A program made the translations under genes and the position numbers. Positions 1-46,215 of a stretch of 46,215 bases of DNA are shown in pieces. The notes below the pieces were generated by a model that searched no databases, was not told where the DNA came from, and saw only the letters and a program-made list of their open reading frames with translations. Position 1 is the stretch's first letter. Each line of letters begins with the position of its first letter. The DNA is from Cyanobacteria bacterium P01_D01_bin.156 (GTDB taxonomy: Bacteria > Cyanobacteriota > Cyanobacteriia > Phormidesmidales > Phormidesmidaceae), in assembly GCA_039024555.1 (NCBI GenBank), contig JBCCQQ010000050.1:1-46215 (forward strand), in the 5' to 3' direction.

Positions 1-139
1 AGCGATGAATAATATCGCGAAAAAATGGAATCGACCGATTAAAGATTGGCGTGCTGCCTTGTCACATTTTGCTATTCTCTTCCCAGAACGCTTTTCTCTT
101 TAAGCAAACAAGCGTTTACACAAAATTCAGATCACTCTC
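1..139 (+). mobile_element. Right end of an IS256-family insertion sequence, including the terminal inverted repeat
   Basis: The transposase stop is followed by TTTACACAAAATTCAGATCACTCTC, which resembles IS256 right ends (TTACACAAAA...ACACTCY). The left end and target duplication are outside the window. Confidence 0.7.
2..103 (+). CDS. C-terminal end of an IS256-family transposase (runs off the left edge of the window)
   Basis: Frame 2 reads AMNNIAKKWNRPIKDWRAALSHFAILFPERFSL*, matching the typical IS256 C-terminus (KKW..PI..W..AL..FAI.F.ER). Not in the ORF track. Confidence 0.85.
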   Translation, partial: AMNNIAKKWNRPIKDWRAALSHFAILFPERFSL

Positions 140-149
140 TGCAGAACAC

Positions 150-191
150 TCCTAGCAGGATTCTCTTGACAATGAATTCAACCTGCCAGGA
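150..191. repeat. Imperfect inverted repeat downstream of mazG (terminator or relic of a palindromic element)
   Basis: TCCTAGCAGG...CCTGCCAGGA arms with 1 mismatch. Confidence 0.4.
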
Positions 192-239
192 TTGGACGTT
201 ACAGAGCCTGGATCACTAACCACCGCTTTGCCGCAAGCC

Positions 240-1061
240 TTACCCTTCCACGCCCTTACTCTCCGCAATCTTTTTCTTCGCCCGCTGCCACAATGTCTCT
301 AGCTCCTCAATACTATGCTCCTCAATAGGCTTTTCGGCGGCCTGCTCCAACAGTCCAAACCGCTGTACAAAGCGACGATTAGTTCCCTGTAGTGCTGCCA
401 CCGGGTCAATGTCACACCAGCGGGCCACCTGCAGCAGGCTAAACAACACATCTCCAAATTCCGCTGCCTGATTTTCAGGGCTTTCATGGGCCAGGGCATG
501 GCGAAATTCCCCCAGTTCTTCATCCACTTTTTCCCACACACCGTCCAGGGTTTCCCATTCAAACCCAGCCTTAGCCGCCTTTTTAGAAATTTTCATCGTA
601 GCCGTCATAGGTGGCAGAGTACGACCGTAGCCCGCTAGCTTTTCAGTAAGAGAGGTGGGTTTACCCTTTTCTGCAGCCTTGATGGCTTCCCAGCTCACCT
701 TCACATCCTCAGGTGTAGCAGCTTGATCGTCCCCAAACACATGGGGGTGGCGACGGACCATCTTTTCAGCAACTCCCTGGGCTACATCTCCCAAATTAAA
801 CTCATCCGTTTCACTAAAAATCTGGGACTGAAGCACCACCTGCAGCAGCAAATCGCCCAATTCTTCCGCAATATGCGCCCGATCTCCCTGCTGAATGGCA
901 TCCACCACCTCGTAGGCTTCTTCCAACACGTAGGGGGTCAGACTTTCTGGAGTTTGCGCCAAATCCCACGGGCAGCCACCATCCGGATTTCGCAGCTGGG
1001 CAACAATATCGATTAGGTGCTGTAGAGCGTCTAAAGTTTTAGCGTGCAGAGGACTGGCCAT
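240..1061 (-). CDS. mazG: Nucleoside triphosphate pyrophosphohydrolase MazG
   Basis: GCPWD..QT, EEAYE, EELGDLLLQV, RRHPHVF and a second MazG domain (GFEW...EE..E...EFGDVLF). Confidence 0.96.
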   Translation of the reverse strand: MASPLHAKTLDALQHLIDIVAQLRNPDGGCPWDLAQTPESLTPYVLEEAYEVVDAIQQGDRAHIAEELGDLLLQVVLQSQIFSETDEFNLGDVAQGVAEKMVRRHPHVFGDDQAATPEDVKVSWEAIKAAEKGKPTSLTEKLAGYGRTLPPMTATMKISKKAAKAGFEWETLDGVWEKVDEELGEFRHALAHESPENQAAEFGDVLFSLLQVARWCDIDPVAALQGTNRRFVQRFGLLEQAAEKPIEEHSIEELETLWQRAKKKIAESKGVEG

Positions 1062-1155
1062 GGCAAACGGTGGGGAAAGGCTACTTGCACGGTTGTAGCA
1101 GATATCTTCAAGTTTTTATGGCCAGGGTTAGAAGAATTTTTTTCAGACAGCTCTA

Positions 1156-1668
1156 CTACTTTTTGCGTCGCTGTTGACGCTTGAATGATGAGACTAACCA
1201 GTCACTGGTGTAATGGCTTAGGGCACCAAGCTCCAGCCCCACTAAGATTGCTAACCCTATTGGCCAATAACGCAGAGCCAGCTGTATCAATACCGGCTCC
1301 AACAAGGACCATGACAGCTGGGCTTGCCAAAAGTGATTGATGGCCACAATCCCTATTATGGTGAATAGGGCTATCCATAGAGCTAGATAAACCACTCGCA
1401 AAATCGTACCAATCAGTGGACCATGGGACCATACAGAACGGTGTTTTACAGCTACCTGGTAGGGATACCAAATCCAGCGAATAGGACCCCAGCGGCGATA
1501 TTGCACCGACTGGATATCTAAGTCAGGCCCCATCATGAAGCCCCCTATCAGAAACGCGATACTGACTAAAACGGTTAGAGCAATGTCGAGGGTGAGCATA
1601 AAGGCACCTGCAAGCACCACTGGCAAAAGCCACAGTGTAATTCGGTCGTGATTTTTTCCAGATGGCAT
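1156..1668 (-). CDS. Putative metal-binding membrane protein (DUF2227-like)
   Basis: MPSGKNHDRIT start, GPDLDI, W.PY...KHRS.WSHGP..GT..R and SHYTSD motifs. Start moved from 1740 to the ATG at 1668. Confidence 0.85.
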   Translation of the reverse strand: MPSGKNHDRITLWLLPVVLAGAFMLTLDIALTVLVSIAFLIGGFMMGPDLDIQSVQYRRWGPIRWIWYPYQVAVKHRSVWSHGPLIGTILRVVYLALWIALFTIIGIVAINHFWQAQLSWSLLEPVLIQLALRYWPIGLAILVGLELGALSHYTSDWLVSSFKRQQRRKK

Positions 1669-1872
1669 AGACACCTCGATTAGCCAGCAAGGGCACCGGG
1701 AATAAACTTCGGACGCTCTATTCCAAGCCCACAGTCTCATACCCCAGAAGCAAGCATTCGCCTAAAACCTCCAGCCAAGCTTAATAATACAAATGAATTA
1801 GTCCTTTTTTTGAGAAAAAGAATAGCTTATATACACCGTTGTCTGTTAACATCTATTTCTGTGCAAACACAT

Positions 1873-1945
<73 letters not shown>

Positions 1946-1989
1946 TACCTACTTTTAGTAAGTAGGCGTGGCAAATGCCGCATTGCCTT

Positions 1990-2062
<73 letters not shown>

Positions 2063-2429
2063 TATAGTATTGTTGTCAGTTCTGAAAGCTTTTCGGTTAC
2101 ACAAAAAGCGGAGCCTCTAAACAAGCTTTCATCATTTAAGAGTTCTCTTCACTTTGAGCTCAAACAATGCAGGCTAAAAGATTAGCATTCGCACCATTAT
2201 CTAATGGCTGTATGAGCATATAGCTCCTTGGATGGGTGGAGTTTCACAGAAAAATAAGATGTTAGATGGATAGACCCGTGCTTAAGCCATCTCATTATGC
2301 GGTTCTATGCTCACCTCAGAGGGGGCATAGATTGCCATCATCACATAATTAGTAACATAGTCACGAATGGCTGCCTGCCTTCATATGTCATTGACACGTA
2401 TCCCAGTCGCTCGACAAACTGAGCAAAAT

Positions 2430-3179
2430 CTAGCTTTCATTTTGATAAACATACAGCCAGAATTCCTCAAAAATCCTAAAGCTTTCAATTTCTTGCCTAG
2501 AGATTTCCTCAATCCAGCTATTTACAACCTCTGGCTTCAACATCCATAAACCTACAAGTTGATTCTTTCTCACTGCATCTAAATAGATACCCACGGGAAT
2601 CTCAACATGTTTGCCGAAACAACTTACATAAAGAGGTATTCTAAATGAATTAGAAGCTTCAAACCGACGGGTTGGTCGAGGTTCACTAAAGATACTTTCC
2701 CAATAACTGGATGCAATTTCCGGTAAGGGATAAGATTTTGCAGAACGAGAAGTTCTCTCGGCGATTACAAAAACCCCATTTTTACTAAGTGCAGGCTGCA
2801 GATGGGACAATGTAACCTCGTGCTCAAAGTAATGATAAGCAGATTTAACAAATATTAAATCAACACTACCCTTAGGAAGATCGGAAAGAACATCTAAAAC
2901 CTCACGACATTGAAATTCAACATTTGCATAGGGTATTGAATTTTTAGCAAGCTCAATTAGACTTGAATCAATATCTACCCCTAAAATTTTTGACTCTTGA
3001 AAGTTTGCACTTAATGCTGAAGTAGAAAGACCTGGGCCACAGGCTAAATCTAGAATGTACTCAGGCTGATAATTTAGAACAGTCTTTAGAACCTTGATTA
3101 ATTCTTTGTCATAGAAACCAAAAAGAGAGAATAGATCTTTATAAGTATCAGCATGAAATTGATCAATTGTTCTTTTCAA
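2430..3179 (-). CDS. Class I SAM-dependent methyltransferase
   Basis: Motif I ILDLACGPG, GVDID and VDLIF..SAYHYF. Likely TTG start at 3179, ~9 nt after AAGGAG and just past the upstream stop codon. AT-rich. Confidence 0.85.
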   Translation of the reverse strand: MKRTIDQFHADTYKDLFSLFGFYDKELIKVLKTVLNYQPEYILDLACGPGLSTSALSANFQESKILGVDIDSSLIELAKNSIPYANVEFQCREVLDVLSDLPKGSVDLIFVKSAYHYFEHEVTLSHLQPALSKNGVFVIAERTSRSAKSYPLPEIASSYWESIFSEPRPTRRFEASNSFRIPLYVSCFGKHVEIPVGIYLDAVRKNQLVGLWMLKPEVVNSWIEEISRQEIESFRIFEEFWLYVYQNES

Positions 3180-3183
3180 ATCA

Positions 3184-4221
3184 TTATTCTCCTTGCTTTG
3201 CCAGAAGCCTAAAAAATTGTGTTGAGGTCTCACACAAGATTTTCTTCGTATGATTACTACGCTTGTTCGACAAGAAATTTTTGCTGTAAATCTTTGAAAG
3301 ATACTTAATTCCGTTATCACAAAGTACGGTTACCACCATACTCTCTTGATTTAAGAGGCTAGCGACCCTTGTCGCTGCAGTTACATTGATTCCACTACTA
3401 CCTCCTAGGAGTAGTCCTTCACACTTTGCCAAGTCATGGCAGGTGGAAATTGCATCATGGTCTGAAACTTGTATCACTTCATCAATGACAGAAAAGTCCA
3501 GGCATTGGGTCGGCTTGCTCTTACCGGAGCCTTCAATAATGGATGAGTTTTTCCTATCCACTTGATAGGATGAATCATTTCTTAAGTAACCGTTGTAGTA
3601 GTAATCGTAAATATTAGAACCTATTGGATCTGCTAAAACAACTTTAATTCTTGGATTTTTATCCTTTAAATATCTTCCCGTCCCTGATATGCAACCAAAA
3701 GTCGAGCCCGTCATAACAAAATGAGTGATCTTACCTTTTGTATTCTTCCAAATTTCCGGCCCTAGGGTCTCGTAGTAAGCTATTGGATTCTGAGGATTAT
3801 TGTATTGATCTACATTAAAGTATCCGTTCTCCCTAGCAAGTTTATCTCCAAATGCCATGTAGTCTTCATCTTCATTAACTACAATGAGTTGAGCATTTAA
3901 GGCTTTGATATGATTCTGTTTCTCTAGACTACATTTGCTGGATGTCACAATAATAACCGAATAGCCTCTCACAGCCCCCAACATGGCAAAACTACACCCT
4001 GTATTGCCACTTGAAGCGCAAACAATGGTATCTCCTTTTTTTAGATGTTTTTTCGCCTCTGCAACGTTGAGAATGTGACTAGCAATTCGGTCTTTCATGC
4101 TAGCTCCTGGATTCAGAAACTCACATTTAGCATATAGTTTTGCTGATCTCTTCCCTACCAAGAAAGATAGATCGATCAGTGGAGTGTTACCAATTAAATC
4201 GACGACTTTTGGTATGTTCAT
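3184..4221 (-). CDS. PLP-dependent cysteine synthase / cystathionine beta-synthase family enzyme
   Basis: IGNTPL, KCEFLNPGASMKDR (PLP lysine), SSGNTG, DQYNNPQN, EGLLLGGSSG, CDNGIKYLSK. Confidence 0.92.
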   Translation of the reverse strand: MNIPKVVDLIGNTPLIDLSFLVGKRSAKLYAKCEFLNPGASMKDRIASHILNVAEAKKHLKKGDTIVCASSGNTGCSFAMLGAVRGYSVIIVTSSKCSLEKQNHIKALNAQLIVVNEDEDYMAFGDKLARENGYFNVDQYNNPQNPIAYYETLGPEIWKNTKGKITHFVMTGSTFGCISGTGRYLKDKNPRIKVVLADPIGSNIYDYYYNGYLRNDSSYQVDRKNSSIIEGSGKSKPTQCLDFSVIDEVIQVSDHDAISTCHDLAKCEGLLLGGSSGINVTAATRVASLLNQESMVVTVLCDNGIKYLSKIYSKNFLSNKRSNHTKKILCETSTQFFRLLAKQGE

Positions 4222-4610
4222 CGTTACCCTTTATCTAATTCAAGGTGAATCGTATTAATCTGACCTACTAGCACTTGTCCAAATCGCCTAAAGAATCAGT
4301 TATTCACTATACAAAATCGCAAGCTTTTACTCGTATAGTGAACTATGAAATAGCTTACTCAAGCCCAAAAAATTACCTGACTGTCAATCAACTTATCCTA
4401 TGGACATTTGAGCGTGCAGGTAAATCTCTCAGAGCACACGTAATTGCACACTTAACCCACTTTAATCTGTTGCCTCAAAAAGCGACAAAAAGCTGGACTA
4501 ATAAAGAAACGGCAAAACATCTAAAGCGCCACATTTAGCTGAAAATTACTATTAAAAGACTATTTTAGCAAGTGTTAAAGGTGACTTATTGCTCATGAGT
4601 TGGTGAGACA

Positions 4611-4626
4611 CTCATTAATTAATGAG
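4611..4626. promoter_or_regulatory. Perfect 16-bp palindrome in a divergent promoter region (candidate operator)
   Basis: CTCATTAATTAATGAG, 87 bp upstream of the MscS gene. Confidence 0.35.
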
Positions 4627-4712
4627 GTAGTTTGTAACTTTTATATAGCATTGCTTGTAATCTCTGTTTGGAAATGGAACAATTTTCCTAAACCTAGGAA
4701 CTTTTCCCTGCT

Positions 4713-6194
4713 ATGAACAGAGTGTTGTTGGGATGGCTGCTCTTCTTGGGTCTGGGTCTGCCAATACTAGGCCTTTTGTTAAATGAGCTGTCAGAGCGGT
4801 TGAGGCAACGCCAACCTGCATTGTCGTCAGCACTGCAAAAAGTTTATCGGTACGTATTGCCATCCTTGGCTGTACTACTGGTAATGCGTCAATTGCTAAA
4901 AGTTTCTAGCGAGCAAGGCTCAAGTCGTTTAGTTGAAACGGTGACTTGGGTTGCGATTATTGTAGCTGGCGTATCTTTGATCAATGCAATATTCACGACG
5001 TCTGATCAATCTATCCAACGCCAGCTAAGGGTACCAAACCTGTTTTTTCAGGTAGCTCGCTCCGTTATGGTACTTGCCATTGGATTTCATATAATTGGCG
5101 GTGTATGGGCTGTTGATTTGAGCGGGATTATAACAGCCGTAGGTGTCAGCTCATTGGTTGTTGCATTAGCGCTCCAAGATACTCTCAGCAACTTGGTTTC
5201 GGGATTACTATTGCTAATTGCTAAGCCCTTTAAGGTGGGCGATTGGATTATTTTTAATGGCGTTAAAGGACGTGTTATTGAACAGAATTGGTGGGGAGTG
5301 ACCTTAGAACATCGTGGTTGGCAAAAAACAATTTCTGTGCCGAATGGTGCTTTATCTAAAGCAACGATTGATAATTTTGGCAATGATGGCTTCTGGTACA
5401 GCGTTGAAGTTGAATTTTCTTATGAAGATCCGCCTAATCGAGTCCTAGCTGCCTTGAATGGATTAAATCGTGGATTTAAAGAACTAGAACTTGATCAATT
5501 TTTATATGATTTAAATCTTTATGTTGGTATCCAGGAGTTTGGCGCTTCTGGCATTAAATATGTTGTTTGGTACAAGAGAACTGCTGACCGTAAAAACAGA
5601 TTGTTTAAGAACTACTTTCTATCGCGTATCTACCATATGGCTCAGCGTGAGGGATTTACGATCCCCTATCCAATTTCTGTGCAGTATAAGATTGATGCCG
5701 TTGGTGGTGTGCCAGCCCAAATGCCTCAGGTATCTATAAATCGTGAAGGTGAGATTGCTAACTACTTACGCTCCTTACCTTATTTTTTGAGTCTAGATCA
5801 AGAAGACATTAACGACCTAGCCCATAAGATTCAAGTTAAGGAGTATGGATTAGATGAGGTAATTGTCCAAGCAGGCAAACCGGATGAAGGATTTTATATT
5901 GTTTATCGTGGTCAAGCAAGGATTCTAGCTACATCGGGTCTAGAAAACCCAGGTATTTTGAAAGAGGGAGACTCCTTTGGAGAAATGGCATTGTTCCCTG
6001 GCGAGGTTAGTCCCGTGACTGTGATCGCTAATACAGACGCGGAACTCTTTCTGATAGAGACGTCCATGATGGTTAAGCTAATTCAAAATAGATCGAAATT
6101 TGGGTTTGAGATGATTCGTTTTATTGACAGTAAAAAGCGAAGCTTTGACCAAACCTACAAGCTTAATGGACATGCTAAATCAAGTGTTTCTTAG
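4713..6194 (+). CDS. MscS-family mechanosensitive channel with C-terminal cyclic-nucleotide-binding domain
   Basis: Several TM helices, ALQDTLSNLVSG...KPFKVGDWI and VPN; C-terminal FYIVYRG...GDSFGEMALF. Confidence 0.92.
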   Translation: MNRVLLGWLLFLGLGLPILGLLLNELSERLRQRQPALSSALQKVYRYVLPSLAVLLVMRQLLKVSSEQGSSRLVETVTWVAIIVAGVSLINAIFTTSDQSIQRQLRVPNLFFQVARSVMVLAIGFHIIGGVWAVDLSGIITAVGVSSLVVALALQDTLSNLVSGLLLLIAKPFKVGDWIIFNGVKGRVIEQNWWGVTLEHRGWQKTISVPNGALSKATIDNFGNDGFWYSVEVEFSYEDPPNRVLAALNGLNRGFKELELDQFLYDLNLYVGIQEFGASGIKYVVWYKRTADRKNRLFKNYFLSRIYHMAQREGFTIPYPISVQYKIDAVGGVPAQMPQVSINREGEIANYLRSLPYFLSLDQEDINDLAHKIQVKEYGLDEVIVQAGKPDEGFYIVYRGQARILATSGLENPGILKEGDSFGEMALFPGEVSPVTVIANTDAELFLIETSMMVKLIQNRSKFGFEMIRFIDSKKRSFDQTYKLNGHAKSSVS

Positions 6195-6246
6195 CCAGAG
6201 AAAACTATTTGAAATTTGCTATTAGCAAACATGACATAGGATAGCA

Positions 6247-8361
6247 ATGTTAAATCGACTCCGCATTAAATCTAAGCTGATGGCCCTATTATTGGGAGTG
6301 AGCATCGGTTCGTTATTAGTGGGCGGTACTCTTAGCTGGTTGCGCTTTCGGCGTGAATTTCAGCATCAGGTGTTTGATCATCTCACCAGTGTCCGAGCTT
6401 CGAAGGGTACTCAGATTGAGGCTTACATCAAAGGGGTGCGGGATCAGCTAGAAATTCTAGGGGAAGACCGCACTGTGGTATCGGCCATGGTGGAATTTAA
6501 CGCGGCCTACCGGGGACTCCAAAATGAAGTGATTCCCAATGAGTGGATAGAAACCATTGAGACCTACTATGCTCGTGAGTTCTTACCTGCCCTAGCCGAA
6601 AACGTAGCAGGACCACAGATTGTTTCTAACTATCGACCGCTGACTCAAGCAGGTCAATATCTGCAGTACAACTATCTCATTAACAATATTGATATAGAAG
6701 AAGACACTAATTTAGCCGTTGAAACGGATACCAGCGTCTACGCTCAACACCATGCTAACTACCATCCAATCTTTCAGAATTTGATCGATAAGTATGGCTA
6801 TGACGACCTTTACCTGATCAATTTTGATAGCGGTGAGATTATCTATTCTGTTAATAAACAACCTGACTATGCCACGAGTCTAGACCGTGGCCCCTATCGA
6901 CGCAGCGGCTTAGCTAAAGTGGTCGAAGCGGTGCGCAACAATCCGGGCCGTGGCTTTGTTCAGGTGGTGGACTTTGAACCCTATGTTCCTCGAAAAGCAG
7001 TACCAGTAGCCTTTTTTGCCGCGCCTATTTTTAATGGGCCTCATATTGTGGGCATTGTTGCCATACAGCTCCCCCCCGCTCGGCTCAACGATATTCTGGT
7101 GGGAACCCAAGCCTGGGAAGATGAAGGTTTGGGGGAGACCGGTCAGGTTTATGTAGTGGGTGATGACAGGTTGATGCGCTCGGTGTCGCGGGAGCTGTTA
7201 GAGGATGCGGACACCTATCGAGAAACCTTGAGGAAAGTGGGCCTTTCTTCTGAAACGGTAGACCTGGTGTATAACCTCAACACATCAGTCCTGCTACAGC
7301 CTGTGGATACGGTCGCTACTCAAGAGGCCATGTTGGGCGAATCGGCCACTAAAATTATTCAGGATTATCAGGGGAAATCGGTCTTAAGTGCCTATGCTCC
7401 CCTAAAACTTGAGGGCCTGCGCTGGGCTATTTTGGCGGAAATAGATAAGGCTGAAGCCCTGGGGCCAATTACAATGATGCAGATTTACATGTCTACAGCA
7501 GGGGTCATCATTGTTTTGTCAGTGGCTTTGTTATCAGGGTTTATTGCCCAGGCATTTGCCCGCCCGGTAAATCGGTTAATTAAAGCCAGTGAACAGCTGG
7601 AAGCAGGTGAATCGGCCATTGATGTGCCTGTGAAGGGCACTGATGAATTTGCCCAGCTGGGTAAACTGTTTCAGAAATTAGCGCAACAATTTAATGGTCA
7701 AACCCAACTGCTGGAAGAAAAAGGATTAGAAACTGAAAGTTTGTTAAAGAATATTTTGCCTGAGTCGGTGATTGATCGATTTCGTCAGGGAGAAGACCCG
7801 ATTACCAATACAGTCCAGCAGGCAACGATTCTGGTAGTCAGGGTTTTGGGCCTGGACCAATCTTCATTATCGGAAACAATTACCACGGCATTTAGTGCCC
7901 TGGTCAGTGAGTTTGGTAAGCTAGCAAAACAGTTTGGCCTAGAGTCGCAAGGGATGGCAGATAATACTTATATGGCCGTCTGTGGGCTATCGGAAGTGTA
8001 TTTTGATCACAACCAGAGAACTCTCAATATGGCTCAGGAAATGTTGAGGGTTCTCGCTACAGTTAATGACCGCTACTCTGTAAACCTAAGCATGAAAGTG
8101 GGTATTCATACTGGCTCCTTTGTGGCGGGTGTGGTGGGGTCTAAACCCTTTACTTACAGGCTTTGGGGAGAAACCGTTAGAATCGCCACGCAGCTGCCTG
8201 AGCAGGCAGAATCCAATCAGATTGTTGTTACTCAGCCGATCTATGAACGCTTAAAGGAGCGTCATCAGTTGTTGTCCCATGGTGCGGTTACAACCGAAGG
8301 TATGGAGATGCCAACATGGCATTTAGTCACCGATAAGGTCCCGGTAGGCTCTTCTATCTAA
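6247..8361 (+). CDS. Membrane sensor: Cache-like periplasmic domain, HAMP and a degenerate class III nucleotide cyclase domain
   Basis: Two TM helices, YYDLYLI-type and GLGETG.VY.VG.D.LMRS motifs, HAMP DEFAQL, cyclase MKVGIHTG...GVVG...LWGETV. Confidence 0.88.
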   Translation: MLNRLRIKSKLMALLLGVSIGSLLVGGTLSWLRFRREFQHQVFDHLTSVRASKGTQIEAYIKGVRDQLEILGEDRTVVSAMVEFNAAYRGLQNEVIPNEWIETIETYYAREFLPALAENVAGPQIVSNYRPLTQAGQYLQYNYLINNIDIEEDTNLAVETDTSVYAQHHANYHPIFQNLIDKYGYDDLYLINFDSGEIIYSVNKQPDYATSLDRGPYRRSGLAKVVEAVRNNPGRGFVQVVDFEPYVPRKAVPVAFFAAPIFNGPHIVGIVAIQLPPARLNDILVGTQAWEDEGLGETGQVYVVGDDRLMRSVSRELLEDADTYRETLRKVGLSSETVDLVYNLNTSVLLQPVDTVATQEAMLGESATKIIQDYQGKSVLSAYAPLKLEGLRWAILAEIDKAEALGPITMMQIYMSTAGVIIVLSVALLSGFIAQAFARPVNRLIKASEQLEAGESAIDVPVKGTDEFAQLGKLFQKLAQQFNGQTQLLEEKGLETESLLKNILPESVIDRFRQGEDPITNTVQQATILVVRVLGLDQSSLSETITTAFSALVSEFGKLAKQFGLESQGMADNTYMAVCGLSEVYFDHNQRTLNMAQEMLRVLATVNDRYSVNLSMKVGIHTGSFVAGVVGSKPFTYRLWGETVRIATQLPEQAESNQIVVTQPIYERLKERHQLLSHGAVTTEGMEMPTWHLVTDKVPVGSSI

Positions 8362-8404
8362 TGTTTAGATTCAACTTTTAGGCACTCATTCAAGCGTTTC
8401 TCCA

Positions 8405-9460
8405 ATGATTTCTCGAATCGTCTCTAAACTGAAGTCAAATCGATTTAGAAAGATAGCGGCCCTAGTCGTTTTATTCTGTTTGGCAATACTGGCTGCCGTG
8501 GGTGTGACCCAATTCTGGCAACAGCGCCCGGTTACACAAACACCTGGAGCGGCGGTGGCGGCTGAAACTGTTCTGTCAGCCGAACCGATCAGACCGATTC
8601 CGCTCAGTGTGGAGCTGGATCAAGACCGGGTACAGCTGGGCGATCAGCTGTTTCACGATCCCCGTATGTCAGCGGACAATACGGTCTCCTGCGCCACTTG
8701 CCATGCATTGGATAAAGGGGGGACCGATCGTAAGGCGATTTCCATTGGCATGGCGGGCGGCAATACGGGGCTGAATTCTCCCACGGTCTTTAATACCGGC
8801 TTTATGCACCGGTTGAACTGGGATGGCAGCGCTGAAAGTTTAGAAGAACAGGCTAAAGGCCCCATTGCCTCGGTGGGGGAAATGGGTGGCATGACCTGGC
8901 AGGATGTGGTGCGTAAGGTGGGTAAGGAGGCGGCCTATCGAGATGGGTTTGCCCAGGCCTACGAGGATGGGATTACACCGGAGAATATTCGCGATGCGAT
9001 CGCAACATTCCAGCGGTCTCTCTACACGCCCAATGCCCCCTTTGACCAATACCTACGGGGTCAAAAGGATGCCATTTCGGACGAGGCCAAGGCCGGGTAC
9101 GACCGGTTTAAGTCCTACGGCTGTGTTAGCTGTCACCAGGGCATGTTGGTGGGGGGCAATATGTTCCAAACCCTGGGCATTTTTGGAGATTATTTTGCGG
9201 ACCGGGGTACGCCCGTTACCAAAAAAGATTTAGGCCGCTACAACGTCACCAAAAATGAGCTGGACATGCATGTGTTCAAAGTGCCCACCCTGCGCAACAT
9301 CACCCTGACGTCTCCCTACTTCCACGACGGCAATCCTAAAACCCTGGATGAGGCCATTAAACTCATGGGCAAATACCAGCTGGGTGTGGACATTCCCCAG
9401 GAGGATGTGGACTTGATTATGCAGTTTTTACAGTCCTTGACGGGTGAAATTCAGGAGTAG
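8405..9460 (+). CDS. Diheme cytochrome c peroxidase (CcP/MauG family)
   Basis: CATCH and CVSCH heme motifs, LFHDPRMS, NSPTVFN, WDG, FKVPTLRNI..T.PYFHDG; N-terminal anchor. Confidence 0.93.
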   Translation: MISRIVSKLKSNRFRKIAALVVLFCLAILAAVGVTQFWQQRPVTQTPGAAVAAETVLSAEPIRPIPLSVELDQDRVQLGDQLFHDPRMSADNTVSCATCHALDKGGTDRKAISIGMAGGNTGLNSPTVFNTGFMHRLNWDGSAESLEEQAKGPIASVGEMGGMTWQDVVRKVGKEAAYRDGFAQAYEDGITPENIRDAIATFQRSLYTPNAPFDQYLRGQKDAISDEAKAGYDRFKSYGCVSCHQGMLVGGNMFQTLGIFGDYFADRGTPVTKKDLGRYNVTKNELDMHVFKVPTLRNITLTSPYFHDGNPKTLDEAIKLMGKYQLGVDIPQEDVDLIMQFLQSLTGEIQE

Positions 9461-9462
9461 CG

Positions 9463-10584
9463 TTGTTTATGATTGGGACTCGGTTCTCTAAAAGAAGTTC
9501 GGGATATAAAATTCGAGGAGTCTGGGTTTTAATCGCCACCATTCTCCTGTTTATTTCCGGTTTGCTCATTTATAAAAGTCTGCCGGTACCTTTTCAGCAG
9601 TATCAGCAATATCGTAATCAGGTTGCCCGCCTTAGTGAGCTAGAGGCCAACTTCTCACAGGAAGTGTTACGGGCTCGTTATGAGCTGTTTGCCTACTACG
9701 ATCCCATCGTTAATAACCTAGTTGAGCAAGAGGCGGTACTAACTTCTCTAAATAACATTCCTAATTTTGTTAACGTTGGCGATCAGCGAGAAATTCGTAA
9801 CTTTCTCGAAAGCCGTCAGGCATCCCTAGACCAAAAGGAAAATCTGAGTGAGGTGTTTAAGGCTCGCAATGCCCTACTAAAAAATTCTCTCCGCTACCTG
9901 CCTTTTTTAAGCGATCAGATAGATACCAAACTCAGCGCTCTTAAACCGACAGAAACCTTGGATGCAGCTAAGTTAGCTAACCTTGACAACACCTTAAATC
10001 AGTTAATCCGCAACCTGCTGTTGTTTACAGCTACCACGGATGAAGGGCTGTCTAATGAGCTGCAAACCCTGTTGAGAACTATCAGTCAGCTGCAGAACAC
10101 CCTAGAAATTTCGGAGACGACGCTGCCACTACAGCTGGTGCAGTCCCATGCCAACGTGATTTTTAACGCCAAGCCCCTAATTGAAGAAGCGACCAGCCAA
10201 CTGTTGCAACCCCTCGATACCTCCACGGCCCCCATCGCCAGTACCTTTGAATCTAGCTATCGCTTGGCCCTGGCTTCCACCCGGGCGATTCGCTTTTTTA
10301 CCTACAGCTGGTTTCTAGGTCTGCTAGTGGGGGGGCTGCTGTGGATACGGTATCAGAAGCGCAATACCCAGATAACCTTGAAGCAAAGCGATAGCCAAAT
10401 GGAAACCATGGCCACAGCGTTGAGTCATATTCTCAATCCCAAAGCCGACTCGGAAACATCGGAAGCGATGTCAAAGCTAATGGACTACACTGCCCAGGAA
10501 ACCAGTCTAGGGCGTTTAGCCAAGGGCATTTTGCAGGTCAAAACAGCTCACCAGATTCCCGAAGCTGTTGCCCACCAAGACTAG
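9463..10584 (+). CDS. DAHL (VirA-like all-helical) sensor-domain membrane protein with no output domain
   Basis: Two TM helices; YDPIV and FK..NALLKNSLRYLP motifs typical of DAHL domains; short cytoplasmic tail. The start may be the ATG at 9469. Confidence 0.7.
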   Translation: MFMIGTRFSKRSSGYKIRGVWVLIATILLFISGLLIYKSLPVPFQQYQQYRNQVARLSELEANFSQEVLRARYELFAYYDPIVNNLVEQEAVLTSLNNIPNFVNVGDQREIRNFLESRQASLDQKENLSEVFKARNALLKNSLRYLPFLSDQIDTKLSALKPTETLDAAKLANLDNTLNQLIRNLLLFTATTDEGLSNELQTLLRTISQLQNTLEISETTLPLQLVQSHANVIFNAKPLIEEATSQLLQPLDTSTAPIASTFESSYRLALASTRAIRFFTYSWFLGLLVGGLLWIRYQKRNTQITLKQSDSQMETMATALSHILNPKADSETSEAMSKLMDYTAQETSLGRLAKGILQVKTAHQIPEAVAHQD

Positions 10585-10591
10585 TGACCCT

Positions 10592-11701
10592 ATGGTATCC
10601 CGATTTTTCTTTCAACCTTTTTGGCAACGTCTTGGTCTGTTTTTGTTAGTGGGCCTAATGGCAGGTTGTGAACAGTTGGCCCCACTGGCGGCCTCCCAAG
10701 AAGAGGATAATCCTAACAATCCCTACGCTCAGTTTCGACAGGCGGTCAATGAGGTGGAGCCTCTGATTGACCCAAATTTGGAAAGTCTGACTAGCAGCCG
10801 ATTTCAACAAGAGCCTCTCACCCGTAGAGGCTTGATTACCCTGCCTGAAGATGCGCCCTTGGCCATTCAGGGCAATGTCACCATGGTCAGCTCCCCCACC
10901 ATGCAGACCTTTAATACACAGATGTATCAGCGGCTGATACAGGCAGGGTACAGCGGGGTGCTGGACATCAATGCCCTGCGAGCTGGTGCCGCCATTCAAC
11001 AATTTTGTCAGGATCCAACTATTAACTTTTTAACGGTTAATCGGGCCATGTCTGCAGCCGAAATCCAGGGGTGCCAGGGTAAGGGGCGGCAACCGCTGGG
11101 CTTGCTCATGGGGAAGGACCCGCTGTTGCTGGTGGTGAACAAAGGGAACGACTTTGTACGCGGGATTAATTTGGAAAAATTAAAAGCGGTTCTCACCAGT
11201 AACCTCTGGTCCGAGATCGACCCAAGCTGGCCCAGTACCCCCATTGAACGGGGCATGATCGGCCCCAATTCATCGACCCTTGCCTTACTCACTCAAAAAC
11301 TGTTTCCAGGGGATGGAGAAGCGTTACTTAAGGCAACCAGTACCAGATTCTATGATTACCCAGAACCCATGGTGCAAAATCTGAGCCTATTGCCCAATGG
11401 TCTGGCCTTTATTAACCTATCGATCCATGAACGCTTTACCCAAACCTTTCGAGTGATTCCCATTAACGGCATTAGCGCTAGTCCAGATACAGTAGAGAGC
11501 AATGCCTATCCACTGGTGCAGTCGTTGTTTATTTATGTGGATCAAAAACAGCTAGCGCCAGGGACTCCCACCAAATCTGTGGTGAATTTTTACCTAACAG
11601 AGATGGTAGAGGTGATGACCGATGTGGGGCTGTTTCCCCTCAGTCAGGTCCAGCTTGACCAGACCAAAGGTCAGTGGCTAAATGCTACGGATAGTAACTA
11701 G
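10592..11701 (+). CDS. PstS-like substrate-binding lipoprotein (divergent)
   Basis: Lipobox LMAGC; QQFC, DPLLLVVNK.NDF, WSEIDPSWP and YPL..LFIYV match the cyanobacterial PstS/SphX fold. Confidence 0.75.
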   Translation: MVSRFFFQPFWQRLGLFLLVGLMAGCEQLAPLAASQEEDNPNNPYAQFRQAVNEVEPLIDPNLESLTSSRFQQEPLTRRGLITLPEDAPLAIQGNVTMVSSPTMQTFNTQMYQRLIQAGYSGVLDINALRAGAAIQQFCQDPTINFLTVNRAMSAAEIQGCQGKGRQPLGLLMGKDPLLLVVNKGNDFVRGINLEKLKAVLTSNLWSEIDPSWPSTPIERGMIGPNSSTLALLTQKLFPGDGEALLKATSTRFYDYPEPMVQNLSLLPNGLAFINLSIHERFTQTFRVIPINGISASPDTVESNAYPLVQSLFIYVDQKQLAPGTPTKSVVNFYLTEMVEVMTDVGLFPLSQVQLDQTKGQWLNATDSN

Positions 11702-11728
11702 TACAGACAAAGAGAGAGGAGATTAATT

Positions 11729-12178
11729 ATGAAACGTCGCGAGTTTATTAACTTCGTGGGGCTTGGCCTGCTGGCCGGATCGTTGCCGGTTGCGATCGCG
11801 GCCTGTAACCCTCAAGACACCGTATCTGATACCCCTGCTGCCGGAGATTCCGCTCCGGCAACAGCACCGGATGGGTTTGAGACCGTGGGTACAGTGGCCG
11901 ATCTCGATAGCAAGGGATTTCTAGCCAAAAAAGGCTTGACCGCTGGAGATGTGATTGTTGTCCGCGATCCGGCCAGCGCAGACAGTGTCATTGCCCTTAA
12001 CTCCAAGTGCACACACCAAGGCTGTACAGTGGACTGGGAAGGCAGCGAATTTTCCTGTGCCTGTCATGGTTCAGTCTTTGCCACAGACGGTACGGCAACC
12101 GTAGGACCAGCAGTCAGACCCCTGGAATCTTACGAAGCCCTCATCGAAGGCGATACGGTTTTTGTTAAAGCAGCCTAG
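11729..12178 (+). CDS. Small Rieske [2Fe-2S] protein (PetC3-like), Tat-exported lipoprotein
   Basis: KRREF Tat motif, IAAC lipobox, CTHQGC and CACHGS boxes. Confidence 0.9.
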   Translation: MKRREFINFVGLGLLAGSLPVAIAACNPQDTVSDTPAAGDSAPATAPDGFETVGTVADLDSKGFLAKKGLTAGDVIVVRDPASADSVIALNSKCTHQGCTVDWEGSEFSCACHGSVFATDGTATVGPAVRPLESYEALIEGDTVFVKAA

Positions 12179-12383
12179 TTATAGCTGTTTTGTACCCTAA
12201 TTAGGATCACCCATAAAGTCACCATTGTATGGCCCCCAAGCTCTCAGTCATGGGATTTGGGGGATGGCTTCACCATTCCATAGTTCAGGGAGTGGAATTC
12301 CTCTGGCATGTGTTTCAAGCAATAGTTAAAGCATCCCATCGAAAATGGTAGGATTCTCTAAAATCTAGCGTTCACTGTTGCCG

Positions 12384-13796
12384 ATGGATGTCGATACGCT
12401 TGTCGCTGAGGTAGAACGGCTGTTACAACGACAGCTAGGTACGCTAGAGCGTTTGGTTCTGCACGAATCTTGGTCTCATCGTAGCTATGCTGAAATCGCC
12501 CGCAACTCAAGCTATGCCACAGAGTACATCAAACAAATTGGCTCCAAACTGTGGTCTGAGCTGTCCGTTGCCTTAGGAGAAAATGTCAGTAAGAAAAGTC
12601 TGCGACTGATTCTCACCTCTGACCGCTTACAACAGAACCAGTCAACAACAGAGGTCTTGACCGTCCCCAACACTTCTGTATCTCCTGCTACAGTCTCCGC
12701 CGACTATTCCCCCAGCCCCTTTCTTCTCAATACTATTATTGCCGCTAGACGGTTTCCGTCAGGCCCCCTCCCCCTGGACTCTCCTCTCTATGTGGAGCGT
12801 CTGCCCCAAGAAACCAATGCCTTTAACGAACTGAGCTATCCCGGCTGCCTATTGCGCATCAAGGCCCCCCGCCGCATGGGTAAAAGTTCTTTACTCAATC
12901 GTCTGCTGGCCCACGGACAACGCCAGGGATATCACACCATTTCCCTCAATTTTCAGGAAGTTGATCGAGAAATCTTTGATCATCTGGATCGGTTTCTCCG
13001 TTGGCTGTGCGCCAATGCCAGCCAACAGCTGGGGGTACCGTCTAAAGTCGAAGCCCTATGGGATGAGGAAATGGGCAGTAAGGTCAACTGCAAGCTTTAT
13101 TTTGAGCGCTATTTGCTCCAGGAGATTTCGGCCCCATTAGTGTTGGGCATTGATGAACTCAATCGTATATTTGGACATACAGCCATTGTTCAGGACTTTC
13201 TACCCATGTTGCGGGTATGGCACGAACGCTCTAAGGACAGTGCTATCTGGCAAAAGTTAAGACTGATTCTGGTGCATGCCACTGACCTGTACGTGCCGCT
13301 CCACCTCAATCAGTCGCCCTTTAATGTGGGGCTACCTATCAGACTGGCTCCCTTTACCCTAGAACAGCTCACCACCCTAGCCCAACATTACGGTGTTGAT
13401 CCGTTGCTCTACGGTCGTTCAGGCCAATCATTGCAGTCGTTTTATCACTTGATCAACGGTCATCCTTACCTGGCGGGGTTGGCATTTTATACCCTCCAGC
13501 AAGGGCAGATGTCCCTTGACCAAATTGTTTCAACGGCAGCTACCGCTAAAGGCATTTATCACGAGCATCTACAGCGCTGTCTGGCCATGCTTAAAAGCGA
13601 CCCATCTGTGGCCAGTAGCTATTACCAGGTGGTTAGCCACCGGGGAGGCGTTGATCTCGATGCCATTACTAGCTACAAACTCGACAGTTTGGGGCTAATT
13701 TGCTTTGATCGCACCCTGGTCAGACCCAGCTGCGAGTTATACCGACTTTATTTCAGCCATCAGTTAGAGGCGTTTAATGTAGACAGCATGCTCTAA
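12384..13796 (+). CDS. N-terminal HTH + AAA_35 (STAND-like) NTPase
   Basis: SW...SYAEIA...Y...GSKLW HTH-like N-terminus, PLYVER, Walker A APRRMGKSS, Walker B LGIDE, NGHPYL. Confidence 0.85.
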   Translation: MDVDTLVAEVERLLQRQLGTLERLVLHESWSHRSYAEIARNSSYATEYIKQIGSKLWSELSVALGENVSKKSLRLILTSDRLQQNQSTTEVLTVPNTSVSPATVSADYSPSPFLLNTIIAARRFPSGPLPLDSPLYVERLPQETNAFNELSYPGCLLRIKAPRRMGKSSLLNRLLAHGQRQGYHTISLNFQEVDREIFDHLDRFLRWLCANASQQLGVPSKVEALWDEEMGSKVNCKLYFERYLLQEISAPLVLGIDELNRIFGHTAIVQDFLPMLRVWHERSKDSAIWQKLRLILVHATDLYVPLHLNQSPFNVGLPIRLAPFTLEQLTTLAQHYGVDPLLYGRSGQSLQSFYHLINGHPYLAGLAFYTLQQGQMSLDQIVSTAATAKGIYHEHLQRCLAMLKSDPSVASSYYQVVSHRGGVDLDAITSYKLDSLGLICFDRTLVRPSCELYRLYFSHQLEAFNVDSML

Positions 13797-14116
13797 TTAA
13801 TGGCTTGACCCATTTTCTAAACTAACAACGGTGAAACAGCCCACAACCTACCAAGTAAGAAAGGTGAGATATTTAGGATTCATATCACTTAAGTCCTTTA
13901 CTGCCCAGAGACATGACGCAGTTATCCAGGGAAGATTAAGGCAGGCAATCTAAACGATTTTATTCGAGGTATGGCTGCACCCTGTCAATTTTCGACCTCG
14001 TCCACTCATGACCCACATGCCAGCAGCAACTCCGCAGTACTTCAGGTAGCATATCTCCAGCAGATTGTTTTTAGCATGTAACGGCGGAACGTTTTAGAGA
14101 AAACTTGCAATAGCCT

Positions 14117-16831
14117 ATGCGATATCAGGTTGGTGGTACCCTGCATGCAACAGATCCCACCTATGTAGAACGACAAACCGATAATCGTCTGCTAGAGGCA
14201 CTCACAGACGGGACATTTTGTTATGTGCTCAATTCTCGGCAGATGGGAAAGTCTTCCCTGATGGTGCGCACCAAATATCGTCTACAGCAAGCGGGTCACC
14301 GCTGCGCCATGGTAGATCTGACCAGCATTGGTAGTAAGCGAGTAACACCGGTCCAATGGTACAAGGGTCTGCTGGCCGAACTTTGGCACGATCTGCATAT
14401 GGCAGACGAAGAAGAATTTCAGCACTGGTGGCAGACCCAGGGAGACATCCCGCTGCCACAAAAGTTTAGTCGGTTCATTGCCGAGCGTTTACTCAAACAA
14501 TATCCCGATGACAATTTTTATATTTTTTTGGATGAGGTAGATAGTGTCCTGAGACTGCCCTTTGCGGTGGATGATTTTTTTGCTGCGATTCGCTATTGCT
14601 ACAACCGTCGAGCGGTGGACCCCAACTACCAGCGCATTACCTTTGCCATGTTTGGGGTGGCTAGCCCAACGGATCTGCTCCAAGATACACAGCGCACCCC
14701 CTTTAATATTGGCCAAGCGCTGACATTAAAGGGATTCTCCCTAATGGAGGTTACCCCCCTAGCGCCGGGGCTAAACACCCTGGGTCTGCCATCTTCTACC
14801 CTGGCAGACATTCTCAAATGGACCAATGGGCAACCGTTTCTTACCCAAAAAATTTGTCAGCTGCTAACGGAGCTGGAACCGACTCCCACCAATGGAACAA
14901 GCTGTGTGGATTGGGTGGTGCAAACCCATCTCATTGACAATTGGGAAACCAATGACGAACCTGAACATCTCAGAACTATTCGCGATCGCATCCTCAACCA
15001 GCCAGCCCTCACCGGTCGTTTGCTGGGGCTATACCAACAGATTCTGACGAGTCAGGTGCGCTTTGATGGCAGTCGAGAACACACTGAACTGCTGCTATCG
15101 GGGGTGGTAGCCAACTATCACGGGTATCTTCAGGTCAAAAACCTGATTTATCGCACCATCTTTAATGAAGAGTGGGTGGCCCATCATCTGTCTCGCCTGC
15201 GACCCTATGCCGAGCCCCTAAGCCAATGGTTTGCCAGTGGCGAACCCCGCTACCTCCTCAGGGGCTTAGACCTACAGGAGGCCATGGCTTGGGCCGATGA
15301 AAAAAAGCTCAATGATCTAGACTATCAGTTTCTCAGAACCAGCCAACAGCAGGAACAACAGCGGATTGAAGGCCAACTTGCTGAGGAACAACAACAGCGA
15401 GAACAAATTCAATTTGCCCTAGCGGTAACCCGAGAGGCCAATCAGGTGCTAGCAGAGGCTAAGTTCTCTAGTCGCCAGATGGTCAAACGACTGCGGCTCC
15501 CCCCCTGGTGGATTCTGTTGATAGGTTGTGGCACCGCCTTACTGGTATGGCTGGTGTATCTGACTGGCTGGCTCCAGGGGGGAGAATGGGCCTTACTGGA
15601 TAGTTTTTTTCAGCTGCGTCACCCGGCCACCCCCATGGACCCTCGCATTACCCTGGTAACCATTGATGAAGAGGATCTACAACAAACTGGTCGATACCCC
15701 ATTCCTGACGACGTCATTGTTACAGCGCTACAAAAGATCGAAGCTCAACAGCCCCGCCAAATTGGTTTAGCCTTTTACCGTGACTTACCGGTGGAGCCCG
15801 GCACAACACAGCTCAGACAGCTGTTTGCCACCATGCCCAACCTGGTGGGTATGGAAAAACTTATTGGCAATCAGGTATCGGCCCCCGAGGCTCTGGCCCG
15901 GCGGGGACAGATCGGGTTCACAGACCAGGTGTTTGACCCCGATGGAAACTTACGACGGGCCCTGCTGTCGCTACGCACCCCTGAGGGTGAACTGCACTAT
16001 AGCCTGGCGCTTAAGCTCTCCTTAGACTATTTAGAAGCTGTAGGCATTCGCCCCAATGAATCTCCCCAAGAAGCCCACGTGGTCCAACTGGGGCAGGCCA
16101 CATTACATCCATTTCGTAGCTACGACGGTGGCTATGTGCGGGCAGATGATGGAGGCTACCAAGTATTGATCAATTATTGGGGGACCCAAAGCAAATTCCA
16201 GACCTATTCTTTACAACAGCTTTTGACCGATAGTATCCCCCAGGGAACAATGCGCGATCGCATAGTACTCATCGGTCCTACCGCCGAGAGTGTACGCACC
16301 TTAGTTGGTACTCCTTTTAGCGCCTCCTGGTTTGGGATGCCCCGCGAAGATATGCCCGCTATTACCGTCCATGCCAATATCATCAGCCAGATCTTGGCCG
16401 CAGCCCTAGATCAACGCCCTATATTAACAACCTGGGCAGCTGGCTATGAACACCTTTGGAGACTAGCCTGGGCACTAGCTGCCTGTACTGTTACCTGGTG
16501 GTTGAAGTCGCTGCCGCGTATTCTCCTAGTAGGTAGCCTCGGGCTAATGGGGCTATGTATTCTCTGCTACGCTAGTTTTTTAGCCGGGTGGTGGGTGCCG
16601 CTAGTGCCCGCTGGACTGTGTTGGATTGTGGCCATGGGGGCATTTGTCTTTACAACGAACCATCGTCTTGGGCAGATTCAGCTGCGACAGACCGTACATC
16701 AGCTAATGGCTATTACTCGGGATAAACCAGCCGTAGGTCAAATCGCCCTAGAATATCTTCAGCAAACAGAGAGTGAAGAAAATCAGATGCTCATTAACAA
16801 TCTATTGGAAAAACATCGTTCGTCACCCTAG
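14117..16831 (+). CDS. AAA_35 NTPase + TM + CHASE2 sensor domain + 3 TM helices
   Basis: YVERQ.D, NSRQMGKSS, FLDEVD, GQPFLTQ, EPEHLRTIRDR; CHASE2 ITLVTIDE.D, YRDLP, DPDG.LRR, DRIVLIG, HANIISQ. Confidence 0.9.
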   Translation: MRYQVGGTLHATDPTYVERQTDNRLLEALTDGTFCYVLNSRQMGKSSLMVRTKYRLQQAGHRCAMVDLTSIGSKRVTPVQWYKGLLAELWHDLHMADEEEFQHWWQTQGDIPLPQKFSRFIAERLLKQYPDDNFYIFLDEVDSVLRLPFAVDDFFAAIRYCYNRRAVDPNYQRITFAMFGVASPTDLLQDTQRTPFNIGQALTLKGFSLMEVTPLAPGLNTLGLPSSTLADILKWTNGQPFLTQKICQLLTELEPTPTNGTSCVDWVVQTHLIDNWETNDEPEHLRTIRDRILNQPALTGRLLGLYQQILTSQVRFDGSREHTELLLSGVVANYHGYLQVKNLIYRTIFNEEWVAHHLSRLRPYAEPLSQWFASGEPRYLLRGLDLQEAMAWADEKKLNDLDYQFLRTSQQQEQQRIEGQLAEEQQQREQIQFALAVTREANQVLAEAKFSSRQMVKRLRLPPWWILLIGCGTALLVWLVYLTGWLQGGEWALLDSFFQLRHPATPMDPRITLVTIDEEDLQQTGRYPIPDDVIVTALQKIEAQQPRQIGLAFYRDLPVEPGTTQLRQLFATMPNLVGMEKLIGNQVSAPEALARRGQIGFTDQVFDPDGNLRRALLSLRTPEGELHYSLALKLSLDYLEAVGIRPNESPQEAHVVQLGQATLHPFRSYDGGYVRADDGGYQVLINYWGTQSKFQTYSLQQLLTDSIPQGTMRDRIVLIGPTAESVRTLVGTPFSASWFGMPREDMPAITVHANIISQILAAALDQRPILTTWAAGYEHLWRLAWALAACTVTWWLKSLPRILLVGSLGLMGLCILCYASFLAGWWVPLVPAGLCWIVAMGAFVFTTNHRLGQIQLRQTVHQLMAITRDKPAVGQIALEYLQQTESEENQMLINNLLEKHRSSP

Positions 16832-16903
16832 GTAGCTGTTAAGAAATAACTTCACGGTTTGAGTCTGAGAGGCTTGTTAAGCCATGATTTAAATCGACAA
16901 GGC

Positions 16904-17197
16904 CTAGGTCTTAGCAAGGGATTTTTCTGGGGAAAATCCCTTGCTATTACGAGACCCCAACCCCGATGTACGGTCAGGATAACTATCTCCAGGGGGCTCG
17001 AAAGCTTTTTGAAGTGCAACAAGATTTCTAGTACTCTTGGGAGCAAGCGGTCGAGGACGATTTTGGACTACACCTGCCAACGTCACTAATGGGAGAACGG
17101 TAGCTAAAAAACTACAGGGCAAAAGAGAAACAAATAAGGATGACTGCATTAGTCTAAGAGATTGATTGGATGCTATCTGTTGGAGTGACATATCCAC
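16904..17197 (-). CDS. Short signal-peptide-bearing protein, or truncated paralog, carrying only the DUF928 N-terminal motif
   Basis: Hydrophobic segment followed by AFEPPGDSYPDRTSGLGSR, similar to AFDPPGDDAPDDTSGVGTR of the neighbouring DUF928 protein. Confidence 0.55.
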   Translation of the reverse strand: MDMSLQQIASNQSLRLMQSSLFVSLLPCSFLATVLPLVTLAGVVQNRPRPLAPKSTRNLVALQKAFEPPGDSYPDRTSGLGSRNSKGFSPEKSLAKT

Positions 17198-17520
17198 ACC
17201 ACTACCCTGGGGCTAAACTCATAAAACAAATGAGAGACAAGCACAGCAGATGCTAATCAGCATGGCTTGCAGACTGTTGCATCCTATTAAATCAGCAACG
17301 AGAAGTGGGTCCCTATTGACTCTTTTAGCGCATTTGCAGGCTGTAGCATCCATAATTTGAGCGTTTTTGACCAATAACGTACTTTTCGCTCCTTTCCCAC
17401 GCCATTAGGACAGTCTGTTGGTATGGTGGAAAACGTGTACAGCGTGAGCCGTATCTACGTCTGGGCACCCATGGTTCAAGCAAACGCTGAAAGCTATAAG
17501 AAGTAACAACAGCTATATGC

Positions 17521-17556
17521 GCAGCAAGCTGCTGGATGCATCCAGCAGCTTGCTGC
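17521..17556. repeat. Perfect 36-bp palindrome
   Basis: GCAGCAAGCTGCTGGATG|CATCCAGCAGCTTGCTGC, downstream of the DUF928 gene. Confidence 0.85.
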
Positions 17557-17600
17557 ATAGGCTCCCCTAAACTTGCTAAGGCGTTATCAGGGAATGGCCG

Positions 17601-18332
17601 TTAGCGAGATCGCAACACAACAGATTGCCAAATCGCTTGGAGCTGCCGATCGTTGGGATGGGCGTTCATTTCTTCTAACAGGACGGCGACCATATCGTAC
17701 CAATATCCATTTCCTCCTAGCCACTTGGCCTGTTCTAAGGGAGCTTTTTGTCGTAATACCCGGGTCACTAACGATGTTGCCGCCACTCGCTGTACCCAAC
17801 CCACCAGCACAGGGTTGTCTGGCTCTGGTTGTTCCCCACACAGCACCAGATGCCACCGATAGTTACATCCCACCACCAGGGCAGGGGCCTGCTCCGATAG
17901 AGACAGACTAATTAACCCGGTATGTTCAGTGATTAAAAAGTCTTCTTCTGCATAGTAGAGACCTTTGTTATCAGTCACTGTCAGAATTAGTTTTTCGAAT
18001 GAGGTGGTCTCAGGTATCTGTACAAAGACGGTCGGTCGTTTGGCAAACGTTAGCCCAAAATTGTTTCGAGGCATCAGAGTCTGGACAGGTTGTTCCCTTA
18101 GGGGGCTATGTCCGCCATCCCTTGTACCGACACCGGATGTATCATCAGGGGCATCATCTCCAGGGGGATCGAAGGCTTCATTAAATACAATGGTGTCTGC
18201 TGGGTTCACCGGTTTATAAGATTGTCGGGCTTTTCCAGGCAGGGCGAACACAGCACTTATAACAATAGACAGTACAGCGGGCACGCCCCAATACATCAAT
18301 GGGGAGCCATGGAATGATATTGCGAGAAGCAT
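17601..18332 (-). CDS. DUF928 domain protein
   Basis: FGLT...RPT.FV.IP, Y.W...C, V.GWVQRV, NGYWYD, W..V.L; N-terminal hydrophobic segment. Confidence 0.88.
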   Translation of the reverse strand: MLLAISFHGSPLMYWGVPAVLSIVISAVFALPGKARQSYKPVNPADTIVFNEAFDPPGDDAPDDTSGVGTRDGGHSPLREQPVQTLMPRNNFGLTFAKRPTVFVQIPETTSFEKLILTVTDNKGLYYAEEDFLITEHTGLISLSLSEQAPALVVGCNYRWHLVLCGEQPEPDNPVLVGWVQRVAATSLVTRVLRQKAPLEQAKWLGGNGYWYDMVAVLLEEMNAHPNDRQLQAIWQSVVLRSR

Positions 18333-18534
18333 TTAGTTAAACGAGTTGTAAAGTACTCAACTTGGCCGATTTGCTGTGACAATCTCTACTCAGGCTTACG
18401 GGACGGTTGTGTAGATTCAGTAAACTTTTCCGCAAAAATGCGTAGAAAAGCTGAAGCCTTGGTGTCTATAGCCACTAGGTTCGGCAGTTAGCAACTGTTA
18501 TCGTTAGATTTCAGCAATAACATTGTACTTTTCT

Positions 18535-20067
18535 CTAAAGCCAGGTCCCAATTAGAACAAACGGAGCCCAATAAAAGGGATGGCTATAGCCACTGTTTAA
18601 GAGAGAAAGCTGTGCCTGTCGTAACGCTTCAGCACGGGACTGGCCCTGGTTTAGCTGCTGATAAAACTCAGCCATTAATATCGCTGTGGACCGGTCGTTA
18701 ACTGACCATAGTGAGGCCACCGTACTTCTTGCACCAGAACGTACCGCCACTCCCGCCATTCCTAGGGTCGCTTTCTCATCGCCTTTAGCCGTTTGGCAGG
18801 CGCTCAAAATTAACATTTCAATCGGTGTTTGTTGTTCTCGCTGCTGTAGCAATTTTTCTAAGTCATGAATGTGTAATCGATTGTTCCAGGTGAGGATAAA
18901 TGTCTCATCGGCCCTAGAGCTAAATTGACCATGGGTGGCTAAATGCATAATCGAACTGGGTTTTTCTAGCACATGCTGAGCCAGTTTGGCCTTGGTAAAG
19001 TCTTGGTTAACTAAGACCTGCGTAGGCGTCTGTGTCTGAATTTGATGCAGCTCCACATCGACGGATGGTAGCGCCCGAAACCCCTGCCGTGCCGCAGAGA
19101 GCCCCCCAGCTAAAACCTGACGGCCTTGAGTCCTAAGCCCTGGGGAATCAAAAAGCTGCAGTCCAGGAGTCACAGCAATACTGTAGCGTTCAATGAGAAA
19201 TTGATGACCATTGTGTAAAACAGCCAATGGTACGTTGCGCAGGTGGCTATCTACAACAAATATTAAACGTTGAATGCCGTGTTGAATAAGGGCTGACTCT
19301 GCCGGACGCAGAAGCCAATCATAAATCTTTTGGGCGGGCCTCAGCACTCGATCGGCTGGGAAAGCGGCGTTAAGGGCCTGTCTTAATGTCTGAAATGTTG
19401 CCTGTCTCTGCTGGGGGGGCAGCGGTACCCTATGGTGATGTAAACGACCATTGGGGAATGACACAATTACCTCTAGACAGCTATCCAATACCATTGAATA
19501 GATAACAGCTGCTTGGGGATCAATCTGCTCAATGGGGCGAACGCTGTAGGTTCCACGAGTTTCACAAAAAAAATGTTCTAATTCAGCTATTTGAAAAGAT
19601 TCAATGATTTTGCAGGCCTGGGTTAATCGCTGTTGCTGCTGACCGATGGGAAGTGTATCTATACCTTGCAACAAGAGCGTCACCAGCTGTCGATAGACCG
19701 GCTCAATCTGGGTTTGAAACGATATTGCGGCATTACGGCCCCTGGGCTTCTGTTGTAACGCTGTTAATAGGGGGACGGTTTGTCTGTAGGTTGCGATCGC
19801 AGTTTTTGTTTTTCCTTGAATTGCGATCGCATGCGTCTTACGCTCCTGGGTATCTGTCTGCTGAGGGTTATGGACCGTTGGTTTAAGGCAAGTATCTGTC
19901 CACTGCTGCAGGATCTGACAAACCTTATCGAGCTGACTTCGAATATAGGACTCTACTGGAATAGTGTTGCGAGCGATACAATATTCTCCATCAGCTTTGG
20001 CCCCACAGCGCTGTCCCCCTAGCCTAGAACATAGGCTCTCGTTACTCGGTGGTAATAGAACATCCAT
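18535..20067 (-). CDS. CHAT domain (caspase-like) protein with short helical N-terminal region
   Basis: IEPVYRQLV.LL, AQKIYDWLLRP, FLIERYSIAVTPGL, HLATHGQF (His), ILSACQTA (Cys), ASLW.V.D, HPFYWAPFVLIG.W. Start uncertain (ATG 20067 or TTG 20100). Confidence 0.9.
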   Translation of the reverse strand: MDVLLPPSNESLCSRLGGQRCGAKADGEYCIARNTIPVESYIRSQLDKVCQILQQWTDTCLKPTVHNPQQTDTQERKTHAIAIQGKTKTAIATYRQTVPLLTALQQKPRGRNAAISFQTQIEPVYRQLVTLLLQGIDTLPIGQQQQRLTQACKIIESFQIAELEHFFCETRGTYSVRPIEQIDPQAAVIYSMVLDSCLEVIVSFPNGRLHHHRVPLPPQQRQATFQTLRQALNAAFPADRVLRPAQKIYDWLLRPAESALIQHGIQRLIFVVDSHLRNVPLAVLHNGHQFLIERYSIAVTPGLQLFDSPGLRTQGRQVLAGGLSAARQGFRALPSVDVELHQIQTQTPTQVLVNQDFTKAKLAQHVLEKPSSIMHLATHGQFSSRADETFILTWNNRLHIHDLEKLLQQREQQTPIEMLILSACQTAKGDEKATLGMAGVAVRSGARSTVASLWSVNDRSTAILMAEFYQQLNQGQSRAEALRQAQLSLLNSGYSHPFYWAPFVLIGTWL

Positions 20068-20146
20068 TGGCAAAATAATGATTTCCCCCTTGCAAAGCAA
20101 TGATGGCCGCCATCCTAGTCTTTCTTAAGAAAAACCAATAGGGTCT

Positions 20147-20164
20147 AATGACAATCTTGTCATT
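20147..20164. promoter_or_regulatory. Palindromic operator-like site between the divergent CHAT and amylase genes
   Basis: AATGACAA-TC-TTGTCATT with perfect 8-bp arms. Confidence 0.4.
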
Positions 20165-20515
20165 GTCCCCTGCTGTATCCCTTTGAACTGCTGGATAGTT
20201 TTATCACTAATATTCTTACTTTTCTCTCTTTAGTCACCTAAAAGTCTTAATTAATGGTCAGCAAGGAACTCACTCTCCAATGTACTAAAGGCAAGAAAAG
20301 CAACATTTAGTAGTAATCCCATCTTAATGGCGGTGCTTGATCTACCATTGACTTGATAACCAGGAGACGTATCCTACGACAACGGTGTGCTTTAAGTAAC
20401 CGTCTAGCTAACGCTTGAGTATTAAATGTCTTAGCGAGTGTCCCAAGCCCCACGGTCCAGTATTCTGGGCTTATTCTCTCACCTTGAAACCAGGTCATTT
20501 ACCCCCTTACAAGCT

Positions 20516-22024
20516 ATGTCAGCAATGAATGGCACCATGATGCAGTACTTTCACTGGTACAGCAGCGCCGACGATAATCTATGGAGCAAAGTTAAAACCG
20601 AGGCAAACAACTTAGCCAACGCTGGTATTACCGCCCTTTGGCTGCCCCCTGCCTATAAAGCGTGTAACCCCAACACGCCTGATCGAGAGTGGGACGATGT
20701 GGGCTATGGCACCTATGACTGGTTCGATTTGGGGGAGTTTAACCAAAAAGGGGCTGCTCGTACCAAGTACGGCACTAAAGAAGAGTACCTAGCGGCCATT
20801 CAAGCAGCCCATGCGGTGGGGATCGAGATCTATGCCGATGTGGTGTTTAACCATAAAAATGGTGGCGATCGCACTGAGCAATCTCCAGCTGTCGCATACC
20901 ACGCTAACCGTCGCCATCAGCGTGTGATGGACGATGGCGGCAGCGAGATGATTGAGACCTTCACCTGTTTTGATTTCCCAGGGCGGGGGGACACCTATTC
21001 CAAAATGAAGTGGAACTGGCAACACTTTGATGCCGTTAACTACAATCACGCCCGTCCCGGAGAGCAACCCTCTAAGATCTATCTATTTGAAGGTAAAAAC
21101 TTTGAAAAGATGGTCAGCCTGGAACATGGTAACTATGACTTTCTCCTTGGCTGCGACCTGGATATGGAAAACGAAGAGGTCCGCAACGAGCTAATGTACT
21201 GGGGAGAATGGATTCTCGACACCACCCAGGTCAATGGATTTCGCCTAGACGCCATTAAACACATTCCCAGCTGGTTCTTTAACCAATGGTTAGATCACGT
21301 GCGTCAGTACACGGGAAAAAATCTATTTTGCGTTGGCGAATATTGGGAAAACAATACGGGGGTTCTACATGACTACATCGCCCAAACCGGTGGGCGAATG
21401 TCTCTGTTTGATGTAGAACTTCACTATAACTTTCACTACGCCAGCAAAATGGGTGGGGCTTTTGACATGCGCCAAATCCTCACTGGGACCCTAATGGCAG
21501 AACAGCCTGCCCTAGCATGTACGATTGTTGAGAATCATGACTCTCAGCCGCTGCAGGCTTTAGAATCTCCGGTAGAAGACTGGTTTAAACCGTTAGCTTA
21601 CGCTATTATTCTTTTACGGCGAGAAGGTTACCCATGTGTTTTCTATGGTGACTATTATGGAGCCGACTATGAAGACTATGGCCGTGACGGCAATTGTCAT
21701 CGGGTCATCCTAGCATCCCATAAAGAGATTATCGACAAACTATTGGCTGCCCGTAGGGATTACGCCTATGGTGACCAATACGATTATTTTGATCATCAAG
21801 ATGTTATTGGTTGGACTCGCTTAGGTGACTCAGACCACCCTAATGCTATGGCTGTTATTTTGAGTGATGGTCCTGGGGGGTGTAAGTGGATGGAAGTTGG
21901 TAAACCAAACGCTAAGTTTGTTGATCTAACTGGACATAGCCAAAGCCCTGTTTACACCAATGAATGGGGCTGGGGCGAGTTTCACTGTCACGGTGGGTCT
22001 GTTTCCGTTTGGATTCAAGCATAG
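20516..22024 (+). CDS. amyA: Cytoplasmic alpha-amylase, GH13 (AmyA-like)
   Basis: NGTMMQYFHWY, DVGYG.YD.FDLGEF.QKG, DVVFNH, GFRLDAIKH (nucleophile), GEYW, VENHD. No signal peptide. Confidence 0.95.
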   Translation: MSAMNGTMMQYFHWYSSADDNLWSKVKTEANNLANAGITALWLPPAYKACNPNTPDREWDDVGYGTYDWFDLGEFNQKGAARTKYGTKEEYLAAIQAAHAVGIEIYADVVFNHKNGGDRTEQSPAVAYHANRRHQRVMDDGGSEMIETFTCFDFPGRGDTYSKMKWNWQHFDAVNYNHARPGEQPSKIYLFEGKNFEKMVSLEHGNYDFLLGCDLDMENEEVRNELMYWGEWILDTTQVNGFRLDAIKHIPSWFFNQWLDHVRQYTGKNLFCVGEYWENNTGVLHDYIAQTGGRMSLFDVELHYNFHYASKMGGAFDMRQILTGTLMAEQPALACTIVENHDSQPLQALESPVEDWFKPLAYAIILLRREGYPCVFYGDYYGADYEDYGRDGNCHRVILASHKEIIDKLLAARRDYAYGDQYDYFDHQDVIGWTRLGDSDHPNAMAVILSDGPGGCKWMEVGKPNAKFVDLTGHSQSPVYTNEWGWGEFHCHGGSVSVWIQA

Positions 22025-22165
22025 ACCATTGCAATTTACGTCATGAAACAATCTGTAGAATCTGCTATGCAGCGGTCTCTTACAGGTGAGATTGTGCTGG
22101 GAATCAATACTGTCAGCATAGTGTCTTCGAGAACAGTCTTTTTTAGAAATTAGGAGCAAGCAATC

Positions 22166-22579
22166 ATGGCCACAACCGACATTAAAGATCTAGTTGTTGA
22201 TAGTAAAACCAACGCTTATAAGCTCACACCGGCTCAGATGACCGACATCCAGAAAACAGGTGTCGAAACATCCCTAGAAGCTGGTATTCACGTAGTGCGC
22301 ATCCGTAAAGGTGGGTTTGATTATGTGGGCGGAGACGCTCAGACAGGTGAACCCATCGTTATGCTTTGGATATACGGTGGTAAGTTTAAGAATCTCAAGA
22401 CTGGTGTTGAGGTTCCTGCTGGGTGGTCCACCCTCAATGGGTATGACGATACCTTAACGCTAGCAGTCTCAGAGTCTGTAACACTATGCGCCTTTTTCTT
22501 CGATGTAGAGATCGAGGACAATGCAGGCAAAATAACTGTTTCAGCTGTTAAGGTGGGTGAATTGACCGATCTTGCCTAG
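22166..22579 (+). CDS. Conserved hypothetical beta-rich protein (137 aa)
   Basis: AGGAG RBS, alternating beta-strand pattern, EP.V.LWIYGG, WSTLNGYDDTL and CAFFFD...DN.G; ends at a strong terminator. Confidence 0.85.
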   Translation: MATTDIKDLVVDSKTNAYKLTPAQMTDIQKTGVETSLEAGIHVVRIRKGGFDYVGGDAQTGEPIVMLWIYGGKFKNLKTGVEVPAGWSTLNGYDDTLTLAVSESVTLCAFFFDVEIEDNAGKITVSAVKVGELTDLA

Positions 22580-22601
22580 AGATAACTGTCCATAGTCTTT
22601 T

Positions 22602-22638
22602 AAAAAAGGCAAGTGTGTCATAACACGCTTGCCTTTTT
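22602..22638 (+). terminator. Intrinsic, probably bidirectional, terminator
   Basis: AAAAAAGGCAAGTGTGT-CATA-ACACGCTTGCCTTTTT. Confidence 0.85.
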
Positions 22639-23062
22639 CTGAAAATTGCTGCCGTTGTCAAGCTGCAAAATATTGCTGTGCCCTAGGGGAATAGATCCTA
22701 CAGGGTGTTTTCTGTAGCCAAACACCCATATTCAGGCAAGAAAGGTAAGATTGTTGCCTATCAAATACCGACATAAAGGTAAGTTTGTAGTACCTTACTT
22801 TATGTCTACTCTCTTGCAGACCGACAATAGGTCAAAACGGTTATGGTGGGGATGTAAACAAAGGATAAGAATAGGTGCCTCACCACATTGTCTCGACTGT
22901 GAGTTGCTATTCTCAATCTAGTTGTGATTTACAACAGTGTTTCAACAAGAGAATAGAGTTCCTCATATTTGAGCTAGGCATCAAGGAGATTATATTTTCA
23001 TCTCTGTTTTGAGAGATAGGTCTGATTCTGTCCTAATCTAATTTTCGTTGGAGATTTATCAA

Positions 23063-23278
23063 ATGGCTGGTCAAATTACTCTCAGCAACTTGGACGCCCT
23101 AACCTTTGATCAATTTGGACGTGATCCCAATCGGGACATTGTCTGTGTGGCTCCGGTGCGCACCATGATTCGTCGTGAAGAAGAAATTATTTTAATCCGT
23201 CGTGTTCGCAAGGTAGAAGAAGTGGATGCAAGCCCCACTTGCCCCACCGGCTCTACCCAGGCGACTGAAGTGCAGTAG
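23063..23278 (+). CDS. Small protein 1 carrying the two-Cys VCVAP...ASPxCP module (71 aa)
   Basis: GGAG RBS before the ATG at 23063; clear paralog of the next gene. Confidence 0.85.
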   Translation: MAGQITLSNLDALTFDQFGRDPNRDIVCVAPVRTMIRREEEIILIRRVRKVEEVDASPTCPTGSTQATEVQ

Positions 23279-23293
23279 GCTAAATAGAGCAGT

Positions 23294-23333
23294 CTGGCTG
23301 CTGGGATGTCGGACTCACCGTCCCACCAGCCAG
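23294..23333 (+). promoter_or_regulatory. GC-rich intergenic stem-loop after small protein 1
   Basis: CTGGCTGCTGGGA...TCCCACCAGCCAG, 13-bp stem with 1 mismatch and no immediate U tract. Confidence 0.6.
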
Positions 23334-23480
23334 GCGAAGTCGTTTCTTAACAGCTCCTAAGCATAGGGATGCGGCTATCTGGCTAAAGGTTTAATGGTTC
23401 TGTTACGTCTCAAATTTGCAACGTTGACTGCAACATCCCAATGTTGTTGGTACTGAACGACCTATCATGAGGTTTCTATA

Positions 23481-23750
23481 ATGATCGATTCAAATAGCAA
23501 TGACATTGTGACCGTTAGTGACCTGGATACCCTCAGCTTTGATCAATTTGGACGTGATCCCAGTCGGGATATTGTCTGTGTGGCTCCGGTGCGCACCATG
23601 GTTCGTCGTGAAGAAGAAATTGTTTTAATCCGTCGTGTTCGCAAAGTGGAAGAAGTGGATGCCAGCCCGGCTTGTCCTGTAAATTCCACTCAAATGACTA
23701 AGGTATATCAGGAAGGCGGCGATACCGCCGAAGCCCGAATTTTACGCTAG
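23481..23750 (+). CDS. Small protein 2 carrying the two-Cys module (89 aa)
   Basis: GAGG RBS; LD.LsFDQFGRDP.RDIVCVAPVRTM.RREEEI.LIRRVRKVEEVDASP.CP shared with small protein 1. Confidence 0.85.
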   Translation: MIDSNSNDIVTVSDLDTLSFDQFGRDPSRDIVCVAPVRTMVRREEEIVLIRRVRKVEEVDASPACPVNSTQMTKVYQEGGDTAEARILR

Positions 23751-23829
23751 CACTCATTAGCTAGTCTTGAGATTTTTTAGATCGGAAATTTGTTGGCCTC
23801 CAGCATTGGAGGGATTTAGCTATGTGAGT

Positions 23830-25110
23830 ATGCTTATCCCTGATTGGAACAGTGCTCTTGCCTTGTTGTTGATCGTATTCCTCTTTGCGTTAGTTATTCT
23901 GCGTTTGCTTAAGAAGACTATGACTGAAAAAATACCCGAGAAGATAGTCCTAATATCGGTTATTCGTGACTTTCGAGCAATTCACCCAGATTTCGAGAAT
24001 GATGCCCAGACCCTTTGGAATCGCCATACGGATTTAAGGCTTCCAGAAAAGGGTATCGTTGCAGAGGTATTGGGAGCTGACAAAAAACCGATTTATCGTA
24101 ACCCTCAGGCAGGCACTCATACTACAACGGGGAAAGCATCGTTTGATCAGTGGTATCGCGACGATCCTACCGTTAATCGCACGGTTAGGCTTCCCTTAGA
24201 ATTGGAATTAGACCATACGGCAGAAGGCAGTGCCCAGTATAAGCTAGAGAGCGAAGATTTCTTTCCCCTGGATGGTCAATCAGGCACTTTAGGCAGCCTC
24301 CACGAGGCCGTGTATCGGAACGGAGAGTTAGGTCTTGTTGTGGATAAGAATATCCGAGATAAGACCAAGCGTTTAGGCTATATCGAGAAAGAAGCAGGCG
24401 ATTATCTTACAGAAGCGGATATCAAAGGCCGTTTTGATAGCGACGAAGCCAAAACACATAACTATCACTTTACCCAAGAAATTTCGACAAGATTTGTCTA
24501 CAAGGGTAATGAGTTTTTTGAATTCCAGGGAGATGACGATCTTTGGGTCTTTATCGACAATAAGTTGGTCATTGACTTAGGAGGATTACATGCTCCCGCT
24601 AAAGCCAGAATTGATTTGAGTTTAACGAATACTCAGAACCAAGCCGCAGATCAGACCAAAATGGTGAAACTAAAGCTCAAAGAAGATTTGGGTATTGATT
24701 CTGCCAGTGATAGCAGCGCATTGGTTTTAGAGGTGGGTAAGGCATACGATCTACGCATATTTCATGCGGAACGGCACACCTTTGATTCTAATTTTAAAAT
24801 TTATACGTCGATTCAATTGGAGTCCGCTGTTGATGAAGAAACACCAGAGCCGCTAATTGAACCTGAGCCGCCTGCTGCTGACGCTGTGCCTGATATGCCC
24901 GACCTACCGGTTCTACCAGCGGACATCTGGAATGTAGGTGAGCGGGTCGTGTGTGTAGCACCGATACGTACTATTATCCGACGAGAAGAGGAGATTACCA
25001 TTATTCGTCGGGTGCGTAAGGTGGAAGAAATCGATGCAAGTCCCACCTGTCCTATAGGTTCACCCCCCATCAATGCAGCACAAATGACGGATATTCAGCA
25101 AGATAGCTAG
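23830..25110 (+). CDS. Membrane-anchored fibro-slime/PA14 domain protein with Pro/Glu linker and C-terminal two-Cys module
   Basis: N-terminal TM; IRDF...HPDFE, SFDQWYRD, FFPLD, HNYHFT.E, F.F.GDDDLWVFID.KLVIDLGGLH, IFHAERH..SNF.I.T. Start is ATG 23830 or GTG 23824. Confidence 0.88.
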   Translation: MLIPDWNSALALLLIVFLFALVILRLLKKTMTEKIPEKIVLISVIRDFRAIHPDFENDAQTLWNRHTDLRLPEKGIVAEVLGADKKPIYRNPQAGTHTTTGKASFDQWYRDDPTVNRTVRLPLELELDHTAEGSAQYKLESEDFFPLDGQSGTLGSLHEAVYRNGELGLVVDKNIRDKTKRLGYIEKEAGDYLTEADIKGRFDSDEAKTHNYHFTQEISTRFVYKGNEFFEFQGDDDLWVFIDNKLVIDLGGLHAPAKARIDLSLTNTQNQAADQTKMVKLKLKEDLGIDSASDSSALVLEVGKAYDLRIFHAERHTFDSNFKIYTSIQLESAVDEETPEPLIEPEPPAADAVPDMPDLPVLPADIWNVGERVVCVAPIRTIIRREEEITIIRRVRKVEEIDASPTCPIGSPPINAAQMTDIQQDS

Positions 25111-25127
25111 TTTTAGGTGAATGTTCT

Positions 25128-26090
25128 ATGGACTATGGATTTGCCCTAAGTATGGCTGTAGTCCTTGGGCTGTTGTTGTTGATAATTATAGTTGGCACTT
25201 GGCTAAACCATGAATCTTTGGCCGATGAAGAACCTGTAATCGAGTCAACAGATACAGCTCCAGAGGTACCAGTAGAAGAGTCTCAAAATGTAGAGGCAGG
25301 TTCTACAAAGGGAGAGGAAATCTCTGTAGAGAAGAATGATACCTATGAGTTGGCAAACGTTCGCTTTAGTCAGCAGGACTATCAATCGGCCTTAAATCTG
25401 TATGCTCAGTCTCTACAGGCAAACCCACAGTTTGCGCCTGCCTACAATAATCGAGGCAATACATACTATGCGCTTGGGCAGTATTCGCAAGCCATTGCCG
25501 AGTATAGTCAAGCGATTAAACTAAAGCCTGACTATACTCGTGCTTACTACAATTGGGGCAATGCATGTTATGCGAGTGGAGATGTGCAGGGTGCGATCGC
25601 AGCTTTTACCGAAGCCATTAGCCTCGACCCTAACTACATCGAGGCATACAACAATCGCGGCAATTGTTATGTGGCTGTTAAAGCGTATCAAGAGGCCATA
25701 GATGACTTTGACCAAGCATTGGAACTCGATCCAAACTTTATAGAAGCCTACAACAATATTGGTCATCTCTTCTACCAGATGAACCAGCATGATAATGCCC
25801 TAGAAAATTACGAACAGTCTCTTAAAATTGAGCCGCTTCAGCCGGTGGCCCTTAACAACTATGGCAGCGTGCACCTAGCCCTCAACCAACTTCCTCAAGC
25901 TGTGGAAAGTTACGATCAGGCCATTGCGCTAAATCCTGACTATGCTGAGGCTTACTACAATCGAGGGATTGCCCATAATACGATGGCTCAACCCCAGATA
26001 GCCCAGGCTGACTTTCGAAAAGCCATGGAATTGGCAAAGCAGCAGGGGAATCAGAAACTTTTATATCAGCTGCAATCTCCTGTTGGCTAA
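25128..26090 (+). CDS. N-terminally membrane-anchored TPR protein
   Basis: TM helix, acidic linker, ~7 TPRs (AYNNRGN.Y..LG.Y..AI..Y.QAI.L.P.Y). Confidence 0.92.
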   Translation: MDYGFALSMAVVLGLLLLIIIVGTWLNHESLADEEPVIESTDTAPEVPVEESQNVEAGSTKGEEISVEKNDTYELANVRFSQQDYQSALNLYAQSLQANPQFAPAYNNRGNTYYALGQYSQAIAEYSQAIKLKPDYTRAYYNWGNACYASGDVQGAIAAFTEAISLDPNYIEAYNNRGNCYVAVKAYQEAIDDFDQALELDPNFIEAYNNIGHLFYQMNQHDNALENYEQSLKIEPLQPVALNNYGSVHLALNQLPQAVESYDQAIALNPDYAEAYYNRGIAHNTMAQPQIAQADFRKAMELAKQQGNQKLLYQLQSPVG

Positions 26091-26123
26091 GTTAGAACCG
26101 TAAGAGATTCAGGTCCCCCAATA

Positions 26124-26333
26124 TTAGACAACGGTTTCCACAATGCGAACGGGCGTGACGTCAATAATCATATGGAAATGATCAATCTTACAGATCTCAG
26201 CTAATCTTCCGGACGGATACAGCTTAATGGTTTCACCAATAGTTGGAGGGCTGGGAAAAAACATGGGTAACGGTTGGGATCTGCTATCTTGCTGTTCAGA
26301 TCTGATGCCATAGTAGTAAAAGACAATAACCAT
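26124..26333 (-). CDS. Small hypothetical protein
   Basis: 69-aa ORF filling the gap between the TPR and thioredoxin genes; P.IGETI.L...EI..I.H suggests a small beta-barrel. Confidence 0.5.
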   Translation of the reverse strand: MVIVFYYYGIRSEQQDSRSQPLPMFFPSPPTIGETIKLYPSGRLAEICKIDHFHMIIDVTPVRIVETVV

Positions 26334-26404
26334 TTCAACAGAACGATTGGGCCGTCAAGATTATGCATGGTTTTTGTATCCTTGCAATATGTTGGTAACG
26401 AATA

Positions 26405-26731
26405 GTGACAAAGCAAAAACAGTTTTCTAGTTTTCAAGATTTGATTAGCGATCGCAACACCCCTACGTTAGTGAGCTTCTATGCGAGCTGGTGTGGCTAT
26501 TGCAAACAGTTTTCTCCCATTTTGAATCAAGTAAAAACCCAAATGGGCGATCGCGTTAAGGTCATCAAAATTAGTACTGAAAAATACCCTCAGTTGGCAA
26601 AGGAGCATGATGTAAAATCTCTGCCAACGACGTTACTGTTTGTGGACGGTAAACTCGCCAGCCGGATTAAAGGCGTAATGGAAGCACCTAAACTAATGCA
26701 GTATATTCAAAAAGTTGTCTCCCAAGGCTAG
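26405..26731 (+). CDS. Thioredoxin with atypical WCGYC active site (y/Q-type-like N-terminus)
   Basis: KQFSSFQDLI, FYASWCGYC, EKYPQLA, SLPT.LLF.DGK. Confidence 0.9.
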   Translation: MTKQKQFSSFQDLISDRNTPTLVSFYASWCGYCKQFSPILNQVKTQMGDRVKVIKISTEKYPQLAKEHDVKSLPTTLLFVDGKLASRIKGVMEAPKLMQYIQKVVSQG

Positions 26732-26765
26732 GAGAACGCTGCACTAGGTGACTGACAATTAAGAC

Positions 26766-28112
26766 CTACGGTAAAAGCGTTTGGAGTTGTTCCCGAAAAT
26801 AGATCCGATAAAGATTACAAATAACCTGAACTCTTCCATCATTAAAATGAACTAGCCCCAGCCCTTCTAATTTGTGGGTTGAAATCGCATCTAACACCAC
26901 TCCTCTGTTCGACTCCACTACAGTTCTAAAGATTGAAGCTAATTCAAGATCGTCAGCTAATGCTATTAACAGTTCTTGCAAATGACTGCGATAAATACCA
27001 TCCGATGTGCATGCCGTAGCTAGTAACTCTCGTAAGGTGATTTCATCTCGATGCAAGTAATAGAACGCTAAATTTGCTAGGTAGGGATGTCCATCGATCA
27101 TCCGGTATAGGGACTCTAAATCTGAATATTGATCGTCTGACCAATGTAAGCCAAATCGATGGGATAAGCCTTGCACTTGTTCAAAGGAAAAGAACGGTAA
27201 CCGGATCGGAATTCCTACATTTAACGGTGACTTTTTTAACTGCAGGGGCGCATACACATCCGTTGAGTAAACTAGAACCATCCGCAGCTTTTGCCAAAGT
27301 GAATTGTCTTTTGACTGTTCGTGCCAAAATCGTAGCATGGGCAAAAAGTCTCGCGCCAGACTAGGGAATTCAAACAGGTAGTTCAGTTCATTAATGCTCA
27401 ACAATAGGGGCTTCTTTAAAGCAGTTAAAATATGCGTTTCTATATAGTGCTTACAGTTCACCTTACTGCCCATCTCTGGAATCCAGCTGGATTCTAAATT
27501 ATCTTCTAGGTTTAAGGCTTGGGTAATATAGCGACAAAACCACTGTAAAAAGATCTCAGTATTATTCAACAGATCTTGGCTCGCTTCCTGAAAATCAAGC
27601 GTAACAATGTGGTACCCCTGTTGTTGAGCATGCCAAGTCAATCGCTTGAGCAGGGAGCTTTTACCCATTCTGCGGGGAGCTTTGATGCGTAGTAAACAGC
27701 CTTCGTGGCCAAGCTCTTCGTAGGCTAGCTGTTCCGTCGGGGGACGTTCTACATACAGTGGCGAATCTAGGGGCAGTGGGCCAGACGGAAAGCGATGACT
27801 CTTTTTTTGGCTGGCAACAACTGTCGATAAAATTGGTCCCCTATCCACAGCACTCGTTGTCAGCAAAGGCTCCAGGACTAGTTTAAGATTCTTTTTAGTT
27901 ATGGGTTTATCAATGGATCGAGATAGCTCACCCCAAAGGACAGAGCCAATCTGCTTCATATAATCGATGCTATAGCCTGAACCTTGGGCAATTTTGTCGT
28001 AGCTTTGCCCCTGCCAAGATTGCAAAAATACTAACTTTTCTAGAGGACTGAGGGTTCGGTTGAACCACTTCTGTTCAATATTTTCCAGCAACTGGTCGTG
28101 GGGCTCGGTCAT
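26766..28112 (-). CDS. N-terminal HTH + AAA_35 NTPase (paralog of 12384..13796)
   Basis: SWQGQSYDKIA, RFPSGPLPLDSPLYVER, APRRMGKSS; Walker B reads LSINE. Confidence 0.87.
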   Translation of the reverse strand: MTEPHDQLLENIEQKWFNRTLSPLEKLVFLQSWQGQSYDKIAQGSGYSIDYMKQIGSVLWGELSRSIDKPITKKNLKLVLEPLLTTSAVDRGPILSTVVASQKKSHRFPSGPLPLDSPLYVERPPTEQLAYEELGHEGCLLRIKAPRRMGKSSLLKRLTWHAQQQGYHIVTLDFQEASQDLLNNTEIFLQWFCRYITQALNLEDNLESSWIPEMGSKVNCKHYIETHILTALKKPLLLSINELNYLFEFPSLARDFLPMLRFWHEQSKDNSLWQKLRMVLVYSTDVYAPLQLKKSPLNVGIPIRLPFFSFEQVQGLSHRFGLHWSDDQYSDLESLYRMIDGHPYLANLAFYYLHRDEITLRELLATACTSDGIYRSHLQELLIALADDLELASIFRTVVESNRGVVLDAISTHKLEGLGLVHFNDGRVQVICNLYRIYFREQLQTLLP

Positions 28113-28211
28113 CGTTTAGGGCTACAGCATTGCAGATTAGGTGGGAGATTGTTGACTATCATACAATTAGCCCAGAGCGCCAACACATAAACAGACTATT
28201 TAGAACTTCTT

Positions 28212-31200
28212 TCACCCACACAGCCTACGATCTTCCTCCACAATCTCAGGATTAGTCCGTAAATAATCAGCAATTAATTCACAGGCAAACTCTGTGTCAT
28301 CGAGCTCCAGAATTTTATCGATGTGCCAGACAATGACATTCTGATCGTCACCACCCGAAGCTAAAAAGGTTCCGTCTGGGCTAAAAGAGACCGCATGGCC
28401 AGACGCTGTATGACCATAGAGCGTTGTTAATAAGGTGCCATCGGTTGACCACAGTCGTATGGTCTGATCAGAACTGGCGGATGCAACAATTTCACCATCG
28501 GGATTAAAGTCTACATCATAAACTTCTCCGTCATGGCCAGTTAGGGTGTGCAGTAAACTGCCGTCTGGTTTCCATAGCTGCACCGTGCCGTCCCAGTTAG
28601 CGGAGGCCAGAGTTTTGTTGTCAGGACTAAAGACAGAAATAACAGAGGAGGCATCTAAGGTGGAAACGGGAGTATCGTCAAGCTGTTTAATGGCAATTTG
28701 ATTATTTTGCTGTGCGATCGCAAACCGCTGACCATCGGGGCTCACATCTAGCCCTAGAATGCCAGCGCCTTGATCCACCATATTTAAAAGCTTTCCGGTC
28801 TGATTCCAAAAGCTTAGATTACCGTTCACACTTGTCGCCATCAGGGTTTCACTATCGGGGGTAAAGTGAACACTCAGGATCGTACTCGTATGACCTTTTA
28901 AGGTGTTCTCTAAAGTACCGGTGCGATAGTCCCAGACATTGATGGTACGGTCGTTACTTCCAGAAGCTAATCGCTGGCCATCCGGGCTAAACGCCAAAGA
29001 AGTAGCCCGGTTTGTATGTCCCGTTAAGGTTTTTATGTGAGTGCCATCCGGCTGCCATAGCTGAACTGTAGCATCCGTATGAGCCGACGCCACGGTCTGA
29101 CCATCGGGGCTAACGCTAACGGTAAAAACGCTGGCCTCCGATGGCATCACTGTTTTTAAGGGATGGTTCACCTGCCAAACGCGCACCGTTTTATCTTGAC
29201 TCGCTGAGAATAGCTGTTGCCCATCGGGACTAAAAACAACATCATGAACAGCGGCCTGATGCCCTGCAAATATCTGCAGTAAACGCCCCTCTAAACTCCA
29301 TAGTTTAACCAGACCGTCTGCCCCGGTGGATGCAAACGTCTGCCCGTCGGGACTAAAGGTGAGATCTCGAACAAATCCGTCGTGGGCCTGTAGGGTTAAC
29401 TGTTCCAGCATCTCTAACGGAGACTCTCCCCGCTGCCAGATTTTAATAACGCCGTTGGAGTCCCCCGAGAGGAGGTAAGCGCCATCCGAGCGCCAGTCTA
29501 AACCATGGACATAGGTACCATTGTGGGGCAATACAGCCTGGCCCGTACCGTTAACCTGCCACAACCGCACCGTGCCATCACTGCTGGTAGATGCCAGATA
29601 TTGATCGTCAGCTGTAAAGACAACATTGGAAACGCCGCTGCCATGGTCGGCCAGCGTCTTTACTGTGGTACCGTTTTGATCCCATATTCGAATGGTGCCA
29701 TCCGAGCTGGCTGAAGCTAAATAGTCTCCATTACGACTCCAAGCCACACTAAACAGTTCGGCACTATGACCCTGCCAGGTAGCTTGTTGTTGGCCGTCAG
29801 AATCATAGATCCGAATGTTACTGTCTTGCCCCCCAACGGCAATGCGCTGACCATCGGGACTCATTTTAATTTTGACATTGGGGGACACATCACTATCAGT
29901 GATGCTCCACATTAAGGTGCCATCCCGCTGCCATCGGTGAATTTCGTTGGTGCCCCCAATCGTTACCAAACTTTCACCATCCGGACTCCAATCTATTCCC
30001 CAAAGCCCGGTATTGGAACCAGAAAATCGGTTTATTTCCTGGGCGGCATAGATTGAGCGATTGAGAATCGTATCCACCTGGCTAACCAGGGTCGGCGGCG
30101 GCGACTGATTTAATGCGTTTAACCGCTGCTTTGTTTTGACACTGACAAAGATTGCATCCAAAAGTTGTTGCGAGGCTAAGCTGCCCTGGGCCGCTGACAT
30201 TAGAGCCTCAACTTCACTCAATCGGGCCTGGTTTTCGTTGTGCAAGGCTCGACGAGATTGCCAAAAGGCCACCATACTAAGGGCGATCGCACCCACCAGC
30301 CCCACAGAAACAGCCCCTAGCAAATAACGCTGTAGCTTACTGGCCCGACGTTCTTGTTCCAGCCTGGCCTTAACTTCTTTTGCCTGGGCAACCTCAAACT
30401 GTTGTTGAGCTTCCTGTCGTTCTAAGGCTTCGCTGGCCCTAAGAAACTGATAGTCTAGGTCATCTAAACTTTTATCTACGGCCCATTGTTGCGCATCCTG
30501 TAAGGCCTGCCCCCGCAACAGACGAGATGAATCTTGCTGGTGAGATGCATCCCAAACCTTTAAGGCCTGGGCATAGGGGCGCAGGTTAGCCAGCTGTTGA
30601 GTCACCCAGGTCTGGTTAAATACAGCGGCATAAATTGGGTTGCGAATGCGCAGGATATTTTGGTGTTGAACCACTAAACCCGACAGTAATAGCTCTGTTT
30701 GTTCTAAACTATCGTCGGTGGATATGGACTCTCCTTGCAAGAGCTTTTGGTATAACCCTAATAGTCGTCCGGCACGCATTTCATTGCGAAGAATGCGATC
30801 GCGAATGGTGCGTAAATGCTCTGGCTCGTCCTGGGACTCCCAATGATCAATCAGCTGATTGTATACAAGCTGAGCCACCCAATCAGCATCCCCTAAACCC
30901 AATACATCTTTTGTTGTCGTCATCCGGCTAGCAACTGTAGCCAGCTGACACAGCTTTTGGGTAAGAAACGGCTGTCCCCCAGTCCAATCCAAAATCGTTT
31001 GCAACACCGTTTTCGCATCCCGCTGACCAACCGCCAGACCATCCGCCAGGTGAGACGCTTCGGCCATGGAAAAGCCATGGAGTGTGACAGCATGGCCGAT
31101 ATTAAACGGGGTACGAGTTTTATCCTGAATTAAGTCTGCGGGAGTTGCCACCCCAAACAAGGCAAACGTAATCCGCTGAAAGATGGGATTGAGTGCCCGT

Positions 31201-31706
31201 TGGTTGTAGCAGTAGCGAACCAGCGCAAAAAAGTCATCCACAGCGAAGGGCAACGCCAGTACGCTATCAATTTCATCGACCATAATAAACAGCCGCTGAT
31301 CGGCCAGCTGCTTAAGCAGCACCTCACTTAAAAAGTGGCTGAGCTTTTGCACCAAGGGCATATCCCCCTGCTGTTGCCACCAACCATGCAGCTCTGCCAT
31401 GGAAAACTCAAAGGGGTGTTCAGTTTGTAACCCACTCACAAGCTCGCCCAGAATACCTTTGTACCACTGTTGTGGCGTAATCATCTCTGTTCCCACGTTG
31501 GTCATATCTAACGTGAGACACTGATGCCCGTCTCGGTGCAGCCGTTTTTTGGTCCTTACCAGCAGTGATGATTTACCCATCTGCCGGGTATTAAAGACAT
31601 AACAAAATTCTCCCTGCTGTAGCGACTGATATAAGTCCCCATCTGCCTGCCGCACCACATAGGTTGGGTCCTGGTTGGTTAAGGTGCCACCAATCTGATA
31701 GCGCAT
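28212..31706 (-). CDS. AAA_35 NTPase + TM + WD40 repeat protein
   Basis: MRYQIGG start parallels the 14117 gene; NTRQMGKSS, MVDEID; TM LLGAVSVGLVGAIALSMVAFW; ~14 WD40 repeats (GH...FSPDG...S.S.D..V.LW). Confidence 0.92.
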   Translation of the reverse strand: MRYQIGGTLTNQDPTYVVRQADGDLYQSLQQGEFCYVFNTRQMGKSSLLVRTKKRLHRDGHQCLTLDMTNVGTEMITPQQWYKGILGELVSGLQTEHPFEFSMAELHGWWQQQGDMPLVQKLSHFLSEVLLKQLADQRLFIMVDEIDSVLALPFAVDDFFALVRYCYNQRALNPIFQRITFALFGVATPADLIQDKTRTPFNIGHAVTLHGFSMAEASHLADGLAVGQRDAKTVLQTILDWTGGQPFLTQKLCQLATVASRMTTTKDVLGLGDADWVAQLVYNQLIDHWESQDEPEHLRTIRDRILRNEMRAGRLLGLYQKLLQGESISTDDSLEQTELLLSGLVVQHQNILRIRNPIYAAVFNQTWVTQQLANLRPYAQALKVWDASHQQDSSRLLRGQALQDAQQWAVDKSLDDLDYQFLRASEALERQEAQQQFEVAQAKEVKARLEQERRASKLQRYLLGAVSVGLVGAIALSMVAFWQSRRALHNENQARLSEVEALMSAAQGSLASQQLLDAIFVSVKTKQRLNALNQSPPPTLVSQVDTILNRSIYAAQEINRFSGSNTGLWGIDWSPDGESLVTIGGTNEIHRWQRDGTLMWSITDSDVSPNVKIKMSPDGQRIAVGGQDSNIRIYDSDGQQQATWQGHSAELFSVAWSRNGDYLASASSDGTIRIWDQNGTTVKTLADHGSGVSNVVFTADDQYLASTSSDGTVRLWQVNGTGQAVLPHNGTYVHGLDWRSDGAYLLSGDSNGVIKIWQRGESPLEMLEQLTLQAHDGFVRDLTFSPDGQTFASTGADGLVKLWSLEGRLLQIFAGHQAAVHDVVFSPDGQQLFSASQDKTVRVWQVNHPLKTVMPSEASVFTVSVSPDGQTVASAHTDATVQLWQPDGTHIKTLTGHTNRATSLAFSPDGQRLASGSNDRTINVWDYRTGTLENTLKGHTSTILSVHFTPDSETLMATSVNGNLSFWNQTGKLLNMVDQGAGILGLDVSPDGQRFAIAQQNNQIAIKQLDDTPVSTLDASSVISVFSPDNKTLASANWDGTVQLWKPDGSLLHTLTGHDGEVYDVDFNPDGEIVASASSDQTIRLWSTDGTLLTTLYGHTASGHAVSFSPDGTFLASGGDDQNVIVWHIDKILELDDTEFACELIADYLRTNPEIVEEDRRLCG

Positions 31707-31926
31707 TTGGTACAGCACTTCTGAGACCTCAGTGTAGAGTGTGCTAGTACGCTACCAACCCAAAGACGATGCACAAGGCAAAAGATGAAAAAGTTATTTT
31801 CTTTAGTGAATAACTCACCTTTATTACTTTTCTATCCAAGAGATTTGTTGGCTGGTCAAGTTTACTTATCGAGACTGTTGAACGATATGAACCAGACCCT
31901 ATGTCTCAGTCTTATTACTTCTCAGC

Positions 31927-33240
31927 TTACTCCCAGGCTTTTTGTCGGAGTGTGTTCACGTACTTTGCCGCTTGCTCAAGACTTGCGAACTCATCTGAAT
32001 ATCGTTGATAAAAAATAGTGACTATTTCATTACAGTCCGAGTCTTTATCATCATCGATTTCAACACTTTCGGGCAGTGGAGCATTACACATAAGGGGTGG
32101 GTTTTCACTGTTTAGTTGTGATGCAAGCAACCCAATGTCAGTCAATCTTAAATCTGTACCAAGGAAAATAGCACTGCTAAGATTGGCGTTACTAAAATCG
32201 GCATTATTGAGCTTGGTATTACTAAAGTCTGCTCCGCTGAGGTTGGCTCCGCTAAAGTCGGTCCAACTAAGGTCAGCGTCACTAAAATCGGCCTCACTAA
32301 GATTAGTGCCACTAAGGTCAACATTGCCAAAATCAGATCCACTGGGGTCAGAACCCCTAAGATCAGCGCTGCTCAGGTCTGTATTACTGAAAAATGCATC
32401 GCTTAGGTCTGTATCTTTCAGTTCTGCAGAAGATAGGTCGGCATTACTGAGATCTACTCCAGCTAGGTCAGCATTACTCAAGTTAGCAAAGGACAGATCG
32501 GCATTGCTGAGATTTACTCTAGATAGATCAGCATTAGGTAAATCAATTCCTTCTAGCGAAACACGATCACGAATCAGTGATTCAATAGCCTTGATTCTGG
32601 CATGACTTGTTTCAATGCCAGCTGCATTATCAATCACCTGCCATAGTTCAGCCTGTTTATCAGCTTTTCGCTCAGATGCTTCAAGGATGAATAGAGTGGC
32701 TGCTAGTAAGACTGCGATCGCTTCAACCTTATCCGCTAAAATTCGAACAAAGTCGGCAACTGTACGAATAGGATCTGACTGCGCTTTTTGTCCCTCTGCC
32801 CAAATGATGACGGAAATAAATGCAATAACAACAAGAGAGGCATATATCCATTTAGTTCCGATGGGGCTTGCGATACGAATTCCCCAGGAGCCAACTCTAG
32901 CAAAGTAAAAGGGCGTTACCAACCCGACAAGAAAGAGAAATAGATTTAATAATTTTGGCTTAGGTAAACCTAAGAAGTTACTTACCTGCTGAGTGATCCA
33001 GCCAATAACAACTGTGGCTCCAACTTGGATAGCTTGACCAGAGGTTGTAAGTATTTTGATAATCCAGATACCTAGGGCCAAGAAAAATAAGAATAGATGT
33101 AAAATCGTTGGCCTCAATAGCCTGAAAAAGCTCGCTACATTTCCCTTAAGCCAGATGACAATGGATTTTAGGGAAGCTACAAGGAATTGCCTTAAACGGC
33201 TAAATTTGCTCCAGAATTTCATGCCAGCTGCCTCAAACAT
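31927..33240 (-). CDS. Membrane protein with pentapeptide repeats
   Basis: Several TM segments, then A(D/N)LSx pentapeptide repeats. Confidence 0.9.
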   Translation of the reverse strand: MFEAAGMKFWSKFSRLRQFLVASLKSIVIWLKGNVASFFRLLRPTILHLFLFFLALGIWIIKILTTSGQAIQVGATVVIGWITQQVSNFLGLPKPKLLNLFLFLVGLVTPFYFARVGSWGIRIASPIGTKWIYASLVVIAFISVIIWAEGQKAQSDPIRTVADFVRILADKVEAIAVLLAATLFILEASERKADKQAELWQVIDNAAGIETSHARIKAIESLIRDRVSLEGIDLPNADLSRVNLSNADLSFANLSNADLAGVDLSNADLSSAELKDTDLSDAFFSNTDLSSADLRGSDPSGSDFGNVDLSGTNLSEADFSDADLSWTDFSGANLSGADFSNTKLNNADFSNANLSSAIFLGTDLRLTDIGLLASQLNSENPPLMCNAPLPESVEIDDDKDSDCNEIVTIFYQRYSDEFASLEQAAKYVNTLRQKAWE

Positions 33241-33947
33241 AGCTGAAACCTATCATGCGGCACAAATGCGCCTTCATTAGAGTTAGGTGCATTAGGTCAA
33301 TCCAAAACAACAGAACGGTTCTAGCGCACAGACTGTTTTACCTGCCAGCAATAACTGGGTGTTTGCCGAGGGGTGCAGAGCGGAGCATACAAGACCGAAA
33401 AACCTGAGAGATCCGGATTAGTGAGCTAGACAGCACGAATTAGTAATCAGAGAGGACTGCCCCCTTTCTTTCGGATATTAGGGAATACAAATGAACCAAA
33501 TAGAGAGGCGATTTATTGTGATCGCTAGCCTTGCTGCGTTATTTGTCATGTATGCATTTGCGATTGATAGGAACTTTCAAACCTGTGTTGCTCAACTCGG
33601 TAATTGGCAAACGTGCGTCCATTTATTCAGCCGATGAGCGTTATTCCAAGGTTGAAGGTACGGATTACAGACATATTGCCCTCCGTTTAAGTGAGGTCGC
33701 TTTTTTGCCGGTGCTGATTCAAGTAGTGGTCTGTAAAACCTCTCAAAGTGAAGGTTTTGGAAACTAAAATCATCCCGAGGATCAGCAACGCCACCTTTTT
33801 ATTGTTTAAAGCAGGTCTTGGGGACCTTAGTTTTTGAGGGATTCTCAAGCTTCTCAAGGGAAAAAGATTAAAACTATTGAAGCAGTAGGAAGTTCTGAGG
33901 CAGAATGACTGGAGCGTAGTTAAACCCCCTTAGTTTTTTCCTGCACC

Positions 33948-36863
33948 GTGACTGACCCCAAAAGCGCCGACGCTAAGAGCTATAAGGACACCGTCCTACT
34001 GCCCAAGACCGACTTTAGTATGCGGGCCAACGCAGTAAAGCGTGAGCCAGAACTGCAGGCTTTTTGGGATGACAGCAAAATTTATGAAACCCTGTCCCAG
34101 GAAAATTCAGGGGAGGTGTTTGTGCTCCACGATGGGCCGCCCTATGCCAATGGCAGCCTCCACATGGGCCACGCCTTAAATAAGGTGCTTAAGGACATTA
34201 TTAATAAATATCAGCTGCTGCGCGATCGCAAAGTCCGCTACGTACCGGGTTGGGACTGCCACGGACTGCCCATTGAACTCAAGGTTCTGCAAACCATTGA
34301 CCGCAAAGTGCGGGCCAACCTAACGCCCCTGGAACTACGCAAAAAGGCTAAGGAATTTGCCCTAGAAACCGTCGAAAAGCAAGCTAAGGGGTTCCGGCGC
34401 TTTGGCGTTTGGGGCAACTGGGAAAAACCCTACATGACTCTACAGCCTGAATACGAAGCTGCCCAGCTCGACGTATTTGGGGAAATGGTCCACAAAGGCT
34501 ACATCTACCGTGGCCTCAAGTCCGTCCACTGGAGCCCATCGTCCCAGACAGCCCTGGCCGAAGCTGAATTAGAGTATCCCGAAGGCCACACGTCCCCCAG
34601 TATCTATGTGGGTTTCCCCATCGCCAGCGCCTCCGATGCTGCTAAAGACGCCCTAGCACCCTATATGGACGGCCTAGGCGTCGCCATCTGGACCACCACA
34701 CCCTGGACTATTCCCGCCAATGTGGCCGTTGCCGTTAATTCAGAACTCACATACACCGTTGTTGAGGTGGGCGCGGGTGAACCCTACAAGTATTTGATTG
34801 TTGGTAAGGACCTGATTGAGACCCTAGCCGCTTCCTTTGGCACTGAGCTTACCGCCAAGGTAGACATCAACGGTGCTGACCTGGCTGGATGCACCTATCA
34901 CCATCCGCTTTATCAAAAAGAAAACACCTTTAATCGGGAGAGCCCCATTGTTATCGGCGGCGACTACATCACCACCGAGTCCGGTACGGGTCTAGTCCAC
35001 ACCGCCCCCGGCCACGGTATGGAAGACTTTGGTGTCGGGCAAAAGTATGGTCTACCTATTCTGTGTCCGGTGGATGCCAGGGGTAACTTTACCGCCGAAG
35101 CAGGTAGCTTTGAAGGGTTGAACGTACTCAAAACTGCCAATGAAGAGCTGATCAAGGCCCTGACCGAGGCCAATGCTCTGCTTAAACATGAGCCCTATCA
35201 GCACAAGTATCCCTACGACTGGCGTACCAAAAAGCCCACCATCTTCCGGGCAACAGAACAGTGGTTTGCTTCAGTAGAAGGCTTCCGGGATGAGGCCCTC
35301 AAGGCAATCTCTGAGGTGCAGTGGATTCCAGCCCAGGGAGAGAACCGGATTACCCCCATGGTTGGCGACCGGTCTGACTGGTGTATCTCTCGTCAGCGTA
35401 ACTGGGGGGTGCCCATTCCTGCTTTCTACGATGAAGAAACCGGCGAAGTGCTAATGAACCAGGAGACCATCGCCCATGTGAGAGCGATCTTTGCTGAGCA
35501 TGGTTCCGATGCCTGGTGGAGCATGTCTGTAGAAGAGTTGTTGCCCGAGAGCTATCGCAACAACGGTCGCACCTACAAGCGTGGCTTTGACACCATGGAT
35601 GTATGGTTCGACTCGGGGTCTTCTTGGGCTGCGGTGGCGGACCAGCGAGATGCCCTGAAGTATCCGGTAGATTTATACCTAGAAGGGTCTGATCAGCACC
35701 GGGGCTGGTTCCAGTCTAGTTTGTTAACCAGTGTGGCGGCCCACGGCTGCGCCCCCTACAAGACCGTTCTTACCCACGGGTTTGCCCTGGATGAAAAGGG
35801 TCGCAAAATGAGTAAGTCCATCGGTAACGTGGTGGACCCCTACGAGATTATCGAAGGGGGCAAAAACAAAAAGCAAGATCCGCCCTACGGCGCGGATGTA
35901 CTTCGTCTATGGGTCTCTTCAGTTGATTATTCATCTGATGTACCCATCGGTAAAAACATTCTCAAACAGCTGGCGGATGTGTACCGCAAGATTCGCAATA
36001 CCTCGCGATTTTTGTTGGGCAACCTATACGACTTTGATCCAGCTAAGGATGCGGTGCCCTATGAGCAGCTGCCTTCCCTTGACCAGTACATGCTTCACCG
36101 CATGACGGAGGTTTTTGCTGATGTGGAAAATGCCTTTGATACCTACCAGTTCTTTAAGTTCTTCCAGACAGTGCAAAACTTCTGTGTGGTGGATCTCTCC
36201 AACTTTTATCTAGATATTGCCAAGGATCGTCTTTACATTAGCGATGCGGCATCTCTACGGCGGCGCAGCTGTCAGACGGTGCTGGCAGTGGCCCTGGAGA
36301 ACTTGGCTAAGTCCGTTGCCCCAGTACTATGTCACATGGCAGAGGATATCTGGCAGTTTATGCCCTACGAGACCGGCACCAAGTCTGTGTTTGAAGCGGG
36401 TTGGGTGAAAATTGACCCACAGTGGAAAAAGCCAGAACTGGCAGACACCTGGAACCAGCTGAGAGAGCTACGGGACGAGGTGAACAAGGTACTGGAGCAG
36501 GCCCGCTCTGCCAAGGATATTGGTTCTTCCTTGGAAGCTAAAGCGCTTATCTACGTTGCTGATACACAGCTCAGAGAACAACTAGCTGCCATGAATCCTA
36601 CCGATGCGGTGGCAGAGGGTTCTATGCACGTGGACGAAGCCCGGTATTTGTTCTTAGTATCCCAGGTGGAGATTTTGGACAGTACCGACCGACTAAAGGA
36701 CATCAAGTATCGCAGTGAGTCCGATGCCTTTGGTATTGGCATTGTGGATGCGGATGGTAAAAAGTGCGATCGCTGCTGGAACTACTCCACCCATGTAGGT
36801 GAGTCGGCAGAACATAGCACCGTCTGTGAGCGTTGCGTAGCTGCCCTAGCTGGTAACTTCTAA
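33948..36863 (+). CDS. ileS: Isoleucine--tRNA ligase (type 1)
   Basis: HDGPPYANG.LHMGH, GWDCHGLP, WTTTPWT, DWCISRQR, KMSKS and C-terminal CDRCW...CERC zinc finger. Confidence 0.99.
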   Translation: MTDPKSADAKSYKDTVLLPKTDFSMRANAVKREPELQAFWDDSKIYETLSQENSGEVFVLHDGPPYANGSLHMGHALNKVLKDIINKYQLLRDRKVRYVPGWDCHGLPIELKVLQTIDRKVRANLTPLELRKKAKEFALETVEKQAKGFRRFGVWGNWEKPYMTLQPEYEAAQLDVFGEMVHKGYIYRGLKSVHWSPSSQTALAEAELEYPEGHTSPSIYVGFPIASASDAAKDALAPYMDGLGVAIWTTTPWTIPANVAVAVNSELTYTVVEVGAGEPYKYLIVGKDLIETLAASFGTELTAKVDINGADLAGCTYHHPLYQKENTFNRESPIVIGGDYITTESGTGLVHTAPGHGMEDFGVGQKYGLPILCPVDARGNFTAEAGSFEGLNVLKTANEELIKALTEANALLKHEPYQHKYPYDWRTKKPTIFRATEQWFASVEGFRDEALKAISEVQWIPAQGENRITPMVGDRSDWCISRQRNWGVPIPAFYDEETGEVLMNQETIAHVRAIFAEHGSDAWWSMSVEELLPESYRNNGRTYKRGFDTMDVWFDSGSSWAAVADQRDALKYPVDLYLEGSDQHRGWFQSSLLTSVAAHGCAPYKTVLTHGFALDEKGRKMSKSIGNVVDPYEIIEGGKNKKQDPPYGADVLRLWVSSVDYSSDVPIGKNILKQLADVYRKIRNTSRFLLGNLYDFDPAKDAVPYEQLPSLDQYMLHRMTEVFADVENAFDTYQFFKFFQTVQNFCVVDLSNFYLDIAKDRLYISDAASLRRRSCQTVLAVALENLAKSVAPVLCHMAEDIWQFMPYETGTKSVFEAGWVKIDPQWKKPELADTWNQLRELRDEVNKVLEQARSAKDIGSSLEAKALIYVADTQLREQLAAMNPTDAVAEGSMHVDEARYLFLVSQVEILDSTDRLKDIKYRSESDAFGIGIVDADGKKCDRCWNYSTHVGESAEHSTVCERCVAALAGNF

Positions 36864-36911
36864 GCTGGCTGACCATAGTTGGTTAAGGATGGTACTAATT
36901 GGGATAATCCA

Positions 36912-37502
36912 ATGGCCACTAACACCAAAACCAGAATGACCTTTGAGGCGTATCTGACCTATGACGATGGGACAGATACGCGATACGAGTGGATTGATGG
37001 AGAGCTGGTGGCGATGCCAACAGAATCTGAGTTTAATGAGTGGCTATCGTTTGCTCTCCAGCTTTACTTTATTAATTCAGGGTTGGTGAGACCTCGTTTG
37101 ATCAAGCATTATACCTGTGAGTTAGAAGTGCCTGCATTGGAGCCTAAGCAGCCTCGCAATCGCTTTCCAGATTTAGTCATTTTGCGTCCAGAACATATTG
37201 AACTGACGCAAAATCGCTTGACGATTCAAATGGAAATGCCGCCACCTGATTTGGTTATGGAAGTGGTCAGTCCGGGTAAGGCGAATCGATCACGCGACTA
37301 TGAAGAGAAACGCGACCAGTATGAAGCCCGAGAAATACCTGAATATTGGTTATTAGATCCAGAACAAGCAACGGTAACTATTCTGGCTTTGAAAGGCGAC
37401 ACATATGATGAATCAATGTTTACAGGTAATCAGAAGATTATTTCTGATCTGTTTCCAGGGTTCGCTCTCACTGCTCAGCAAGTGTTAAATCCACCTGAAT
37501 AA
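36912..37502 (+). CDS. Uma2 / DUF820 family putative endonuclease
   Basis: MTFE.YL, RYE..DGEL..MP, R.PDL, EVVSPG...RDY..KR..Y....IPEYW..DP. Confidence 0.92.
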
Positions 37503-37707
37503 AGATTGGTAGTGATCTACTTCAACTGGATATGGCAGCACAGTCGCACTGGAGATACAGCTGCTCAGAGAGCAGAGATAACCACGAAAGCTTGGGCCGA
37601 GAGTGACATTTCTGCATATCCCACGTTTTTCTGAAGCACGACCCAAAATCCCTAAACTTCAAAACGTTTCAAAAACAATAAACGGATTTAATAGACAACA
37701 ACCTATA

Positions 37708-38307
37708 TTAAGCAACGGCCATTAGCACACGCAACAAGGTTTCTACATTTTCTGGTACTCGATATAACGTAATATCTTGGGTGACCTGTTTAGAAGTCCG
37801 TTCTAGAATTCCAAATCGCCAATCTTCTCCTGTGGTGACCGCACCATAGAGCAGTGGTACATCTCTCTCAATCCATGTATCTAGTGCAACTAACTCAGCT
37901 GCTAGCTGCACAAATCCATGGGTTAAGTCTGCCTGCTTTGCTTCAACAACAGTAATCGTATTTGTAGTAACTACCCGGTAATCAATCGACCCCTTTAACC
38001 AGTTTGAGACCTTAATCGGATATTCAATGTCCAGACGAGCATCTAACAGTTCGCAAAGTTCTACCAAAACAGGCGCGATTAGCATCTCTCGCCGTGCTGC
38101 TTCACTGGACGGTTCTGTGTAACGAAGATTACGTTGCAGTGTTTCTTCAATGCGTGTGGTATCTAGAGAACCGTCACGTTGAGGTAAATGTAAATAGCGT
38201 CGTTCATAGCTAAATCCTAGATCCGCTAGGATATCAGCCACGTTGTATCGCATTTCAAAATATGAATGGAAGGTATAGCTTGATTGAGGATCTAGGACCT
38301 TAGGCAT
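37708..38307 (-). CDS. Conserved cyanobacterial PD-(D/E)XK nuclease-like protein
   Basis: SEAARRE.LIAP, G.IDY, VVEAK, QLAAEL, YGAVTTG..W.FG. Confidence 0.75.
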   Translation of the reverse strand: MPKVLDPQSSYTFHSYFEMRYNVADILADLGFSYERRYLHLPQRDGSLDTTRIEETLQRNLRYTEPSSEAARREMLIAPVLVELCELLDARLDIEYPIKVSNWLKGSIDYRVVTTNTITVVEAKQADLTHGFVQLAAELVALDTWIERDVPLLYGAVTTGEDWRFGILERTSKQVTQDITLYRVPENVETLLRVLMAVA

Positions 38308-38571
38308 AATTCAGATAAGAGACTGAAGATGATTTGGTTATACCATCTTGATTCATCAGCGAATCAGTTCATTCTAACTAAGCTAACGTGCTAGTTGATT
38401 ATGTTATCGATCAACACACTCGATGTATTGTGGGTTCTCTAATTTTTTGCGTTGTCTATGCCACTATAAACAGATCTAAAAAAATCAGCTTGCTTGGGAA
38501 TAACTTCGCTACCATAGCCACCGGACCTTGTAGGTCCTTCCCATCCCCTTCTTAGCAGGACAAACTTCTCC

Positions 38572-39444
38572 ATGGCGCAGGCAGATATCGGAATCATCGG
38601 CGGTAGCGGTCTTTATAAAATGGATGCGCTTACGGATATTGAAGAAGTCACCATCGATACCCCCTTTGGTGCCCCTTCAGATGCCTTTATTTGTGGCAAA
38701 CTCGATGGCACACCGGTTGTCTTTTTAGCCCGCCATGGCCGTGGCCATCGTCTACTACCCACTGAGCTACCCTTCCAGGCCAATATCTATGCCATGAAAA
38801 CCCTGGGGGTAAAGTACCTAATTTCCGCATCGGCAGTAGGGTCCCTCAAAGAAGAGGTCAAGCCAGTGGATATGGTGATCCCAGACCAGTTTATTGATCG
38901 CACCAAAAATCGAGCGGCCACCTTCTTTGGAGAAGGGATTATTGCCCACATTGCCTTTGGCGATCCAGTTTGTAAAAATCTGGCCGCAGTTTTAGGGGAT
39001 GCGGTAGAAAGCCTAAATCTGGATGGGGTAACGTTGCACCGGGGTGGCACCTACGTGTGTATGGAAGGCCCTGCCTTTTCGACTAAAGCGGAATCTCATC
39101 TGTATCGGAGCTGGGGGGCTACCGTAATTGGCATGACCAACTTGACCGAGGCGAAACTAGCACGGGAAGCAGAAATTGCCTATGCCACCCTAGCCATGGC
39201 CACCGACTATGATTGCTGGCATCCAGACCACGACAGTGTGACGGTGGAAATGGTCATCGGCAACCTGCAGAAGAATGCAGGCAATGCCCAGCTAGTTGTT
39301 AAAGATGTCGTCAATCGGCTAACGGCCAACCCACCTGAGTCAGACGCTCACTCAGCCCTAAAATATGCCGTGTTCACCCCGTTAGACCAGGCACCCGAAG
39401 CAACCATACAAAAACTGAAGCCACTGCTAGAGAAGTATATGTAG
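38572..39444 (+). CDS. mtnP: S-methyl-5'-thioadenosine phosphorylase
   Basis: [51 protein letters not shown]. Confidence 0.96.
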
Positions 39445-39515
39445 GGTGCTAGCAACACTTCTCTTTTCGGAAATGTCCTTATTGGCTAGCCCCTTTTAAG
39501 ACACCTAGAGATAGC

Positions 39516-39673
39516 TAAGTAAGTGGTTTCAATTAGCTATCAAATATCGACGCCCCCTTTTTCAATCCTGAAAGAAACCAAACTCAAAGCCCCCAGGATT
39601 GGGGGTTGGGGGCAAAATCCAAGAGGTTAAACGGCTTATTCATGTCTTATAAAAGATTGAACTGAGCTACTTA
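39516..39673. mobile_element. Putative MITE with imperfect terminal inverted repeats and an internal GC hairpin
   Basis: Left TAAGTA-AGTGGT-TTCAAT versus the reverse complement of the right end TAAGTA-GCTCAG-TTCAAT; internal GCCCCCAGGATTGGGGGTTGGGGGC at 39589-39613 resembles cyanobacterial dispersed repeats. Confidence 0.55.
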
Positions 39674-39679
39674 TTTGCA

Positions 39680-40180
39680 ATGAGCATTAAACCTGGTAGC
39701 AAATACTATCCACTGTTTGAACATCTGCAAAGGTGTTCTGACGATACTGTGGTGCTCACATTTGCCAAAATTGAATCCGTTATCGACAAGTCACTGCCAA
39801 AATCAGCGTTTAATAAGAAAAATTGGTGGAGCAACCGCGATAGTGCCAGTGCTCTTCAGGCAAAAGCCTGGGTGTATGCGGAGTACCATGTTAAATCCGT
39901 CGATTTAACGCAACAGACCGTGATCTTTTGTAAATTCCAGGCGGAATACAACATTCAGCAAAAAGAAGGAACAGTAGTGTGGCAACAGGATGCCATTAAA
40001 GCCCTGCGTAAACACATGAGCCTTACCCAATCGCAATTTGCAGAGGAACTAGGGGTACGCCGCCAGACTGTAAGCGAATGGGAAAATGGCGTCTATGATC
40101 CTGATCGCTCCAAAACAAAGTTCTTGGAACTCATTGCGAAAAACTCTGATTTTCACCCCACACCATCAGAACAACAATAG
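39680..40180 (+). CDS. XRE-family HTH regulator with an N-terminal KY..L...LTF..IE...LP.SA...WWSN domain
   Basis: C-terminal IKALRK...LTQSQFAEELGVRRQTVSEWENG HTH. Confidence 0.88.
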   Translation: MSIKPGSKYYPLFEHLQRCSDDTVVLTFAKIESVIDKSLPKSAFNKKNWWSNRDSASALQAKAWVYAEYHVKSVDLTQQTVIFCKFQAEYNIQQKEGTVVWQQDAIKALRKHMSLTQSQFAEELGVRRQTVSEWENGVYDPDRSKTKFLELIAKNSDFHPTPSEQQ

Positions 40181-40407
40181 TTGTTGTTCAAAGCATAGGA
40201 ACCTTGTTTGCTAAGTCAACAGAATTAAATTGACTTTTTGTCCGGCAGGCAGTCATAATAAAGGCGATCAGGTGTACTCCTGACTCATTCTTATCCATTG
40301 CTGATTTCAAGCCGGAATTGATGCGACAGGACGGCGACACGCTCAACTGTCGCAGGGATATCCTACGTCAAAAATTAGTAATGATTAACCTTTTGGAGAC
40401 ATAATCT

Positions 40408-40656
40408 ATGTTGACTGATAATCCAGTTCAGGGTGCTGTTGCACCCGTAGTTCCCCCTGCTCCAGAACCTCTTCCCGAGGGTCAATTTGAAGTTGTTCGC
40501 CACATGTTGTTTGGCAGTCTTCTCGGCGTGCAGCGCACTATCCAGGAGCTTCACACTAAACACTATGCTGAACCGAATGATTGGAGTAAGCCGATTTCCA
40601 CCGGACGCCCCAATGAGGTAATGGCAATCTTAACCAAAAAGGTGAGACTGGCTTAA
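40408..40656 (+). CDS. Conserved cyanobacterial small hypothetical protein
   Basis: GGAG RBS; VRH.L.GS...V..TI..LH...YAE..DWS.P...GRP.EVM.IL motif, recalled as a widespread cyanobacterial family. Confidence 0.8.
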   Translation: MLTDNPVQGAVAPVVPPAPEPLPEGQFEVVRHMLFGSLLGVQRTIQELHTKHYAEPNDWSKPISTGRPNEVMAILTKKVRLA

Positions 40657-40734
40657 TCGCCTATGCATAACAAAAAGAGGTACCGCTGTTCCTCAAACAA
40701 TAACGGTCAGCAAGAGTCTTTCTAAAACTCTCTT

Positions 40735-40769
40735 GTAGCAGGCTGCTGAAAATTTCAGCAGCCTGCTAC
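40735..40769. repeat. Perfect 17-bp-arm palindrome between convergent genes (bidirectional terminator or element relic)
   Basis: GTAGCAGGCTGCTGAAA-A-TTTCAGCAGCCTGCTAC. Confidence 0.85.
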
Positions 40770-40777
40770 CGCTGTTG

Positions 40778-41668
40778 TTATCTTGTCCAAACGCTACCGC
40801 CAAAGCCACCGGTTTTACGAATAGCGCTTAATCGACCAGCGGAGTCAATTTGTACTTCCATTTCACCGGCCTGATCAATGCGACCTTTAGGAACATCAGA
40901 CCATTCGCCTACCACGCGATTTCCCTGAATTGTGCCATGGAAGACATTGGTCCAGGTGGCTCCTCCATCACCGCTTTCGCCATACCACCAGACGGTGTTA
41001 CCAATCTGGTTAATGTAATAGGTTCCTCCATCATTCCCCTGCCACTGTCCCGACAAATCTTGGGTTGCTTGAGGATTTGTTGCAAGACTCTGACTAAATT
41101 GGAAATCGTCTACGTTGATGTGCCCCCAGCCGCCAGAAGCCTCGTCTACAATTCGAATAACTCCGACTCTACCTGCATAGGGAGTCAGGTCCCAAGAGAC
41201 TCTGGCCATGGTTTCAGTGTTCTGGCCAGATACGGTTAAACGAGATTGGCCGTCCACCAGCAGTTCTACACGGGTAGCGGAGCTACTGCCACCACCGACA
41301 AGAAAGCTTAATGAGCCATTGGGAATTGTAAATTGAGGTGACGATAAGGTGCCCTGAGGGGCATCTCCCTGAACAGTTCCAGCTCTCTGACCGGGTAACC
41401 CTTGATAGTCTTCGTAACCGCCGATCCAATATTGACCCTGATGTTGAGAGGCCTGGCCTCGGTTACGGGCGGTGGGATTGTCTCCGAGGGTGGGCTGATT
41501 GGCAAAAGCGGTGCCTGTCTGCTGCCAGCCCTGTAGTGTGCCTTCTTCAAAATTGAGGGTAAATGGCAAATTTGGATTTGCTTGCACCCGTCCCGGCATA
41601 AGCAAAGATGAACTGGCGGTTGCAATCATCAAACCAATACCAAGCTTACGGTGCCATTGAGCCATCAT
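40778..41668 (-). CDS. Secreted two-domain beta protein (carbohydrate-binding-like beta-sandwich + Trp-rich beta domain)
   Basis: Signal peptide ending VQA; GTLSSP.F.I...LSFLVGGG...WDL..YAG....IRIVD...GGWGHINVDDF resembles GH32-associated accessory modules; C-terminal LSG.W...DGG.YYI.Q.G..VWW. Confidence 0.75.
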   Translation of the reverse strand: MMAQWHRKLGIGLMIATASSSLLMPGRVQANPNLPFTLNFEEGTLQGWQQTGTAFANQPTLGDNPTARNRGQASQHQGQYWIGGYEDYQGLPGQRAGTVQGDAPQGTLSSPQFTIPNGSLSFLVGGGSSSATRVELLVDGQSRLTVSGQNTETMARVSWDLTPYAGRVGVIRIVDEASGGWGHINVDDFQFSQSLATNPQATQDLSGQWQGNDGGTYYINQIGNTVWWYGESGDGGATWTNVFHGTIQGNRVVGEWSDVPKGRIDQAGEMEVQIDSAGRLSAIRKTGGFGGSVWTR

Positions 41669-41845
41669 GGGTAATATCTCCGCAGATTAAGTGTGAGCAA
41701 CATGTCACCCATCACTCAGCCGCAAACTTGCTAAATTATGCAAATCGTAAATCTTTTTTGACGAACATCTGATTCAATTTGCCCGAGTGCTGCGGCTTTC
41801 TTTAACTTCGCTCAGGGAGTGAGATCTCCTATTGCATCCATGCCC

Positions 41846-42658
41846 CTAGGAGACAAAACCCTTGCGTAAATAGCTGCTTAAACTATCCACTAGGGTGACC
41901 ATTACCAGTACGATGATTAGCAATGCGGACACTTGCTGATATTGCAGAATGCGCAGGGCACCAATAATCTCTGCGCCAATCCCCCCGGCACCAACGGCAC
42001 CTAAAACCATAGAAGCCCGAAAGTTATACTCCCAACGGTAAAAGGTAACGTCCGCCAGCTGGGGTAAAACCTGGGGCAATATGCTGTGGACAATAATTTG
42101 TGGCTTAGTCGCCCCCACAGCACGAGCGGCTTCTACGGGGGCCTGGTTGCTGAGTTCAACAGCGTCGGCAAAAAACTTACCGACCATGCCAATAGAATGT
42201 AGCCCCAATGCTAAGGTGCCTGGCAATTTGCCAAAGCCGACGGCTGCCACCAACACCATTCCTAGAATCAGTTCTGGAATAGCTCGGGTGATATTTAGAA
42301 CCAGACGGGCAATGTAAAAGACAATGCGGTGGGGTGTTGTATTATTGGCAGCCAGCAACCCTAGGGGAAGAGATAGGCCAATAGCGATCGCAGTGCCAGC
42401 TACGCTCATCGCTAGGGTATCGATCATTGGGGTAATCCATAGCGGGAGACGACTAAAGTCAGGGGGCCACATTTCCCACAGAAGCTTACCCGTAGCAGGG
42501 ATTCCTGCAGCTAGTCGCTCTAGGTTAAACAGTTCAACAACAACTAAGCTACCGAGTACTAAACCCAGCAACACAGAGGCACGAGCAAGCTGCTTGACCC
42601 AGCGCTGTCGTTGTTGTTTTAGAATAGGCGCGTAGTCCGAACTATGGTCAGATTCCAT
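41846..42658 (-). CDS. phnE: Phosphite/phosphonate ABC transporter permease (PtxC/PhnE)
   Basis: TLAMS..GT, RAIPEL, GKFFA..VE, EAARAVGA, YRWEYNFR.S.VLG.VGAGGIG. Confidence 0.92.
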   Translation of the reverse strand: MESDHSSDYAPILKQQRQRWVKQLARASVLLGLVLGSLVVVELFNLERLAAGIPATGKLLWEMWPPDFSRLPLWITPMIDTLAMSVAGTAIAIGLSLPLGLLAANNTTPHRIVFYIARLVLNITRAIPELILGMVLVAAVGFGKLPGTLALGLHSIGMVGKFFADAVELSNQAPVEAARAVGATKPQIIVHSILPQVLPQLADVTFYRWEYNFRASMVLGAVGAGGIGAEIIGALRILQYQQVSALLIIVLVMVTLVDSLSSYLRKGFVS

Positions 42659-42682
42659 AGGATTGTTGTGGGCGGCGATACC

Positions 42683-43609
<927 letters not shown>

Positions 43610-43648
43610 CTAGGCAGCTGAGCATTGACAGTACCAGGATCGTTCACC

Positions 43649-44419
43649 TTACACGATGATGGGCTGTTCGGTATAAATTTTGGCAAGGTGGTGGTGGGTT
43701 AACTGGTCTGGCGTTCCATCAAAGATAATGTGGCCATGGGTTAACCCGATGATGCGATCGCAATATTCTTTAGCAAAGTCCACCTGATGCAAACTGAGCA
43801 AGGCGGCAATGCCATCGGTTTTACAAATGGTCCGCAGCAACTGCATTACCCGGTGGGCACTGGCGGGATCTAGGCTGGCGATGGGTTCATCGGCAAGGAG
43901 TAGCTGGGGCCGCTGCGCCAGGGCACGGGCAATACCCACCCGCTGCTGCTGACCACCGCTCAAGCGTTTAACAGGGGTCAGGGCTTTTTCCAGGAGACCC
44001 ACCCGCTCTAAACAGCCCAGGGCCAACCGCTGATCGTGGAGGGGTAAGGGCCAAAGACTGCGCCAAAAAGAATGGTAGGCCAACCGCCCCATCAACACAT
44101 TTTTTAGGGCAGACTGACGCTCCAGCAGCTGGTGATGTTGAAAAATCATACCCGTGCGCTGACGGTGCGAGCGCAGCACAGAAGGATTAGATAACGCCCC
44201 TAGTCCATGGACCATAACTCTGCCCTGGGCGGGGGGACATAGGTAGTTGATGGTGCGCAGTAGCGTAGATTTGCCCGCCCCCGACATGCCCAGCACCGCT
44301 GTAAATTCTCCCCGATGCAGCGGCATATTAATAGATTCAAGGGCCAGCACCCCATTGCCATAGGTGACTCCCACATTTTCTAACGTGACGATGGGAGATG
44401 TGTCCGGCAAGTGCTCCAT
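43649..44419 (-). CDS. phnC: Phosphite/phosphonate ABC transporter ATPase (PtxA/PhnC)
   Basis: GMSGAGKST, LSGGQQQRVGIARAL, LADEPIASLDP, SLHQV. Confidence 0.93.
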   Translation of the reverse strand: MEHLPDTSPIVTLENVGVTYGNGVLALESINMPLHRGEFTAVLGMSGAGKSTLLRTINYLCPPAQGRVMVHGLGALSNPSVLRSHRQRTGMIFQHHQLLERQSALKNVLMGRLAYHSFWRSLWPLPLHDQRLALGCLERVGLLEKALTPVKRLSGGQQQRVGIARALAQRPQLLLADEPIASLDPASAHRVMQLLRTICKTDGIAALLSLHQVDFAKEYCDRIIGLTHGHIIFDGTPDQLTHHHLAKIYTEQPIIV

Positions 44420-44548
44420 TATTGAGTGATATGCCTTGAAGGCTGCGGTATGGGGGACTTAAGTCTACATTGACTGCCCCCTTTGACCCATCAAATCATA
44501 GCGCTATGCCATAGTGGAAACGCGTTTAAGTGACTTGAACTCTGGCCC

Positions 44549-45049
44549 ATGCAAACCCCAGTTTCCGCCACATTTACCTATCAACGGGACGAGTATATCC
44601 GCGCGGTACGCTACCACTATAAAACCATCCTTCACCTGCGTCGGGACACCATTGCCGCTGTTGCCAGCATTATTTTAGGGCTGTATCTGGTTGCGATCGC
44701 TCAGATTAGCTGGCTTGGCTGGCTAGTTTTGTGCATGGGCTTAGTATTGTTGGCAATGATGGGATACGCCCTCTTTCTTTTGCCAATAATTATTTATCGA
44801 GGACAGCCTAAACTTAAAGACAGCTATAGCCTCCGTTTTTCAGAGGAAGGTATTGACTTTAAAACTCAACAAATTGATTCCACTCTCCAGTGGTCTTTGT
44901 ACCATACCTGGCGCCTCACCCCTGAATTTTACATTCTTTACTATGGCAAACGAGAGTTTACGATTATTCCACGAAGAGTTTTCTCCCCAACTGATGATGA
45001 CCGGCTACAGGCACTGCTGCATCAGCAACTAGGTCAGCCTAAGCCTTAG
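44549..45049 (+). CDS. YcxB-like membrane protein
   Basis: Two TM helices followed by FSEEGI...S.L.W......E..ILY....F.IIPRRVF. Confidence 0.8.
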   Translation: MQTPVSATFTYQRDEYIRAVRYHYKTILHLRRDTIAAVASIILGLYLVAIAQISWLGWLVLCMGLVLLAMMGYALFLLPIIIYRGQPKLKDSYSLRFSEEGIDFKTQQIDSTLQWSLYHTWRLTPEFYILYYGKREFTIIPRRVFSPTDDDRLQALLHQQLGQPKP

Positions 45050-45430
45050 TTTGTTGGGCGTTGCTGATCCCCGGTGGGATTTCCTGAAGAGACTACTGGC
45101 ATGTAGCATCGTTTACAGATCTTTGCATCCCTTAAATCAGCAACAGCGATTGTTGTTCTTTGAAAGATCGAACACCTGCGTTATGAGTGCTTCTGCTATT
45201 TTCAGTTGCACCATGCCCGGCAACCCATACCTTTCACAGAAATAGTCAACAGGCAATAACCCTGACTGCCAACTATTTCCGTGGTGCCATTGCTGATTTG
45301 GGGAATGAAACAATCTGTAGAACTTACCAGTTGTCTAAATATGACAGATGAAATCATCCCCTAAATCAGCGACACTCCTGTAACAGTCTTTACTAGTGGC
45401 TTTATCCTGAAGCAGCATCGACATTCTCGC

Positions 45431-45619
45431 TTAGGAGCGAGTTTTAATAATCACCTTGACTGAAGAACCAGAGGAGCCTGTTTCTAAAACAATCGGGTTT
45501 GGAGGATTGGCAGGTGTGTGTTTTTCTGGGCTATTTTTTGTGGCGTTATCGGGTGGGGTTAGGAACTGCTTGGTTAACGTAGCCAGCAACAGGCCAAAGG
45601 TCAAAACAGGTAGAAACAT
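45431..45619 (-). CDS. Small hypothetical membrane-anchored protein
   Basis: 62 aa with a hydrophobic N-terminus and AAAGG upstream; co-oriented with the next ORF. Confidence 0.45.
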   Translation of the reverse strand: MFLPVLTFGLLLATLTKQFLTPPDNATKNSPEKHTPANPPNPIVLETGSSGSSVKVIIKTRS

Positions 45620-45671
45620 CCTTTATTAGGGGGCTAACAACTATGGGCGAAATACTAGAGACAGCAACTTG

Positions 45672-46052
45672 TTAGATTGACTCCTTGATACAGGCCAAGG
45701 CAAATAACAAAAATGTGATGCCGCTAAAGAGCCTAATGATGGGCATTACGCCCGTAAAAATATGCTCTGCAAACGTTACGGAGACGGTAAACGCGGTGAA
45801 CAGCACCAAAAGAGCAATACCCATACAAAATAGGAACAGCCAACGAAATAGGGTAAATGCAAGGATTGCGATCGCGCCATAGGGTTTGTGCCGTTTGAAC
45901 CCTATGGCAGGTGTTTTCCTCTTAAAATTCTGTTGCCGCTGCATAAAATTGAATAACCACTGAAGCAAACGAGTAAGCATCGAACGCATAGGATTAAATA
46001 ACCGTTGGATTACACGAGTGAGCATCAAAGTAGGGGGCAACTTGATAATCAT
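45672..46052 (-). CDS. Hypothetical two-TM protein
   Basis: Basic N-terminus and two C-terminal hydrophobic helices; start uncertain. Confidence 0.55.
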   Translation of the reverse strand: MIIKLPPTLMLTRVIQRLFNPMRSMLTRLLQWLFNFMQRQQNFKRKTPAIGFKRHKPYGAIAILAFTLFRWLFLFCMGIALLVLFTAFTVSVTFAEHIFTGVMPIIRLFSGITFLLFALACIKESI

Positions 46053-46215
46053 GGATAAGCCATCTCCGCTGTACGTAGGGTTTGCTGAAAAACTGAATAG
46101 AAATCTCAGGGGTTATCCCATCGCCCAGACAGGGTCAGTAGTCCCTTTCCTAGAGGCAAGGATTTTCAGCCAGTCCTTGCATAGCGTTTCTGTAAAGGGA
46201 CACATATTCGTCTGA

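Follow-up and report, generated by a model that had tools for sequence, protein, structure and literature searches.

The window, by which is meant the whole 46,215-nucleotide stretch of Cyanobacteria bacterium P01_D01_bin.156 that was analyzed, carries on its plus strand an operon (Table 1) in which three consecutive genes encode nearly the same segment of ~37 residues, as a preliminary description of this DNA had noted. The segment forms the core of a module of ~60 residues with two Cys that occurs alone in mini-proteins or fused to other domains; in the window the first two copies belong to mini-proteins that are 80% identical to each other over residues 5–70, and the third is carried by a PA14/fibro-slime protein. 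A mini-protein query against the window's own genome returns the three module sites (E 8e-43, 1e-32 and 1e-17), and the repetition is far beyond chance. The earlier claim that the third copy keeps its protein sequence despite synonymous change is borne out: copies 1 and 3 differ at 30 of 108 nucleotides but share 30 of 36 residues, 19 of these 30 being specified by different codons (dN 0.099; dS is saturated and not computable), and copies 1 and 2 give dN 0.038 and dS 0.268. Synonymous divergence between the copies thus points to selection on the peptide and not on DNA or RNA, and conservation at the RNA/DNA level is ruled out as the cause of the repeat; at the level of sequence, these substitution patterns show the module to be under strong purifying selection. 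Short minus-strand open reading frames that overlap the module (e.g. 23110–23247, 23543–23689 and 24813–25073; clusters c6, c7 and c9 across loci) are taken as by-products of repetitive codon content.

Table 1. Coordinates of the module operon and neighbouring features in the window
Feature	Position	Strand	Remarks
GH13 alpha-amylase, cytoplasmic-type	20438-22024	+	NCBIfam NF006969, E 1.5e-197
X-domain protein, 137 aa, jelly-roll, LecA/PA-IL-like fold	22166-22579	+	untagged here, module-fused elsewhere
Intrinsic-terminator-like hairpin with U tract, 3' of X gene	22598-22643	+	folding
Mini-protein 1, 71 aa, essentially the module alone	23063-23278	+	core (IVC..CP) 23138-23245
Stable stem-loop without U tract, 3' of mini-protein 1	23292-23335	+	folding
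Mini-protein 2, 89 aa	23481-23750	+	core 23571-23678
PA14/fibro-slime protein with C-terminal module after Pro/Glu linker	ORF 23767-25110; likely gene 23830-25110	+	core 24946-25053
Membrane-anchored TPR protein: N-terminal TM helix, acidic linker, ~7 TPR repeats	25128-26090	+	TPR_1
Thioredoxin paralogue, WCGYC, without signal peptide	26405-26731	+	PF00085

Two predicted RNA structures lie between the genes. The hairpin 3' of the X gene was missed by a simple pattern scan and is revealed by folding (22596–22645: dG -24.2 kcal/mol, z -7.8), and the stem-loop 3' of mini-protein 1 is likewise stable (23279–23345: dG -30.1 kcal/mol, z -3.6); in each case none of 200 shuffled sequences is as stable. 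The fibro-slime/PA14 identity proposed for the third gene product is confirmed by matches to PF07691 (E 8.7e-13, 48.8 bits against a cutoff of 24) and TIGR02148 (E 4.9e-31, 107 bits against a cutoff of 45), and the sequence does contain the Pro/Glu linker, the RLLKK that follows the hydrophobic segment and the charge pattern of the module; when residues 36–54 are paired in mirror fashion, 8 of the 19 pairs are of opposite and none of like charge. The gene likely starts at ATG 23830, which would provide a TM helix at ~23851–23907; the start equivalent to that of most homologues is ATG 23920. The membrane anchor ascribed to this protein holds for the window and for its closest relative, the hydrophobic N-terminus (MLIPDWNS, a TM segment, then K/R-K-T-M-T) being shared only with L014, but does not extend to the other homologues, five of which have a stop codon immediately upstream of the Met equivalent to M52.

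Three parts of the operon go beyond the preliminary description: the single-pass TPR membrane protein and the dedicated thioredoxin, both co-conserved, and the upstream X gene. The X domain (59 copies in 33 loci) has no sequence match in Pfam (including PF07828), NCBIfam or the PDB. Its three best structural matches are EclA-N/PllA-like (Z 7.3), PA-IL (Z 6.7) and PllA (Z 6.5), with 93–103 aligned residues; Foldseek gives a tandem jelly-roll lectin as best match (E 5e-5, TM 0.15), and the protein atlas a PA-IL lead only. The likeness to PA-IL/LecA, PllA and EclA, which concerns the X domain alone, consists of fold matches together with a ...D-N-x-G-x-V/L... motif recognized by eye; all Z scores are below 8, so that a common arrangement may be all that is shared, and there is no Pfam PA-IL match. 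As a marker specific to this system the X domain was rejected, since it matches 21 of the 401 sampled genomes of the phylum, mostly inside proteins of 1,000–1,800 residues. The TPR protein matches TPR_1 in seven stretches (E 1.3e-57), each repeat containing one invariant Asn, and all 30 of its homologues have a hydrophobic helix at the N-terminus, in most cases with K/R after it.

The thioredoxin matches PF00085 well above cutoff (E 2.5e-24, 85.7 bits against 23.5) and scores 91.7 against the cutoff of 96.8 for the equivalog TIGR01068, which makes it a divergent paralogue; six other thioredoxin paralogues occur in the same genome, the nearest 46% identical. Within its family (n = 31) the first, nucleophilic Cys is kept in 30 members, and CxxS is found in 10, such natural forms occurring in Lyngbya-type loci. 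A thioredoxin fold together with TPR is known from CnoX/YbbN chaperedoxins and plant TDX, including forms without the resolving Cys; compared by description, the present case differs in that thioredoxin and TPR are encoded separately, the TPR protein has a membrane anchor and a dedicated peptide module is involved. Four different arrangements place an alpha-amylase homologue beside the operon, in 8 of the 25 untruncated loci altogether; the enzyme is present in 71 of the 401 phylum genomes and was discarded as a system-specific marker, its adjacency being a hint.

The statement that the module belongs to no named family stands. For the two mini-proteins Pfam returns no family at E<=1; for the module NCBIfam yields only a chance CbbX match (13 bits against a cutoff of 459), PADLOC has no family, and a PDB profile search gives nothing at E<=10. 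The family is tight and has no distant tail, with 57 representatives in 1,835,955,588 proteins, 51 of them at E<=1e-10. It is rare (3 of the 401 sampled genomes), but confinement to one locus, named beforehand as grounds for refutation, does not hold: the module recurs in 58 loci from at least 42 assemblies, mostly of filamentous cyanobacteria, both as stand-alone copies and as fusions to varied cargo domains in a conserved neighbourhood, the pattern that had been named in advance as support. Named carriers include Leptolyngbya sp. JSC-1, Scytonema sp. NIES-4073 and Lyngbya aestuarii BL J. The mini-proteins have 47 close relatives of 39–125 residues. In the source annotations consulted, every stand-alone mini-protein is named 'hypothetical protein', and the names of tagged proteins reflect the cargo domain only. 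Among 119 module copies, collected with a motif that does not itself contain Cys, the Cys pair is kept in all 119, as is the Pro after the second Cys, and no other His or Cys is conserved; a Cys-less variant exists in P0129.

Fusion partners are PA14/fibro-slime, a DUF4394/DUF6923 propeller, vWA, tandem LecA-like X domains, another lectin-like domain (a weak PllA match, E 0.092) and, once, TIR, and the module may lie at the C-terminus, at the N-terminus or in the interior of these otherwise unrelated binding domains. PA14 accounts for 33 of 41 longer module matches, the propeller alone for 5, and 3 have no Pfam domain; among 52 fusion proteins scanned, PA14 is found in 9 and the propeller in 15. 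Tagged proteins of ~360 residues have the architecture X-X-module, and P0107 is module-X-X. The metagenomic P0129 combines TIR_2 (E 1.7e-17) and a weak TRADD-N match with the Cys-less module. P0131 (1009 residues, six weak stretches) was rejected as a carrier: by eye it consists of Thr/Gly-rich repeats that lack the module's conserved residues, and the match is attributed to chance. Among 23 pattern matches in viral contigs there is no relative of the module. Nor does the module resemble a RiPP precursor, in which a conserved leader precedes a variable core and a modifying enzyme is encoded alongside, as it is near-invariant throughout, is fused to large globular domains and has no modifying enzyme conserved in its loci. 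Literature searches on fibro-slime in cyanobacteria, on DUF4394 and on cyanobacterial thioredoxin combined with tetratricopeptide and PA14, with subscription journals outside their scope, yielded nothing on the module.

Across the 25 untruncated loci the one-strand operon comprises mini-proteins in 21, tagged proteins in 19, X in 19, TPR in 18 and thioredoxin in 17, with one to three mini-protein genes at its head. The assembly site was earlier suggested to be cytoplasmic, and the proteins themselves agree with this: no signal peptide was found among the 119 module ORFs, 117 of which also lack a hydrophobic 19-mer that could serve as a membrane segment (2 have one), and an N-terminal hydrophobic 10-mer occurs in 3, one of them a vWA strand. 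A PEP-CTERM tail consists of a motif near the C-terminus, then a hydrophobic TM helix and finally a basic stretch. No sorting tail of this type is found here, there being no hydrophobic segment in or after the module and no NCBIfam match; the tails are polar, e.g. VNTTQxSxVQQE. Judged from these features, a cytoplasmic location of the module proteins is supported. PA14, vWA and lectin domains are usually extracellular, however, and since such domains would be unusual inside the cell an unrecognized export route is conceivable. The module might accordingly be an unconventional export, sorting or matrix tag: lectin-like proteins would be released without the help of a signal peptide and crosslinked outside through their Cys, the cytoplasmic thioredoxin keeping them reduced beforehand. 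LecA of Pseudomonas, likewise devoid of a signal peptide although active at the surface, offers a precedent, and the dedicated cytoplasmic thioredoxin fits. We nevertheless consider such a tag very improbable, as no transporter is conserved in 56 loci, the module has no hydrophobic segment, and by the positive-inside rule the TPR domain and the PA14 anchor would point toward the cytoplasm.

Structure prediction gives the module no fold of its own. AlphaFold2 assigns mini-protein 1 a mean pLDDT of 57.4 and no secondary structure, and in a natural X-X-module fusion the module stays below 50 beside X domains at ~90, values which may merely reflect the shallow and nearly invariant alignments (29 and 22 rows). 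No docking of the module onto X in cis is seen in the model of the fusion, and the protein atlas contains no usable match to the mini-protein. A four-chain complex prediction (TPR residues 60–320, X, mini-protein 2 and mini-protein 1) gave ipSAE 0.00 in both runs, in a design that lies outside the tool's calibration and has no folded controls for comparison; it counts neither for nor against an interaction. The aliphatic residues of 100 unique modules peak at a period of 3.0 (power 0.83), as against 0.21 at 3.6 and 0.16 at 2.0.

These results bear on the original proposal that the mini-proteins polymerize as a beta-ribbon filament, shell or amyloid-like scaffold, possibly disulfide-locked, in which the tagged proteins would be minor subunits. 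Mini-protein genes head the operon, a place often taken by the gene for a major subunit, mini-protein 1 is followed by a stable hairpin that may hint at an excess of mini-protein, the charges are self-complementary and the Cys invariant, and vWA, propeller, PA14 and lectin are kinds of domain found in fibre-tip adhesins. The beta-ribbon itself, however, receives no backing from the predictions, which contain no strand, or from the periodicity, which is not 2; moreover the high charge of the module sets it apart from known signalling amyloid motifs, and neither signal peptides nor assembly machinery for an extracellular fibre are present. Polymerization of this kind is therefore quite unlikely.

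A period of 3.0 suits an extended or PPII-like ligand better than a helix or strand, and together with the predicted disorder of the isolated module it is consistent with an alternative in which the module is an extended peptide bound in the concave groove of the membrane TPR hub, the mini-proteins competing for or regulating docking. TPR is the commonest partner that does not itself carry the module, its homologues are without exception membrane-anchored, and each repeat has its invariant Asn; in addition the module's invariant VEE[VI]D appears to resemble the EEVD ligand of eukaryotic TPR co-chaperones. On the other hand, the generic TPR consensus itself has Asn at that position, VEE[VI]D is internal here while EEVD ligands lie at the C-terminus, and 7 of the 25 untruncated loci have no TPR gene and still keep the module core. 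A role of the module as TPR ligand is unlikely.

The invariant Cys (VCVAP and CP), together with the presence of a thiol-handling partner, also admit a cofactor module, in which two modules would share a metal, Fe-S cluster or haem. This we regard as extremely unlikely: each module offers just two ligands and no further conserved His or Cys, no cofactor-biogenesis genes are conserved nearby across loci, and the variant in P0129 dispenses with Cys altogether.

The explanation we favour, tentatively and at somewhat less than even confidence, is that the module is a conditionally disordered, thiol-switched docking tag of the mini-proteins and lectin-type proteins of one operon. Such a tag would hold these proteins together on a membrane platform, provided by the TPR protein or, at certain loci, by a different TM protein. 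Its self-complementary charges (RREEE...RRVRKVEE) could pair modules with each other or close a loop between Cys28 and Cys60, and oxidation and reduction of the Cys pair, likely under control of the operon's own thioredoxin, would toggle docking as in the small disordered CP12. The mini-proteins, as untagged copies, would bridge the tagged lectin-like proteins or titrate them, and the lectin-type domains possibly bind a cytoplasmic glucan or an invader glycan. Within 5 kb the TPR gene is absent in 7 and the thioredoxin gene in 8 of the 25 untruncated loci, and the core is conserved in L043, L049 and L061, where neither is nearby; the main constraint therefore appears to lie in module-module or module-X contacts. 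In four genomes without the operon thioredoxin the best thioredoxin match reaches 132–153 bits. This is the level of the second paralogue, outside the operon, in a control genome (147 bits) whose operon copy scores 192 bits, so redox control by a dedicated thioredoxin cannot be universal. Both the CxxS form of 10 of the 31 thioredoxins and the Cys-less P0129 were counted against the docking-tag reading.

Several known systems resemble such a tag in part. In the dockerin-cohesin pairs of the cellulosome a short tag on diverse cargo is brought to a scaffold, as proposed for the module, and the tandem X-X-module proteins recall scaffoldin multivalency; the module differs in having no Pfam dockerin or cohesin match and no signal peptide, and in the lack of module-X docking in cis in the predicted structure. 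CP12, in the portions of the sources available, is a thioredoxin-controlled bridge between proteins of the Calvin-Benson cycle that also occurs in cyanobacterial fusions such as CBS-CP12 (PMC9406205, PMC6800369, PMC6142219), and like the module it is small (~70–90 residues), charged and disordered alone, with conserved Cys that form loops. The two are unrelated in sequence, the mini-proteins having no Pfam match at E<=1. The module also has one Cys pair 31 residues apart in place of two short-range pairs, and its partners are lectin-type proteins, TPR and thioredoxin in one operon and not GAPDH and PRK.

Effector-associated and Death-like adaptor domains (EADs) offer a further comparison. As set out in the sections of the source available, they are small non-catalytic modules on unrelated proteins for which homotypic contacts are proposed, they show an enrichment in multicellular bacteria, and there is precedent for lectin-like sensors inside the cell (PMC8195603). 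The module could be an EAD-like conflict-system adaptor that, in multicellular cyanobacteria, connects effectors with lectin-type sensors of invader glycans inside the cell; both the EAD principle and intracellular lectin-like sensors have been described in the same sections (PMC8195603). The TIR_2 fusion in P0129 points in this direction, as do the AAA_35, CHAT and WD40 genes that flank the operon in the window; AAA_35 genes flank ~10 of 56 loci, but are abundant in these genomes, so that their adjacency may be due to chance. An EAD is recognized, according to the part of that work available, by the same small domain on a conflict-system core (e.g. VMAP, an iSTAND protein) and on separate effectors (PMC8195603). 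Here neither the 41 longer matches nor the 57 representatives include an NTPase or STAND carrier, the one TIR fusion being P0129; the module is not predicted to be helical, its usual partners are binding domains and not effectors, PADLOC is blank for the module, X, PA14 and thioredoxin alike, and viral contigs hold no relative. An adaptor function of this type is decidedly improbable. BASS and HET-s motifs, in the portion of the source available, are likewise short motifs common to adjacent genes in filamentous bacteria, BASS pairs lying at the C-terminus of a Bell (or other) effector and at the N-terminus of an adjacent NLR (NB-ARC/NACHT plus TPR/WD) (10.1101/2020.01.06.895854). No Bell or NLR carrier is found among the 41 longer matches, 57 representatives and 52 fusions, however, and the module differs further in its high charge and in varying hardly at all between genera.

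Taken further, the docking-tag reading leads to a more comprehensive proposal that must be called doubtful at present: an undescribed assembly system of mostly filamentous cyanobacteria, in which a nearly invariant, thiol-switched tag without homology to dockerins, EADs, CP12 or amyloid motifs, alone in mini-proteins or carried by PA14, LecA-like, propeller and vWA proteins, would self-assemble a multivalent scaffold that binds glycans at a membrane, on its cytoplasmic side, organized by the TM-TPR protein and gated by a private thioredoxin. Even without a mechanism the module family merits a curated model, because it is invisible to Pfam, NCBIfam and PADLOC. If the docking tag is true, it would offer a compact (~60 residues) and possibly switchable scaffolding tag for cyanobacterial biotechnology, and cyanobacteria that form mats and sheaths would be seen to have both a new domain family and a new system of several proteins. 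In that system, lectin-type proteins of the cytoplasm would be gathered at a membrane in a thiol-dependent manner, a new mode of assembly, raising the questions of which intracellular or invader glycans these lectin folds read and how the assembly responds to light and dark or to the oxidative state of the cell.

The preliminary description had placed nearly the same segment in three consecutive genes, and both the ORF listing and the raw sequence show this: three adjoining forward-strand genes, two for mini-proteins and one for a large protein that Pfam and NCBIfam profiles identify as PA14/fibro-slime, each carry the unnamed two-cysteine module. When the window's genome was searched with the mini-protein, exactly three places were recovered, which are these three copies. 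Each core spans 36 residues (IVC...CP). Of its 108 nucleotides, 9 differ between copies 1 and 2 and 30 between copies 1 and 3; in the latter pair 30 of 36 residues are identical despite changes in 19 of those 30 codons, and dN is 0.099 with dS saturated, so that the repeat is maintained at the protein level, as the proposed selection on the peptide had implied. Open antisense frames of 45-86 aa, with many R, S and I residues, lie opposite each copy, and comparable ones occur in related loci (ORF clusters c6, c7 and c9); they are probably a by-product of GAA/CGT-rich codons. The peptide AQMTDIQ occurs in two places, close to the start of the X protein and, in the PA14 protein, within the tail behind the module, where relatives have AAQMSDIQQDS or TAQMTDVQQDA.

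Features of the window, and of two other loci where a locus prefix is given
Feature	Position	Strand	Remarks
AAA_35+CHASE2	14117-16831	+	
CHAT protease	18535-20100	-	
X protein	22166-22579		137 aa
AQMTDIQ in X protein	22238-22258		
Mini-protein 1	23063-23278	+	71 aa; core start 23138
Antisense frame	23110-23247	-	
Mini-protein 2	23481-23750	+	89 aa; core start 23571
Antisense frame	23543-23689	-	
PA14/fibro-slime ORF	23767-25110	+	447 aa; module at C-terminus; core start 24946
Hydrophobic N-terminal extension of PA14 protein	23830-23919		
Antisense frame	24813-25073	-	
AQMTDIQ in PA14 tail	25076-25096		
TPR protein	25128-26090	+	N-terminal TM helix
Thioredoxin	26405-26731	+	extra paralogue
AAA_35	26766-28112	-	N-terminal region (residues 1-107) outside AAA_35 match
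AAA_35+WD40	28212-31718	-	
PBP_like_2 + 3x DUF4912 + X	L078:4327-7335	-	window's own genome
c32 protein	L043:11203-12603		467 aa

Module ORFs were gathered with a motif containing no Cys, and both cysteines are present in 119/119. The consensus of 107 unique windows is LSFDSFxRxPxxDIVCVAPVRTIVRREEEIxLIRRVRKVEEIDASPACPVNTTQ, with a polar tail, xNTTQxSxVQQE, frequent after the module; in PA14-type tags the LSFDSF lead is replaced by one of (D)IWxVGER type, such as ADIWNVGER in the window PA14 protein and NIWDVGER in the module-bearing protein P0067. Aliphatic residues recur mainly with a period of 3.0 residues (power 0.83, versus 0.21 at 3.6 and 0.16 at 2.0), and mirror-paired charges are complementary, 8 of 19 pairs being of opposite and none of like charge. 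AlphaFold2 gave mini-protein 1 no fold (mean pLDDT 57.4, pTM 0.16, no secondary structure), and in a natural X-X-module fusion it assigned the module a pLDDT below 50 and both X domains about 90; from these models the module segment is probably disordered. Assembly of the mini-proteins as filaments or amyloid, as the preliminary description proposed, is possible, but the idea found no support in the computations of this analysis.

The supposition that the module belongs to no named family held: Pfam, NCBIfam and PADLOC returned no match, a profile run against all PDB sequences found nothing at E<=10, and the mini-protein had no usable match in the ESM Atlas. Among 1.84 billion representatives, only 57 proteins match the module profile at E<=1e-3; 51 of these matches reach E<=1e-10, and the family shows no distant tail. 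Small relatives (n=47; 39-125 aa, E<=0.01) are, for all shown, named 'hypothetical protein' at source, and neighbouring locus tags among them indicate tandem pairs; among 41 longer relatives, PA14 is present in 33 (one also with propeller domains), PF21959 and PF14339 only in 5, and no Pfam domain in 3. Of 401 genomes sampled evenly across the phylum, 3 carry the module, the window's included, its copies always clustered. In the species-genome collection, the best 80 of 106 relative-encoding stretches correspond to 58 loci in 42 assemblies, counted by accession prefix. Genera in the locus records are Lyngbya, Coleofasciculus, Scytonema, Stigonema, Leptolyngbya, Oscillatoria, Drouetiella, Zarconia, Microcoleus and Capilliphycus, and from record titles we take nearly all named carriers to be filamentous cyanobacteria; one MAG carrier belongs to Chroococcidiopsidaceae. 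No module relatives were found in viral contigs.

Tagged proteins, in which the module is fused to another domain, are diverse. A Pfam scan of 52 from the loci found PA14 in 9 and the DUF6923/DUF4394 propeller in 15, one of these with a weak vWA match at the scan threshold; of the remaining 28, 27 have no family and one has nothing beyond a weak SPP1_Dit match under the cutoff. Most of the family-less proteins are two tandem X domains, homologous to the X protein of the window, and X-domain copies number 59 in 33 loci. Architectures include module + X-X (P0107), module + propeller (P0095), PA14 + module + propeller (P0072, P0118), vWA + propeller + module (P0099), and module + a ~150-aa domain with an NNDQPGYYxDN motif that matches the lectin PllA weakly (E 0.092). 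The sole effector-type fusion seen is P0129 (metagenome, 365 aa), with TIR_2 (E 1.7e-17), a weak TRADD-N-like match and a divergent module in which both cysteines are missing. The X domain is predicted to be a jelly-roll, and the three structures most similar to it are PA-IL/LecA family lectins (EclA-N, Z 7.3; PA-IL, 6.7; PllA, 6.5), all Z values lying below 8, the level that the structure-comparison tool treats as safe; Foldseek ranks a tandem jelly-roll galactose lectin first (E 5e-5, low TM-score). The domain is present in 21 of 401 phylum genomes, mostly within large proteins, and is not specific to the module system. It also terminates large module-unrelated proteins, as on contig 10 of the window's own genome (PBP_like_2 row of the table).

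Clustering of all ORFs in 56 loci gave the same-strand order X, mini-protein(s), tagged protein(s), TPR, further tagged protein(s), thioredoxin (Trx). In the 25 loci without contig-end cuts, from which component counts were taken, a mini-protein is present in 21, a tagged protein and an X domain in 19 each, the TPR protein in 18, thioredoxin in 17 and alpha-amylase in 8. In the window, the X gene is followed by a strong terminator-like hairpin (z -7.8) and mini-protein 1 by a stable one that lacks a U tract (z -3.6). The N-terminal TM helix is found in 30/30 TPR homologues, mostly with K/R next, which under the positive-inside rule would put the TPR domain in the cytoplasm. The operon Trx scores below the TIGR01068 cutoff and has 6 further paralogues in the window genome, the nearest 46% identical. 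Of 31 members, 30 retain the first Cys and 10 are CxxS (L020, L021, L022, L024-L027, L029, L036, L071; sites WCSAS, QCPYS, WCSSS, WCSTS); two extra cysteines co-appear in the CxxS forms, at 'LVCFY' and 'ELACRIKG', the second being missing from L029 and L036, which have ELAARIRG instead. Lyngbya-type loci add a pyridine-nucleotide-disulfide oxidoreductase directly upstream; L019, L020, L022, L025 and L071 have a Pyr_redox_2 oxidoreductase in this upstream position and, downstream, a gene with a Kunitz/BPTI domain. Four genomes without an operon Trx copy gave best Trx matches of 132-153 bits, compared with 192 for the operon copy and 147 for the next paralogue in a control genome; a dedicated Trx thus seems absent from those four. 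Loci L043, L048 and L049, without TPR and Trx, encode instead a protein of ORF cluster c32, whose N-terminus is hydrophobic and which has an acidic linker; that of L043, after the mini-proteins and X gene, has no Pfam family, and c32 may provide an alternative platform at the membrane in loci that lack the TPR gene.

A hydrophobic 19-mer occurs in just 2 of 119 module ORFs, those of the window PA14 protein and of L014, the relative closest to it. Scanning in stretches of 10 residues adds one more, a vWA beta-strand, for a total of 3 of 119, and the TPR control scores 30/30. Signal peptides were found neither in X proteins (0/14) nor in Trx, and given the scarcity of hydrophobic segments the system looks cytoplasmic and membrane-associated. 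The PA14 protein itself is probably anchored in the window's lineage, with start ATG 23830: a MLIPDWNS-TM-(R/K)KTMT segment is kept between it and L014 and absent from the other homologues examined, and five other PA14 homologues have a stop codon directly before the Met equivalent to window M52. The recorded gene model (P0081, 396 aa) starts at M52, and annotation may have missed the anchor.

A near-invariant Cys-bracketed segment is common to the mini-proteins and to diverse binding-domain proteins, whose genes lie together with those of a membrane TPR protein and a private Trx. The module would be a docking tag that folds upon binding; its self-complementary charges would favour module-module pairing or a loop closed by Cys28-Cys60, and its cysteines may form a thiol switch served by Trx. 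Since the core is conserved in loci without TPR or Trx, module-module or module-X contacts are favoured over a purely TPR-centred model. The window operon lies amid conflict-system-like genes (AAA_35+CHASE2, CHAT, AAA_35, AAA_35+WD40), and across several genera ~10 of the 56 related loci also have AAA_35 genes alongside, an association that may be due to chance.

As a putative shared docking tag the module would work on a known principle, and CP12 would be its closest functional analogue; however, the defining features of CP12, BASS motifs, EADs, sorting tails and RiPP precursors are not those of the module, and homology to any described tag is not detectable. No report of mini-proteins encoded with lectin-type cargo, TM-TPR and Trx was found in the literature searched, and a categorically new assembly system is rather unlikely. 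The module family itself is solid, widely conserved and unannotated.
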